The position numbers and the translations under genes are program-made. A stretch of DNA of 60,802 bases, counting the filler. It is 5 parts of 5 records of this genome, joined end to end, with 100 filler letters (N's around TTAATTAATTAA, not from the genome) between each part and the next. Parts side by side here need not be neighbours in the genome. Positions count along the whole stretch, not along the records: positions 1 to 30,956 come from SRR20825006_19; 4 more parts are not named here. One strand, written 5' to 3'. Below, in pieces: positions 1 to 60,802 of this stretch (the stretch's first letter is position 1; each line of letters opens with the position of its first letter). Below the pieces are notes generated by a model that searched no databases, had not been told where the DNA came from, and saw nothing but the letters and a program-made list of their open reading frames with translations.

Positions 1-309
1 TGGTTTCTATATTTACCGTATTCAAGCTGGGGATTTTGTAAGTACCAAGAAATTAATGTTGGTTAAATAGGAACGAGGTTTGAATTGTGAGGTTTTTGTA
101 CAAGCCTCACAGCTCTCAAACACTGCCATCTTTGACTACATCCATAGGTTATTCAGTTTTGTATCATTTTTAATTAATGCATCCTCTCTATTAGAAATCG
201 TTGGATTTTCAATTCACTAAAAGGATTAGTTAATACTACTGAAAAAGAGCATATTTTTGATTAGAATTGAATACAATCATGATCCATAGTTTGAGGCAAA
301 CTAATTAAG

Positions 310-3300
310 ATGGCACAATTAACATCACTCCTCCCAAGCAATCTAATCCATTCTGAAATACCTAGAGGGAACCAAAAAGTTGTTCATTGGATTCTTGTTC
401 TCCAATTTGTGGTATTACTATGTTTCTCGGGGCCAGTGAGTGCTCAACAGCTTGATATAAATAGAATAAATCAAATGCCCGATTTCCCATCGCCGTATAT
501 AATGCGAGATTGGGAGAAAGTGACGATAGATTATGATTCTCTCGTATTTGATGTAACTGCATCTGGTGAATATTTACCATTATTATTTTTTAGAGACAAC
601 GTGGTTAATTATCCAAACGATATCAGTTTTGGATTGCATACGGTTGTAGGAACATCATCACCAACCTCAGGAGAAGCAATAAACGTTATACCAGCATTGG
701 TTGGCGCATCTTTAGTGGGAATTGACAAGAGTAATCAAGGAGGCTACGATTGGGTGAAAATGAGCCGAGAATTTTTTAATAAGCGCCCTGAAGAAAATGT
801 ATATCTAAATCATCCTTCAACAGAAAGTGGAGATGACTGGTGGTACGCTACCATGCCAAATGTTTTCTTTTATCAGCTTTATGATTTGTATCCCGAAACT
901 GAAGACTTCGAGTATCAGTTTAAAAGTGTAGCAGACCAATGGCTAACTTCTATAGAGAAAATGGGCGGTAGAGCTACTCCATGGAATGTCCCCAATATGA
1001 ATTACCGAGGTTGGTACTTATCAACTATGAAGCCCTATTATAATGACGTTAAAGAGCCTGAAGCAGCGGGCGCACTGGCTTGGTTGTTATACAACGCTTA
1101 CAAGGAAACTGGAGAGCTCAAATATCGAATGGGCGCTGAGTGGGCAATGGAATTTCTGAATGCTTATCCCTCAAATCCATCGTATGAGCTTCAACTTCCT
1201 TATGGCGTTTATATAGCCGCAAAAATGAATGCTGAATTGGGTACAGAATATGATGTCCAAAAAATGCTTAACTGGACATTTGATGTTGGTCCACTGCGCG
1301 AATGGGGCTCCATTGTTGGAAATTGGGGCGGACTTGATGTTTCGGGTTTAATAGGCGAAGTGAATGGGAATAATGATTACGCCTTCTCAATGAACACATT
1401 TCAACAGGCAGGAGCACTATTGCCTTTATTGAGGTATGATGATCGCTTTGCGGATGCCCTCGGTAAGTGGATGCTTAACGCTGCCAATGCATCTAGACTT
1501 TTTTACACAGAATATCTGCCTGCTAATAAACAAGACAGTGACGAATGGGCTCAAATTCATGATCCAAAATCAGTGTTTGGCCACGAAGCAATGAGGGAGT
1601 CTAAATTCGGTGTATCTCCTTTTGCTACAGGTGATGCCATTGATGGCGGCTGGGGAAGTACAAATCTCACTCTTTACAGTTCATCTCACGTTGGTATTTT
1701 TGGCAGTATTATTGACACCACGAATATTGAAGGAATACTGAAATTAGATTTATTGAAAACTGATTTCTTCCGTGATGAAGCCTACCCTACTTATTTGATG
1801 TACAATCCCTACGAAAGCTCACAAACGGTAACCATCAATGTTGGCAATGTTAGCAAAGATATCTACGAGTCAACGACCAATAGTTTTATTGGAACAGGTG
1901 TGACCGGAGATGCTGAAATTACGATTCCTGCATTAAGTTCATACATCATAGTGTTAGCACCTAGTGGTGGAAGCCAAACCTACGAATACAATTCATTTTT
2001 GGTGAATGATGTAGTTGTTGATTATATGGCAGGACAAACAGTGTCTAATTATCCTCCAAGAATTAAAAGTCTGGAATCCGTTTCTACCCAAATAGAAAAA
2101 TCAGATACCACATCTATGTATGCAACAGCTGTAGATTTAGACGAAGATATTCTAGAGTATAGCTGGTCATCAGAATCGGGGACTATTATTGGTGCTGATT
2201 CAAATATTAAATGGGTTGCTCCTTCTACCCCAGGAAATTACTCTATTCAAGTTCAGGTAAGCGACGGTAAAAGTGAACCTGTAATTGAGCACTTAAGCAT
2301 TGAAGTGGTAGAAAAAATCAATGTAGCACCTGTTATAAATGATATAACAGCAAGCCCTAGGAAACTTGGTTTAGGAGCCACATCTGAAATCGCATGTTTA
2401 GCAAGTGATGATGATGGGGATACCATCACAATTACTTGGAGCAGTTCAGCTGGAAGCATTGATGGCACAAATGAAATCATACAATGGACAGCTCCAGAGA
2501 CCGAAGGAAACTATTACATCAAATGTACAGCGAGTGATCCAGACGAAGCTAGCGCTACAGATAGTATTGCCGTTGCTGTGAGAGATTTGTCCATTTCCCC
2601 CACCGGCAACTTGATATTATATCTTCCTTTTGATGGCGACGCCGTTGATAAAAGTGGAAATAATTTAGATGTAACAGTAAGTGGAGCGATTTTGACTTCA
2701 GACCATCTGGATAAGAGTCAAAAAGCCTATTACTTTGATGGTGTTAATGATTATATGAAAGTGGAAAACTCAGAATTTCTGAATTTCTCAAACGCTATCA
2801 CACTCAATTTCTGGCTCAGAATCTCCGTTTTCTATGATCGAGAGCAATATCCGATTTCACATGGTAATTGGGAAAATAGATGGAAGATTTCAGTCTCTGA
2901 TAATAAATTACGCTGGACGATTAACACTAGCACTGGTGTTACAGATCTCGATGCCGAAACGCCACTTGAGAAAAATAAGTGGTATAATATCACCGCTTAT
3001 TACTCTGGTGAAGATTTAGAATTGTATATCAATGGAAAACTGGACGCCTTCAAATACTGGAACGGAAATATCAAACCTTCTCCAGTTGACTTAACAATCG
3101 GTCAAGTTCTGCCCAACAGTAATCAATACAATTTTAATGGAAAAGTGGATGATATACGATTATATGATTACCCACTCACTCCTCAAGCAATTTCAGATAT
3201 CTATGAAATTGCTACGGGCGTAGAAGAAAATAACCAGAGCGAAATACCTGATAACACTGTTCTTTATCAAAACTATCCCAACCCATTCAATCCAAGTACT

Positions 3301-3513
3301 ACGATTCAGTATGGTTTACGGGAAACTGCCGATGTAAGCCTTAAGGTTTATAATATGCTAGGGCAAAATATTGCTACGCTAGTAGAAGGAAAACAGTCCG
3401 CAGGTTCATACTCCGTTATTTTTGATGCTTCCGGTCTTGCAAGTGGAATTTATTTCTACCAGCTTACAACCGATAACACCACTTTTAGTAAGAGGATGGT
3501 ATTAATGAAATAA
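310..3513 (+). CDS. Large secreted protein: uncharacterised N-terminal (possibly glycoside-hydrolase-like) region, Ig/PKD-like repeats, LamG domain, C-terminal T9SS/Por sorting domain
   Basis: Hydrophobic signal-like stretch near the N-terminus; repeated 'YSWSSESGTI..IKWVAP..PGNY' Ig-like units; LamG-like 'FDGVNDY...WYNITAYY...LYING'; C-terminal 'LYQNYPNPFNPSTTIQY...ASGIYFYQL...KRMVLMK'. Start codon uncertain. Confidence 0.8.
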   Translation: MAQLTSLLPSNLIHSEIPRGNQKVVHWILVLQFVVLLCFSGPVSAQQLDINRINQMPDFPSPYIMRDWEKVTIDYDSLVFDVTASGEYLPLLFFRDNVVNYPNDISFGLHTVVGTSSPTSGEAINVIPALVGASLVGIDKSNQGGYDWVKMSREFFNKRPEENVYLNHPSTESGDDWWYATMPNVFFYQLYDLYPETEDFEYQFKSVADQWLTSIEKMGGRATPWNVPNMNYRGWYLSTMKPYYNDVKEPEAAGALAWLLYNAYKETGELKYRMGAEWAMEFLNAYPSNPSYELQLPYGVYIAAKMNAELGTEYDVQKMLNWTFDVGPLREWGSIVGNWGGLDVSGLIGEVNGNNDYAFSMNTFQQAGALLPLLRYDDRFADALGKWMLNAANASRLFYTEYLPANKQDSDEWAQIHDPKSVFGHEAMRESKFGVSPFATGDAIDGGWGSTNLTLYSSSHVGIFGSIIDTTNIEGILKLDLLKTDFFRDEAYPTYLMYNPYESSQTVTINVGNVSKDIYESTTNSFIGTGVTGDAEITIPALSSYIIVLAPSGGSQTYEYNSFLVNDVVVDYMAGQTVSNYPPRIKSLESVSTQIEKSDTTSMYATAVDLDEDILEYSWSSESGTIIGADSNIKWVAPSTPGNYSIQVQVSDGKSEPVIEHLSIEVVEKINVAPVINDITASPRKLGLGATSEIACLASDDDGDTITITWSSSAGSIDGTNEIIQWTAPETEGNYYIKCTASDPDEASATDSIAVAVRDLSISPTGNLILYLPFDGDAVDKSGNNLDVTVSGAILTSDHLDKSQKAYYFDGVNDYMKVENSEFLNFSNAITLNFWLRISVFYDREQYPISHGNWENRWKISVSDNKLRWTINTSTGVTDLDAETPLEKNKWYNITAYYSGEDLELYINGKLDAFKYWNGNIKPSPVDLTIGQVLPNSNQYNFNGKVDDIRLYDYPLTPQAISDIYEIATGVEENNQSEIPDNTVLYQNYPNPFNPSTTIQYGLRETADVSLKVYNMLGQNIATLVEGKQSAGSYSVIFDASGLASGIYFYQLTTDNTTFSKRMVLMK

Positions 3514-3542
3514 ATTGAGTGTGTGGTTTAAAAACTCCAAAT

Positions 3543-3962
3543 TCAACTTCCATAAATACTCATCACAAACTTAGCTAGTGGCGTTGTAGAAAGTCCACGA
3601 GCTAGACGTTCATCGGCTGTATAAAATATAGAGTTAGTCAAAATGGCTGTAGCAATATACGTAGCGTCATATAGAGTTACAGGTAAGGTGATTGAAATAT
3701 CAAAAGCGATATCTGAAATTTGAGGATAGTTAATAAGCCGTGATGGAAGCTTTGAGGCTTGAATTTTCTTTGATGTAGCTTCTTCAAACTTCAATTCTTT
3801 TTTTCGAACTTTTTTAGTGATTATCGCATCCAATTCTATCTGAAAAAGATCGGGAGAGTAAAAGTAATCGAACTGTTCCAATAATTGTATTGCTTCATCG
3901 GTACCCTGTTCAAGAAATAGCCACTTTGCTGCCACCGAAGCATCTATCACATAAGAATTCAC
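3543..3962 (-). CDS. vapC: PIN-domain (VapC-family) toxin
   Basis: 'VIDASVAAKW', 'LYDATYIATA', 'YTADERL' PIN motifs; GTGA overlap with the upstream antitoxin. Confidence 0.88.
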   Translation of the reverse strand: MNSYVIDASVAAKWLFLEQGTDEAIQLLEQFDYFYSPDLFQIELDAIITKKVRKKELKFEEATSKKIQASKLPSRLINYPQISDIAFDISITLPVTLYDATYIATAILTNSIFYTADERLARGLSTTPLAKFVMSIYGS

Positions 3963-4195
3963 CGTTCCCTATCCTCCCGAAGATCGGTGGCGCTATCGCT
4001 AAACATTCTTCCCTCAGCCCGATATTCGACTAGAATTTCATTCACCATACTCCGAGCTTCATCAATACTTGGACCAGCAGATTCTTTTAGGATTTCTAGT
4101 AACTCGCCTTGTAGTGATCTGTTATTCCTTTCAGCTTTCGATTTTAAACGATCTAACGTTTCCTCATCAATATTTCGAATTAATACATTTGGCAT
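3959..4195 (-). CDS. FitA/Arc-like ribbon-helix-helix antitoxin
   Basis: 'MPNVLIRNIDEETLDRLKSKAERNNRSLQGELLEIL' is a typical FitA-type RHH; translationally coupled to the PIN gene. Confidence 0.85.
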   Translation of the reverse strand: MPNVLIRNIDEETLDRLKSKAERNNRSLQGELLEILKESAGPSIDEARSMVNEILVEYRAEGRMFSDSATDLREDRER

Positions 4196-4352
4196 AATCT
4201 TGCTGCTTATTACTTGATAGCATTATGATATCATATTTGCAATAAATTTTCAAGTTATGGCCTTTTTCAAGTTGAAGATGCGATTTTTAGGGCGTTCTTG
4301 TGTTTCTCAACGAGGCGTTTTTGGGAATGATGTTAGGGCTATCAATTATGTG

Positions 4353-4595
4353 CTAATCTTTCCAGAGAACTTCTGTTTTATTTTTTGGGTGAGGTTTAAT
4401 GTGAATGCTTTCAAAAGCCTCCCATGTAGGATAAATACCTAAGCTTGAAGAACCATTTTCATTATTCACATCACTTCTCCAGCAAATAACTACTTGTCCA
4501 TTGTGAAAAAGCACACCATCTAAGACCCTACCTGTCCCACTAATTCCTGATTCATCTTGTTTACGTATTAAAGAGAAAAGCTGTGGTTCTTTCAT
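4353..4595 (-). CDS. 80-aa hypothetical protein, last gene of the CBASS operon
   Basis: ATG lies 1 nt after the HNH-SAVED stop; motif 'FSLIRKQDESGISGTGRVLDGVLFHNGQVVICW' resembles a small phage-associated hypothetical family (from memory, unverified). Confidence 0.7.
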   Translation of the reverse strand: MKEPQLFSLIRKQDESGISGTGRVLDGVLFHNGQVVICWRSDVNNENGSSSLGIYPTWEAFESIHIKPHPKNKTEVLWKD

Positions 4596-4596
4596 T

Positions 4597-5745
4597 TTAG
4601 TCTATTTCTATTGCTGGTTTAAATTTAAACTCATCACATGAAGGATTATATATAATAATTTTTGGGTCAATCTTACTTTGAAAGGCTCTACCAAACTCGA
4701 TTGCAATAGGACTTGGAATTGCTGGTAATAAATGGATTTTTTTTATTGGTGGATAGTCTTCTCTAATCGTCTTTAACAACTCTCTAATCTCTTTCTTAAA
4801 AAGTTCAAGCTTTTCAAATGTAGATAGAAAATAGACACATGGATTATCAGCTTTTAATACAAATCTTGGTAATTTTTTTAGTTCCTCAGGGTACTGAGTC
4901 TCTGCTATTTTACCACTAATTGATAGTTCAATAACAATTGAGTCATTATCATCAATTGATTTAGGATAATCCAAAATATATTCAAAGCTTTCGTTATCAT
5001 CACTAACTTGCCATTTCCAACCTCCCGACCTATGTTTTTGGTAAGCATTTGCATCAATTATATCTCCTAATTGATATCCAAAATAAATCAGCAAAGGCAT
5101 TGGACCTATGGCAAAAATAGACAGGTGATTTATTTCTTCTCCATCTGGTCCTTGATCTAATCTCGATTTTAACTGTCTTTCAATTTCAATAGTATTTAGT
5201 TTCCAGAAATCTTCGTCTTCTTCTATTATCGAAGATTTTGTTAAGTCAATATCTATAGTATTAGGTGTTTTAGGCCTTCTATCTGGCAACATTGCTTCTC
5301 TTATATCATCTATATCAAAATTGACTTTAAATCTTTCAATGTTGCACTTAAGTATCAAAGGATAACTACTACGCGATGAACTTAATGACGTCATAAATTC
5401 AATTCTGTCTTCATGTTCTTTCTTAAATCTTTTTAACAGATCAACTTTATGATGGTTCTCCGGTTTGATACCAAATTCGTCAACATTGTCAATTATTCTA
5501 TGATGCGTATCACACAATAACATTAAATTCGAAAATGAATTTAAATCCTTTTTTTTTAAGTCTTTGTTATATCTCGCTCCCTTTTTACTTACAGCTTCAA
5601 TATGCGCGATGTATGATTTATTAAGTTGCCTTTGAGTAACATTATCTTTCCAAAGCACATCTCCACAATCTGGATATTCACACCTTCCACCAGATGCAAG
5701 CCATAACTTCATTTTAACTTCTGATAATATATATCGATTAAACAC
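4597..5745 (-). CDS. cap5: CBASS effector, HNH endonuclease-SAVED fusion (Cap5-like)
   Basis: N-terminal 'GGRCEYPDC...AHIEA...NLMLLCDTHHRIID' HNH; C-terminal SAVED motifs 'LSIFAIGPMPLLIYFG', 'YQKHR', 'LSISG', 'IHLLPAIPSPIAIEFGR'; operon context. Confidence 0.9.
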   Translation of the reverse strand: MFNRYILSEVKMKLWLASGGRCEYPDCGDVLWKDNVTQRQLNKSYIAHIEAVSKKGARYNKDLKKKDLNSFSNLMLLCDTHHRIIDNVDEFGIKPENHHKVDLLKRFKKEHEDRIEFMTSLSSSRSSYPLILKCNIERFKVNFDIDDIREAMLPDRRPKTPNTIDIDLTKSSIIEEDEDFWKLNTIEIERQLKSRLDQGPDGEEINHLSIFAIGPMPLLIYFGYQLGDIIDANAYQKHRSGGWKWQVSDDNESFEYILDYPKSIDDNDSIVIELSISGKIAETQYPEELKKLPRFVLKADNPCVYFLSTFEKLELFKKEIRELLKTIREDYPPIKKIHLLPAIPSPIAIEFGRAFQSKIDPKIIIYNPSCDEFKFKPAIEID

Positions 5746-6256
5746 GCCGTTTCTCTAAATTAATTATTTCTTGATTTTCTTTTCTGACTAACCAAACACT
5801 AATGGATTCAATACCAACGATAATAAAAATCAAAAAGCTATTATCATATACATCTTCTTTTGACTTTCTTCTCCATTCTTTTAAATCTAACGATGAAGGA
5901 GTTGGGTGATTTTCAGGGTGAGAATGCCATTCACCTATATAATTTATTCTACCTTCTGAATCCTTCCATTCTTGTGTAATTATATGTTGGTGGTAGCTAT
6001 CCAATTTCTTAAAAGAAAACCTTGTTCTTCTATCCTTTGATTGAGGAGAAGTAACCTTATCAATTACAATATTATTTGAGTCTAAAATAAAACGACCCAG
6101 AAGGATTCCTCCAGCTTCTTTTTTAGAAGTGCCAATTTGTCGAAACTTATCTAACACTCTTAAAGCTGCTGAAGATATCTTAAGAACACCTTTATTTGGT
6201 AGTATAAACTCTATCTTTTCATTTCTTACCACAAACTTCGCAATTTTCTCGAACAA
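5738..6256 (-). CDS. cap3: CBASS JAB/MPN deubiquitinase-like peptidase Cap3
   Basis: 'EAGGILLG' and JAMM motif 'GEWHSHPENHPTPSSLD'; lies between Cap2 and the effector. The true start may be slightly downstream. Confidence 0.9.
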   Translation of the reverse strand: MFEKIAKFVVRNEKIEFILPNKGVLKISSAALRVLDKFRQIGTSKKEAGGILLGRFILDSNNIVIDKVTSPQSKDRRTRFSFKKLDSYHQHIITQEWKDSEGRINYIGEWHSHPENHPTPSSLDLKEWRRKSKEDVYDNSFLIFIIVGIESISVWLVRKENQEIINLEKRRV

Positions 6257-7958
6257 ACTGCTTTCCTCCTAGTTTTAACTCTTCATCGCTTAGATGATAT
6301 CTTCTCGATACTTCATACCCATTTTTATGAATCTGATCAGATTTACCTTTCCAAGATAAAATCATAGGTTCAAGATTCTCGTTATTTAAATACTCAACAG
6401 CTTGATCTATTACCAAACTTGCAGTTTTTTTTGCAGAATTCACTCCGTAAGGTGAGAATGAAGTACCACATCCCTCTAAATCCTTTTCAAAATTCTGACC
6501 AGGTTTCAAGAATGAAGTCTGATTTATTAATTCATGCTTTCCTTCAATTTCTTCAAAATCATATATGCAATTATAACAACCTCGCATACTGTAATCCAAC
6601 TTTAACAAATGTCCACCAATGTCATATGTTTCAAGCCAAGTATAGAAAACTGATTTAAGATTTAAATTCTTAAATAGTTCATTTAAATGAAGCTCAGTTC
6701 CTGGATGTCCAATAGCTACAATAATTAAATCAAATACTCTAAGATCTATCGATTCTGTTTTTATCAAATCGATTATATCACCCTTCTCTTCTGAAATATT
6801 CAGATAAGGGTATTCTCTTTCTAAGTAATTCTTTACAGCTTTAGATTTTGAATCACCTATACTACTTATTCCTAAGAGGTGCCTATATACATTACCAATC
6901 TCGAAATTTTCCTTATCTACAACAGTAAAGTTTCTCATCCCACAGTCAGCTAAACCTGAAGCTATAAAACCACCAATTGATCCTAATCCGACTAACAGAA
7001 TATTTTTATCTTTTAAACTATTACTTGAGCCACCCCTTTCTGTTATAAAGTCATAATCATGACGATTTATTTTTATTGGGGTAATATCAAAAACTTCTGA
7101 TTCATCCAAAATTGGGTATTGTTTTCTTGAGTTACGAAACTCAATTCCTATTATTATCTTTGAATTATCATCTCTCGGAAATGATAAAAGCAATAATTCT
7201 TTCTCCTTAACTTTCCTCTTTAATAATTTCTTCTTAACGATTTCATATCTATCCGAAGAAATATTATTCCTGATTATTTCCCTAATTGTTTTTATTTGCC
7301 ATCCGTTCTTAGGATCTGGTGTGTCAAAATTATTTGTATCTAGATGTAAATAAAGAGCTTTGGATAAAGTTAAATCTTTTGCTAAATCATTAGTATTCAG
7401 ATAAGATTTTACTTGTCCCATAGTGTCACAAACTATTTTAAGACCCCTTTCCTTATTCTGAAGAACTTCTATTTCTTTAAACTCTCCACCTATATCTATA
7501 AACGACTTTAATGCTGTTGCCTTAGGCAACTTGTTCCAGTAAAATTCAAATTCTAATACTCTCTCTTTTCTCATTTCTGCTTCAGAAAGTGATAAGATCT
7601 TATCCTTAAGTATATCAAGAGAATCATTTACTATCCTTTCTGGACTTCTATAATCAATAGTTAACCCTTCATTATTGTAATAGCAAACCCAACCATTTGT
7701 CATTACATGAGGAATAATCCCGAATTTTTTTTTACTAAGGAATATATGTGGTAATGAATATGGGAATTTCTCATTTAGACCAATAAAGACTTCTTCTTTG
7801 GACCCATTGAAACTTAATAAAAAACTTGCTCCTGCTATTATTCCATATGCCTCTGAATTACTCCACTTCTCCTCAATCTTTAAATCCGATATGTCAAATC
7901 TATTAATTAATTTATTTAATACTTCAACTAAATCCGCCTTTGAATTGACACTTTGCAT
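6219..7958 (-). CDS. cap2: CBASS E2-E1 (ThiF) fusion Cap2
   Basis: E2-like 'FPYSLP...PHVMTNGWVCY'; ThiF 'LVGLGSIGG...VDKE...NVYRH'; 'CYNC', candidate catalytic 'EGCG', terminal 'CEVC'; TAATG overlap with the CD-NTase. Confidence 0.9.
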   Translation of the reverse strand: MQSVNSKADLVEVLNKLINRFDISDLKIEEKWSNSEAYGIIAGASFLLSFNGSKEEVFIGLNEKFPYSLPHIFLSKKKFGIIPHVMTNGWVCYYNNEGLTIDYRSPERIVNDSLDILKDKILSLSEAEMRKERVLEFEFYWNKLPKATALKSFIDIGGEFKEIEVLQNKERGLKIVCDTMGQVKSYLNTNDLAKDLTLSKALYLHLDTNNFDTPDPKNGWQIKTIREIIRNNISSDRYEIVKKKLLKRKVKEKELLLLSFPRDDNSKIIIGIEFRNSRKQYPILDESEVFDITPIKINRHDYDFITERGGSSNSLKDKNILLVGLGSIGGFIASGLADCGMRNFTVVDKENFEIGNVYRHLLGISSIGDSKSKAVKNYLEREYPYLNISEEKGDIIDLIKTESIDLRVFDLIIVAIGHPGTELHLNELFKNLNLKSVFYTWLETYDIGGHLLKLDYSMRGCYNCIYDFEEIEGKHELINQTSFLKPGQNFEKDLEGCGTSFSPYGVNSAKKTASLVIDQAVEYLNNENLEPMILSWKGKSDQIHKNGYEVSRRYHLSDEELKLGGKQFVRENCEVCGKK

Positions 7959-9010
7959 TAAGCTTGAGAAGTGTTTGTTGAAATTGCTGCAAACTTAGCT
8001 TTAGCAGTATCTTCCTTTTCTGGTATTGGAAAATCATCTCCAAATTGTTTAGCTAAGATTTTAGCAGCCTCATGAGGATCTTTTTCATTAGACGCTTGCA
8101 TGAGAACTTCTTCTAAAGTTTCAAGCTTTGTTTTGAATTCCATCATTTGCTTATCTGACATCTTATAAAAGATATCTTTATTTGGTTTCACAGGAACTAC
8201 AACATTCAACCGGTCATAATATTCATCTTCTTCACTATTGTAATATTGAGTGAACTTATTGATAACCGATCCTACAAAATTTTTGAGAGCGGATAAATCA
8301 TTGGGTTTACCATTTAAAAAACTTATTTCAGGAGTAAACCAATTATATGCTGCAACAGATATTCCTATCCCTGCAGGTGCAGCATTGCCATCTTTTGAAA
8401 ATTTGAAATCTTTCCACCGTTTTAGGTATCTAATTATACGTCTATACTGTTTATCCTCTTCACCAGAAAATCGACCTTTCAGTTTGTCTGCCAGTTCAAT
8501 GGGTGCAGCATCTTCCCAGAATTTATTTTCGGTTGATGCATGCTCTTTTCCTCTCGCAAGATAATAAGTGTCAGGAAAAATGAGACCTTCAGAATAAGCG
8601 TATATGGCAAGGTCAACATGATATATTGGCTCATCATTTGACTGATATTGCACTGTAACACAAGGTTCTTTAATCCTAACTTCTTTTGTATGTCCATCTA
8701 AGACTTCGAAAACCCATTTCTTTACTTCGATAGGATCAAAATCATCTTTATCAATTTCAAATTTCAAACCAACATCTATATCATAATCTCCATTAAGAGG
8801 TTTGATTCCTGTTCCAATATCATAACTTCCTTGATTAAACCAGCTCCAAGAAATATCTAAGTCAAGATCTTCAAATTTCTTTTTTAGCCCATCTTCAAGT
8901 TTATCAGTTATTATTTGTCTTTTTTCTAGAAGAGTCTTGTTTTCCTGAAACCTTTTGAGCTTTATCGTTTCATGGAATTTTTCGAATTGCTTTTGAATAA
9001 AATCTGACAT
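7958..9010 (-). CDS. cGAS/DncV-like nucleotidyltransferase (CD-NTase), type II CBASS
   Basis: 'QGSY..GTGIKP..GDYDIDVG' (GS + DxD), third acidic residue in 'YHVDLAIY', 'IRYLKRWKD'; flexible tail ending in Ala, as expected for a Cap2 substrate; followed by cap2-cap3-effector. Confidence 0.92.
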   Translation of the reverse strand: MSDFIQKQFEKFHETIKLKRFQENKTLLEKRQIITDKLEDGLKKKFEDLDLDISWSWFNQGSYDIGTGIKPLNGDYDIDVGLKFEIDKDDFDPIEVKKWVFEVLDGHTKEVRIKEPCVTVQYQSNDEPIYHVDLAIYAYSEGLIFPDTYYLARGKEHASTENKFWEDAAPIELADKLKGRFSGEEDKQYRRIIRYLKRWKDFKFSKDGNAAPAGIGISVAAYNWFTPEISFLNGKPNDLSALKNFVGSVINKFTQYYNSEEDEYYDRLNVVVPVKPNKDIFYKMSDKQMMEFKTKLETLEEVLMQASNEKDPHEAAKILAKQFGDDFPIPEKEDTAKAKFAAISTNTSQA

Positions 9011-9062
9011 GTTTACTCCTAAGTTGATTGTAGTATTACCTTATGAATTACAATAATCAAGC

Positions 9063-9094
9063 CATTCTAATATTTTCCATAAAATATTAGAATG
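9063..9094. promoter_or_regulatory. Perfect 14-bp inverted repeat upstream of the CBASS operon (candidate operator)
   Basis: CATTCTAATATTTT-CCAT-AAAATATTAGAATG, 53-84 nt upstream of the CD-NTase ATG. Confidence 0.5.
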
Positions 9095-9224
9095 TATGAC
9101 ATATGTACAGAAGTAATGATCAAGCCTGACATTCATTTTTCATTACTGATCCAACTTAATCAAACCATCGGGGTAACAGCTGATCGCTCTTAAATCCCTT
9201 ACAAAAACTAGAATTTCATATACA

Positions 9225-9260
9225 TAAAAAAGCCCTCAGTAAACCAATTCCCAGGGCTTT
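9225..9260 (-). terminator. Probable intrinsic terminator after the PID-CTERM gene
   Basis: AAAGCCCT...AGGGCTTT stem (long loop) with an A-run on + strand (U-tail on - strand). Confidence 0.5.
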
Positions 9261-9294
9261 AACTTACCTCATGACATATGAGAATTGGATGATG

Positions 9295-9507
9295 TCATTC
9301 TTTGATGTCCTCACCCTTTTTTGCTTTTAGTTTCTTCCAAGCATACGCTCCACCAGCGGCAGCAAGCAATCCAAGCCCACCATCAATGGGGGCTGGGTCT
9401 GGAGATTCAGGAAAACCTGGCAAACCCGGTGGTCCTTGTGCAATCACAATGGTTGAAATGATTAATAGAAATGTGACAGTAAGTAAAGTGGTAAGGAGTA
9501 GTTTCAT
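9295..9507 (-). CDS. Small exported protein with PID-CTERM sorting signal
   Basis: Signal peptide, Pro-rich linker, 'PIDGGLGLLAAAGGAYAWKKLK' (PID + TM helix + basic tail). Confidence 0.8.
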   Translation of the reverse strand: MKLLLTTLLTVTFLLIISTIVIAQGPPGLPGFPESPDPAPIDGGLGLLAAAGGAYAWKKLKAKKGEDIKE

Positions 9508-9518
9508 TTCAGAAGGAT

Positions 9519-12500
9519 TTATTTTATTAGAGTCATCTTTTTGGTAAGAACTTCGTCTCCAATCACCAAACGATAGATATACATACCAGAAGCAAGATTA
9601 GTAGCATTAAATGTTATGTTGTATCTACCTGGATTTTTAGTCTCATTATTTATAAGTGTCATAACTTTTCGTCCAAGTACGTCATATACCTCCAATTGAA
9701 CTTTTGCTGAGTTTGGGACTCCAAATCGAATCACTGATGTCGGATTAAACGGATTTGGGTAATTTTGATACAGCTCAACTTCTGTAGGAATCCCAACAGC
9801 TACTTCATTACTTACCAATGTACCAGTTACCATTAAAACGAAGATTGGTTGTACAGCTTCTTTAGATTTAACATCGTGTCCTGAAGAAAAAGGAGAATAG
9901 TTCATTGCATACTTATCTTTTGAAATAAGCTCAAAGCTATGCTCTGTGGCTTCTCGTAAGTCAATAACTTCACCCGTATAAGCATTCCGTAATTTAAACG
10001 AGAGTTCTTCCGGTAAACCTTTTCTACTCCAGTTTAAATTAAATTTTCCATTGAGCGATGAATGTAAATATATAGGGAACTCCATCTCGCCAACTATATT
10101 TTCAGGAAGATTATTGATTGTAAGTGCTTGATCTCCAATCATAGTGTAGAGATGTGCAAAATTAGAGGCATAAGATCCCAAATAATAGCCATCATATGAA
10201 TCGATTTCTGCACTTCCTTTCTCATCGAATCTTAAGAAAGAGGAAGATTCAAGCCCACTTTCCTCATGCGTCAACTTTAATTCAAGAGCAGTTTCAGAAA
10301 CTTGTTTTTCGTTAATGGCTGCATCGGCATCACCATAATCGAGATTTAGTATTGCTGTTGTCCCAGAGCTAAGCACACGTACAAATACAGATTCATAAGG
10401 GTTGATTGCACCTGTTGAAAGGATCTGATAGGTTTTTGCTATTGGATTCCAGCGATATACGTAGCTATTGGCTAAGGGATCCTGTCTTTTTAGGGTAGCT
10501 ATTACAGAATCAGCAGCTAAAGGCCAGCCAAATGGATTACCAAATAATTTAAACCCTTCACTTCCAGAGGTACCTGAAACTCCATCATGGTTTACATTTC
10601 GTGCAGATATGCTAAGGTCTGTTCCAAACGGATTTCCATAATTACTAAGCGATTTCGGCCAACCTCCATCAATATCACTTTCCCCGTCACCTAAATCATC
10701 ATCTTCAAACAAGTATGCTAATACCCCCTGTCCAGCTGCTAGTGTAGTGGTTTCTAAATCTGTAGTTATTGCTACAAATACCGAACTATCTTCATCGAAG
10801 GTAAAAAGTGTTGCATCAGCATCCGGTGCATTTGAGTTAATAGCACCTTGGGTCCAGATATTGGAGGTAAGCTCACCAACTGTTGTTGAAAATGGATTTG
10901 ACAATAGATACCATCCACCTTCTCCATTATTTCCGGCAATAGAAGGCATAGATTCTACATTAATCATAGTAAACTCTACAGAATCGGAAAAACTTGTTGA
11001 GGCCACTTTTATTTGAAGCGTATCTACTCCTAGGTGTAGAGTTGAGTATCTTAACGATGCACTTCCGCTTGGTATAAAACTAAAGTTTGAACTGATTGTA
11101 ACTAAAGAGTCTATCCCTGCATTATACTCGAAATTGTTGTTTGAATCTAAATATAGGTTACCTTTGGAAGTGGAAATTAAGCTAATAGTTAGGGCTGAAT
11201 CAGCGTAATTACCGCTAAAATCAAATAATTCTTGCACTATTGTAAACGTACTATCATTATAAGTGATTAGAGAAGTATCTGCATGTTGGATTAAATCTGG
11301 GGGTGCTGTAGTACGTGTATAACTGAACCCTCCTCCATTATCACCATCTGTCCATGAAGAAAAGTTTATATCGAAGTAGATATTCTCTTCTTCTAAATAC
11401 ACCACCATGTCTGTACCAACTATTTCATTACCTATTGCTCTATCTAAGGTTTCGTAAAAAGTATCAAATGTAAGATTGTTTAAACTATCTGCCCCCCCCA
11501 TTAACCTTTCTGTAGTACCTAAGGCCCACAAGGTTCCTCTTGGTGAAGAGTATTCACTTTTGTCGTAAACAGTTTCTAAAGCCGCGTTAAATATGCCTCC
11601 ATTTCCTGCTCTTGTAAACCAAACTGAATCTGCAATGCGATCTTGGTTCACTTCTAAGGTTTGATTAGCATAGTCGGTTTTTGTGAAGGTTAAGGTTCCA
11701 TTTTCCAACGTCCAAAATACTGGTGGACCTTCTGTTGTAAAAGAAGTTGTTGGCGCTCCGGTGGTAAGAATTATTTCAGATCCAGGGATGCCATTCATTT
11801 CAAACACCTGTACGTAGTATTCAGTATCGGCTGTTAATCCAGATATCGTCGTGGTATTAGCTCCACCTGCGTAAACTATATAATTACCGGTTCCCACTTC
11901 AGTGCCTTCATCAAATGTTTTGTTGGGTTCGAATCCTGAATTATTTGAAGGAACAGCGTCAATAGCGGAACCCTCTTTTACCACAACTAAACGGCGTCTC
12001 CCGTCCCCATTTGCCCAGCTTATAGTTGCTGAATATGACTGGGAGGATATCGTAATGTTACTTGTAGCAATTGTTGGGCTACTTAAACTACCTGCTTCGT
12101 TCTCAACCATTACAAAGTAGGTGTCCGAACCTTTATATAGGTTAGTCACCAAATCTAAATCGCCATCGCCGTCAAAATCAGTTACGATATACCCTCGGTT
12201 CATACCATAAAAAGAGTCGAGAGCACCAGTAGTTACATGAAAGAAATCATCATTAGTAAAACCGCCGTTCCCATCGTTATACAATACTAAATATTCTAAT
12301 TCAGTACCTTCCGATTGGGATACAAAAGAAAAGCTAATATCCAAATCCCCATCACCGTCGTAATCAAAAATCTCAACATTATTAATCTCCTCCCAACTAG
12401 AATAAAAAAAAGTGGAAGGAGTACCAAAAGTACCATCCCCGTTATTAAATAATACCTGAAACTCATTACCAATTCCGGCTATAATTACATCATTGTACCC

Positions 12501-13631
12501 ATCTCCATTTAAATCTTCCAACTTAAGTTCAACGTCCAAATCCGAGAATAAAGGGTCAATTCCTGAGTAAATGTCACCTATTGTAAAACTTCTATTACCA
12601 TTGTTAATAATAACTTCCATTTGGAAATTACTCTCATCAAAGCCTATAATATCAATATCTCCATCATTATCAACATCCCCGGAAACCAAGGTGTTAAAAG
12701 TTAAACTAGGAGTAACACTATCTGGTTCTGTAAATGTAAAATCCCCATTCCCCCAATTCACTATATTAATTTGATTATTATATATGTAGTAGAAATCAAG
12801 GTTGCCATCTCCATCGAAATCTGCTAATTCTAAGCTTCTAAGTTCATAAGTATTGATAGTTGTTGAATCATGAAAAGAAAAGGTGCCGGAACCATCATTT
12901 TCTGCACCTGTAATTATAGATGATCCTAATTCTTCAATGAGAAAATCGACATCACCATCGCCATCAATGTCACCTTCAAACATCTTCTGAGCCCTATTAT
13001 ACGTTGTACTAGAAAATTCACTGTAAGTGCCCCCTGAATTTTTATATACAACCACGTTATCATATCGCGATGTTTTTCCAATAATGTCTTCGTCGCCATC
13101 ATTGTCTATATCTACATTTATAAAGGAGCTCAGTTCATTTTCTGCAATATTGAGAGTATCCCCAAATTGAAAATGTCCATTTCCCGTTACTGCGGTTCTA
13201 AAAGAGAATGTAAAGGCTTGGCTCAAATTTGAAGCCAGAGCACTTTCAATAGCACTGGTTAACACTACTGTGATGGTTTCCCCGGGTAAAAAATCATTGG
13301 TAGGATTAAAAGTCATCGTTTTAGTAGGATCGTCGTAGGAAATAGAGCCTGCTATTACCCCAGATAATGAACCTCGTACTACTACGGAAGAATTTACAAA
13401 GCTCGCTCCATCCATCGATTCTGAAAAGGTGGCTGTAATATTCGCCGAAGTGCTAACATCTAACGAATTTTGATGGCTTACTGAGACGACAGATGGTGTG
13501 CTTATTTTTTTTGAAATAGAAAGATTTTCATTCCTATTAATAGATGAAGAAGTTTCTCCAAGAAAAAAATTTGCTTGAATATTAGTTGACGCGAAAAGAT
13601 AAATCAAAACGAATAAGCATTGCTTTTTCAT
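9519..13631 (-). CDS. Large secreted protein: Ig-like domain, FG-GAP/VCBS repeats, FN3-like domain, T9SS C-terminal domain
   Basis: Repeated 'GD(I/V/F)D(G/N)DGD(L/I)D' motifs; 'ISGLTADTEYYVQVFE' FN3; 'LYQNYPNPFNPTSVIRF...KKMTLIK' CTD. Confidence 0.85.
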   Translation of the reverse strand: MKKQCLFVLIYLFASTNIQANFFLGETSSSINRNENLSISKKISTPSVVSVSHQNSLDVSTSANITATFSESMDGASFVNSSVVVRGSLSGVIAGSISYDDPTKTMTFNPTNDFLPGETITVVLTSAIESALASNLSQAFTFSFRTAVTGNGHFQFGDTLNIAENELSSFINVDIDNDGDEDIIGKTSRYDNVVVYKNSGGTYSEFSSTTYNRAQKMFEGDIDGDGDVDFLIEELGSSIITGAENDGSGTFSFHDSTTINTYELRSLELADFDGDGNLDFYYIYNNQINIVNWGNGDFTFTEPDSVTPSLTFNTLVSGDVDNDGDIDIIGFDESNFQMEVIINNGNRSFTIGDIYSGIDPLFSDLDVELKLEDLNGDGYNDVIIAGIGNEFQVLFNNGDGTFGTPSTFFYSSWEEINNVEIFDYDGDGDLDISFSFVSQSEGTELEYLVLYNDGNGGFTNDDFFHVTTGALDSFYGMNRGYIVTDFDGDGDLDLVTNLYKGSDTYFVMVENEAGSLSSPTIATSNITISSQSYSATISWANGDGRRRLVVVKEGSAIDAVPSNNSGFEPNKTFDEGTEVGTGNYIVYAGGANTTTISGLTADTEYYVQVFEMNGIPGSEIILTTGAPTTSFTTEGPPVFWTLENGTLTFTKTDYANQTLEVNQDRIADSVWFTRAGNGGIFNAALETVYDKSEYSSPRGTLWALGTTERLMGGADSLNNLTFDTFYETLDRAIGNEIVGTDMVVYLEEENIYFDINFSSWTDGDNGGGFSYTRTTAPPDLIQHADTSLITYNDSTFTIVQELFDFSGNYADSALTISLISTSKGNLYLDSNNNFEYNAGIDSLVTISSNFSFIPSGSASLRYSTLHLGVDTLQIKVASTSFSDSVEFTMINVESMPSIAGNNGEGGWYLLSNPFSTTVGELTSNIWTQGAINSNAPDADATLFTFDEDSSVFVAITTDLETTTLAAGQGVLAYLFEDDDLGDGESDIDGGWPKSLSNYGNPFGTDLSISARNVNHDGVSGTSGSEGFKLFGNPFGWPLAADSVIATLKRQDPLANSYVYRWNPIAKTYQILSTGAINPYESVFVRVLSSGTTAILNLDYGDADAAINEKQVSETALELKLTHEESGLESSSFLRFDEKGSAEIDSYDGYYLGSYASNFAHLYTMIGDQALTINNLPENIVGEMEFPIYLHSSLNGKFNLNWSRKGLPEELSFKLRNAYTGEVIDLREATEHSFELISKDKYAMNYSPFSSGHDVKSKEAVQPIFVLMVTGTLVSNEVAVGIPTEVELYQNYPNPFNPTSVIRFGVPNSAKVQLEVYDVLGRKVMTLINNETKNPGRYNITFNATNLASGMYIYRLVIGDEVLTKKMTLIK

Positions 13632-13846
13632 AATGTATGGCAGTTTTTATATGAATACTAGTTACCTCTAATTTGCTAGTTCAATAGTATTGTATCTCTT
13701 ACCGATCGACTATTCACCACCTCAATAACCGTATATTTAACTCCCTATACATTGAGCAATTATAGCCCATTCGGTATCAATATTTTTATTGACCTACGGA
13801 GCTAAATATCTGCACTCTTGATTTCCTGAGAAATAACAAATGTTAA

Positions 13847-14440
13847 TTAACGACTACTTTCCTCTTTCTTAGACACCCTTGAACGGATTCTAGAAATAGA
13901 TACTGTTGACACCCCAATGTATGAAGCCAAGTATTTTTGGGGAATACGGTGAATTAAATCGGGGGAGTGCTCCATTAAATGCCTGTATCTCTCTTCTGGT
14001 GATAGAGTTACAAAAAATTCTATTCTGTTAATCGCTTCTAGAAATGCATCCATTAACGCATCATTCCAAAGCCTGAGCAGTCGAATGTTCTCTTTTGTAA
14101 GAGACTTTATTCTTTTAGTATCCACTAATATGACCTTACAATCTTCGATTGCTTGGATAAATTCTTTGGAAGGTTTATCTCTAATAAACGACTCTGCACA
14201 TGCGGTAAAGTCACCTTCTTTAGCAATTCGCACTGTTTTTTCTTCACCCTCAGGATTCAAAAAATACGTTCTGATAATTCCTTTTCGAATCGCAATGGTA
14301 TAAGGAAAATAATCACCTCTTCTAGCAATTATTTCTCCCGATTTATAAGTTTTTAAGCTTGACACCTTATAAATATCCATTAAATCCTTCAATTGAAGAA
14401 AGCTATAATGCTTGAAGAACTCGACTATTATATTATCCAT
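13847..14440 (-). CDS. Crp/Fnr-family transcriptional regulator (Bacteroidota type)
   Basis: cNMP-binding fold 'IRKGIIRTYF...GEEKT...EGDF', 'SPEERY', 'IPQKYLASYIGVSTVSISRIR'. Confidence 0.88.
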   Translation of the reverse strand: MDNIIVEFFKHYSFLQLKDLMDIYKVSSLKTYKSGEIIARRGDYFPYTIAIRKGIIRTYFLNPEGEEKTVRIAKEGDFTACAESFIRDKPSKEFIQAIEDCKVILVDTKRIKSLTKENIRLLRLWNDALMDAFLEAINRIEFFVTLSPEERYRHLMEHSPDLIHRIPQKYLASYIGVSTVSISRIRSRVSKKEESSR

Positions 14441-14591
14441 AGTATAAGATCTAATTCGATAAAACTTACCTACCCATGTAGCTCATAAATACATTTATAT
14501 TATTTCGTTCTTAATGTACTTAAAAGAAATCGAAAAAAAGATTCCAAAGTGAATCTGAACCACAGCTTAATTATGAATTCAACGAATATGA

Positions 14592-14974
14592 TAGAAATTC
14601 ATAGACATAAAAAAAGCCTCACTAGAAACTAGTGAGGCTTTGTGTGCTCCCCGGTAGTAGCGAACTTGCGAATTTTTTTCGAGATAGAATGGCCTCTTAC
14701 GGCATTAAACAAGGGTTGTCATGGAAATTCTCTTGAAATTGACTGGCTAAAATTCAAAGAAATCTACCCTTTTTTGGCTAATGTGAACTTTTGTAAACCG
14801 GCTAATTCTGTTAACCCAACGAAGCCAACTTCTCAAAAAAATACGCGGGAGAGGCAGGCTAAATTGTATCGTAAATTATTGGACTCTGGCAAGGTAAATA
14901 GTAGAGCTGAGCTTGCTCGGAAATTTGGGGTCAGCCGGGCTTGGGTTACTAAAGTTTTAGGTTCCAATACCTAA
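14592..14974 (+). repeat. Repeat module copy 1: terminator-like hairpin + GCTCCCC + HTH-encoding ORF (14642..14974)
   Basis: Perfect 13-bp stem AAAGCCTCACTAG-AAA-CTAGTGAGGCTTT (14613-14641); GCTCCCC at 14646; clearly homologous in DNA and protein to 25611-25980. Confidence 0.8.
14642..14974 (+). CDS. Small HTH protein or displaced gene C-terminus (mobile-element associated)
   Basis: 'QAKLYRKLLDSGKVNSRAELARKFGVSRAWVTKVL' HTH; weak GTG start; paralog at 25681. Confidence 0.55.
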   Translation: MCSPVVANLRIFFEIEWPLTALNKGCHGNSLEIDWLKFKEIYPFLANVNFCKPANSVNPTKPTSQKNTRERQAKLYRKLLDSGKVNSRAELARKFGVSRAWVTKVLGSNT

Positions 14975-16917
14975 CAACTTTCACAACATGTTTTGGGAAA
15001 CGGTTCTTCCGTCTTGTCTCCAGATTTATCAAAAAAAGAGCGAGTCGAACCGACTCTGGAAAATTTATTCTGAATACGAATAGCGTTTCCAATAGCAATA
15101 AGGGCAACCCCAACATCCGCAAATATAGCTTCCCACATTGTGGCTATCCCAAAAGTAGCAAGAGCCATCACCAACAGTTTAATTCCTAAAGCAAAACCGA
15201 TATTCTGCCAGACAATACGGTGTGTGAATTTTGATATATCTATAGCAAGGGGGAGCTTTGACGGCTGGTCGGTCTGAATTACAACATCCGCCGTTTCAAC
15301 CGTTGCATCTGAACCAATACCACCCATAGCAATGCCTACATCAGATAGTGTGATAACAGGGGCATCGTTTACGCCATCACCTATAAAACCAACAACATTT
15401 CCTCTCCCTAAAGCTTCATTAACATATCGATATTTTTCATCAGGCAACAAATTCCCATAAGCCTCATCCAATCCAAGCTTCTGAGCGATATAAGAGACCA
15501 CTTCCTGATTATCACCTGATAGCACCACCAACTTTTGAATTCCTCTTTCTTTTAGTCCTTTAATTGCTTCACTACTATCCTCTTTAATTTCATCGGCAAT
15601 TATAATAGTACCCGCATGTTCTCCATCAATGGCGATATGTACGTAGGTATAAGGTTTAGAATGGTCATTGTTGGTAATTTTTACCTGATGTTCTTTTAAA
15701 AGGTCGAGGTTTCCGACAAGGACGTTCTTCCCACCTATTATTCCTTTTAAACCCTTTCCTGAAATCTCCTGTTGGTTTTCGACCCGATATAATTCCTGAT
15801 CTTTTTTATAACCAAGAATGGCTTTTCCGATCGGATGAGAAGATTGTTGCTCCAAAGATGCGGCATAAGCAATCAATTCATTTTCACTGATGCCATTATA
15901 GGTCTGTACAGATTGCACTTCAAATGAGCCTTTAGTCAAAGTCCCTGTTTTATCCATAAAGAGAATATTCATCTTCCGGAGTTGATCCAGATAATCTGAT
16001 CCTTTAAATAAAATACCATTACCGGAAGCCGCGCCAATGCCTCCAAAATATCCCAGCGGAACAGAAATCACCAAGCCGCACGGACAAGAAACCACGAGAA
16101 AAATAAGAGCTCGGTAAAACCATTCCTGGAAAATATATGGGTCAACAATTAAGTACGGTAAAAAGGTTATCGCCACCGCCAACCAAACTACGATTGGAGT
16201 GTAAATTTTTGCGAATTTTGTAATAAATCGCTGGGTAGGAGCTTTGCGTTTTGATGCTTCCTGAACCATATTCAGGATATTTGCCAATTTAGTGTCTTTA
16301 TAACCGCTCTTAACCTTGATACGAACAGCTGTATCCTGATTAACAGACCCTGCCCACACTACTTCACCTTGATTAACGCTCATTGGCTTAGATTCGCCCG
16401 TGAGTGCTGCTGTATTAAAAGAGGCCTTTTGTGTGATTAATTCACCGTCAAGGGGGACCTTCTCGCCAGGTCTAACTAAAATAATTTCTCCAAGCTGTAT
16501 TTTTGATGGATGCAATTCCAAACTTTCTCCATCTCGTTCAACTGTGGCAACATCAGGCTGTTGATCAATAAGTTTTTTGATCGAACTACGTGCTTTATGA
16601 ACAGCTCCATGCTGTGCATATTCACCAATCGTGTAAAATAGCATAACAGCAACACCTTCGGCATATTCACCGATTGCGAAAGCGCCAAGGGTAGCAATTC
16701 CCATGAGAAAGAATTCACTAAAAAGTGTCCCGTTTTTAAGAGAGTTAAAAGCTTTAATCCATACGGAACCACCAACAGCTAAATAGGATAACCCATACAG
16801 CATCAGATACACATACTGGTTCCCTTCGAATATGATTACATTCTCAACAAGGAGAGCTCCAGTTAAAGCAATAGAGCTTATTACTGCTTCTTTATATTTT
16901 TCTAAGAAAGACATCAT
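14971..16917 (-). CDS. cadA: Heavy-metal P1B-type ATPase (ZntA/CadA-like)
   Basis: 'LTGES', 'SCPCGLVIS', 'DKTGTLT', 'SSHP', 'GDGVNDAP', 'FADVG'. Confidence 0.9.
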   Translation of the reverse strand: MMSFLEKYKEAVISSIALTGALLVENVIIFEGNQYVYLMLYGLSYLAVGGSVWIKAFNSLKNGTLFSEFFLMGIATLGAFAIGEYAEGVAVMLFYTIGEYAQHGAVHKARSSIKKLIDQQPDVATVERDGESLELHPSKIQLGEIILVRPGEKVPLDGELITQKASFNTAALTGESKPMSVNQGEVVWAGSVNQDTAVRIKVKSGYKDTKLANILNMVQEASKRKAPTQRFITKFAKIYTPIVVWLAVAITFLPYLIVDPYIFQEWFYRALIFLVVSCPCGLVISVPLGYFGGIGAASGNGILFKGSDYLDQLRKMNILFMDKTGTLTKGSFEVQSVQTYNGISENELIAYAASLEQQSSHPIGKAILGYKKDQELYRVENQQEISGKGLKGIIGGKNVLVGNLDLLKEHQVKITNNDHSKPYTYVHIAIDGEHAGTIIIADEIKEDSSEAIKGLKERGIQKLVVLSGDNQEVVSYIAQKLGLDEAYGNLLPDEKYRYVNEALGRGNVVGFIGDGVNDAPVITLSDVGIAMGGIGSDATVETADVVIQTDQPSKLPLAIDISKFTHRIVWQNIGFALGIKLLVMALATFGIATMWEAIFADVGVALIAIGNAIRIQNKFSRVGSTRSFFDKSGDKTEEPFPKTCCESC

Positions 16918-17288
16918 TCTGAGTATCTTTTATCTCTTAACCATAACCAGGCACCATCCGCGTTCTTGATATCAAAAAATCTTAATTCGTTATTGGTCAG
17001 TGAGTCCAGAAGATTAGTCCCCCACTTTTGCCACTTCGTCTCTCCGACAATGGCAATGCGATCAAATTCACCTATAAATTCGGCATCAAGCTTCAAATCT
17101 TCCCAAAAAGAAGCCTTATCATCCCATCCTCTGAATCTTTCTAAGACCATCAACAAATGAGGATGCTGGTTCAGCTTTATGAAATCCTTGAGAGCCGGAG
17201 CTAATTTATTGAAGTCTTTTTTGCTTAAGGTCTCTGATGCTTTTATGGCAATGATGCTTTCATCAGTATGTGTCTCAATAGTAATCAT
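16914..17288 (-). CDS. SpoIIAA-like (STAS/SEC14) protein
   Basis: 'FRGWD...FWEDLK....FDRIAIVGETKW...LRFF...AWLWL'. Confidence 0.8.
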   Translation of the reverse strand: MITIETHTDESIIAIKASETLSKKDFNKLAPALKDFIKLNQHPHLLMVLERFRGWDDKASFWEDLKLDAEFIGEFDRIAIVGETKWQKWGTNLLDSLTNNELRFFDIKNADGAWLWLRDKRYSE

Positions 17289-17382
17289 AACTACTCTTTT
17301 TATTTATTCAACTTTCAATAAATAGTAGGACTAATTTTATTGGATTAATTGCAGATTAATGTAAATCTCGTGCATTATTACG

Positions 17383-17949
17383 CTAAATCTGATCTATAGA
17401 AATTCTCTTATTTTCCTTCACCTCCTTGAAATGTGAGGGAGATAATCCGGTCTCCTTTTTAAACTGCCGGGAAAAATGTTGCTGACTGCTATATCCCAGT
17501 TCATAGGCAATTTCGGTCAGGTTCTGCTCTCCATACACAATTAACTCTTTAACTCGTTCAATTTTTTGTAAGATATAGTAACGCTCGATAGATTTACCCT
17601 CCACATTAGAAAACAATCGGCTTAGGTATTGGTACTCTTTATTCAATTTATCTGAAAGATAATCCGAAAGTTTTCCGTTAAGTTCTTTATTGAATCTGAC
17701 TAACTCTATGATCAATTGTTTAATCTGTTCCACCAATTTACTTCCCTGATCGTTAATTATCTCGAAGCCATTGGTGTTAACCACTTTTGTGAGCCGCTGA
17801 TATTCTGCATCAGTAATCGGATCAGCCAGTGTTAATTCTCCCAAATCTATCTTTTTAATAGTAAAGCCAGCGGTTAAAAGTTTGGTTTCTAAGTTTTCTG
17901 CACAACATGTGCAAACCATATTTTTGATATGAAAATGTTGTTGTTTCAT
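17383..17949 (-). CDS. AraC-family regulator with N-terminal metal-binding motif
   Basis: 'IKNMVCTCC' N-terminus; AraC HTH 'LTEIAYELGYSSQQHFSRQFKKETGLSPSHFK'. Confidence 0.88.
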   Translation of the reverse strand: MKQQHFHIKNMVCTCCAENLETKLLTAGFTIKKIDLGELTLADPITDAEYQRLTKVVNTNGFEIINDQGSKLVEQIKQLIIELVRFNKELNGKLSDYLSDKLNKEYQYLSRLFSNVEGKSIERYYILQKIERVKELIVYGEQNLTEIAYELGYSSQQHFSRQFKKETGLSPSHFKEVKENKRISIDQI

Positions 17950-18842
17950 GTTGAGTGATTGTCTTCGATTAATGATGATGTTTCCTTATCCAATTCAGCC
18001 TCAATGGTGCTATGGCTGAAATTGTAGGGCTTTAAAATTTCCCGGATTTCTTTTTTCGCATTTACGATTTCAGAATATTCTGAAACATCTTTTAAAATCA
18101 GATGGGCTGTAAAAACATGGCGCTCCCCATCAAGCGACCACAGGTGGAGATGCTTGGTTTCATCCACAAAATCTCTTTCTAAAAATTTCGTTTCTAACTC
18201 CTCTATGCTAATATCATCAGGGCTTCCTTGAAGAAATACGTATAGTGTTTCTCTCAATCTCTTGATAACGTTCCATAGCACATACGCTGTAATTAAAAGG
18301 GAGAGCACAGGATCTAAATAATGAATGTCTTTAAACATAAGAACTACAGATACAATGAGCACGGCGGCCCAACCCAATACGTCTTCCAATAAATGCCAAG
18401 ATATAACTTTCTCATTGAGCGTTTTACCGTGGCCCACCTTCCATGCAGCGTAGCCATTTACACTTACACCAATAAGGGCAAAAATAAGCATTCCCTGAGC
18501 ATCGGTATGCTCCGGACTGATGATACGGCCAACAGCCTCATTAATTACAAATATTGAACCCGTTATTAAAACAAGGCTATTAATTAGCGCTCCGAGGAGT
18601 GAAAACCGCGTATAACCGAAAGTGAACGAACGATTTGCTCCTTGCTTAGATTTGTGATCCAAATACCATGACAATCCAAGGGAGATACTATCACCAAGAT
18701 CGTGCAGTGCATCAGAAATAATAGCAACACTGTTTACATACAATCCACCAAAAAATTCGAGGATGGTGAATCCTATATTAAGGAAGAAGGCAATTTTTAT
18801 ATTGCCTTCCTGGCTGTGTTGATGATTATGAGAATGGCTCAT
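17946..18842 (-). CDS. czcD: Cation diffusion facilitator (CzcD/ZitB-like)
   Basis: His-rich N-terminus, 'SDALHDLGD', 'FTFGYTRF', 'WHLLEDVLG'. Confidence 0.9.
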   Translation of the reverse strand: MSHSHNHQHSQEGNIKIAFFLNIGFTILEFFGGLYVNSVAIISDALHDLGDSISLGLSWYLDHKSKQGANRSFTFGYTRFSLLGALINSLVLITGSIFVINEAVGRIISPEHTDAQGMLIFALIGVSVNGYAAWKVGHGKTLNEKVISWHLLEDVLGWAAVLIVSVVLMFKDIHYLDPVLSLLITAYVLWNVIKRLRETLYVFLQGSPDDISIEELETKFLERDFVDETKHLHLWSLDGERHVFTAHLILKDVSEYSEIVNAKKEIREILKPYNFSHSTIEAELDKETSSLIEDNHST

Positions 18843-18874
18843 AGGTTATTTTTCTAAAATTTTAAGTATTAAGA

Positions 18875-19219
18875 TTAGACTAAATGCAAAGGCTCTCCGG
18901 TTTTTACCCGATATGCTTCTTTTATATCCGTTACATAAATAATCCCATCAGCAGGGTTTGCTGTTTTGGCATGTTTGCAGATAAGAGCTAAAACGCTCCC
19001 AACTTCTTCGTTATGGCAAACAAGCTCTAATTTTACAATCGGGCTATCTGTAAAGTGAAAGTCCAAAGATGGAGAAGCATCAGGGTTTTTGTAGGCTCCT
19101 GTTCCTTCACCTTTAGATAATGTAACACTATCGAAGCCTTCTTCTTTTAGAGACTCTACTACTGTTTGTACTCGCTTAGGTTTTATAAATGCTTTTACTT
19201 CTTTCATAACGTTCCTCAT
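18875..19219 (-). CDS. P-II-family protein in the metal-efflux operon
   Basis: 'MKEVKAFIKP', 'KLELVC', 'DGIIYVTDI..AYRVKTGE' P-II signature. Confidence 0.82.
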   Translation of the reverse strand: MRNVMKEVKAFIKPKRVQTVVESLKEEGFDSVTLSKGEGTGAYKNPDASPSLDFHFTDSPIVKLELVCHNEEVGSVLALICKHAKTANPADGIIYVTDIKEAYRVKTGEPLHLV

Positions 19220-19234
19220 TTAATTAGCAATTTG

Positions 19235-20446
19235 TTAGTCATCATGTCCTGTTTCTCCTTTTTTCATTTCCGCAATCAGCGAGTAGGCATTGTTCCAGGC
19301 GATTCTTGTCCCTACAGGCAGAGGTTCGAGCAATTTCACCTCTATCCAACCATCCGTTTCAATGCCCGTTTTTATTTCAATAGAGGTAAACTCCCATTCT
19401 GTTTCGCCATTTTCTTGTTGTTCTTTGGCAGAGAACATATACGTTTTACCTTCGTCATCAATTATGGCACTCTCCGGTAATGCAAACACTTCCTTGTCTG
19501 TGGTGTAGATGTTACCGTTGATATACATTCCGGGGATTAAAAATCCTTCTTTCTGATCAATTTCTGCATGCACATGAACCGCTTTCGGGTTTTGCTCGAA
19601 CTGTTTCCCCACAGAATATATTTTTCCGGTTAGCCTGCCATCAGGAATAGATTGCACAGTAAATGAAACCTTCTGTCCTTTTTTTACCTGATACACATCT
19701 TTCTCGAAAACCATTAAATCGGCGTGTATGTGTTCGTTGTTAACAATCATAAACAGTTCTGTTTGCGGATCAACATATTGGCCAATTTGAATATTGACCC
19801 CTTCGATATAGCCGTCAATAGGGCTCACAATCGGGGTAGTTTCATAGATATCCCCATTTCTGATGTTTTCAACACCTAAATTCAACTGCTTTAGCTGCGC
19901 TTCGTATCCCTTAACTTCAGCATTCATGGATTTATACTCTGCTTCTGTTTGCTGGAGGGCCATACCCGAGCCTATCTCATTTTCATACAGCTTTTGTTGT
20001 CTTGCATACTCTTTCTCCAAAAACAACACCTGCTGGTAGGCGCGCACGTACTTAGTTTGTATGTTGGTTAAATTAGGATGAGATAAGTATCCCAATACTT
20101 GGTTCTTAGATACCTTGTCACCCTCAATAACCTCAATAGAAGTTATATTGGCACCTAAAATAGCAGTTACCGTAGCTTCATGTTGTGGAGGTACTTCCAG
20201 CTGTCCGTTCGCCCGTATAATGCCCGAAAGATTACGAGTTGGAAGGGTATCAACATTCATTTCAAGACTGTTAAACTTTAGTTGCGATAAATGGGCCGCA
20301 TTTGCTTCTTCATTTTCTTCGCCCTGCATTAATGTTGCATTTTCTGCATTCAGTGATTCTTGTTCTTCTACCTTAGAGGTGTTGCAAGCCGCAAAAAAAG
20401 AAAGCAGAAGAATTAGTACGGTTATATTTATTCGTTGGATATTCAT
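19235..20446 (-). CDS. czcB: RND efflux periplasmic adaptor (CzcB-like lipoprotein)
   Basis: Lipobox 'FAAC', 'IVSPIDGYI', 'LMVFEKD', 'LIPGMYI'; downstream of czcA. Confidence 0.88.
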   Translation of the reverse strand: MNIQRINITVLILLLSFFAACNTSKVEEQESLNAENATLMQGEENEEANAAHLSQLKFNSLEMNVDTLPTRNLSGIIRANGQLEVPPQHEATVTAILGANITSIEVIEGDKVSKNQVLGYLSHPNLTNIQTKYVRAYQQVLFLEKEYARQQKLYENEIGSGMALQQTEAEYKSMNAEVKGYEAQLKQLNLGVENIRNGDIYETTPIVSPIDGYIEGVNIQIGQYVDPQTELFMIVNNEHIHADLMVFEKDVYQVKKGQKVSFTVQSIPDGRLTGKIYSVGKQFEQNPKAVHVHAEIDQKEGFLIPGMYINGNIYTTDKEVFALPESAIIDDEGKTYMFSAKEQQENGETEWEFTSIEIKTGIETDGWIEVKLLEPLPVGTRIAWNNAYSLIAEMKKGETGHDD

Positions 20447-20469
20447 GATATTTGTTTTTAAAAAATTAA

Positions 20470-23400
20470 TTACTTGTTAGAGGTATTCATATAGTATTCC
20501 AATTGGTAACGGCTATTCAGATAATTACTGAAAGCATCCCATGAATCTACTTCTATACTGATGGCATCTCTGATATTTTGAAGAAACATCACGTAGTCAA
20601 TAGCTCCTTCTTTATATGCGGTGAGTGCACCTTTTCGCTGTTCTTCAGCCAATGGCAACGCCTCTTCTTTATAATATTCCCAGGAATTAAGCCACTTTAA
20701 GTAATTTTCCTGCATGCTGTTATAGACGCTGTTTAATTCCCTTTGTGCTTGATCAAGATTTTGCCGGGCAATATCTGTTTGGATTTTAGAGGATTGGGTT
20801 TTTCCAAGATTTGCCCAAAATAGCAATGGAAAACTAACACCTAACTCATATTTATAGAAACCGGATTGATTTGCGATTTCCTGAAATCCATAACTCGCTT
20901 TGAATTTTGGCAGAAACTGACTCTGATCTTTCTTAACCACAGCTTCAGCCACCTCAATTTTTTGCTCCATTATAGTCAAATATGGATGATTATTAAGAGA
21001 AGCTTTATCAAAATTGATTGGGTCATCTAATTCCTCTACTGAAACATTTTTTACCGTATAAAGAGAATCGCCTTCAAACCATTTATTAAGTTTTCGAACT
21101 GCACTTAGATAATCTCTGTAGGCTTGTTCTTTCTGAATCTTAATTTTATTAGCCTGATTGAGCGTTGAAAGATATTCCAGTTTGGATGATGCTTCTGTTT
21201 CCAGACGTAACTCTGCAGCTCTGGCTATATCTTTGAACTGAGCGTTTAGTTTTTCCAATACATCATATTTTTGTTTAGTACTGAAAACATCAGCCCAGTT
21301 TTGCTTTACCATCAATTCTACCTGAACGTAAGTGAGTTCGGCTCTCTGTTCTGCAAGGCGTTCGTTTTCTTTTTGAAGTTTCACACGTGAAGAAATCCCC
21401 AAGAGATTGAACCCTTGAGAAACTCCAAATGTAGTTCTGATTCCATCCGTACCATTACCCACTTCTTCTTTTCCCGTGAACACCTCAGTATCACCGATTT
21501 CCCAAGCGGTTTTCCTTAGTGCTTGTTGACTTTCTATTTCAAGCTGTGCTGCTTTAATAGCTGGGTAATTATCCATTGCTTTTTGGACTGCTTGCTCTAA
21601 TGAAATTCCTTGCAAACTATCTGTTTGAATAGACTGTGCGCTTATAACAGATGGAGCAATAAGATTTCCGGTACCTATTAGAAAAGCTAACATTAACGAA
21701 GCTTTTAGTCCTTTTTTACGAGCTTTTTTCTCTGATCTACGCTCTACGTAGGCATATAAAACAGGTAGTACAATTAGCGTGAGCAAAGTTGCGCTAATCA
21801 ATCCACCTATTACAACGGTAGCCAATGGGCGCTGTACTTCCGCCCCAGCTGAAGCCGAGAATGCCATCGGGGTGAATCCCATTATGGCAGCAATTGCTGT
21901 AAGCAGAATAGGACGTAATCGCTCTTTAGTTCCAATTAAAATTCGTTCTTTCAAATCAGTTACTCCTTCTTCTTTTAATGAATTGAATCGGCTTATGAGT
22001 ACGAGGCCATTGAGTACAGCTACTCCAAAAAGCACGATAAAACCCACGCCTGCAGAAATACTAAACGACATATCTCTGAGTGACAGAAAGAAAATCCCAC
22101 CGATTGCGGCCAATGGAATGGCTAGATAGATCATTACTGATTGAGAAAATGAATTCAGCGCAAAATAGAGAAGAATAAAAATCAGAAACAGTGCAATAGG
22201 CACAACAATTGATAATCTGCCTTTTGCACGTTGCAGATTTTCAAATTCTCCGCCATAGGTTATATAATATCCTACGGGAAGATCCAGTTCAGTATCCAGT
22301 TTTTGCTGAATATCCGTAACTACAGATTCCACATCACGACCGCGTGTATTTATACCAACAGACGTTCGTCGGAACGTGTTATCACGGGAAATTTGCATGG
22401 GTCCGGGTTGATAGCTGATATCTGCAATTTCCTCAATAGGCACCTGTGAACCACTTGGCAGATCAATATATAATGACCGTAAATCTTCAATACTTTGACG
22501 ATTGGCTTCATCAAAACGAACGACTAGATCAAACCGTCTTTCTCCCTCAAATACCACTCCGGCTACACCGCCAGCAAAAGCCGTACTTATATAATCATTG
22601 AGCTTAGAAATAGTAAGACCATATTGGGCTACTTTCTGGCGATTGTATCTAACAGTCATTTGTGGAAGACCCGTCGTTTTTTCGGGGTTTACATCACCAA
22701 CACCCGGTACAGTTTGAATAAGCGTAGACATTTCTTCTGCTTTCTGTGCAAGAATGTCGAGATCGTCACCATACAGTTTAACAGCTACATCTTCTCTGAC
22801 TCCTGTAATTAACTCATTGAATCGCAGTTCCACCGGCTGGCTGAATACCAAATTAACGCCTACAAGTTCTTGGTTCAGCTTCTCTTTAATTTTTGCAATT
22901 AGCTCATCTTTCGAGGATACGGTCGTCCATTTAGTTTTATCTTTTTCTAAAATGATTGCCATGTCCGCAATATCCATGGGCATGGGATCAGTAGGTATAT
23001 CTGCTACACCAATTCGCGATACTACGGTTTTAATCTCCGGAAAATTGTTTAATAGAATATCCTGAGTTTTCGAGGAAACATCGATGGCTTCACTTAATCC
23101 GCTTCCGGGTCTTATTAATGCTTGCATGGCAATATCTCCTTCATCAAGTTGTGGAATAAATTCACCACCCATTCGAGAAAAGGTAAATAATGATCCTAAA
23201 AACAGAATCACAGCTGCACTAATTACAATTAACTTTCTCTTTAATGCTAATTCTAAAAGAGGGTTGTAAACACGTTGAAGCCCTCCAATAAGCTTATTAC
23301 TGACTTTTTCAAGAGACTGTTCAAATCGTGCAAACCATCCATTTTTGTTGGCAGAAGGCTTCATTACTAATGCAGACACCATGGGTACGTAAGTAAGGCA

Positions 23401-24876
23401 AAGAATAATGGCTCCTATTACAGCATAACCAAAAGTAAAGGCCATGGGACGGAACATTTTTCCTTCTACACCTTCAAGAAAGAGAATAGGGGCAAATACA
23501 ATGAGTATAATTAGCTGGCCAAAAAAAGCAGAATTCATCATTGTGCTGCTGGCTTGATAAGCAATCTCATCCATTTGGTTTTTACCAAATTTACTTTTGC
23601 CTCCTTTAATTCTTTTTTCTATCTCATGTACGGTGCCTTCTACAATGATGACAGCCCCATCGACGATAATTCCGAAATCAATGGCTCCAAGACTCATCAA
23701 GTTTGCCCACACTCCGGTTGCTCTCATCAGAATAAATGCAAAAAGTAATGACAGGGGAATGAGTGATGCTGTAACTAACCCACCACGAAGACTTCCTAAA
23801 AGGATCACTAAAACAAAAACTACAATCAATGCACCTTCAATTAAATTTTTGGAAACCGTACTTGTTGTTCGTGCAATAAGATTACTTCTATCCAGAAAGG
23901 GTTCAATTTTCAGTCCTTCAGGCAAAGAAGTTTGCACACTTTCGATTCGTTCTTTTACATTTTGAATGACATCATTAGGGTTTGCTCCTTTAAGCATAAG
24001 GACCATTCCACCCACTGCTTCGTGTCCGTCTTGTGTGAAGGCACCGTATCGGGTTTGTGTACCAAATTGAACTTTTTCGGCTACGTCATTAATAAGAATA
24101 GGGATTCCGTCTTCGCTTTTTATTACAATACTGCCAATATCTTCTAAAGACCGGATAAGCCCCTCTCCGCGAATAAAATTCGCCATTTTATTTTTTTCGA
24201 TGTAAGCACCCCCGGTATTTACATTGTTCATAGCAAGGGCATCATAAACTTCAGAAATTGTTACTCCCATGGCGTTCAATTTGTCAGGATCAATCGCCAC
24301 TTCGTACTGTTTGATACTTCCCCCAAATGAATTTACTTCAACAACGCCTTCAACCAAGGTCATTTGGCGTTTAACGATCCAGTCCTGAATAGTTCTCAAT
24401 TCTGTTGGCGAATATTCATCTTCAAATCCTGGTTGTGGAACAATGGTATATTGATAGATTTCTCCTAATCCGGTTGTGATAGGTCCCATATTTGGTGAGC
24501 CGAATTTTTCAGGGATATCTTCTTTAACTTCATTGAGCTTTTCTTGCACTAATTGCCGTGGCAAATAAGTACCCATATCATCTTCAAATACAATAGTAAC
24601 AACTGAAAGCCCGAATCTTGAAACGGATCGGATTTCTGTTACGCCCGGAAGATTACCCATTGCAAGTTCTACCGGGTAAGTAACGAACTGCTCGATATCT
24701 TCGGTAGCTAAATTTTGTGAAACGGTGATTACCTGCACTTGATTATTGGTGATATCAGGTACGGAACCTAGATTTATGGTGAGCATTGAATAGGTGCCCA
24801 CTCCAATCAGAGTTAATATGAATAAGCCAATGATGAACTTATTCTTTATTGAGAACGAAATAATTTTGTTGATCAT
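20470..24876 (-). CDS. czcA: CusA/CzcA heavy-metal RND pump fused to a C-terminal TolC-like outer-membrane domain
   Basis: 'VPDITNNQVQV', 'SLGAIDFGIIVDGAVIIVE', 'RLRPILLTA', 'GAEVQRPLATVVIGG'; about 400-aa helical OEP-like extension after about aa 1070. Confidence 0.92.
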   Translation of the reverse strand: MINKIISFSIKNKFIIGLFILTLIGVGTYSMLTINLGSVPDITNNQVQVITVSQNLATEDIEQFVTYPVELAMGNLPGVTEIRSVSRFGLSVVTIVFEDDMGTYLPRQLVQEKLNEVKEDIPEKFGSPNMGPITTGLGEIYQYTIVPQPGFEDEYSPTELRTIQDWIVKRQMTLVEGVVEVNSFGGSIKQYEVAIDPDKLNAMGVTISEVYDALAMNNVNTGGAYIEKNKMANFIRGEGLIRSLEDIGSIVIKSEDGIPILINDVAEKVQFGTQTRYGAFTQDGHEAVGGMVLMLKGANPNDVIQNVKERIESVQTSLPEGLKIEPFLDRSNLIARTTSTVSKNLIEGALIVVFVLVILLGSLRGGLVTASLIPLSLLFAFILMRATGVWANLMSLGAIDFGIIVDGAVIIVEGTVHEIEKRIKGGKSKFGKNQMDEIAYQASSTMMNSAFFGQLIILIVFAPILFLEGVEGKMFRPMAFTFGYAVIGAIILCLTYVPMVSALVMKPSANKNGWFARFEQSLEKVSNKLIGGLQRVYNPLLELALKRKLIVISAAVILFLGSLFTFSRMGGEFIPQLDEGDIAMQALIRPGSGLSEAIDVSSKTQDILLNNFPEIKTVVSRIGVADIPTDPMPMDIADMAIILEKDKTKWTTVSSKDELIAKIKEKLNQELVGVNLVFSQPVELRFNELITGVREDVAVKLYGDDLDILAQKAEEMSTLIQTVPGVGDVNPEKTTGLPQMTVRYNRQKVAQYGLTISKLNDYISTAFAGGVAGVVFEGERRFDLVVRFDEANRQSIEDLRSLYIDLPSGSQVPIEEIADISYQPGPMQISRDNTFRRTSVGINTRGRDVESVVTDIQQKLDTELDLPVGYYITYGGEFENLQRAKGRLSIVVPIALFLIFILLYFALNSFSQSVMIYLAIPLAAIGGIFFLSLRDMSFSISAGVGFIVLFGVAVLNGLVLISRFNSLKEEGVTDLKERILIGTKERLRPILLTAIAAIMGFTPMAFSASAGAEVQRPLATVVIGGLISATLLTLIVLPVLYAYVERRSEKKARKKGLKASLMLAFLIGTGNLIAPSVISAQSIQTDSLQGISLEQAVQKAMDNYPAIKAAQLEIESQQALRKTAWEIGDTEVFTGKEEVGNGTDGIRTTFGVSQGFNLLGISSRVKLQKENERLAEQRAELTYVQVELMVKQNWADVFSTKQKYDVLEKLNAQFKDIARAAELRLETEASSKLEYLSTLNQANKIKIQKEQAYRDYLSAVRKLNKWFEGDSLYTVKNVSVEELDDPINFDKASLNNHPYLTIMEQKIEVAEAVVKKDQSQFLPKFKASYGFQEIANQSGFYKYELGVSFPLLFWANLGKTQSSKIQTDIARQNLDQAQRELNSVYNSMQENYLKWLNSWEYYKEEALPLAEEQRKGALTAYKEGAIDYVMFLQNIRDAISIEVDSWDAFSNYLNSRYQLEYYMNTSNK

Positions 24877-25013
24877 AATCGGATAGTACTTCTTTAGTAT
24901 AGACCATTAGCGCCTCATGGATTATCTCCACAAAGACATAGTGATCTTTAATTATTTATTGATAGATGCCATCAGAGTGATGCATCTATTTTTAGAGCAG
25001 TAGGTGAGGTGGG

Positions 25014-25475
25014 CTAATTCAGAAGTACTACTGTCTTAAGAGAGGTAATGGCTTGATAATCAATATCGGCAGGAATGAAAGTGTGCAGCTGCTTAAATGC
25101 TGATTTAGGAAGGAAACCCTCATTACTATTATTCACGAAGGCTAAAAATTCTACTACCGAACTCTGGTCAAACCGGCTTGTGCGGATATCTTTGATACAG
25201 TTTTCTGAAAGTTCAACATCACGGTGACTTTCAGGTACAAAGTGGTATTCAGCTCCTTCATGCTGATGCTGATCGTCGTCTGCATGTATTTTTTTCTCGT
25301 TTGCAAAGCCTAAAGAAAAATCAGACGTCGCTTCAATATTCATTGAGCCATCAGATTCATAACAGTAAACCAGAGATTCTGTTAATCCATGTACACTGAT
25401 AGCATGCCAACAAATAATCAGCAGTAAACCAGCCGAGATAGCTCTTAATATTTTATATGAGAAACTTGGAATCAC
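25014..25475 (-). CDS. His-containing hypothetical protein heading the czc operon
   Basis: N-terminal hydrophobic helix, 'HADDDQHQHE', C-terminal 'LKTVVLLN'; position upstream of czcA. Confidence 0.6.
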   Translation of the reverse strand: MIPSFSYKILRAISAGLLLIICWHAISVHGLTESLVYCYESDGSMNIEATSDFSLGFANEKKIHADDDQHQHEGAEYHFVPESHRDVELSENCIKDIRTSRFDQSSVVEFLAFVNNSNEGFLPKSAFKQLHTFIPADIDYQAITSLKTVVLLN

Positions 25476-25610
25476 AGAGTTGTTAAATTATGAAACCAAT
25501 GATAGAGGAAAACGAAGTATAAACCTTACACTTTCTTGTACAAAAGTTATCGTATTTTGTAGGACAGCATCTTTTTCAAGATTTGTTTCACAATAGTTAC
25601 ACAGAGCTGT

Positions 25611-25980
25611 ATAAAAAAAACCCTAACACATTGTCTTTAAATGTATTAGGGCTTTTAGCAAGCTCCCCAAAAGTTGCAGATTGCGAATTCTATTTACAAT
25701 TAAATGGCCTCTTAGAGCCATAAACGACGGTAGGAATGGAATTCAACTAGGAATTGACTGGGTTAAGTTCAGAGAAATCTACCCTTTTTTGGCTAATGCG
25801 AACTTTTGTAAACCAGCCAAGTCTGTTAACCAAAAGAAGAAGCTTTCCCCTGATGAACAGGCTAAATTGTACCGTAAATTACTAGCTTCAGGGAAGGTAA
25901 AAAACCGTGCTGAGTTGGCTCGAAAATTTGGGGTAAGTCGAGCTTGGGTTACTAAAGTATTAAAATCAAATGCTATGTGA
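25611..25980 (+). repeat. Repeat module copy 2: hairpin + GCTCCCC + HTH-encoding ORF (25681..25980)
   Basis: CCCTAACACATT...AATGTATTAGGG hairpin, GCTCCCC at 25662, shared blocks such as AGAAATCTACCCTTTTTTGGCTAATG and GCTTGGGTTACTAAAGT. Confidence 0.8.
25681..25980 (+). CDS. Small HTH protein or displaced gene C-terminus, paralog of 14642..14974
   Basis: 'QAKLYRKLLASGKVKNRAELARKFGVSRAWVTKVL'; weak TTG start. Confidence 0.55.
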   Translation: MRILFTIKWPLRAINDGRNGIQLGIDWVKFREIYPFLANANFCKPAKSVNQKKKLSPDEQAKLYRKLLASGKVKNRAELARKFGVSRAWVTKVLKSNAM

Positions 25981-26526
25981 ATCAATAATTTTGATAGCGG
26001 CTCTATCCCAAGCTTCTACAGAAGAGTTTGACCTCAGAAATAAATCACCCAAATAAATAAAGAGTGATTGATGTCTCCCTTCTACCTTATTCGTATTTAT
26101 TTTTTTACCGTATTCCCTTAGTATGTATAGCAGACCATTATATGCATGAGTCACATTATCTGGGTATCCATAAATTTTTAAAAAAGAATACTGGGTTGAT
26201 ACCTCATTGACTAATAAATGGAGCTCGTTTGGAGTAATATATTTTATTTCTGTCTCTACAAATTTTTCAATTAAATCCACAATTAGAAGACGGCCTTTAA
26301 CGGAGTCCCTAGCAATCTCTTTAATTAAGAATGCCGCCTGAAAAGACTCTTTATAGTCACTCGAAGCTAAAAATAATAGAGAACATTGGTAGAGAGCTTC
26401 TAGATGTAGTGATGGTTTTAATCCCACATTGTTAGTTAAAAAAATATCAAAATGTTCACGGAGGAAGTCCGAATCTTTACGACTTAAAACACTTGCTAAT
26501 ATTTGGTCGTTAACTAATTTTCTCAT
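25966..26526 (-). CDS. Hypothetical protein (likely start MRKLVNDQ at 26526; extends to TAA at 25960 if UGA=Trp)
   Basis: ATG 10 nt after the stop of the reconstructed XRE gene; the terminal TGA is followed by TTT TAA. Confidence 0.55.
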   Translation of the reverse strand: MRKLVNDQILASVLSRKDSDFLREHFDIFLTNNVGLKPSLHLEALYQCSLLFLASSDYKESFQAAFLIKEIARDSVKGRLLIVDLIEKFVETEIKYITPNELHLLVNEVSTQYSFLKIYGYPDNVTHAYNGLLYILREYGKKINTNKVEGRHQSLFIYLGDLFLRSNSSVEAWDRAAIKIIDSHSI

Positions 26527-26536
26527 TAAGACTGTA

Positions 26537-26992
26537 CTATTTACAAACCATCGCAATAGGATAAAAGAAATTTTCCAATAAAAGAAGCTCTTCGGATGTA
26601 AACTTGATGTTATCACTAAATAGTGATTTAATTTTAGCCTCATTAACCAAATAGGCCCCTTTATCTTCCTCGAACTTTCTTAGTCTCTCCTCATCGACTT
26701 GCAAAGCCACGAAATCAGGACAATACTCAATAATATCACTCGGAAGTAAATCAGAATCTAAAATTCACTTTGGTGCGATATAAAAATTTGAGCACAGTTT
26801 TGAAAGAAGGGAGTACTTCGGGTCATACTTTCTGCCTAGCAAGTATATCTCCGACATATAACTATTAGCAACGCCTATTTTTGAGGCAAAAGCGGACGGC
26901 CTATTCCCCGATAAATAATGGAGAAGTAGTAATTTTTTTTGTAAACAAAGAGATGATCAATGTATGTGGTTTAAATCTAATTTAACTGCCAT
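26537..26992 (-). CDS. XRE-like HTH repressor, 151 aa, with two in-frame TGA (missed by the ORF track)
   Basis: Manual translation: MAVKLDLNHIH*SSLCLQKKLLLLHYLSGNRPSAFASKIGVANSYMSEIYLLGRKYDPKYSLLSKLCSNFYIAPK*ILDSD...VCK-TAG; TGA at 26957-59 and 26765-67; the second matches the XRE 'xxWL/I' position. Confidence 0.7.
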
Positions 26993-27017
26993 ATTATCTG
27001 TTATTTATAGTTACTTA

Positions 27018-27103
27018 ATCTTATTCATTTATGAGGAATAAGTCAAAATTATTTTCGGAAAAATGAAATTAGACTTGACTAATTTCTCCGTATCGAATAG
27101 AAT
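27018..27103. promoter_or_regulatory. Back-to-back sigma70-like promoters with overlapping inverted repeats
   Basis: + strand TTGACT(27075-80)-N17-TAGAAT(27098-103); - strand TTGACT(27046-41)-N17-TAAGAT(27023-18); IRs GAAATTAG-N6-CTAATTTC (27065-86) and CTTATTC-N9-GAATAAG (27020-42). Confidence 0.65.
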
Positions 27104-27138
27104 ATAGATACAAACAATAATTAATTATATTATGCTTT

Positions 27139-29259
27139 ATGAAAACACTTAAACAACACAATCAATGAATCGTTTGGCGCTATGAAACGCGAAAAGGTAA
27201 ACCCACCAAAGTCCCTTATAATTTAAACACGGGCAAAACTGCAAGTGTTAGTGACCCAGCTACCTGATCTACATATTCTAAGGCGCAATCTTGCGGTGAA
27301 TCTGAAGTCTACTCAGGAATAGGTTTTGTATTTACAGACACTGACCCATTCCTCGGTATCGATATAGATGACTGTCGTGATATAGAAACAGGAGCTATAC
27401 TACCTGAAGCTCAGAAAATAGTAGATGATATAAACTCTTATACAGAGATATCTCCATCTGGTACCGGGGTGAAAATTTTTCTAAAAGCCTCCAAATCCCC
27501 AGATGTTAAATCCAAAATACATCTTGATCATGGAATGGCATTAGAAGTTTATGATAAAGGCCGGTACTTTACTGTAACCAGAGATCATTTAAAAGGCACT
27601 CCAAAAGATGTTTTAGATTGCAATAAAGCTTATCTAAGCTTAGAAAAGCAATATTTACTTAAAGCCTCTCCCAAAAAGAAAAATACCAAAACAGCTACCA
27701 TTAAAACCTATAATCCTAAACCCTACTCTTATGTAAGCGATGTTAATGTCATACAACTAATTCGTAAAAGTAGAGATAGCCAACTTTTTAACACTCTCTT
27801 TGATAAGGGCGATATATCAGCGTTTGATGATGATAACTCTAAAGCAGATTTTGCTTTGTGTAGTCTTCTAGCAAAACATTGTCATGGCGACCCCGAGCAG
27901 ATAGAGCGCATCTTTTCTAGCTCAGCATTAGCTCGAGAAAAATGGCTCCAAAGAGACGATTATAGAAAACGAACTATCGATGCAGCACTCATGGAGGTAG
28001 ATACCACTTATCAGACACATGTATTAGAGTCTCAACTCAAGGATATCTGAATTTTAAAAGATAGAATTGTCGAACTAGGAATAAAAGATGGTCATTTTAT
28101 AATGGAGCCACGCTCTAAAGATCGTGTATTTGCATTAACTGACGCAGTAAAAGCCAGAAATAAAGAACAGGTTCTTTTTTTTCTAAACAAACATAAGGTG
28201 TTAGAAGGTTTTAGGTATATCGCTTATCACGGAGATGCTACGGTTGTGGAAGATTATTACGAATATGATGTAAAAACAGGAATTCTTAACATTTATATAT
28301 CTGCAATACCAGAAGAAGTGGATGATAATAAACTGATTGAAGATTATTTAGATAACATGTTTGGCCCTTACAAATTTTTCATCAAGCAGTACTTAGCAGC
28401 CTTTGCATATAACAACTTTCAGCCTCGACTCCCTACCCTTGTTTTGTTTGGTCCGAGAGGAACTTCAAAAAGTACTTTTTCAAAATTAGTTGCCAATATT
28501 TTCCCATCACTTCAGAAACCTTGAGATGGGGTATCGAAGAACTTCACACCTGAAGCTCAATCTAAATTGGCGATTATAGAGGAGAACAGTACACTAAATA
28601 AAGACCAGTACAAATTACTTAAGCAATATAGCGGTACTTCAGAGTTACGTGTAAATATAAAGTTTATTCCCGAGTATAGCGTGAAAAACAACTTGAGTAT
28701 TATACTCATCAGTAACGAGGATATCCCATTATATGTGGAGAGCTCTGAGATGCCTACTGATGAGTGCAACAACCAGTTCTTTATGTATAAATGTACCACC
28801 GTTTCTAAAAGTATAGACGCTAAGTTTGACGATAAACTAAAGGCACGCCTGGGGCATTATGTAAGAACTGAGCTAAAAAATATATACGATACTACTGATT
28901 ATACACAAGGGCGATATGGCATGCCTGTTCCCATTACTCCAGAAGAAAAATTTATTTTCGGAGAAAACAGGACGCGGTTGGAAGAACTTTCGGAGGATTT
29001 CTTAGCTGAAATTGAGAACACACTTTCTACAAAAGACCCATCTCCAACTCTACATATCGATATGCTCCGGAGTAGCTTTGTATCAACCTACTTTGCAAAG
29101 GAAGTGCTAGGGCAGGATGCTCTATCTGTACTAAAACATTTAGCTAAAAAAGGAGTGTTGAGTGAAGCCACGAGAACTAGCTTCAACAACATAGTTTATA
29201 GAGGGCGTTTCTTTAAAAATATGCCTCAACAAATTAAACAAAAACTAACTATTGGCTAA
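27139..29259 (+). CDS. NrS-1-like primase-polymerase fused to an SF3-type helicase, 706 aa, with four in-frame TGA
   Basis: One continuous frame from ATG 27139 to TAA 29259 joins ORF-track pieces 27469, 28102 and 28567. Motifs 'NQ*IVWRY..KPTKVPY..G..AS..DPAT*ST', 'GIGFVF....FLGIDIDDC', 'SYTEISPSGTGV', 'EVYDKGRYFTVT', 'DDNSKADFALC', Walker A 'GPRGTSKST', Walker B 'AIIEE', 'ILISN'. TGA at 27166, 27265, 28048, 28522. Confidence 0.85.
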
Positions 29260-29263
29260 AATA

Positions 29264-29374
29264 TTGACGCTCTTGACACTGTTTATAGAGAAATACTCTA
29301 ATAGTATATTGGAGTTATTACCCTACTCTCCTAATAAATTCAAAAATAAGTGTCAAGAACGTCAGGATTGTCAA
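29264..29374. other. Candidate replication origin (inverted iterons around an AT-rich core)
   Basis: TGACGCTCTTGACACT (29265-80) and AGTGTCAAGAACGTCA (29349-64) are a 15/16 inverted match; TGAC/GTCA units at 9-nt spacing; directly after the primase-helicase. Confidence 0.5.
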
Positions 29375-29413
29375 TACAAAACTATTAATAATAATTAAAT
29401 AAGGATTAAAACA

Positions 29414-29947
29414 ATGAAAAATATAATAGTAAAATTTAAAGTAAATCAGTGCCCCTGAGTTAACAAAACTCAACAATACCAAGACCTCTCTTGCCCTCAT
29501 TATTATGGGGTATTTTGTAGGAAGTCACCACAATTGGTGACAGGCCTTGGCGAGCAAGTTTCACTATCACCATATTATAGCTGGTATCTAGTGCCTGACT
29601 GTGAGCATTTTCTCGATGAGAATGGCCAATATCTACAATCTCGTTTACCCCTATCCAGCGGTCGTGATCTCAAAAAATGTGTAAAGCTGATTAACGAGGC
29701 GCATTTTGGAGGTAAAGTGACCTTAGGTGAAATTCACGATAAAGTTAGAGCCCGTGGTAGTCATGTTGCTGCAAATGCTTTTATTGATGGCGTAGGAGAT
29801 ATTGTTCTTCTTAACAAAGTCCACCCTAACGCTTATAAGATAAGTACACTATCAAAATCTAATCTTACGGTTTATGGTGGAACAAGTTTTGGTTGGAGCC
29901 TTGTAAAAGATGCAGACAACTTTATGGCTGAATATTGGCATGTTTAG
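29414..29947 (+). CDS. Hypothetical protein, 177 aa, with one in-frame TGA
   Basis: AAGGA-N8-ATG at 29414 gives MKNIIVKFKVNQCP*VNKTQQYQ..., in frame with the TTG-started ORF at 29534; TGA at 29456; ends TAG. Confidence 0.6.
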
Positions 29948-29952
29948 CTCTT

Positions 29953-29988
29953 AAAATTAAAGCCCTCATATTTGGGGGCTTTAATTTT
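29953..29988. terminator. Bidirectional intrinsic terminator
   Basis: AAAATTAAAGCCC-N10-GGGCTTTAATTTT between convergent genes. Confidence 0.7.
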
Positions 29989-30104
29989 TCAATAATTGAG
30001 ATTACAAGAGTTACTCTTCATAAGAGTAAATTTCATTACCTCTATAATTAGGGATTACCATAAGAAATAAGAAACTTAGTGAACAACACTATATGTAGAA
30101 ATTT

Positions 30105-30818
30105 CTATTTTTTATGCTGTATTCTTTGAATCTTTCCAATGTGTCCTAGTCCAAAATAAAATGGAATGCTATATTCTTTATAATTAATAATTTCTCCATC
30201 AATTTTTGCGGTTAAAGATTCTCCATTAGAAAAAACTATTCTCCTCAGATAAATTGCTACAAACAATGAGTTATATTTATGTAACTCTGATAATACACTA
30301 AATTTTGGATCAAACTTTTTGATGTATATTGAATCTGGGAAGATTTCTTCTGTTAATTCTATATTTATATTTGAAATCTCTTCTTTATAAGGGTTAGCAA
30401 ATATAAATTCTAACTCTAAGGCATCAATATATTTCCCCGAGAGATTTTTAACACTTATCTGAAAGTCATTGTTATATACGGAGGTTGTTTTATTATCATA
30501 TACAATATGAACTTCAACTTCATTTTGAAGCTTACTAAAGGATATAAACTTGTCAACTTCTTCTATAAATAATGAATCTATTTGAGAAACTGAATATTTA
30601 CCCATTTCCAACCAATAGCTATTGGTAACTACATACTTTTTATATGCTTTAATTAGTGTGCTATCTATTTTGGTGTCTCTAAACACAATTGTAGTATCAT
30701 TGACTGAGCGAAACCTTAATAACTCCTGAATTGGTTTACTTTCTTGTTCACAGCTAATTAATAAAATTGTTGCGACCAAGAAATACGTACCTGCTCTTAC
30801 CATAAATAGTGTTTTCAT
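30105..30818 (-). CDS. Hypothetical lipoprotein
   Basis: Lipobox-like 'LLISC' after a hydrophobic stretch; 237-aa open frame. Confidence 0.6.
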   Translation of the reverse strand: MKTLFMVRAGTYFLVATILLISCEQESKPIQELLRFRSVNDTTIVFRDTKIDSTLIKAYKKYVVTNSYWLEMGKYSVSQIDSLFIEEVDKFISFSKLQNEVEVHIVYDNKTTSVYNNDFQISVKNLSGKYIDALELEFIFANPYKEEISNINIELTEEIFPDSIYIKKFDPKFSVLSELHKYNSLFVAIYLRRIVFSNGESLTAKIDGEIINYKEYSIPFYFGLGHIGKIQRIQHKK

Positions 30819-30956
30819 AGTTAACTTATGCCTTACAAAGCTCCTATTTTACTTCCGGCTTTATTCTTTACTTGAGGATCACTCAAGTCAGGGAATAGAG
30901 TGGATTTAAAAATTCAGAATGAATTCCTACTCCAGCTCAAGGAGCAAGGAGAGCTA

Positions 30957-31056
30957 NNNNNNNNNNNNNNNNNNNNNNNNNNNNNNNNNNNNNNNNNNNN
31001 TTAATTAATTAANNNNNNNNNNNNNNNNNNNNNNNNNNNNNNNNNNNNNNNNNNNN
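30957..31056. other. Artificial contig spacer
   Basis: N-run, TTAATTAATTAA (stops in all frames), N-run; abrupt GC change. Confidence 0.98.
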
Positions 31057-31057
31057 C

Positions 31058-32371
31058 GGCGGTGACACATATGCCAGTGGCAAGACGACGACGCTTGATC
31101 AGCCAAGCCCACGCAGCGCTTTTGTTTCCGGCGTTTCTGCCACGCTCGATGGCCCGGTAGCCAAGGATGCACATCTGGCAGGAGGGCATGTCAGCGTCGA
31201 TGCGCCGGTAACGGGCGATCTGTATGCTGCCGGAGCCTGGGTCGTGATCAATGGCAGCATCGGCGGGGATGTTTCGGCGGCGGGCTACTCGGTGTCAATG
31301 AATGGCAATGCAACAGTTGGCGGCAATGTCCGTATCGCGGCCAATGAAATCAAGATGGATGCCACTGTTTCCGGAAGCCTGCTGGCAGCAGCGCAGGACA
31401 TCACCATCAACTCTGAAATCAGTGGTGATGTTATGCTGACAGCAGAAGAAATCACCTTCGGGCCAAACGCGAAAATCAATGGGACACTGAAGTATCTTTC
31501 GCCCTCTGCAGTCGAAATCCCTGCCAGTGTTATCGCGCCGGACCGGGTGATACACAAACGCCTGACGAGAGCCGCACTGGCCACACTCGCCAGAATGACA
31601 ATCGCCGGCGACGCTCTTCAGAACATGGGCGAGAACGGATCTATTGGCGACGCTGCGACGACGGCAGCCAAGACGGCAGCGACAAAAGAAGCGCTTTCCA
31701 TTGCCGAAAACCAGCTTCACGGAAATGATCGGGCGGTCAAAGGACTGACTGCCGGATTAGCCGTTACACTGATTTTCCTGGTTATCATCACAGCGCTGTT
31801 TCTCGCTTATATGCCGCAACGCACAGAACAGGTTCGCGCGCAACTGATTGCACGCCCGTTTTCATCTCTGGGCATTGGCTTTATAGCATTTTCGGCGCTG
31901 GTCGGCGCCATTCCGGTCGCAGCAGTTACGATTATCGGCCTGCCCCTGATTCCGTTCTTCATGCTCGCGATCCTTGTCGCCTGGGTCGTCGCCTACGCGC
32001 TGGCATCCTATTCGTTATCGTGGCAGGTGGTCACGGTCATCAAACCTATAGCTCCCTCCATGACCAACCGGCTTCTGGCAACGGCTGCCGGTATTGTGGT
32101 GCTCTCGCTTACGCATTTTCTGTGGTTCTTCGGCTGGATCATAAATCTTGTTGTCGTGCTGATCGGACTTGGTGCCATCGCGGCAACCTGCGCCAAAGGC
32201 ATGATCGATCGTAGAGTAAGCAAGAACTTTTCTGACGACAGGCAAAGCGCAGCACCGCTTGCCACAACGGCAGGTCCGGCGACGTCCGAACCGGCCTCGA
32301 CAGAAACCGATGGGGCAGACCAGAACCCGCCTTCTGAGAAAACAGACGACACGCCCCCGAAGACGCCGTAA
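31058..32371 (+). CDS. Bactofilin/polymer-forming-like beta-repeat protein with C-terminal multi-TM domain (5' truncated)
   Basis: Frame open from the contig edge; 'GDLYAAG', 'GDVSAAG', 'GNVRIAA', 'GSLLAAA' repeats, then several TM helices. Confidence 0.7.
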   Translation, partial: GGDTYASGKTTTLDQPSPRSAFVSGVSATLDGPVAKDAHLAGGHVSVDAPVTGDLYAAGAWVVINGSIGGDVSAAGYSVSMNGNATVGGNVRIAANEIKMDATVSGSLLAAAQDITINSEISGDVMLTAEEITFGPNAKINGTLKYLSPSAVEIPASVIAPDRVIHKRLTRAALATLARMTIAGDALQNMGENGSIGDAATTAAKTAATKEALSIAENQLHGNDRAVKGLTAGLAVTLIFLVIITALFLAYMPQRTEQVRAQLIARPFSSLGIGFIAFSALVGAIPVAAVTIIGLPLIPFFMLAILVAWVVAYALASYSLSWQVVTVIKPIAPSMTNRLLATAAGIVVLSLTHFLWFFGWIINLVVVLIGLGAIAATCAKGMIDRRVSKNFSDDRQSAAPLATTAGPATSEPASTETDGADQNPPSEKTDDTPPKTP

Positions 32372-32395
32372 CAGGCGAAGATCTGCACGATATGA

Positions 32396-32776
32396 TCAAC
32401 CGGGGCGGCGGCCAACTGCCCCTGTTTTCATTTGCTCAACGATCCAACGGTCGATGACATCCATGACATAGGCAATCTCGCTCTCAGTCAATGCGCGGCC
32501 GGGCGCAATCCCGTGCCACTTCATCAGGCATCCCCGGCAGCAGGTCGCGGTCGCATGTTGAGCGACAAAGACCGGGTGACCGCGCATCGGCGTCTGCTTC
32601 CCGTCATTCACCGGCAATGCTGCCGCAAGACGCTTGCGGATAAAATCCGCAGAATGGTCGTTGATTACCACACGGCCTTTTTCAGCTGCATAGGCGCGAT
32701 CCTTCTCGGAAAGTCGGAACCGGCTTCTGAAGTGCGAGCGGGAAAGCCGGTCAAAAAGAGGTGTCAGGTCGCCCAT
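32396..32776 (-). CDS. DUF4186-family protein
   Basis: 'FRSRFRL...NDGKQTPMRGHPVFVAQHATATCCRGCLMKWH'. Confidence 0.85.
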   Translation of the reverse strand: MGDLTPLFDRLSRSHFRSRFRLSEKDRAYAAEKGRVVINDHSADFIRKRLAAALPVNDGKQTPMRGHPVFVAQHATATCCRGCLMKWHGIAPGRALTESEIAYVMDVIDRWIVEQMKTGAVGRRPG

Positions 32777-32796
32777 GTCGATTTGGTTTAAGTCCG

Positions 32797-33864
32797 TCAG
32801 TTGATCCGATCGCCTGTTTTCTTGTCGAACAGGTGAACGTGATTCAGATCGAAGGAGAGCTTCACATCTGCATGACGCTCAAGTGGCAGTCGCTCTTTCG
32901 TCAAAAGCAGGATCTGATTGTCACCGGCGGTCATGGTCGCATGGGTTTCAGAGCCGGTTGTCTCAGTGAACGCTACGGTAGCCTTTGTTCCGTTTTCAGA
33001 CAGAACGACACTTTCAGGGCGCACGCCGACCACAATTTCTGTCCCTTCTGAAAGACCGTCATGAGCAGGCAGGGGCCAGTTCACACCGGCTTCGGTCCGC
33101 AGCACCGGAGCGCTATTGACACTTGCGACAATACCTTCAATCAGGTTCATCCCCGGCGCGCCGATGAAGCCAGCCACGAATACATTTTCCGGCCTGTCGT
33201 AAAGTTCAAGCGGCGTACCCGCTTGTTCGATCATCCCCTGGCGCATCAACACGATGCGCTCCCCCATGGTCATTGCTTCCATCTGATCATGGGTCACATA
33301 GATCATCGTTGTGCCCAGCCGACGGTGCAGCGCCTTGATCTCTGCTCTCATCTGGGCTCTGAGCTTGGCGTCGAGATTGGAAAGCGGCTCGTCAAAAAGA
33401 AAGGCGGCCGGATCACGCACCAGTGCGCGGCCCATCGCCACGCGCTGCTTCTGGCCGCCGGACAGTTCGGAAGGGTGACGCTCCAACTCATTGGTCAGAT
33501 CAAGCATCTCCGCTGCTCGCTCAACCGCCTCATCACGCGCCTTCCTGCTCATGCCACCCATGCGCAGTGCGAAGGCCATGTTCTTGCGCACCGTCATATG
33601 CGGATAAAGCGCAAAATCCTGAAATACCATGGCAATATTGCGCTGCCGCGGCTGCATCTTATTGGCGGTGATACCATCAACCAGAAGCTCACCGCCCGTG
33701 ATTTCCTCAAGCCCCGAGATCATCCGCAAAAGCGTGGACTTGCCGCAACCAGAAGGACCGACCAGCACAACAAACTCGCCATCAGCCACGTCAAGATCGA
33801 GACCGTGAATGACCTGCCGAGCGCCATATTTCTTGACGACATTGCGCAAAGTAAGACTGGCCAT
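32797..33864 (-). CDS. Carbohydrate ABC transporter ATPase (MalK/UgpC family)
   Basis: 'GPSGCGKST', '[14 protein letters not shown]', '[15 protein letters not shown]'. Confidence 0.92.
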
Positions 33865-34369
33865 CGCTCCCAGAACCTCCGGATGTTGCTATGTTATTCA
33901 GGGCGTCGACCATCCATGACCGTCGAATGGCCTCACGTCTTTGACGACAATCAAATGAAGCCTGTTCGCTTTATCAGTCCTGGAAAACCTAAACAAGCGA
34001 ATGGATACACCACCGGATCAGGCTTGAACCGTCTTTTTTGAAACCGCGATATCAGAGACGAATTAGAGATATTGCGAATATATTATCAAACGCACGAAAC
34101 CAATTGGTATCACACGCGTTAAATGTGGACCGGAGACAAAAAAACAAGTCCGGTCAACGGGGTGCGCCCGGCCCCTGGCGCGTGGAATCCGCGCCGGGGG
34201 TTCTCGATTTTTTAAAGACCCTTCCCGTTTATCCTGCTGCATTTTCGCCCGTCACAGTATATCAGAAAACCACAACTTGCATTGCCGCAACCAAAGCGAC
34301 CACAACAGCGCGTCCTGCACCCTAAAAGGTTCAAATACCGGGCAAATACTGAGGAAAAAGCGGAAAGAT

Positions 34370-35404
34370 ATGGCTACAATCAAAGATGTCGCCCGGGCCG
34401 CAGGCGTTTCGGTGACAACAGTTTCAGCCGCAATCAACGACAGCGCACCGGTCAGTACCGAGTTACGCGCCAGGGTTCAGGCGGCGATTGCAACGGTCGG
34501 ATATACCCCCAACCCGGTGGCGCGAAATTTACGGCTCGGCCACTCACGGCAGATTGGTCTTCTCACATCGGACCTGACAGATACAAGCCACGCAAGGTTT
34601 ACCGAGACGTTTCAGCGTGAACTGGCCCGTAGAGGATATGGCCTGCTTCTTGGTGCCAGTGGCCATACATGCGCAACCATATCACGCGAGATCGATCGGA
34701 TGAATGATGACAAGATTGCCGGCCTTGCCGTGATTTTGTCCCCGTTCGATGAGCTACTGACGCCTGAACACCTGATCCGGTTTCACGGGCCGGTCATTGC
34801 GATTGGCGGTGTGCCACCTGCATTGAACTGCGACAGCATTAACGATGACCATATTCGTGGCGCCCGGTTGATGACCCGGCACCTGCTTCAACTCGGTCAC
34901 CGTGCTATCACAGTGATTGCCGGACAAGCTGATCAGCCCGTTGCGCAGCAAAGACTGGAGGCATTGGCCGAAGCCTTTCAGGAGGCAGGATACCCACTCA
35001 GCGACGGCGCGATAGCCAGAAACCACCCGCGCGAAGAACAGGCGTTTCGCGCTGCCCAGAACATCATGTCGCAGACTGATCGGCCAAGCGCTATCATTAC
35101 CATTCACAGACCCCAGACGCTGGGCACTGTTAAGGCGCTGCGGTCATTGAACATGACAACTCCTGAAGATGTATCGCTGATTTCATTTGATGACACTGGC
35201 ACACCCGAAGGCTTTCAGCCTGAAATCACATCGCTGGAACCGGATGTTGCCGGCATGGCTGAAGCCGCTACAGAAATGATGCTCATGAGGCTGAAAGCAA
35301 CGTCAGAAAAGAACGCTCAGGCAGGTTCCGCGCCTCAGATCGTTCGGTTGCCGCCGGGACTGTTGATCCGTTCATCAACCCGTGCAATTCAGCCAGTCAA
35401 ATAA
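34370..35404 (+). CDS. LacI-family transcriptional regulator
   Basis: 'MATIKDVARAAGVSVTTVS...GYTPN..AR.L'; start reassigned to ATG 34370. Confidence 0.9.
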   Translation: MATIKDVARAAGVSVTTVSAAINDSAPVSTELRARVQAAIATVGYTPNPVARNLRLGHSRQIGLLTSDLTDTSHARFTETFQRELARRGYGLLLGASGHTCATISREIDRMNDDKIAGLAVILSPFDELLTPEHLIRFHGPVIAIGGVPPALNCDSINDDHIRGARLMTRHLLQLGHRAITVIAGQADQPVAQQRLEALAEAFQEAGYPLSDGAIARNHPREEQAFRAAQNIMSQTDRPSAIITIHRPQTLGTVKALRSLNMTTPEDVSLISFDDTGTPEGFQPEITSLEPDVAGMAEAATEMMLMRLKATSEKNAQAGSAPQIVRLPPGLLIRSSTRAIQPVK

Positions 35405-35436
35405 AAAGCAGGGCGAAAACGCCCTGCCTCTTTTTT
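35403..35436. terminator. Bidirectional intrinsic terminator
   Basis: GCAGGGCG-AAAA-CGCCCTGC flanked by A and T runs between convergent genes. Confidence 0.7.
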
Positions 35437-35455
35437 GAAAAAGCCATGATCTTCG

Positions 35456-36676
35456 TCAGGCCTTGTTCTTGTTGTAAACGTCAAACACAACGGCTGCGAG
35501 CAGCACCAGCCCCTTGATGACCTGCTGGTAGTCGATGCCAATACCCATGATCGACATGCCATTGTTCATGATACCCATGATGAAAGCACCAACGACCGCA
35601 CCGACAATCTTGCCAACGCCGCCGGACATGGAGGCACCACCAATGAAGACGGCTGCGATCACATCCAGCTCAAAGCCGTTGCCGGCTTTCGGCGTGGCAA
35701 TGTTCAAACGGGCGGCAAAGACCAGGCCGGCAAGAGCGGCCAGCATTCCCATGTTGACGAACACGACAAAGTTCAGCCTGCGGGTGTTGATACCCGAAAG
35801 TGCAGCCGCTTTTTCGTTTCCGCCGATTGCATAAACGCGGCGACCAAAAGTCGTGTTTTCGGTAATGAAGGTATAGACAACCGTCAGAATCGCCATCGAG
35901 ATCAGGACGTTCGGCAGGCCACGAAACGAAGCAAGCTTCCAGGACACAAAAATCAGAACGGCAGCTACGACAATATTTCGGCCGTAAAAGAAAGAAGCAG
36001 GTTCATCTTCAATGCCGTAAGCCTTGTTACGCGCACGGGAACGAAACGCTATATAGACGATTGCTGCAGCTGCAATCACACCTGCCGCGAGTGCAGTCAT
36101 ATTCGGGCGTCCGACACCGAAAATATCGGGAACAAAGCCGGTTGAAAGCAGCTGGAACGAGCTTGGAAAAGGCCCGACGGACTGACCGTTCAAGAGCCAG
36201 AGCGAAAGCCCGCGGAAGATCAGCATACCCGCCAGCGTCACGATAAAGGACGGTATCCGCCAATAGGCAACCCAGTAACCCTGCCACGCACCAATCAGCA
36301 TACCGGCAATGATACAAGCCGGAATCGCGACCATAACTGGCAGGTTCCATTGCACGATAATCACAGCTGCCAAAGCCCCGATGAACCCGACGATAGAGCC
36401 CACAGACAGGTCGATATGTCCCGCCACAATAACCATCAACATCCCTAGCGCCATAATGATGATGTAGGAATTCTGCAGGAAAAGGTTGGTGATGTTTACG
36501 GGCCGGAGGAGAACGCCGTTGGTCACGATCTGGAAGAACGCGATAATGACGACCAGTGCCAGCAGGATGCCGTAATCACGCATTCTCAGGGTCAGATAGG
36601 AGCGAATCGAGGGTTTGCTCGCTTCTGAATTTTCTTGGGGTGTATTCATCGTCATCTCTTTCTCATCTTCTGACAA
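35456..36676 (-). CDS. mmsB: Multiple monosaccharide ABC transporter permease (MmsB/GguB)
   Basis: '[31 protein letters not shown]', '[14 protein letters not shown]'; start may be a few codons downstream. Confidence 0.88.
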
Positions 36677-38183
36677 TGAAGGACATGATGCGTTCCTGGC
36701 TCGCCTCTTCGGCTGTCAGTTCACCCACCAATGCCCCCTCGTTCATGACATAGATCCGGTCACACATGCCAAGAAGTTCAGGCATTTCAGACGAGATCAT
36801 AACCACACCCCGCTCTTCAGCGGCGAGTTGGTTCATGAGGTTGTAAATTTCGAACTTGGCGCCGACATCAATGCCGCGCGTCGGTTCATCAAGGATCAGA
36901 ACGTCAGGCTGCGTGAACAGCCATTTCGACAATACGACCTTCTGCTGATTGCCACCGGACAGGTTGACCACCTTTTGCGCCACAGACGGCGTTCGGATGT
37001 TCATGGCCCTGCGATAGTATTCAGATGTCTTGCTCTCTTCAGCCGAATTCAGAACACCGTATTTCGATACGCCGGGCAGGTTCGCCAGCGTAATATTCTT
37101 CGTAATAGGCTCATCCAGAACAAGACCGAGCGCCTTTCGGTCCTCCGTCACATAGGCCAGACCAGAAAAAATCGCCTTCGGAACGGTCGATGTATCGACC
37201 AGATTGCCGCCGAGATAGACCTCGCCGGATATGTTGCGACCATAGCTATGGCCAAAAATACTCATGGCAAGTTCGGTTCGGCCGGACCCCATCAATCCTG
37301 CAATTCCGACAATTTCCCCGGCGCGGACATTGAAGTTGGCTCCCTTGATGACCTTCCGGTCAGCATGTTCGGGATGCCAGACAGTCCAGTCCTTCACCTC
37401 CATCAGCATTTCGCCGATCCTGCGTTCCCTGTCGGGGTACCGGTTCTCCATGTCACGGCCAACCATGTCATGGATGATGCGCGCTTCTGAGACTTCCTCC
37501 GCTTTACAGTCGATATCTGAAACCGATGCACCATCACGGATCACCGTAATCGCATCGGACACCTGCTCGACCTCATTCAGCTTGTGCGAGATCAGGATCG
37601 AAGTAATGCCCTGCGACCGCAATTCTTTCAGAAGATCGAGAAGCTTCTGACTGTCGCTTTCTGAAAGAGCTGCCGTCGGCTCGTCCAGAATCAGAAGCCG
37701 GACATTCTTCGACAACGCCTTGGCGATTTCGACAAGCTGCTGCTTGCCGACACCGATCTTTTCCACCAATGTGGGAGGCGGGTCCGAAAGGCCGACTTTC
37801 TTCAGGAGTTTCTCTGTCCGGCTGAATGTCTCGGGCCAGTTGATTACTCCGCCGCGTGAGACCTCGTTACCAAGAAAAATATTCTCGGCAATTGAAAGCT
37901 CCGGAACCAGTGCCAGTTCCTGATGGATAATGATGATGCCTTTTTTTTCGCTGTCGGAAATCCCTGAAAACGTAGCAAGCTCACCGTCATAGTAGATCTC
38001 GCCATCATAAGAACCGTGCGGATAGACGCCGGACAGCACTTTCATCAACGTAGATTTTCCGGCCCCGTTTTCGCCGACGAGCGCGTGGATTTCGCCCTCT
38101 TCGACGGAAAGATCGACCTCATTGAGAGCCTTGACGCCGGGAAACGTCTTGGTGATCGATCGCATTTCGAGCAATTTAGTCAT
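36663..38183 (-). CDS. mmsA: Multiple monosaccharide ABC transporter ATPase (MmsA/GguA)
   Basis: Tandem ABC domains, '[27 protein letters not shown]', 'LSGGNQQKV'. Confidence 0.9.
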
Positions 38184-38261
38184 AACGCCCTCACCCGTTT
38201 CATTTTCGAAGCCGCCCGCCGGCCTGGAACCGGCGGAAAGCTTCTCTTTCTGTCCGAGGGA

Positions 38262-38841
38262 TCAGTTTTCGATCTGCTGCATCGTGTAGTAGCCGCTGTC
38301 GTCGACAAGGATCTGTTTCCAGTTTTCCTTGGTCACTTCAACCGGCTCCAGCAGGTAGGACGGAACGACCTTTGAGCCGTTGTCGTAGGTCGAGGTGTCA
38401 TTGATTTCCGGCTCTTTGCCTTCATTGATGGCTTCGACCATCTCAACGGTGACACCGGCCAGCTTGCGCGTATCCTTGAAAATCGAAGAATACTGCTGAC
38501 CGTCGATAATCGCTTTCACGTTTGGCAGATTGCTGTCCTGTCCGGTTATGATCGGCATCTTCATGTCGCCGGAACCGTAACCAATGCTCTTCAGTGACGA
38601 AATGGCACCCATGGCCAGGTCATCATTGGAGGCGTAAACACCATTCAGTGTCTTGTCAGTATAAAACGCAGACAGAAGGTTATCCATCCGGGCCTGGGCA
38701 GCAGCATTCGACCAGTTCAGCGTGCCGATCTTGTCCATGCCCATCTGCTTCGACGGAATGACAATATCGCCGGAATCAATCAGCGGCTGGATGACAGACA
38801 TAGCACCATCGTAGAAGAAATAGGCGTTGTTATCATCCGGC
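38262..38841 (-). CDS. chvE: Sugar-binding periplasmic protein ChvE/SbpA (5' truncated)
   Basis: '[13 protein letters not shown]', 'TGQD', 'IFKDTRKLA', '[16 protein letters not shown]'; upstream of mmsAB. Confidence 0.88.
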
Positions 38842-38941
38842 NNNNNNNNNNNNNNNNNNNNNNNNNNNNNNNNNNNNNNNNNNNNTTAATTAATTAANNN
38901 NNNNNNNNNNNNNNNNNNNNNNNNNNNNNNNNNNNNNNNNN
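38842..38941. other. Artificial contig spacer
   Basis: N-run, TTAATTAATTAA, N-run. Confidence 0.98.
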
Positions 38942-41586
38942 GCTTGTTTTAAGATATCTTCCAATTGTACCCCAAACGCCTCAATTTCTTTTAAATCCTG
39001 TCCTTTCACCTTAATGCCCATAGGTGCTCGCATACCAGTCTGTAGCATCACCAAGCGTGTTTCTATGGGTTGTAGCTTTGGTGCTGAAGTAACACCTGGA
39101 AGCTTTGTAACCCTTACGATTTCTTTCCAAATATCGTCTGGCGATTCAATTTCAGGTCGCCAATTTCTAAAGTACTCTCCATCGTCATCTGGAATGAGCT
39201 GTGAACTTGTCACAGAGAATGGGTCTGTAATTTTTGAGGCTTTATAGTCATCATCTTCTACTTCAATTTCGCTATTAGGGTTGGTTACTAAACTGCCATC
39301 CTTTAAAACAAATAAGCCGTCTTCGTTTACCTTAAAGCGTTGTCTTTTTCTTTTCTCATTTAATATATATTCAGACTTGTATTGAATGACATTCTCATAC
39401 ATCGATAACGGTGCAGGGTCTAATGCTGATTCTGTACGCCCAGATTTACCGACTACAGTTTCAATTTCTGGAATGCTCGCAACGGCCATATCGAGTTGCT
39501 GTAGGACGCGTTTATTTTCCTCCACACCTGCGTGTGGCATTGAAGTGGGCATTAACAGGAATGAACCCTCATTGAGTGAAGGCATAAACTCTTTACCAGT
39601 ATTACGCATAATCATCACTCCAAAAATTACAATGGCAGTTGGTATCGAAAGAAATAACAGCTTATTACGCAATGCCCAATTTAAAATCCGAACATAATAA
39701 TTTCTAAAAAGTGTAAATACACCCAAAAGACCAAAACAGATAAGACCAACGAAGATTAAGTTTATAAGGATACTTCTATCTACTCCCAGTGGTCTCCAAT
39801 ATTCCGCCAATAGAAATATGATAGCAAAAGCCGAAACAAATATATTGATGATGTTGGCGCGTTTTGACGTAATCTTTTCCTTTAGTGAAAGGAAGCCAAC
39901 AACGCCAAATGCAACTAATATTAATCCAAGCGGATAGCCTAAAATTAAAGATAAAACGCCAAAAACAATCAATGCTCCATTTAGCATATAACTAAAAGAA
40001 GTTTTTAAATTTCTCTTTTTAAATAAATAGGCCGCAAATGGTGGAATTAAAAATAGGGCAACAATAAGAGATGCGGTGAGTGCTGCCGTTTTTGTAAATG
40101 CCAATGGCCTAAACAATTTCCCTTCTGCACCAATCATAGTAAATACAGGAATGAAACTAATAATAGTGGTCATTACTGCCGTTAAGATGGCGCCAGAAAC
40201 TTCGGCAGTCGCATTATAAACTACCGTATTCATAGGTAGCTTTTCTTCATTTTCATCAATATGCCGCAAGACATTTTCCGAAAGGATAACGCCCACATCG
40301 ACCATAGTTCCAATAGCAATTGCAATACCAGATAAGGCGACAATATTTGCATCTACATTGAACAGTTTCATAGAAATAAAGACCATCAAAACCGCAACAG
40401 GCAATAATCCGGAAATCAATACGGAAGCCCTTAAATTGAAGACCATTATGATAATCACAAAAATGGTTATCAATATCTCTAAAGTTAGCGCTTCATCAAG
40501 TGTGCCCAAGGTTTCTTGGATTAGTTCTGTTCTGTCATAAAAGGGTACGATGGTTAATTGCGAAGTCCTCCCATCGCTTAATGTTTTTGATGGAAGCCCA
40601 GAACTTAACTCGTTTATTTTTTCTTTAACATTGTTGATGACTTCCATAGGATTGGCCCCATAACGAGCCACTACAACACCACCAACAACCTCGGCTCCTT
40701 CCTTGTCCAATAAGCCTCTTCTTGTAGCAGGACCGTGTGTTACTTTCGCAATATCCTTTATACGGATGGATGTAAAATCTTTTGAAGTAACTACCGCGTT
40801 TTCTAAATCAGATAGTTTCTTAATATAACCCAATCCTCTTATAAGGTATTCAGCTTGGTTGATTTCAAGCGTTTGTGCACCAACATCTTTGTTGCTTTGT
40901 TTTACTGCTTTTACAACCTCACTCAAGCCTATGTTGTATTGCCGCATTAATTCGGGATTAACATCCACTTGATATTCCAAAACATATCCGCCGATGGAAG
41001 CCACTTCTGAAACGCCACTCGCAGATGACAACGCATATTTCACGTAGAAGTCTTGAATGCTTCTTAATTCTTGTAAATCCCATCCACCTGTAACATTACC
41101 ATCTTTATCACGTCCCTCAAGGGTGTACCAATATATTTGCCCTAATCCTGTGGCATCGGGACCTAGAGCTGGATTAACGCCTTCTGGTAGAAGTCCGGCT
41201 GGTAATGAGTTTAATTTTTCAAGTATTCGGCTTCTGCTCCAATAAAATTCAATATCTTCTTCGAAAATGATATAAATGCTCGAAAACCCGAACATAGATG
41301 AACTACGTATTGTTTTAACCCCTGGAATACCAAGAAGCGATGTGGTTAGAGGATAAGTAATTTGATCTTCAATATCCTGTGGGGATCGACCATCCCATTT
41401 AGTAAATACAATTTGTTGGTTTTCGCCAATATCTGGTATGGCATCTACGGCAACAGGGTCTCGAGGAAGTGAGCCTGTATTCCATTCAAACGGGGCGTTT
41501 ACGACTCCCCAAGCAATAAAAAGTGCAAGTAGTAGAACGGCTACTAGCTTGTTCTCGATTAAAAATTTGATGCTTTTATTCAGCAT
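38942..41586 (-). CDS. cusA: CusA-type Cu/Ag RND efflux permease (3' truncated)
   Basis: 'VDAIPDIGENQQIV', 'GPDATGLGQ', 'SGIAIAIGTMVD', 'LDPAPLSMYE'; likely start MLNKSIKF at 41586. Confidence 0.88.
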
Positions 41587-41720
41587 TACAATGATTATTA
41601 AACAGTTATACATCGAATAATATCTTGATAAAATCAAAACATTAAACACAAGAAATTGAGCCCAAAATAGTATTGACCATAGGGCTAATTATTCCGATAT
41701 TTATCGGAAACTGTTTAAAA

Positions 41721-42137
41721 TCAAATTAAATACGTCTCGTGCAGTTTTTGTATATCCCGTATGAGAAAGGGAACCGCATAATCTCTAAATGGTACAATGT
41801 GTGAATCAAGAGTCTCAAAGAGATTGATATAAGAATGTACAAAAGAGACAACAAAGACTTGTTGCTCAAAATTTAAGGTGTTAAAAGACATCTTCAGGTC
41901 GTCCTGACCTTCAACAACTAATTGCTTATCTGAACAGCAGGAATCATCCTGAACTTCACTTTGACAATCATTTTTGGATAGTTGTTTATCCATTCCGCAA
42001 GTTTCAACGTGCCCAAATAAAGAAGAATCCACTAAAGTATCGCCACAGTAATGACTATCAATAGTAAAAGAAACTGTTGACAATAGCACGATAAGTGCCA
42101 AACAAACGGATGATATTTTATGAAAAACTTTTTTCAT
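41721..42137 (-). CDS. HYC_CC_PP family protein
   Basis: 'SHYCGD', 'DSCCSD', C-terminal 'YLI'; upstream of cusA. Confidence 0.8.
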   Translation of the reverse strand: MKKVFHKISSVCLALIVLLSTVSFTIDSHYCGDTLVDSSLFGHVETCGMDKQLSKNDCQSEVQDDSCCSDKQLVVEGQDDLKMSFNTLNFEQQVFVVSFVHSYINLFETLDSHIVPFRDYAVPFLIRDIQKLHETYLI

Positions 42138-42427
42138 TAATGTTGCAAATTTATAAAAAATTTATCTCAATTTGTTTATTTAACAATTTTTTTTGATTTA
42201 TCAATGTTTATTTTGCACGAAACCGCTTAAATATTATTTGCAAATAAAATTCTTTTGCAGCTTCCTTTATATGATATAAATCATAGTTCTGTTGAACTTT
42301 TAGAATTATATTTGTACTGATTAATTTTGTTGTTTTTTTGTAAAAAACTGATAATAAAATAATTGAACAGTTGAATTTTATTTTCCAAAATCCTTTAATG
42401 TTAATCAAAATTTATTAATTTTATAGT

Positions 42428-42850
42428 GTGAAATCTTTTTTTACTAAAATACTGTCCTTCTTTTTAGCAGTTTTTATACTGTTTTCCACCACATCCTTTA
42501 CGGTAAATATGCACTTTTGCTGTAATAAAATGGTGGATTTGGCTTTTTTTAGTAAAGCAGAATCTTGTATGGAGACTGCACAGAAAAAAGATAATAATTC
42601 CAAGCAATGTACTACAATACAAGAGAAAGACTGTTGCGATAATAAGACCATCTTGAAAGAAGGAGATGACACCTTCAAGAAGGCCAATACAATTTCAGAG
42701 ATTGAAACTTTAGTTTTCTTAAACAACTTCGTCTATTCTTATATCAACCTTTTTGAAGGTTTAGAGAAAAACACAGTTTCTTTTAAGGCTTATAGGCCAC
42801 CTTTGCTATCCACAGACCTTGTAATCCTCAACGAGTCCTTTTTAATTTGA
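42428..42850 (+). CDS. HYC_CC_PP family protein (second, divergent copy)
   Basis: 'MHFCC', 'KDCCDN', 'YRPPLL...FLI'. Confidence 0.8.
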   Translation: MKSFFTKILSFFLAVFILFSTTSFTVNMHFCCNKMVDLAFFSKAESCMETAQKKDNNSKQCTTIQEKDCCDNKTILKEGDDTFKKANTISEIETLVFLNNFVYSYINLFEGLEKNTVSFKAYRPPLLSTDLVILNESFLI

Positions 42851-43019
42851 TTTTCTACTTCGTAGGTTAAAATTAATCTGCATTGCCTCTATAGCCAATA
42901 TTTCACTTCTGGCTAACATTTGTTGTACCCTATTCTCAACAACGCTACACAATATTAATCCTGTTAGGCTAAACCTATCAGACCATTGAGCTAAACTCAA
43001 TGACAATACATTATATACT

Positions 43020-43601
43020 ATGAACAAACCAAAAGAATTTTGGATTAAGAATATGGTCTGTAACCGCTGCTTAAAAGTAATTAAACAAGAATTACAAGAA
43101 CTTGAAGTTACAGTGCTTTCCTTGGAATTAGGAAGGTTGCTGGTAGAAGCACAAAAAAAAACGAACAATGAAATTATCGATACCGTTACAAGTGTACTTC
43201 ACGCCAATAATTTTGAAATTGTTCAGAATGAAGAAGAAATGCTCACAGAAAGAATCAAGATTATTCTAATAGAACAATTGCAAGAGCTACCGTTACATAT
43301 TAAGGTAAAAACATCTGAACTATTGGCTTCAAGACTTCATAAAGATTACAAGACATTGAGCAGATTGTTTTCAGCAAATCAACAGACAACCATTGAAAAG
43401 TACTTTATCAAATTAAAAATAGAAAAAGTCAAAGAGCTCATTCAGCTTAAACAACATTCCTTTTCAGATATAGGATATTTATTGGACTACAGTAGTGTCA
43501 ACCACCTGTCTAGACAGTTTAAGGAAGTGGTGGGAATGAGTATGACCGATTACAAAAACACAGGAAATTGGAAACGGAATTTCTATGATGAAATTATATA
43601 G
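43020..43601 (+). CDS. AraC-family regulator with N-terminal CxxC
   Basis: 'IKNMVCNRC', 'YSSVNHLSRQFK'. Confidence 0.88.
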   Translation: MNKPKEFWIKNMVCNRCLKVIKQELQELEVTVLSLELGRLLVEAQKKTNNEIIDTVTSVLHANNFEIVQNEEEMLTERIKIILIEQLQELPLHIKVKTSELLASRLHKDYKTLSRLFSANQQTTIEKYFIKLKIEKVKELIQLKQHSFSDIGYLLDYSSVNHLSRQFKEVVGMSMTDYKNTGNWKRNFYDEII

Positions 43602-43670
43602 ATATCAACGAAAGTTATGCAGACAAAAGCTTAAGGCAATGGTTAATTTCATCAAATTAAATTAAACAAA

Positions 43671-44270
43671 ATGAAAAAACTACTTATCACATTAGTATTA
43701 ATTCCCTTTATAGGAATTGCACAAACCTTTGAAAATTTAGACTACATCTCGCCTTTTAGCAATGGCGTCGCTGCCATTAAAAAAGGGAACGAATGGGGTT
43801 TTATTGACCCAGAAGGAAATTTAATCGTTGATTTTCGAAATGATTTGGTGGCAACCAAAACAGACAATGCAAGCTACCCTATATTCAGTAACGGAAAATG
43901 CCTGATTGCAAACCAAAAAGATGGCGTGCTCTATTATGGCTATATCGATAAAACTGGAAAAACTGTCATCACTCCACAATTCCTCAATGCCAACAACTTT
44001 CAATATGGCAAAGCCTTGGTGTTAAAAGTTGAAAAAGAAACCATTGGCTATAATGACATTTTCAAAAAAGACGTGGTAAACTACCATTATTTTGAGCTTG
44101 TTATAGATGAGAATGGTAATACCATTGACCATTTAACGCAATTGGCCATTCACGTCTCGCCAAAAGATAAGAATGATAAAAATCCACCTGCCATCACATC
44201 AAAATTGATTTCGGAAAATTTGGTGGCAGTTAAAGGTAATAATAAGAAGTGGCGTATAAAAAAAATCTAA
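43671..44270 (+). CDS. WG-repeat-containing exported protein
   Basis: Signal peptide; 'FSNGVAAIKKGNEWGFID', 'YGYIDKTGKTVI'. Confidence 0.8.
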   Translation: MKKLLITLVLIPFIGIAQTFENLDYISPFSNGVAAIKKGNEWGFIDPEGNLIVDFRNDLVATKTDNASYPIFSNGKCLIANQKDGVLYYGYIDKTGKTVITPQFLNANNFQYGKALVLKVEKETIGYNDIFKKDVVNYHYFELVIDENGNTIDHLTQLAIHVSPKDKNDKNPPAITSKLISENLVAVKGNNKKWRIKKI

Positions 44271-44435
44271 TAATATTGAAAATACACATAACATATAAGA
44301 AATTCAAAAAGATTATAACCTTTTTAAAATCTGCGAATTAATAGTTGATAATCCATTCCCTCAACTATAAACATTTAGATTGTTGGGAATGGGTTTATAA
44401 AAATTAAAATAAATGTTTAACTCAAAAAATAAATT

Positions 44436-44897
44436 ATGAAAACACTACTAATTGTTTTATCGGCAGTTGGGCTTTTAAGCTTAAACAGTTGCAAACAAGG
44501 AGCAGATCCTCAAGCACTTTTGGAAAATCCTGAAACTCGTACGGAGGTGTTTAATGCCATTACCGAGAACCACGATTATATGACCGAGTTTATGGAAAGT
44601 ATGCACGGCAGTCAACACACAATGGCAATGATGCAGGGCAACAAAAAAATGATGGGCTCTATGATGCAAGGAGAAGGAATGCAAATGATGATGAAGGATA
44701 GTACAATGATGCATTCGATGATGAACCAAATGATGAATGACGGAAAAATGATGGGAACAATGATGAAAATGATGCACGAAAAAGGAATGATGAGCGAGGA
44801 CTGTATGGAATCTTGCTCAAAGATGATGGGCGAAAAAGGAATGGATATGCAGAATATGAATAGTCCAAACAAACAGGATCATACCGAGCATCATTAA
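44436..44897 (+). CDS. Methionine-rich lipoprotein (putative Cu/Ag binding)
   Basis: Lipobox 'LNSC'; many MM/MxxM clusters; C-terminal 'DHTEHH'. Confidence 0.7.
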   Translation: MKTLLIVLSAVGLLSLNSCKQGADPQALLENPETRTEVFNAITENHDYMTEFMESMHGSQHTMAMMQGNKKMMGSMMQGEGMQMMMKDSTMMHSMMNQMMNDGKMMGTMMKMMHEKGMMSEDCMESCSKMMGEKGMDMQNMNSPNKQDHTEHH

Positions 44898-44922
44898 TTT
44901 TTAACTTCTAAATACAAAAACA

Positions 44923-45180
44923 ATGAAAAACAATCACTGGATTTGGATGGTCATAGGTTGTGGGCTACCACTATTGTTCATCTTTTTAGCGCCCTCATTT
45001 GGTATAGGAGGTGGTTCATCACTATTTATTTTCATCCTTTTTATGTTTGGCATCCATCTGTTTATGCCCCACGGTTCACACGGACACGGAAGGCACAATA
45101 ATCATAAGCATCAGGATAGCGACCACAATCATTCTGAACAAGAAACAAAAGAAGAACACAAAGGACATCAACATCACTAA
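44923..45180 (+). CDS. Small two-TM protein with His-rich tail (DUF2933-like)
   Basis: 'HWIWMVIGCGLPL', 'HLFMPHGSHGHGRH...HQHH'. Confidence 0.65.
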   Translation: MKNNHWIWMVIGCGLPLLFIFLAPSFGIGGGSSLFIFILFMFGIHLFMPHGSHGHGRHNNHKHQDSDHNHSEQETKEEHKGHQHH

Positions 45181-45192
45181 AAACTATATACA

Positions 45193-45411
45193 ATGAAACA
45201 AAAATTTCAAATAAACGGAATTAGTTGTGGTGGATGTGTAGCAAGGGTCAAGAAGACTTTGGAAGAACATCCCAATATCGAAAAGGCAGAAATTTTTCTG
45301 GCACCAAAAGGAGCTACACGTATCACGATGAATGAAGCACTTTCGGTTGCCGACTTGCAAAAGCAACTCGATGAGCTCAATGGATATACAATCACAGAAC
45401 TTAATCAATAA
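45193..45411 (+). CDS. HMA-domain metallochaperone (CopZ-like)
   Basis: 'INGISCGGCVARVKKTL'. Confidence 0.85.
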   Translation: MKQKFQINGISCGGCVARVKKTLEEHPNIEKAEIFLAPKGATRITMNEALSVADLQKQLDELNGYTITELNQ

Positions 45412-45430
45412 CAATTAAAATCTAAAAACT

Positions 45431-45649
45431 ATGCATTTATACGACGGACACTTTGGAGGAATGCACCTAATATGGTGGATTATATGGGTCATCTTACTTG
45501 CTTGGATATTCTTTATCCCAGCAGATATACCCTATCAAAAAACAATAAAGGACAGCCCACTGGATATTCTTAAAAAACGCTATGCAAAAGGCGAAATATC
45601 CAAGGAAGACTATGAAGAATCTAAAAGAATTTTAAACTCGGACAACTAA
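45431..45649 (+). CDS. SHOCT-domain small membrane protein
   Basis: TM helix followed by 'PLDILKKRYAKGEISKEDYEE'. Confidence 0.85.
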   Translation: MHLYDGHFGGMHLIWWIIWVILLAWIFFIPADIPYQKTIKDSPLDILKKRYAKGEISKEDYEESKRILNSDN

Positions 45650-45666
45650 TCTTAAACTATAAAACT

Positions 45667-45945
45667 ATGCATCGCTTAAACGTAAAAAAACTCGGATTTG
45701 CCTTCGGTCTTACAGGAACCATAATTTATTTGGGCTGTATGATAGTAATGGCTACAGCAGGGCGGGAAGGTTCAATCATCTTTTTCAATAGCTTATTGCA
45801 CGGCTTGGACACCACCAATGTCATTAGAATGGATGTTCCCCTATTAGAAGTGTTAATGGGTATCGTACAAACTTTTATCCTTTGGTGGCTTATAGGCGCT
45901 TCTATTGGCGCTTTTTATAATGCGCAAATAAAAATAAAAAAGTAA
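45667..45945 (+). CDS. DUF5676-like small membrane protein
   Basis: 'LNVKKLGFAFG...YLGC...FNSLLHGLD...IGAFYN'. Confidence 0.65.
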   Translation: MHRLNVKKLGFAFGLTGTIIYLGCMIVMATAGREGSIIFFNSLLHGLDTTNVIRMDVPLLEVLMGIVQTFILWWLIGASIGAFYNAQIKIKK

Positions 45946-45963
45946 AAAAACCTTTTAGGATTT

Positions 45964-46492
45964 ATGCAGTATGTCTGGTTCATATGGTCGCTTATCATTC
46001 TTGCTCTTTGGGTAGTTATATATATATCCAAAAAAGGAGTTAGGAAAGAAATGCTCAAAATGAGCCTGATTACGATGCCCTTTGGTTTAACAGAACCGTT
46101 GTTTGTACCAGAATATTGGTTTCCACCTTCGCTTTTTGATTTGGCCGAAATAACAGGCTTCGATATCGAAAGTTTGATTTTCTCTTTCGCAATAGGTGGA
46201 ATTGGCACTGTACTCTACAACCTTATTTTTAAAAGAGGACTTGCCGAAATACCACATAGCGAACGAAGTCATAGTAGGCACCGATTGCATATTTATATAC
46301 TTTTTATACCAGCAGCTGTATTCATCATTCTGGCGCTTTTTACGTCGCTCAATCACATTTATTGCGGCATTATAGCTTTGTTCATAGGTGGATTGGCGAC
46401 TCTTTATTGTCGCCCAGATTTAAAAGGAAAGATTTGGGTTGGGGGAATTCTGTTTACGGTATTGTACTTCATTTATTTCGGAAGCATCCTTC
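45964..46492 (+). CDS. Lycopene-cyclase-domain-like membrane protein (3' truncated)
   Basis: 'TEPLFVPEYWFPP', 'IESLIFSFAIGGI', 'CRPDL'; multi-TM. Confidence 0.6.
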
Positions 46493-46592
46493 NNNNNNNN
46501 NNNNNNNNNNNNNNNNNNNNNNNNNNNNNNNNNNNNTTAATTAATTAANNNNNNNNNNNNNNNNNNNNNNNNNNNNNNNNNNNNNNNNNNNN
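46493..46592. other. Artificial contig spacer
   Basis: N-run, TTAATTAATTAA, N-run. Confidence 0.98.
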
Positions 46593-46593
46593 G

Positions 46594-47358
46594 ACGCCGG
46601 ACGTCTATGAAGGCGCGCCGACGCCGGTTACCGCACTGTTCGCAGTAGCCCCGAAGGTCGCTGCACTGGCCCTGTTCCTGCGGGTTCTGCTGGAGCCGTT
46701 CGGAGCGCTGGTTGGCGAATGGCAGCAGATCATTGCCCTGATTGCGGTGCTTTCCATGGCGATCGGTTCAATCGCGGCAATCGTCCAGACCAATATCAAG
46801 CGCCTGATGGCCTACAGCTCCATCGGCCATATGGGCTATGCACTGGTTGGCCTTGCTGCTGCGAACGAGGCGGGCGTCAGCGGCATACTGGTTTATCTCG
46901 CGCTTTATCTCTTCATGAATGTCGGAACCTTTGCCTGCATCCTCTCGATGCGCCGGCAAGGCCGTCTGGTAGAGGGCATTCACGATTTGGCGGGGCTTTC
47001 CAAGACCCATCCGGGTATGGCGGCGATGATCATGATTTTCATGTTCTCTATGGCCGGTATTCCGCCGCTCGCCGGTTTCTTCGGCAAGTGGTTCGTCTTC
47101 ATGGCGGCGGTCAATGCGGGTCTTTTCGCTCTGGCAATTCTTGGTGTAATCGCCAGCGTGATTGGTGCCTTCTACTATCTGCGTATCGTCAAGATCATGT
47201 ATTTCGACGAAGCGGAAGAGCCGCTGGATAGCGCCATTCCGGGTGACCTGAAGATCATCATGACGGTGATGGCTGCGGTGACGCTGTTGTTCTTCATCGT
47301 TCCCGCACCGCTCGTCAGCAGCGCCAAGGCAGCGGCATCGGCCCTGTTCGCAGGATAA
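46594..47358 (+). CDS. nuoN: NADH-quinone oxidoreductase subunit N (5' truncated)
   Basis: '[13 protein letters not shown]', '[18 protein letters not shown]', '[14 protein letters not shown]', '[11 protein letters not shown]'. Confidence 0.93.
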
Positions 47359-47416
47359 GAGGCAAGTGGCCCGTGCTTGACGGACTGTCGGGCCGGGCCC
47401 TGAAGGACCTGAATAT

Positions 47417-48169
47417 TTGAACCACGAGCGCCAGAGCCACGGCTTCAGGATTCTCGGTTACGATTCCGTATCCAGCACGAATGACGAAGCTGATCGTCTG
47501 GCGCAAGGCGGTGCTCCGGACCGGACACTGGTCTGGGCGCGAAGCCAGAATTCCGGACGGGGGCGGCTTGGCCGGACCTGGGTCTCTCCGGAAGGCAATC
47601 TCTACACGACGGCGCTTCTGGAGCCGGGACTGCCGCTTGGCCGGCTGCAGGAACTTTCATTCGTCGCCTCGCTTGCGGTTCACGATACCGTCGCCGGGCT
47701 GTTGGCCGATGCGGATCTGGTTCTGAAATGGCCGAACGATGTGCTGCTGGGCGGCGCCAAGATTTCCGGTATCCTGACGGAGACACGTGTTCGCGGAGAT
47801 CATGTTGTCGCTCTGCTCGGAGTAGGTATCAATCTTGCACATGCTCCGGATGCCACCCGGTATCCGACAACGGCACTTGCGGATCACTTTTCCGCGCCGC
47901 TCACCGTTGAGGAACTGCTCGAATGCTATCTGAAGGCATTGTCGGGGCGCTATGCGCTCTGGCGGTCTGACGGGTTTGCGCAGATCAGGGACGCATGGGC
48001 CATACGCTCACGCTGGATCGGCCGGATGGTTTCCATCGAGAATGGTGACCGGAAGATCCTTGGCCGGTACGACGGGATAGAGTCTGACGGCTCGATGATT
48101 GTTTCGGGTGAGGGCGGCGAAAAACACAAAATTTCTGCCGGTGATGTTCGGCTTGCGGAGGACAATTGA
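47417..48169 (+). CDS. birA: Biotin--[acetyl-CoA carboxylase] ligase
   Basis: 'SSTN', 'GRGRLGRTWVSPEGNL', 'KWPNDV', 'KISGIL'; nuoN-birA synteny. Confidence 0.92.
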   Translation: MNHERQSHGFRILGYDSVSSTNDEADRLAQGGAPDRTLVWARSQNSGRGRLGRTWVSPEGNLYTTALLEPGLPLGRLQELSFVASLAVHDTVAGLLADADLVLKWPNDVLLGGAKISGILTETRVRGDHVVALLGVGINLAHAPDATRYPTTALADHFSAPLTVEELLECYLKALSGRYALWRSDGFAQIRDAWAIRSRWIGRMVSIENGDRKILGRYDGIESDGSMIVSGEGGEKHKISAGDVRLAEDN

Positions 48170-48972
48170 TGCTGCTGACGATTGATTGCGGCAATACGAA
48201 CACGGTATTTGCGGTGTTCTCCGAAGGAGAGAAGCGGGGGTCCTGGAGAGCCTCGACCAATGTGGCGCGCACGGCGGATGAATATGCCGTCTGGCTGACT
48301 CAGCTGATGGCGCTCGAGGGGATCGAGCGGAGTGATATCGCCGACGTGATCATGGCGACTGTTGTGCCGGAGGTGGTTTTCAATCTGGAAATCCTGTGCC
48401 GGAAATATTTCAACACGGAGCCCATGATCGTGGGCCGAAAGGGCGTTGAGCTGGGGATTGATATCCGGATCGAGCGGCCGACCGAGGTGGGCGCGGACCG
48501 CCTGGTAAACGCCATTGCGGCGCACGCCGCCTATGAGGGCGCGCTGATCGTCATCGATTTCGGCACAGCGACGACCTTTGATGTCGTGGAACCTGATGGC
48601 GGTTATGCCGGAGGGATCATTGCGCCAGGCATCAATCTTTCTCTTGATGCTCTTTACAACGCCGCGGCACAGCTGCCGCGCATTGCAATCCGTCCGCCAG
48701 AAATGCCGGACGTGGGGACCAACAGTCCCGTGCGCGTTATCGGAAAATCTACAGTGAGTGCCATGCACTCGGGAATTTTTTGGGGATATATCGGCCTGAT
48801 CGAAGGCCTGGTTTCCCGCATCAAGGCAGAGTACGGAACGGATATGACGGTTATTGGAACGGGCGGGCTGGCGGCGATTTTCGCCGACTGTACGCCGGTT
48901 ATAGAACATGTGGACGAGGCGATCACGCTGCGCGGTCTGTTGCTGATCCATGAACGGAATAAAACGCAATGA
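48166..48972 (+). CDS. coaX: Type III pantothenate kinase
   Basis: 'IDCGNTNT', 'VGADR', 'IDFGTATTFD', 'GGIIAPG'. Confidence 0.93.
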   Translation: MMLLTIDCGNTNTVFAVFSEGEKRGSWRASTNVARTADEYAVWLTQLMALEGIERSDIADVIMATVVPEVVFNLEILCRKYFNTEPMIVGRKGVELGIDIRIERPTEVGADRLVNAIAAHAAYEGALIVIDFGTATTFDVVEPDGGYAGGIIAPGINLSLDALYNAAAQLPRIAIRPPEMPDVGTNSPVRVIGKSTVSAMHSGIFWGYIGLIEGLVSRIKAEYGTDMTVIGTGGLAAIFADCTPVIEHVDEAITLRGLLLIHERNKTQ

Positions 48973-50636
48973 GCGGCGTGCCGAAGATCAAGGAAGAGGA
49001 TTTCCTGTTCCTGCCGCTTGGCGGCAGTGACGAAATCGGGATGAACCTCAACCTCTACCATTATGGCGGTAAGTGGCTGATGGTGGATCTCGGGATCTCC
49101 TTCGGTGATGACACGATGCCAGGCATTGATGTTCTGCTGCCGGACCCCGAGTTCATCGAAGAGCGCCGGAAAGACCTGGTCGGGCTGGTTATCACCCATG
49201 GTCATGAAGATCATATCGGGGCCATTCCCCATCTCTGGCCGCGTCTGCGCTGCCCGATCTATGCGACCCCGTTTACGGCAACACTGATCCGCCGGAAACT
49301 TACTGAAGTCGGGATCCTTGAGCAGGTCGAGCTGATCGAGGTGGATATCTCGGCCAACTTTGTTCTTGGCCCGTTCGAACTGCAATTCATCACGCTCACC
49401 CACTCCATTCCGGAGGCCAATGGTTTGGCGATCCGGTGTGGCGGCGGTACCGTGATGCATACGGGCGACTGGAAATTCGATCCGGACCCGGTTGTTGGAC
49501 GAACGAGCGATATCGATGCCCTTCGCGAGCTCGGCGATGAAGGCGTGCTCGCCCTCATTGGTGATTCGACGAATGTTCTGGACCCGGGCCGCTCCGGCTC
49601 AGAGGCCAGCCTGACAGACTCTCTTGCCGAACTCTTCCGGCAGCATGATCAACGCATCGCCATCACCTGTTTTGCGTCGAATGTTGGCCGGCTTGCGAAT
49701 ATTTCGGCTGCCGCTGCTGCCGCTGGGCGTAACGTGGCACTGGTCGGACGCTCTCTCTGGCGGATGTATGAGGCGTCACTGCAGAATGGGTATCTGCGCG
49801 ATATTCCGGAGTTCCTCTCGGAAAAGGACGCGGGCTTCATTCCGCGCGACAAGCTGGTGCTGATCTGCACCGGCTCGCAAGGGGAGTCGCGGGCCGCTCT
49901 CGCTCGTATTGCCGAGAACGCGCATCCGGAAATCACCCTGGAACGCGGTGACGTCGTTGTCTTCTCGTCACGGGAGATACCCGGAAACGAGACCGCGATC
50001 GGCCGCGTGCAGAGCCGGCTCGTGGCGCGCGGCATCGAAGTGGTGACCGAGCGGGATCATCATGTCCACGTCTCTGGCCATCCGGCACGGGAAGAGCTGG
50101 TCGAGATGTATCAGTATATCCGTCCGAAGGTTGCCGTGCCGGTGCATGGCAGTCCGCGTCATCTGGAGGCCCATGCACGGCTTGCCCGGGAATGCCAGGT
50201 GCCGGAATCCATCGTTCCGGGAAATGGCAGCCTGATCCGCCTTGAAGAGGGCAATGTCGAGATTATCGGCTGGGTTCCGACCGGCATGCTGACCGTCGAT
50301 GGCGGGCGGATCATTCCGCTTGAATCGAGCGTGATCGGTGACCGCAAGAAAATGCTGTTCAACGGGGCGGTTTCGGCAACTGTGCTGATGAACGGCAAGG
50401 ACCAGCTACACAGTGATCCCGTTCTGACTTTCAACGGTATCGCCGATGAGGGCGAAATTGACGCATTGAGCGATACGGCAAAAGACCTCATATGGGAGAC
50501 GGTCGGTGCGCTCGGCAAGAAGGCGCGGACCAAGGATGATGAAGTCGGGGAAGCGGTGCGCCGGGCTGTTCGCCGTGTCGTTCGGGCGGAATATGGAAAA
50601 CGCCCTGTGACGACAGTCCATGTGTTGCGTGTCTGA
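48969..50636 (+). CDS. rnj: Ribonuclease J
   Basis: 'PLGG..EIGMN', 'THGHEDHIG', 'HTGDWK', 'TGSQGE', 'HVSGH'. Confidence 0.94.
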   Translation: MSGVPKIKEEDFLFLPLGGSDEIGMNLNLYHYGGKWLMVDLGISFGDDTMPGIDVLLPDPEFIEERRKDLVGLVITHGHEDHIGAIPHLWPRLRCPIYATPFTATLIRRKLTEVGILEQVELIEVDISANFVLGPFELQFITLTHSIPEANGLAIRCGGGTVMHTGDWKFDPDPVVGRTSDIDALRELGDEGVLALIGDSTNVLDPGRSGSEASLTDSLAELFRQHDQRIAITCFASNVGRLANISAAAAAAGRNVALVGRSLWRMYEASLQNGYLRDIPEFLSEKDAGFIPRDKLVLICTGSQGESRAALARIAENAHPEITLERGDVVVFSSREIPGNETAIGRVQSRLVARGIEVVTERDHHVHVSGHPAREELVEMYQYIRPKVAVPVHGSPRHLEAHARLARECQVPESIVPGNGSLIRLEEGNVEIIGWVPTGMLTVDGGRIIPLESSVIGDRKKMLFNGAVSATVLMNGKDQLHSDPVLTFNGIADEGEIDALSDTAKDLIWETVGALGKKARTKDDEVGEAVRRAVRRVVRAEYGKRPVTTVHVLRV

Positions 50637-50657
50637 CAAGGAATAAGGGGAGAACTC

Positions 50658-51062
50658 ATGATTGGCCGCTTGAACCATGTTGCCATTGCCGTGCCGGATC
50701 TGGATGCGGCATGTGCGACATATCGCGGTGCGCTTGGCGCCAACGTGAGTGCCCCCGAAGATCTGCCCGAGCATGGTGTGACAGTCGTCTTTGTCGAGCT
50801 TCCCAACACCAAGATAGAGCTGTTGTATCCACTTGGTGAGGCTTCGCCGATTGCGGCCTTCCTTGAAAAGAACCCGTCCGGCGGGATGCATCACGTCTGT
50901 TACGAAGTGGATGATATCCTCACCGCACGAGACCGGCTGAAGGCCGAGGGCGCGCGGGTTCTTGGAGACGGTGAGCCGAAGAACGGCGCGCATGGCAAGC
51001 CTGTTCTGTTTCTTCATCCGAAGGACTTTGCCGGCACGCTGGTCGAGCTCGAACAGGCCTAG
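50658..51062 (+). CDS. mce: Methylmalonyl-CoA epimerase
   Basis: 'RLNHVAIAVPDL', 'GGMHHVCYEVDDI', 'GAHGKPVLFLHPKD...LVELEQ'. Confidence 0.93.
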   Translation: MIGRLNHVAIAVPDLDAACATYRGALGANVSAPEDLPEHGVTVVFVELPNTKIELLYPLGEASPIAAFLEKNPSGGMHHVCYEVDDILTARDRLKAEGARVLGDGEPKNGAHGKPVLFLHPKDFAGTLVELEQA

Positions 51063-51077
51063 ACGGGACGTCGGATC

Positions 51078-51329
51078 ATGAAGGACTGGGTCTCCATAAT
51101 TGTCGTCTTCCTGCTGCTCTGGTGGTGGTTCTTCCTGATGGCGTTGCCCATCGGTGTGCGGGTCTCCGAGGAGGCCGAGGAAGGACATGCATCCAGCGCG
51201 CCGAAGCGGCCGCATCTTTGGAAGAAAGCGCTTGGAGCCACGATCGCGGCAATACTTGGAACGGTTTTGATCAACTACATTATTGCAGCCAATCTGTTCT
51301 CGTTCCGGGATGCGATCCAGAATTGGTAG
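51078..51329 (+). CDS. DUF1467 family small membrane protein
   Basis: 'WWWFFLMALPIGVR...GHASSAP..P.LWKK'; typical position after mce. Confidence 0.82.
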   Translation: MKDWVSIIVVFLLLWWWFFLMALPIGVRVSEEAEEGHASSAPKRPHLWKKALGATIAAILGTVLINYIIAANLFSFRDAIQNW

Positions 51330-51545
51330 TCTGTGATTCCGTGAGGATCTGAAGCGGTACAGGCTTTCAGGTTCGGATAAGGTCTGCACCAAGAAAAACG
51401 GCAAGATCCTGAAGATCTTGCCGGGCGAATTTTTTTTATGATTCGACCACGGCGCTTTAACGCTGTGGTTCGCTTCCTCCCTAAACTCGGGCCAAATTCG
51501 CGGCTCGGACTTGTTCTTTTTTTTCTTGGATGGTGACCATATGAC

Positions 51546-52094
51546 ATGTTGTTGAAGGCGTCACCAATTTTTTTGCACCATGGTCAAATGATATCGATTC
51601 TCACCAGTTTTTTGTTATCAAACATCGTCTTGGGAGCGGATAGGGACATGATTATGTGCTTTTGGAAAAAGTTGAAGTTGTCAGCCCCGTTTCTGATCTT
51701 CGGAACGCTGATCTTTACGGGAGCTGGGTCCGTCATTGCCTCGGCTGACGAGCCGCAAGGTATAGAGGTGTCGAAAAAGGATTGCGCACGTATCGTAGCG
51801 CACGAGCCGGCGGCGGATGTCGAGTACAAGCCAGGCGTTGACGCTGCAGGGAACCCGGTTGCTCCCGCGGATTTACCGGGGTCGGCCATCATCGAGGCGC
51901 CGAAAAAAATCGTCATTCCGCTCACGCTTGATGTCGCCGAGCTTTTCTCATTGCCGGCAGGCGTGGCCGGGGAAACCGACATCGGCAAGATCGAGTATGA
52001 CATCATGGCGGGACGGCTTGAATATAATGGCCTGCCGCTCAACGATCCGCAAATGGCGGCTATTGTTGCCGCTTGCGGGACTGTGAAGAAATAA
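51546..52094 (+). CDS. Hypothetical exported protein (start probably near 51648-51654)
   Basis: Signal-like helix then 'DC..IVAHEPAADVEYKPGVDAAGNPVAPADL'. Confidence 0.65.
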   Translation: MLLKASPIFLHHGQMISILTSFLLSNIVLGADRDMIMCFWKKLKLSAPFLIFGTLIFTGAGSVIASADEPQGIEVSKKDCARIVAHEPAADVEYKPGVDAAGNPVAPADLPGSAIIEAPKKIVIPLTLDVAELFSLPAGVAGETDIGKIEYDIMAGRLEYNGLPLNDPQMAAIVAACGTVKK

Positions 52095-52106
52095 AGCAAT
52101 AAAGAA

Positions 52107-52136
52107 AAACGGCGGCGCCCGAGGACACCGCCGTTT
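52107..52136. terminator. Intrinsic terminator between convergent genes
   Basis: AAACGGCGG...CCGCCGTTT stem. Confidence 0.6.
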
Positions 52137-52162
52137 CTATGGACCGACAGGGCCTGAGTGGG

Positions 52163-52390
52163 TCAGGCGCCGGTGAAGGCTTGCAATCCGGTCTGCGCAC
52201 GGCCCAGGATCAGGGCGTGCACGTCGTGCGTGCCTTCGTAGGTGTTCACGGCTTCCAGGTTCACCACGTGACGGATCACGTGATACTCGTCCGAAACGCC
52301 GTTGCCGCCATGCATGTCGCGGGCAACGCGGGCGATGTCGAGAGACTTGCCGCAATTGTTCCGCTTCATCAGGGAAATGGCTTCCGGTGC
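52163..52390 (-). CDS. gcdH: Glutaryl-CoA dehydrogenase C-terminus (5' truncated)
   Basis: '[22 protein letters not shown]...[25 protein letters not shown]'. Confidence 0.88.
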
Positions 52391-52490
52391 NNNNNNNNNN
52401 NNNNNNNNNNNNNNNNNNNNNNNNNNNNNNNNNNTTAATTAATTAANNNNNNNNNNNNNNNNNNNNNNNNNNNNNNNNNNNNNNNNNNNN
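52391..52490. other. Artificial contig spacer
   Basis: N-run, TTAATTAATTAA, N-run. Confidence 0.98.
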
Positions 52491-52491
52491 C

Positions 52492-52923
52492 AACAACGCC
52501 AACCAGGCGCTGGACCGGATCATTCACTTCTTCCCGGCAGACCGACACGGCCAGCTGTGGATGGACCTGTCCCTGAACCTGAAAGGCATCGTCGCCCAAC
52601 AGTTAATTCCCACCCCGGACGGCAAAGGCCGCCGTGCGGCCATCGAAGTGCTGCTGGGCACGCCACTGGTGCAGGACCATATCCGCAAGGGCGAAGTACA
52701 CCAGCTCAAAGAGCTGATGAGCAAATCCCGCGAGCAGGGCATGCAGACCTTCGACCAGGCCCTCTACGACCTGTACTCCGCCGGAGAAATCACCTACGAA
52801 GACGCCATGCTCCACGCCGATTCCCCCAACGACCTGCGGCTGATGATCAAGCTGGGCAACGAGACTGACGCCTCCAGCCTGGACGTGGCCACGCGGGGAC
52901 TGAGCATCGAGGATACTGAGTAG
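52492..52923 (+). CDS. pilU: Type IV pilus retraction ATPase PilU (5' truncated)
   Basis: 'NNANQALDRIIHFFP', 'MDLSLNLKGIVAQQL', 'GMQTFDQAL', 'ADSPNDLRLMIKL'. Confidence 0.92.
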   Translation, partial: NNANQALDRIIHFFPADRHGQLWMDLSLNLKGIVAQQLIPTPDGKGRRAAIEVLLGTPLVQDHIRKGEVHQLKELMSKSREQGMQTFDQALYDLYSAGEITYEDAMLHADSPNDLRLMIKLGNETDASSLDVATRGLSIEDTE

Positions 52924-53119
52924 GAGACGCAGCAGGCGGCACGCTTCACGCAACAACGCGAATCAAGTGCCCTGTGCTCTCCAGACAAAGAGGCCGCGCC
53001 CAGCCACCGGGCGCGGCTTACTCATTTCAAAGAAACGCTCGCGTTGCCGCTTTGCGCTTACTACTGAATCTCAGTGATAACAAGGACGCTTTTTACTTTA
53101 CCAACGGAGGGGGAAACCC

Positions 53120-53545
53120 ATGCAACAAGAAAAGGAAACACACCTGACACCTATCGGCTACCTGCTATGGTTTTTTGGCGGCCTGTTTGGCTATCACCGG
53201 TTTTACTATGGTCGTCAGCTCACCGGCTTGCTGTGGATGTTTACCCTCGGCGTCTTTTTCATCGGCTGGGTCGTGGACGCATTCTTGATTCCTCGCATGA
53301 ATCAGGATGCCAATAATCAGTTCAAAAGCGGCGACACCGACTACAGCGTGGCCTGGGTACTGATGCTATTTCTGGGCGTATTTGGCGCACACCGTTTCTA
53401 CATGGGCAAGATGGGCACGGGCATTCTTTACCTGCTGACCTTCGGCCTACTGGGTTTCGGCGTGCTTTACGACCTGTTCACGCTCAATGGCCAAGTTTCC
53501 GAGCGCAATGGCGAGGCTGCCCGGAGCGAGCCCGTTCCTGCCTGA
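53120..53545 (+). CDS. TM2/NINE domain membrane protein
   Basis: Two 'G.HRFY.G' TM2 motifs. Confidence 0.85.
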   Translation: MQQEKETHLTPIGYLLWFFGGLFGYHRFYYGRQLTGLLWMFTLGVFFIGWVVDAFLIPRMNQDANNQFKSGDTDYSVAWVLMLFLGVFGAHRFYMGKMGTGILYLLTFGLLGFGVLYDLFTLNGQVSERNGEAARSEPVPA

Positions 53546-53674
53546 AGAAAAGCAAGCCACAAGCGGCAGCGCGAACTGGCTCCTTGTTGTAATAAAACAG
53601 GCCGCACCCATCTTTTGGGCGCGGCCTGTTTCATTTGCGTGTAGCGCCGTGCGTGGGGCGGGCAGCTTGCTGCC

Positions 53675-53881
53675 TCAATAATGCGGCGGCGGTGCATCTT
53701 CGACCTGAGTGGCCTCGAACGCCTCTGACAAATCCATCAGCCTATCCGCCATCTTGCGACAGGTTTTTTCCAGCGCATCAATCTGGCGTTGCTGGTCGCT
53801 GACCACCTTGTTCAAGGATTCCACCAGGTCCTCCTGGTAGGCCAGCTTGGTTTCAATCTCAATCAGTCTGTCTTCGCTCAT
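53675..53881 (-). CDS. slyX: SlyX family protein
   Basis: 'LIEIETKLAYQEDLVESLN...PPPHY'; ATG at 53881. Confidence 0.9.
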   Translation of the reverse strand: MSEDRLIEIETKLAYQEDLVESLNKVVSDQQRQIDALEKTCRKMADRLMDLSEAFEATQVEDAPPPHY

Positions 53882-53984
53882 ACTTAACTCTCTTATTACA
53901 GCTGGGCCACAGCCATTCCCGTCTGCATTACCGATGACCTCCATTGTACTGGCCCTTTACCCATAATTCCGCTATGGTTTTGCC

Positions 53985-54127
53985 GTCTTGGGGGAGTAGT
54001 CGCTCGATCGCTTTCACGTAAAGCCCCTTGGCGGTCATCAACATAGTTGCGCCTCATGCGCATGGTGGCTGCGTCCGTATCCGGGGAGCCTCTGTATCGC
54101 TCCCCCAGGATTGACGAGACCTGAGAC
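53985..54127 (+). ncRNA. yybP-ykoY manganese riboswitch
   Basis: GGGGAGTAG ... TCAACATA ... GACGAGACC consensus segments, upstream of a TMEM165/GDT1 gene. Confidence 0.82.
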
Positions 54128-54203
54128 ATCGCAGGCATTCCGCAGGGGCGGGATTGGCCGGTGATGTCTCTTGTCGCTCAATCCCGCCCCGCTGGAACCG
54201 TTC

Positions 54204-54755
54204 ATGGAAGCCCTGCTCAGCTCTTTTCTGCTCGTTGCCCTTGGTGAAATTGGCGACAAGACCCAGCTGTTATCTCTGGCCCTGATTCTCAAATTCCGCA
54301 AACCCTGGCCCATCCTCGCCGGCGTGGTCATCGCCACCCTGCTCAACCACGGCGCCTCCGTCTGGTTTGGCGACTGGCTTGCCGATGCCATCCCGATGGA
54401 GTGGCTGCGCTGGATTCTGGGCATCAGCTTTATTGGCCTGGGCCTGTGGATGCTGATTCCAGACGGCGATGAAGCCGTGAATGACAACCCGCGCTTCGGC
54501 CCCTTCCTCACCGCACTGGTGCTGTTCTTTATTGCCGAAATCGGCGACAAGACCCAGCTGGCCACCATTGCCCTGGCCGTACAGTTCAAGGACCAATTCT
54601 GGCCTGTGCTGAGTGGCTCCACCCTGGGTATGGTTGCCGCCAACCTGCCAGTGATCTGGCTGGCCCACCAGTTCGGCAGTAAGCGCTTTGAAACCTGGGC
54701 CCATCGCATCAGTGCGGTGTTGTTTATCGGTTTCGGGGTATGCGCGCTGGTTTAA
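54204..54755 (+). CDS. TMEM165/GDT1 (UPF0016) Mn2+/Ca2+ transporter
   Basis: Two 'EIGDKTQL' motifs; ATG at 54204. Confidence 0.92.
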   Translation: MEALLSSFLLVALGEIGDKTQLLSLALILKFRKPWPILAGVVIATLLNHGASVWFGDWLADAIPMEWLRWILGISFIGLGLWMLIPDGDEAVNDNPRFGPFLTALVLFFIAEIGDKTQLATIALAVQFKDQFWPVLSGSTLGMVAANLPVIWLAHQFGSKRFETWAHRISAVLFIGFGVCALV

Positions 54756-54851
54756 GCCTGAGGTAGCAGGTGGCATGCATAAACCCTGATACAATCAGCC
54801 CACTTTTGCGTGCATGCCTGTTGCGTGCCGCCTGTTTGCGAGTCCTGTGCC

Positions 54852-55391
54852 ATGGCCCTCACCGCCACCATCTACAAAGCTGAACTGACCGTCTCCGATA
54901 TGGACCGGGATTACTACGCCACCCATAACCTGACGGTGGCGTTGCACCCTTCGGAAACCGAATCGCGAATGATGTTGCGGCTGCTGGCCTTTGCACTGAA
55001 TGCCCATGAAGATCTGGCGTTCTCACGGGGCCTGTCCAACCCGGAAGAGCCGGACCTGTGGCAGCGCCATCCCAACGACACCCTGGCACACTGGATCGAG
55101 CTGGGCATGCCCGACGAGAAGCGCCTGCGCAAGGCCTGCGGCCTGGCCGAGCAGGTCACTATCTATTGCTACGGCCCGCGTGCCCCCCAGGTGTGGTGGG
55201 ACAGCATGAAGAACAAGGTACGTCGTTTCGACAATCTGACCATTGTCCATGTGGATGCGGACAGTGAAGCCGCGCTGGCCACCTGTGCCCAGCGGGCCAT
55301 GCAGTTGCAGGCCATGATCCAGGACGGCCAGGTCTGGTTCGGCACCACCGAACAGAGCGAGGAAATAACGCTTTCACAGTGGTACCCCTGA
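54852..55391 (+). CDS. yaeQ: YaeQ family protein
   Basis: 'MALTATIYKA', 'HPSETESRMMLRLLAF', 'EPDLW', 'WIELG.PDEKR'. Confidence 0.92.
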   Translation: MALTATIYKAELTVSDMDRDYYATHNLTVALHPSETESRMMLRLLAFALNAHEDLAFSRGLSNPEEPDLWQRHPNDTLAHWIELGMPDEKRLRKACGLAEQVTIYCYGPRAPQVWWDSMKNKVRRFDNLTIVHVDADSEAALATCAQRAMQLQAMIQDGQVWFGTTEQSEEITLSQWYP

Positions 55392-55602
55392 CGTACAACC
55401 TTGCCACTGCTGGTGTTATCGCCGCCTACCGCGGCGGCGCCAACGCAGCACCCAGCTAAATCCCAACGTCTCGCCGCCGTCCGTGTTACTCTGTTTGCCG
55501 TTTAACCCCACCGCTTAGTGGGGACGTCTCGCTGCTCACCGGTGCCTCAAACCGGCCCATCGCCATTGCCCCTCTAAGCTTCGTGCCCCCAGAGGAGCCA
55601 CC

Positions 55603-56826
55603 ATGAGTACCGTTTCCCCGATTTCGTTACGCCCCCGTCCCTATTCAGCCCAGGCGCCGCCCGCTAGCACCCAGCCTTCGCCCGCTAACACCCTCCCCCC
55701 CCTGCATAACGCCCACACCCTGCCCCAACCTGCTATCAGCCGCACCGCCACCGCGATCATCTATTGCGAAGGCCAATTCGGCGACATCGACGGTAAAACC
55801 GCCAACGGCCTGATTCGTCACTCGGAAAAATATACCGTGCTGTCAGTGATCGACAGCACCCAGGCCGGGCTTGATAGCGGCATGATTCTTGACGGCACCG
55901 CCAACGGCATCCCGGTATGCCGGGATATGGACGACGCCCTGAGCCAGACGACCACCCTGCCGGACTTTCTGATTTTCGGCATGGCACCGGCCAGCGGTCT
56001 GCTCTCCGAGGTCCAACGCGATGTGGTGCTGGCCGCCATGAGCAGGGGCATGAGCATCGTTAACGGTCTGCATGAATTCCTTAACGACGACCCGGAGTTT
56101 GCCGCCGCCCGCATTGCCCACAAAGTGGATATCATCGATGTGCGCCGGCCCCGGCCGAAGAAATTTCTGCGCATGTTCAGCGGCAGCATCCATCAGGTCA
56201 CCTGTCCTCGCATCGCCGTGCTGGGCACCGACTGCGCCATCGGCAAACGCACCACCGCCACCGTGCTCACCGCCGCTCTCAATGCCATCGGTCTCAAGGC
56301 AGTGCTGGTGGGTACCGGCCAGACCGGACTGATCCAGGGCGCCCGCTACGGCGTGGCACTGGATTCAGTGCCCTCGCAGTTTTGCGCCGGGGAACTGGAA
56401 GCCACCATCGTCGAGGCGTTCGACAATGAACAGCCGGACGTGATCATCATCGAAGGCCAGGGCGCCCTAAGCCATCCAGCGTTCTCCACCACCTCCTTTA
56501 TTCTGCGCGGCGCCTGCCCGCAAGCGGTGGTGCTGCAGCATGCGCCAGGGCGAGCTTTCCGCTGCGACTTCGACACCATGGCCATGCCAAACCCGGCGGA
56601 CGAAGTCACCCTGATCGAAACCTTTGCCGACACCCGCGTGATCGGCCTGACCCTGAACCATGAACACATGGATGACGACCAGGTCAGCCAGGCCATGGCC
56701 CGCTTCAGCCATGAACTGGGCATCCCGGTCACCGACGCCCTGAACCGGCCGGTGCGGCATCTGCTGGAGATGGTGTTCGCCGCCTTCCCCGCCCTGCACC
56801 ACGAACTGACAGGCGCACCGCAATGA
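55603..56826 (+). CDS. DUF1611 / DgcN-like protein (P-loop)
   Basis: 'GKTANGLIR', 'NGLHEFL', 'GTDCAIGKRTT', 'TGQTG', 'IEGQGALSHPAF'. Confidence 0.85.
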   Translation: MSTVSPISLRPRPYSAQAPPASTQPSPANTLPPLHNAHTLPQPAISRTATAIIYCEGQFGDIDGKTANGLIRHSEKYTVLSVIDSTQAGLDSGMILDGTANGIPVCRDMDDALSQTTTLPDFLIFGMAPASGLLSEVQRDVVLAAMSRGMSIVNGLHEFLNDDPEFAAARIAHKVDIIDVRRPRPKKFLRMFSGSIHQVTCPRIAVLGTDCAIGKRTTATVLTAALNAIGLKAVLVGTGQTGLIQGARYGVALDSVPSQFCAGELEATIVEAFDNEQPDVIIIEGQGALSHPAFSTTSFILRGACPQAVVLQHAPGRAFRCDFDTMAMPNPADEVTLIETFADTRVIGLTLNHEHMDDDQVSQAMARFSHELGIPVTDALNRPVRHLLEMVFAAFPALHHELTGAPQ

Positions 56827-57911
56827 GCGCGCCGCGCCTGGACATCAATCTGGACAAGATCAGCCACAACGCCCGTATGCTGGTGGAGGACCTGGGCGAC
56901 CGGGGCATCGCCGTCACCGGCGTCACCAAGGCAGCCCTGGGCTCACTGGATATTGCCAAGGCCATGTTGCGGGCCGGCATGAGCGGGTTGGGGGATTCGC
57001 GCATAGAGAACATCGAAGCCATGCGCCAGCAGCGCATTTCTGCCCCCATCATGCTTATCCGCTCGCCCATGCTCAGCCAGGTGGAAAGGGTAGTGCGAAA
57101 CGCGGACATCAGTTTCAACACCGAACTGTCGGTGGTGCGCCGGCTCTCCGCCGCCGCCGAGGAAGCCGAACGCAGTCACGGTATCGTGCTGATGGTGGAA
57201 CTGGGAGATCTACGCGAAGGCATTTTGCCCGAAGATCTGGTCAGTGCGGCCCGCGAAGTTATACGGCTGCCCAACCTGGAACTCACCGGCATCGGCACTA
57301 ACCTGGCCTGCCACAGCGGCACGGCACCGGATGCGGACAACATGGGCGTGCTGTCCGCCCTGGCCGACCGCGTGGAAGCGGAACTGGATATAAAATTGAC
57401 CCTGATCTCCGGCGGCAATTCTGCCAATCTGGATTGGGCACTGAGCAACAGCGCCACCGGCCGCATCAACCATCTGCGCCTCGGTGAAGCCATTTTTCTC
57501 GGCTGCGAACCCCTGCACCGCGAGCCCGTTGACGGCCTGCACACCGACGCCATCACGCTGGTGGCGGAAGTAATCGAGTCGAAAACCAAACCGTCCCTGC
57601 CCTGGGGCACACTGGCGGAAACCGCCTTCGGCGGTGACGTCATCTCCACCGATAGTGGCGCCATGGCACGGGCGATTCTGGCGGTGGGCGAACAGGACCT
57701 GGACCCGGACGGCCTGCTGCCTCCCGACGGCCTGACCATTCTTGGCGCCAGCGGCGACCACCTACTGCTGGACTGCGACAAACAGCACCTGCAAGTAGGG
57801 GACGAAGTGCGTTTCGGGGTGAATTACAGCGCCCTGGTCCGCGCCATGACCTCACCGTTCGTGGAAAAGAAAATGATTCGGGCCATCAAACATACGCGCA
57901 GTGCCGGCTAG
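56823..57911 (+). CDS. Alanine/ornithine racemase-family PLP enzyme
   Basis: 'GVTK', 'DSRIEN', 'MVELGDLREG', 'GTNLAC', 'SGGNS', 'LRLGEA', 'GASGDH'; ATGA overlap with the DUF1611 gene. Confidence 0.88.
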   Translation: MSAPRLDINLDKISHNARMLVEDLGDRGIAVTGVTKAALGSLDIAKAMLRAGMSGLGDSRIENIEAMRQQRISAPIMLIRSPMLSQVERVVRNADISFNTELSVVRRLSAAAEEAERSHGIVLMVELGDLREGILPEDLVSAAREVIRLPNLELTGIGTNLACHSGTAPDADNMGVLSALADRVEAELDIKLTLISGGNSANLDWALSNSATGRINHLRLGEAIFLGCEPLHREPVDGLHTDAITLVAEVIESKTKPSLPWGTLAETAFGGDVISTDSGAMARAILAVGEQDLDPDGLLPPDGLTILGASGDHLLLDCDKQHLQVGDEVRFGVNYSALVRAMTSPFVEKKMIRAIKHTRSAG

Positions 57912-58079
57912 CCGAATTCACACAACACAGACCATAACGATACCCGCGCCGGCTCTGCAGCCGGCGCCTTCATAACAACGATTCAGTCACCCTGTTCCGA
58001 CCGGATACCCGTTATTTAAAACCAGGCTGTGCTACATTCACACCGTACTTTTCCTCGCATCGCCGACAAGGAGTTCGCC

Positions 58080-58643
58080 ATGCCCGCCACACCACCGCCT
58101 CTGCTTGAACACCTTTCCCAACACTGGAAAGGCCTGTTGATTACCGGGATTGTGTTTATTGTACTCGGCACCCTGGGCCTGGGCGCCACAGGCCTGTTCA
58201 CGCTGATCAGCGTGTTCTGGGCAGGCGGGCTTCTGCTGCTGGCCGGGCTGATTCAAATCCTTCAGGCATTCCGCACACCCACTCTGTCGCGCAGCCTGCC
58301 GTTTCTGGTAATGGGCTTGCTGTATGCCTTGCTGGGCGGCTACATGATGGCCCACCCCGCCATCGCCGCCGACGGCCTGACCCTGATTATCGGTGCCGCC
58401 ATCGCCGTTGTTTCCGCCCTGCGATTGATGATCGCCTGGCACGTTCGCGGCGGCGCCAATGTCTTTCTACTGGTGCTCAGCGCACTCATTGGCCTGGCTC
58501 TGGCGTGGATGATCTTTGCCCAGTGGCCGCAATCCGGACAATGGGTGATCGGCCTGTTGCTGGCCATTGAATTGATCATGAACGGCTGGATGCTGGTGAT
58601 AGTGGCGCTGGGTGCCCGTCAATATCAACGCAATGATCCGTAA
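58080..58643 (+). CDS. HdeD/DUF308 family membrane protein
   Basis: About six TM helices, 'QWPQSGQWVIGLLLAIELIMNG'. Confidence 0.82.
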   Translation: MPATPPPLLEHLSQHWKGLLITGIVFIVLGTLGLGATGLFTLISVFWAGGLLLLAGLIQILQAFRTPTLSRSLPFLVMGLLYALLGGYMMAHPAIAADGLTLIIGAAIAVVSALRLMIAWHVRGGANVFLLVLSALIGLALAWMIFAQWPQSGQWVIGLLLAIELIMNGWMLVIVALGARQYQRNDP

Positions 58644-58695
58644 CGCGGGCAAAGCCCGCACCATCACAACCCACGACACGTAAAGAATCGAGATA

Positions 58696-59880
58696 ATGAA
58701 AAAAATCATACTGGTGATTGGCGTCTTGGCGCTGGCAGGGTTTACCACTTGGTGGCTACAGGACGCGCCCCTTGATGACGCCGCCCGGCAGTGGCTGGAC
58801 ACCACTCCCAGCGATGACAATCCCGCTTACGCTTATCTGTTGGGCTTTGGCGCGCCCGCCGATCAATCCCCTGCCCGGCAAGGTCAGGCGCTGGTTCAGC
58901 GGCAAAAAAACCATCCTGACCTGTCACTTCCCAATAGCTACCGGGACCTGAATGCATCTCCTCTGCTATGCCGGAATATGAACGCCAGCTGCCTGCTTCA
59001 TCAACAGGAAAAACGCGTGAAATCTGAGGCACTGGTGAACCGGTATCAGTTCCTGATCGAGCGCTATCAGACTTTTTTGGATTTTGCGTATTTTGCGGAC
59101 AACACACCGCCTCGTCTGGATGCCACTTTTCCTGAATACAGCCTGCTGGTCACCGCCTCACGGCTGCAATCCCTCGCTTGGGCGATCAGTGACGCGCCCG
59201 AAAAAAATATCGACAGGGAAATACAGCTGCTACGGCGCTGGCTCACCCAGGACCATAGCCTGATCAGCAAGATGATCGCCAATGCGATGCTGGCAGAAAA
59301 ACTGCAACTGGTGGCCCTGCTGGTGCAGCAAGGAAAAATCTCCACGCCGGAGCTTGCGCCGCTCAGCACAGCGGAAAAAAGCTTTCAGGCACCATTGCAG
59401 AAAGAATTCGCGATGATGGCGCACTTTTTCATTGATGAGCAATACTGGAACGGCAATGAAGCAGCAAGCTGGATTGAAGAAATACAATTCAGGACAGGCC
59501 TGAAAAAACATATTAGCGTTAACCGCATGCTACCGCTTTACCAACACTATGCGCAGCTTGCTGAGCAGCCTGTTGATGTCATCGAAGCCGACCCGTTTCA
59601 CCCCGAGCCCGCCTCGACGAGTGAGACTATCCGTAACCCTATCGGCAATGTCTTGCTGGAAACCGCGTCGCCGGATTTCAAGCAATATCTACTGAGGCTC
59701 GTGCATCTGGATGCACGCATGGCGTTACTGAAACAGCTTGATAAAACGGAAACAGACAACCCGGCGAACAATCCCTGGACGCCGGGCAAGGCTGACACGC
59801 TGACCCGCAAAGATCAGCAGCTATGCTTTCGTCACTCGCCAGACAATGGCCGCTATAATTCCTGCCTGCCTTTGCTGTAA
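58696..59880 (+). CDS. Hypothetical membrane-anchored protein
   Basis: 394-aa ORF with an N-terminal hydrophobic anchor; no motif recognised. Confidence 0.7.
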   Translation: MKKIILVIGVLALAGFTTWWLQDAPLDDAARQWLDTTPSDDNPAYAYLLGFGAPADQSPARQGQALVQRQKNHPDLSLPNSYRDLNASPLLCRNMNASCLLHQQEKRVKSEALVNRYQFLIERYQTFLDFAYFADNTPPRLDATFPEYSLLVTASRLQSLAWAISDAPEKNIDREIQLLRRWLTQDHSLISKMIANAMLAEKLQLVALLVQQGKISTPELAPLSTAEKSFQAPLQKEFAMMAHFFIDEQYWNGNEAASWIEEIQFRTGLKKHISVNRMLPLYQHYAQLAEQPVDVIEADPFHPEPASTSETIRNPIGNVLLETASPDFKQYLLRLVHLDARMALLKQLDKTETDNPANNPWTPGKADTLTRKDQQLCFRHSPDNGRYNSCLPLL

Positions 59881-59939
59881 CTCAAAACCGTCTCCGCTTT
59901 AGCCTGAAGCCTGTTGCGTTCAGCATGTAGCGTATCCCG

Positions 59940-60650
59940 CTACATGCTGCGCTGATTCACCCGTGCCATCAGTTGCTCGGCCGATTCCTTTCGCTCGGAA
60001 TAACGATCGGTCAGATAATCACTGCGATCACGGGTCAAGTAAGTGAACTTCACCAACTCTTCCATCACATCGACAATGCGATCATAAAACCCGGAGGGTT
60101 TCATGCGGTCATTGTCATCGAATTCCAGAAAGGCTTTCGGCACAGAAGATTGATTGGGAATGGTGACCATGCGCATCCATCGGCCCAGCACGCGTAACTG
60201 GCTAACCGTGTTGAACGACTGGGAGCCACCGCTGATTTGCATTACTGCCAGGGTTTTTCCCTGGGTCGGGCGAACCGCTCCCAACGATAAAGGAATCCAG
60301 TCGATCTGTGCTTTCATGATGCCGGTCATGGCGCCGTGACGTTCTGGCGAGCACCACACCATCCCTTCGCTCCAGGTCACCAGATCACGCAGCTCTTGCA
60401 CCTTGGGATGCGTTACATCTTCGCTGTCTGGCAACGGCAAACCATCGGCATGAAAAATTGTCGTTTCTGCGCCCATGGCTTCCAGTAAGCGCGCCGCTTC
60501 CTGCACCACCAAACGGCTAAAGGAACGCTGACGCAGCGACCCATACAACAACAGAATGCGCGGCTTGTGTGTGGACGGCTGATCCCGGAACACGCTGTCG
60601 CTAGTGGGAACCTGGAAGCTGTCGTTATCAAGATTAGGGGTGTCACTCAT
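59940..60650 (-). CDS. arsH: Arsenical resistance NADPH-dependent FMN reductase ArsH
   Basis: '[13 protein letters not shown]', '[12 protein letters not shown]', '[10 protein letters not shown]', 'DRYSERKE'; likely ATG at 60650. Confidence 0.94.
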
Positions 60651-60715
60651 GATACTTTGCCTGTTTTCCAGAAGCCCTATTCGCGATGCAAGCATCGCGA
60701 AGGGTCTTGGTTTTA

Positions 60716-60802
60716 CTATTGACTGCCTTCTTCAAACCAATGCGAGGTACGATTGACAATCGCCACCAGCGACAACATCACCGGCACCTCCACCAGCACC
60801 CC
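60716..60802 (-). CDS. acr3: Acr3 arsenite efflux permease C-terminus (partial)
   Basis: Manual translation [31 protein letters not shown]; upstream of arsH. Confidence 0.85.

Follow-up and report, generated by a model that had tools for sequence, protein, structure and literature searches.

The replication and regulator genes of an integrated mobile element read UGA as tryptophan, and the other genes of its island and its host use UGA as a stop. We are very confident that this recoding of the replication module is real and selected in a standard-code host. Such an element, with relatives across the host's order, points to a translational lock. It lies in the window, by which we mean the whole stretch of DNA that we analysed (60,802 nucleotides). 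As judged from sequence features, an integrative island (island B) begins at 25669, and its left part runs to at least 29989. Together with other islands it is arrayed in tandem at the 3' end of a tRNA-Asn gene. The standard-code host is a T9SS-bearing, marine-type bacterium, probably one of the Balneolaceae.

Table 1. Features of the window between 14646 and 30818.
Feature	Position	Strand	Remarks
Island A, heavy-metal efflux, 11 kb	14646-25668		edges are copies of the tRNA-Asn 3' end; not recoded
A/B junction	25614-25668	-	hairpin and 11-base copy of the tRNA-Asn 3' end (25658-25668), acting as att core
End-module gene, 99-aa HTH protein	25681-25980	+	standard-coded; 3 TGG; TGA stop
Fourth gene, 225 aa, or 186 aa from ATG at 26526	25966-26643	-	standard-coded; TGA stop
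Regulator-like protein, 151 aa	26537-26992	-	table 4; TGA at codons 12, 76 (26957-26959, 26765-26767), both of its Trp codons; 0 TGG; TAG stop
Promoter-like site	27075-27110	+	TTGACT, 17 bases, TAGAAT; plus 5' end of primase RNA
Primase-helicase, 706 aa	27139-29259	+	table 4; TGA at codons 10, 43, 304, 462 (27166, 27265, 28048, 28522); 2 TGG; TAA stop
177-aa protein	29414-29947	+	table 4; 1 TGA, at codon 15 (29456); 3 TGG; TAG stop
Hairpin, then T run	29959-29989	+	read from the sequence
237-aa protein, signal-peptide-like N-terminus	30105-30818	-	DNA of 28% GC; possibly part of island B

Coding of the TGA-bearing genes

An earlier note on this DNA had described seven internal TGAs in three adjacent genes that then end in TAA or TAG, and we found all seven. 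Read with table 4, the three genes have no in-frame TAA or TAG. Under a model of nonsense hits on ancestral TGG, the probability that 7/7 would be TGG>TGA is 7e-12 to 3e-7 (transition bias 1 to 10). The fourth gene does have the terminal TGA first reported for it, with a TAA two codons downstream. A count of six TGG codons over the four genes holds if the fourth gene starts at Met40 (0+2+3+1), but not for its longer form, which gives 3. The 5' end of a cDNA-type contig at 26552, on the minus strand, fits the shorter form, and the gene matched no family in Pfam or PHROG. The flank from 0.3 to 25.5 kb is standard-coded, as the note had it: its 15 large ORFs have 94 TGG and 0 in-frame TGA, and TGA is the stop in 4/15, two of these 4 with an ATGA stop-start overlap. 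The proposed span of the element, 25960 to 29947, needed correction, as the left edge is now at 25669 and the right end is beyond the contig and unseen because the contig stops at 30956.

The primase-helicase has prim-pol, NrS-1-type helix-bundle and DUF5906 P-loop domains (Pfam PF22763 9e-16, PF19263 5e-10). Its residues 1-375 match a PHROG DNA primase at 2.5e-76, and the catalytic and P-loop columns are unbroken in the primase alignment. The 151-aa regulator is possibly an XRE/SinR-type HTH protein. The XRE domain first assigned to it is weakly supported: a homolog matches HTH_19 at E=0.0037, below its cut-off, and the SinR profile gives E of about 0.09. A Pfam search with the window protein itself found nothing, and its fold model (pLDDT 49) is too poor to use. 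A structural search with the fold model of the 177-aa protein (pLDDT 73) gave no significant match.

Recoding in related islands

The recoding trait is inherited and under selection. What was proposed as a single recoded element holds and extends, as the homologous sequences support, to a lineage of related elements across the host's order. Among 216 genomes of the host's family, 11 have relatives of the primase, and the in-frame stops in these are all TGA. Taking TGA as sense regains primases of 660-681 aa in 10 loci. Proteins only 22-26% identical to the window primase keep TGA at the same columns. Regulator homologs in two genomes (G109, G211) have TGA at the same two codons and a TAG stop too, and the four homologs of the 177-aa protein in the 216 genomes all have TGA (3, 4, 1 and 1). 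An 826-aa protein has TGA at 7/8 Trp codons, and the highest count in one gene, 10 TGA, is in locus L015. The trait covers seven gene families of replication modules in the related islands of the order. We examined 25 recoded genes of these families from several genera; 25/25 end in TAA or TAG, and none has an internal TAA, TAG or frameshift. The three pairs close enough to measure had dN/dS of 0.110, 0.116 and 0.157.

Other genes of the islands are standard. The YqaJ genes have 0 TGA to 40 TGG, a 742-789-aa protein 1 to 59 and the integrase 1 to 25, and the DUF932 and AAA genes use TGA stops. Across the order, 16/17 helicase-domain matches have TGA; genome G241 has none in the helicase domain, and G140 has 3 TGA plus one TAA, so the trait either is not shared by every member or is sometimes lost. 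A sample of 401 genomes from the phylum had TGA in 7/7 in-family matches versus 0/15 outside the family, and the 15 outside homologs have no in-frame stop. Among viral-contig relatives, 0/39 had TGA inside the matched region.

Decoding of UGA and a possible gate

TGA is concentrated early in the genes. It accounts for 39/52 Trp codons within codons 1-60 versus 50/132 later (odds ratio 4.9; p = 7e-6 overstates this, as the test treats related genes as independent), and the first TGA falls within 25 codons in 23/25 genes. This concentration suggests a translational gate, and we think it somewhat probable that the UGAs act as one; we lean to the same degree towards recoding and gate taken together. 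In such a gate, the mRNA of the primase module would be made and ribosomes would stop within the first ~25 codons unless UGA were read as Trp. The key would be whatever lets UGA be decoded efficiently as Trp: an opal suppressor tRNA, loss of RF2 action or both.

We looked for this key in the host and in the islands. The earlier note had suggested checking prfB, and RF2 scored above its cut-off in 5/5 host genomes. The full host tRNA survey was of the complete genome G098, which has 37 tRNAs, one of them a tRNA-Trp(CCA), and none with a UCA anticodon. Searches of the window element and the island loci gave no tRNA or Rfam RNA. Pattern scans for tRNA(UCA), with an ARAGORN check of 50/109 hits in 5 genomes and 50/193 hits in 216 genomes, would miss an unusual T-loop or anticodon loop. 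Since we found no decoder in the islands or in the host genomes examined, the key would most likely be supplied in trans by a second mobile agent, for example a conjugative element or a phage that is recoded. We offer the trans-supplied key tentatively. If true, it would couple replication of the island to the presence of that agent.

The UGAs could also attenuate expression with no helper at all, if the host tRNA-Trp(CCA) misread UGA rarely and so cut expression of the replication proteins by orders of magnitude. Near-cognate Trp insertion at UGA does occur in bacteria, the hosts have tRNA-Trp(CCA) and no cognate decoder was found. Primase RNA is apparently made in ordinary samples (the RNA origin of the contigs is guessed), and early placement of UGA also suits a cheap attenuator. 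However, the genes have 3-10 UGAs, and if each were read through only a few percent of the time, almost no product would result. Of the Trp codons in these genes, 89/184 are TGA, near the ~0.6 expected from a third-position A/(A+G) of 0.28/0.46, so this looks like near-neutral synonymous use and not a costly brake. There is also no leaky context, as C follows TGA in 5% of 75 sites with no common motif, and the anticodon stem of the G098 tRNA-Trp is an ordinary one of 5 pairs. We consider attenuation unlikely and continue to favor the gate.

Junction of the island with standard-code DNA

Island A, next to island B, has genes for a P-type ATPase, a CDF protein, an HlyD-type adaptor and a 1468-aa RND pump (Pfam) and has no integrase. 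Every Trp codon in it is TGG, and TGA is a stop. Over 11,024 bases it matches genome G001 at 99.96% identity, and there its right end adjoins an intact tRNA-Asn(GTT). The alignment of the window with G001 parts exactly after 25668, and the body of the tRNA comes next in G001. The island end with its end module recurs in four other genomes of the host's family, and a similar "hairpin, then GCTCCCC(GG)" end stands ahead of the end-module gene in four loci (L018, L019, L021, L022). The end-module gene shares 70% identity with the corresponding gene of island A, which lies at that island's left end (14666-14971), and 49-59% with the genes at the same island end in those four loci. Its PHROG matches are weak (ParB-like 2e-4, recombinase 6e-4), and its product is perhaps a DNA-binding protein of the excision or partition type.

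This junction bears on whether the block is foreign code-4 DNA, from an organism or a phage, either misassembled onto a standard-code contig or very recently arrived. The bin is mixed, since the GC of the five contigs in the window falls at two very different levels, and the block is at a contig end. Searches with exact peptide patterns of the primase found no close relative in phage, viral, genome or metagenome collections. Against this, GC is about 36% on either side of the junction, and the junction follows att logic. A public contig covering 25388-26015 bridges it with 0 differences, which answers the question of a chimera that had been raised. Over its first 300 bases, the end module, island B shares about 80% identity with the start of island A, and island A also occurs in a 99%-complete standard-code genome; the import from a code-4 host suggested earlier is disfavoured by this common end module and att junction. 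Recoded relatives are embedded in long chromosomal contigs, one of them a closed 3.85-Mb genome, and the same islands hold standard-code genes with TGA stops. A foreign block is therefore very improbable.

Tryptophan at the TGA codons

UGA might instead stand for Gly (table 25), Sec or Cys, or be edited to UGG in the RNA before translation. Table 25 bacteria exist, and editing would account for the absence of a decoder. The alignment of homologs that had been proposed as a check gave Trp. Codon 43 of the primase is W in 58/58 distant homologs and codon 10 in 48/58 (9 F, 1 gap), with no Gly or Cys at the TGA columns in any standard-code homolog. TGA and TGG interchange in the same Trp columns of 11 primases (54 TGA and 77 TGG in all; for example, 10 TGA and 1 TGG in column 53, and 3 TGA and 8 TGG in column 286), and beyond TGG the TGA shares columns mainly with aromatic residues. 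The two codons interchange in the 177-aa family (columns 61 and 165) and the 826-aa family as well. A search for SECIS-like or other Rfam RNAs gave none. Independent public contigs under two organism labels span the 7 TGA sites without a mismatch, and the two cDNA-type contigs retain A at 27168 and 27267, although contigs can hide a minority of edited molecules. We give readings other than direct Trp decoding very little credence. Homologs, lineage, selection, RF2 and bridging contigs agree with the first proposal, that UGA means Trp in these genes and that the DNA around them is standard-coded.

Decay of a dead element, for which one might cite the inability of a standard-code host to translate these genes as they stand, the single transition from TGG to TGA and the TAA in G140, is refuted for practical purposes by the TGG>TGA bias (p at most 3e-7 in the window alone), dN/dS of 0.11-0.16, 25 intact frames in 7 families, unbroken catalytic and P-loop columns and TGA columns kept across such distant primases.

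Comparison with known systems

Phage satellites of the PICI and P4 type are small islands at tRNA-type att sites with a divergent regulator and primase-helicase core. Island B has the same kind of att site and core and a suspected dependence on a second agent. It differs in that no integrase, packaging or capsid-redirecting gene was seen in the available 5.3 kb, nor in the complete 8.4-kb island of G098. Our literature search did not find control by code change described as a satellite mechanism. Integrative elements are also known to accrete in tandem at one tRNA gene, including integrase-less units that are mobilisable in cis. The island array resembles this, as a tRNA 3'-end copy marks the edge of each successive island and island A lacks an integrase. 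The accretion concept is silent on coding, and recoding is the new element in the array.

Among recoded phages, one report describes the "Garnet" and "Topaz" prophages, 24-kb phages with structural genes in standard-code hosts, in which nearly all genes are recoded and TAG is read as Gln; its authors propose that recoding is a translational switch between arms of the life cycle (bioRxiv 10.1101/2021.08.26.457843). They resemble island B in their insertion at a tRNA gene, in their standard-code bacterial host, in using one stop as sense in some genes and in keeping integration-type genes free of the recoded codon. Unlike them, island B is small and shows no virion genes in the part available. 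It reads TGA as Trp, its recoding is confined to the replication and regulator module, and the element has no suppressor tRNA, release factor or synthetase.

The lytic "Agate" phages and crAss-like phages with code blocks resemble island B in reading TGA as Trp in part of the genome, with standard-coded blocks alongside, and in having a standard-code host (bioRxiv 10.1101/2021.08.26.457843, 10.1101/2022.06.29.495998). In "Agate" the TGAs are said to pile up in genes for structure and lysis rather than in those for DNA replication (bioRxiv 10.1101/2021.08.26.457843). Island B is the reverse, with TGA in its replication genes. These phages often have their own suppressor tRNA, and none was found on island B.

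Other features of the window element

In the window element, the right end of which is off the contig, we see no gene for packaging or transfer, no integrase and no suppressor tRNA. A family search with the 237-aa protein at 30105-30818 matched nothing. The hairpin at 29959-29989 is probably the terminator of the primase operon; our scan did not list it, as the loop exceeds the length that was permitted. The promoter-like site upstream of the primase has the top score in the region (10/12 positions), and the number of such sites is not above chance. Two cDNA-type contigs from two studies (their RNA origin is guessed) start just past this site, at 27107 and 27110, after loose letters that resemble an adaptor, and keep the TGA at 27166 and 27265.

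Two islands in tandem at a tRNA-Asn gene

The five contigs of the window are separated by N-spacers (30957-31056, 38842-38941, 46493-46592 and 52391-52490), each placed around a 12-base linker with stops in all frames. Contigs 1 and 3 have a GC content of about 36%, and contigs 2, 4 and 5 of 53-64%. Because the contigs fall into two GC classes, the assembly bin is probably a mix of at least two organisms. Contig 1 carries type IX secretion sorting domains on its large proteins and therefore comes from Bacteroidota-like bacteria.

A related genome, G001, matches the window only in the 11-kb metal-efflux island (Table), which is standard-coded. In G001 this island abuts an intact tRNA-Asn(GTT). 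In the window it ends in an 11-base copy of the tRNA 3' end (25658-25668), and a second island, which bears the TGA codons, stands in place of the tRNA. Another copy of the tRNA-end core lies at 14646, and ARAGORN found no tRNA in the window, so the intact tRNA-Asn is not there. Over their first 300 bases the TGA-bearing island and the metal-efflux island are about 80% identical, and both encode an HTH protein of 99-110 aa there. The same border (hairpin, tRNA-end copy, conserved motif, HTH gene) was also found at islands in four other genomes. These tRNA-end copies and common end modules, together with the tRNA abutment in G001, indicate that the window carries two islands of one family in tandem at the tRNA-Asn site. 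They form a tandem array of tRNA-gene integrative islands, with tRNA 3'-end copies at the borders and the intact tRNA at the array end in G001. The 99.96% identity of the metal-efflux island between two genomes that otherwise share nothing points to a very recent transfer.

G001 also has a copy of the window's left junction, separated from the metal-efflux island by a further 17.6 kb or so. A repeated motif resembling TTTCAC...GTTTCAC (25596-25613) occurs in the window within the metal-efflux island, close to its right border and beside the hairpin and the att core, and again at the matching place in G001 and in two loci of relatives, L018 and L019. This motif may serve a recombinase as an arm site, or it may act as a promoter element. 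Elsewhere on contig 1 we noted a CBASS-like defence operon (4597-9010, minus strand), and a homolog of its 4597-5745 part adjoins a recoded island in L019.

Table. Positions of the genes, frames and islands discussed in the text. Positions without a prefix are those of the window; TGA codons are counted under translation table 4.
Feature	Position	Strand	Remarks
Primase-helicase gene, 706 aa	27139-29259	+	TGA codons 10, 43, 304, 462
Regulator-like gene, 151 aa	26537-26992	-	TGA codons 12, 76
177-aa gene	29414-29947	+	TGA codon 15
Metal-efflux island, 11 kb	14646-25668; G001:C11:48418-59452		No integrase; 99.96% identical
DncV-like cyclic nucleotide synthase	7958-9010	-	CBASS-like operon
E1/E2-type ThiF/Prok-E2 protein	6219-7958	-	CBASS-like operon; two further genes besides
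174-aa frame	L019:7655-8179; L022:7728-8252; L023:7746-8270	-	
Close helicase homolog, order member of another family	G241:C22:13604-14596		No TGA
Helicase homolog	G140:C72:1061-2059		3 TGA and one TAA

In-frame TGA codons read as tryptophan

The earlier note had described three adjacent genes interrupted by TGA at seven positions and by no other stop. All seven positions are exact under table 4. The three genes contain no in-frame TAA or TAG, and each ends in TAA or TAG. Interruption by this one stop type, with full-length frames restored when it is read as sense, was also found in 22 further genes of relatives. The flank follows the standard code, as had been proposed: its 15 large ORFs between 0.3 and 25.5 kb have 94 TGG and no in-frame TGA, and four of them end in TGA, two via ATGA overlaps. 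Within the TGA-bearing island, the HTH gene and the gene at 25966-26643 are also standard-coded and end in TGA.

A chimera or a sequence error can be dismissed. The block begins at a tRNA-end junction with the island end module that links it to the flank, a public contig (25388-26015) spans the junction between the two islands, and public contigs under two organism labels in one study cover all seven TGA sites without a differing letter, although one of the runs behind them may be the source sample and single runs leave parts of the stretch without contig cover. Contigs from two other public runs, X1 and X2, match the window at 35 AT-rich bases only (29387-29421), at higher depth and diverging on both sides; this is probably a short repeat common to other DNA in those samples.

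The longest of the three genes encodes an NrS-1-type primase-polymerase with a DUF5906 helicase. It matches the Pfam NrS-1 helix bundle (PF22763, 57.9 bits, cut-off 27.9) and the P-loop family DUF5906 (PF19263, 40.4 bits, cut-off 27.6), PHROG primase profiles match across its first two TGAs, and it has the acidic residues D75, D77 and E103 of the primase-polymerase, which are invariant or near-invariant columns. We aligned it with 58 distant homologs, chosen among the 120 matches listed of 2,211. The column of codon 10 has W in 48 homologs, F in nine and a gap in one, and that of codon 43 has W in 58/58. Around codons 304 and 462 the alignment is variable and gives no information; the nearest C-terminal homolog has W at 462. 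The TGA codon is therefore aligned with a single amino acid, Trp, at two sites, and TGA and TGG are also interchanged in three gene families.

Exact peptide patterns found no close relatives of this primase in genome, viral and metagenome contig collections, and phage records match it only in the N-terminal domain, at 35% identity or less. A profile scan of genome contigs, which ranks uninterrupted matches above interrupted ones, yielded nothing but distant homologs in standard code (haloarchaea, Planctomycetota and others). One public protein collection does hold a 230-aa fragment of the window primase as a protein; standard pipelines call the recoded island genes as fragments or pseudogenes.

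Recoding across the lineage

We searched 216 genomes of the family of G001 with the primase and found matches in 11 genomes of seven genera. All 11 have in-frame stops, every one of them TGA, and all 11 genes terminate in TAA or TAG. When TGA is read as sense, ten family loci yield primases of 660-681 aa. The Trp columns of the 11 primases hold 54 TGA and 77 TGG in total, and the choice differs by column: TGA/TGG is 6/5 in column 20, 10/1 in column 53 and 1/10 in column 622. Column 286, an invariant W in 58 outgroups, has three TGA and eight TGG.

The other genes behave likewise. The 177-aa protein has homologs in 4/216 genomes, with three, four, one and one TGA. The regulator-like protein has homologs in two genomes, with TGA at the same two codons, and these two genomes have the same gene order around an 826-aa protein with a TGA:TGG ratio of 7:1 or 6:3. 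Two further loci carry a recoded VapE-like helicase, a BT4734/PriCT-type primase and small genes.

With a helicase-domain profile we obtained 17 matches in 16 of the order's 283 genomes, 16 of them with TGA. The close homolog in G241, an order member of another family, has no TGA and may be a standard-code sister; the homolog in G140 may be a decayed copy. In a sample of 401 genomes spread evenly over the phylum, all seven matches inside the family have TGA and the 15 outside have no stop. Among metagenome loci (28 examined of 33), the six nearest carry the TGA pattern of the clade, and the loci with this pattern include contigs named as if from ocean and sediment. None of 39 helicase relatives on viral contigs has a TGA inside the matched part. 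On L170, an IMG/VR contig of 55% GC, the open frame that leads into the matched domain has seven TGAs (codons 39-237), which could be another recoded gene or just a neighbouring frame.

If the seven TGAs were nonsense decay of TGG codons, the probability that all would be TGG to TGA is at most 3e-7. Every in-frame stop of the 11 family primases is TGA, and dN/dS is 0.110, 0.116 and 0.157 in the three primase pairs close enough to measure, which together rule decay out. The comparison indicates instead a TGA trait maintained by selection across an order. The observation in the earlier note is thus confirmed, and its reading as recoding and not decay is supported and extends to the relatives.

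Which genes are recoded

The recoded classes in the window element and the islands examined are primase, helicase, regulator and small genes of unassigned family. Virion, packaging and lysis genes are the main recoded class expected of a recoded phage or prophage, and searches with Pfam and PHROG found none in the same set. A phage satellite of the PICI or P4 kind would have an integrase and att sites, a regulator-primase core, genes that hijack helper packaging, and a dependence on a helper. In the window element we saw the att junction and a regulator-primase core; no integrase or packaging gene was found with Pfam and PHROG up to the contig end, beyond which the right part of the island lies.

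Recoding covers only part of each island. In the islands of relatives the TGA/TGG counts are 0/40 for a YqaJ-type nuclease, 1/59 for a 742-789-aa protein and 1/25 for the integrase. RadC and an AAA ATPase are in standard code, and DUF932 and AAA genes have a terminal TGA followed a few codons later by TAA or TAG. Just 3' of three of the primases there is a 174-aa frame with six TGA and one TGG, and the opposite strand holds a TGA-free frame of 93-128 aa; either of the two may be the real gene.

The window's regulator-like protein, a candidate XRE-family HTH regulator, has no Pfam match. A homolog scores 17.6 bits against HTH_19 (E=0.0037), under the cut-off of 30.2, a profile search reaches SinR at E=0.085, and the fold model (pLDDT 48.8) was too poor for a structure search. 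For the 177-aa protein we found no Pfam or PHROG family, nothing below E=0.28 in a profile search of PDB sequences, and, for its fold model (pLDDT 73), no similar structure in PDB or BFVD at E<=0.001.

Host code and search for a decoder

Our host evidence comes from relatives drawn around G001, which shares only the metal-efflux island with the window. RF2, the prfB product that the earlier note wanted checked, scores above the curated cut-off in all five family genomes tested. G098 is a closed genome in which housekeeping genes flank an 8.4-kb island. None of its 37 tRNAs has a UCA anticodon, and its one tRNA-Trp(CCA) has an ordinary anticodon stem of five pairs. Together with the codon use of the flank, this describes a standard-code host. 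A bacterium that used code 4 throughout its genome does not fit, as RF2 is present, no tRNA(UCA) was found in G098, and host genes use TGG and in some cases end in TGA. As to the identity of the hosts, the 90% cluster that contains the integrase of the G098 island includes one protein whose name gives a Balneola sp. MAG as its source; this hints at Balneolaceae.

We looked for a decoder on the islands themselves. In the island loci and 10 kb of surroundings ARAGORN found only tRNA-Arg, tRNA-Leu and tRNA-Asn, none of which reads UGA. Rfam gave nothing at gathering score in three island loci save tRNA-Arg, and in the window element only a chance-level match to a Phe leader (E=0.07). No suppressor tRNA, release factor or aminoacyl-tRNA synthetase, and so no code-switch gene, was found in the island loci examined or in the window, where the right part of the island is missing.

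For the carrier genomes, a pattern of UCA anticodon loop plus T-loop gave 109 matches in five genomes, and a tighter one 193 matches in 216 genomes. The 50 matches examined from each contained no tRNA(UCA); the absence of such a tRNA is thus fully covered in one genome and in part in the others. Three identical matches of the tighter pattern turned out to be the variable arm of tRNA-Ser(GCT). In all five genomes the control pattern recovered tRNA-Trp(CCA).

Position of the TGA codons and a possible lock

Some factor in the carrier cells must read UGA as Trp, and it would be either new recoded phages or a conditional readthrough state of the host. The distribution of the codons gives some guidance. 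Counted over 25 recoded genes of seven families, 39 of the 52 Trp codons within codons 1-60 are TGA, against 50 of 132 later on (odds ratio 4.9, Fisher p 7e-6, a value that overstates the bias because related genes are counted as independent). Twenty-one of the 25 genes have TGA as their first Trp codon, and 23 have a TGA among their first 25 codons. No sequence motif was found around 75 in-frame TGA sites. The overall TGA share, 89/184, is not far from the value of about 0.6 expected from third-position composition, which suggests that UGA and UGG are read about equally well at the times when the recoded genes matter.

From this we infer that an external trigger would bring about efficient UGA decoding, and that the UGAs near the gene starts would otherwise keep the replication genes shut. 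We tentatively propose, as a serious possibility at somewhat less than even odds, that for an island lineage in one order the second code of the replication genes (UGA = Trp) serves as a lock. Only an outside agent that switches decoding would open it, such as an opal-suppressing phage or a conjugative element of these marine or saline bacteria. If this lock reading holds, the islands would detect a switch of genetic code inside the host cell and take advantage of it, and in the biology of mobile elements the genetic code could act as a replication lock. The islands would then be the first mobile elements other than viruses whose replication is gated by the code, and code-4 agents would have to exist, hidden so far, beyond the gut.

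Comparison with recoded phages

To our knowledge, the elements with recoded stop codons known so far from standard-code hosts are phages; most come from the gut, the recoding is mostly in late genes, and the phage usually has a suppressor tRNA of its own. Here, in contrast, the recoded genes are replication and regulator genes on small chromosomal islands of free-living bacteria, no decoder was found on the islands, and selection maintains the trait across an order, with UGAs crowded at gene starts. Our literature searches, whose reach ended short of supplementary tables of recoded elements, found no published report of UGA-recoded integrative islands or satellites. A preprint on recoded phages describes prophages of standard-code hosts in which TAG is recoded and does not occur in the integrases, as well as TGA-recoded phages in which the TGAs gather in structural and lysis genes, not in replication genes (bioRxiv 10.1101/2021.08.26.457843).

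Possible signs of transcription

Two other studies each supplied one contig that begins here, at 27107 and 27110, behind loose letters that we take to be the end of a template-switching cDNA adaptor; one of the two contigs ends in an A run where the sequence is A-rich. Among promoter-like sites in the region, the best one (TTGACT, 17 bases, TAGAAT) has its last base at 27103. The RNA nature of these runs is a guess; if they are RNA, the primase message would be made in ordinary samples with UGA kept at codons 10 and 43, which would fit translational control and argue against editing.

Another cDNA-type contig has its 5' end at 26552 on the minus strand, within the 3'-terminal part of the regulator-like gene, which suggests for the gene at 25966-26643 a true start at ATG 26526 (186 aa) and a promoter of its own.
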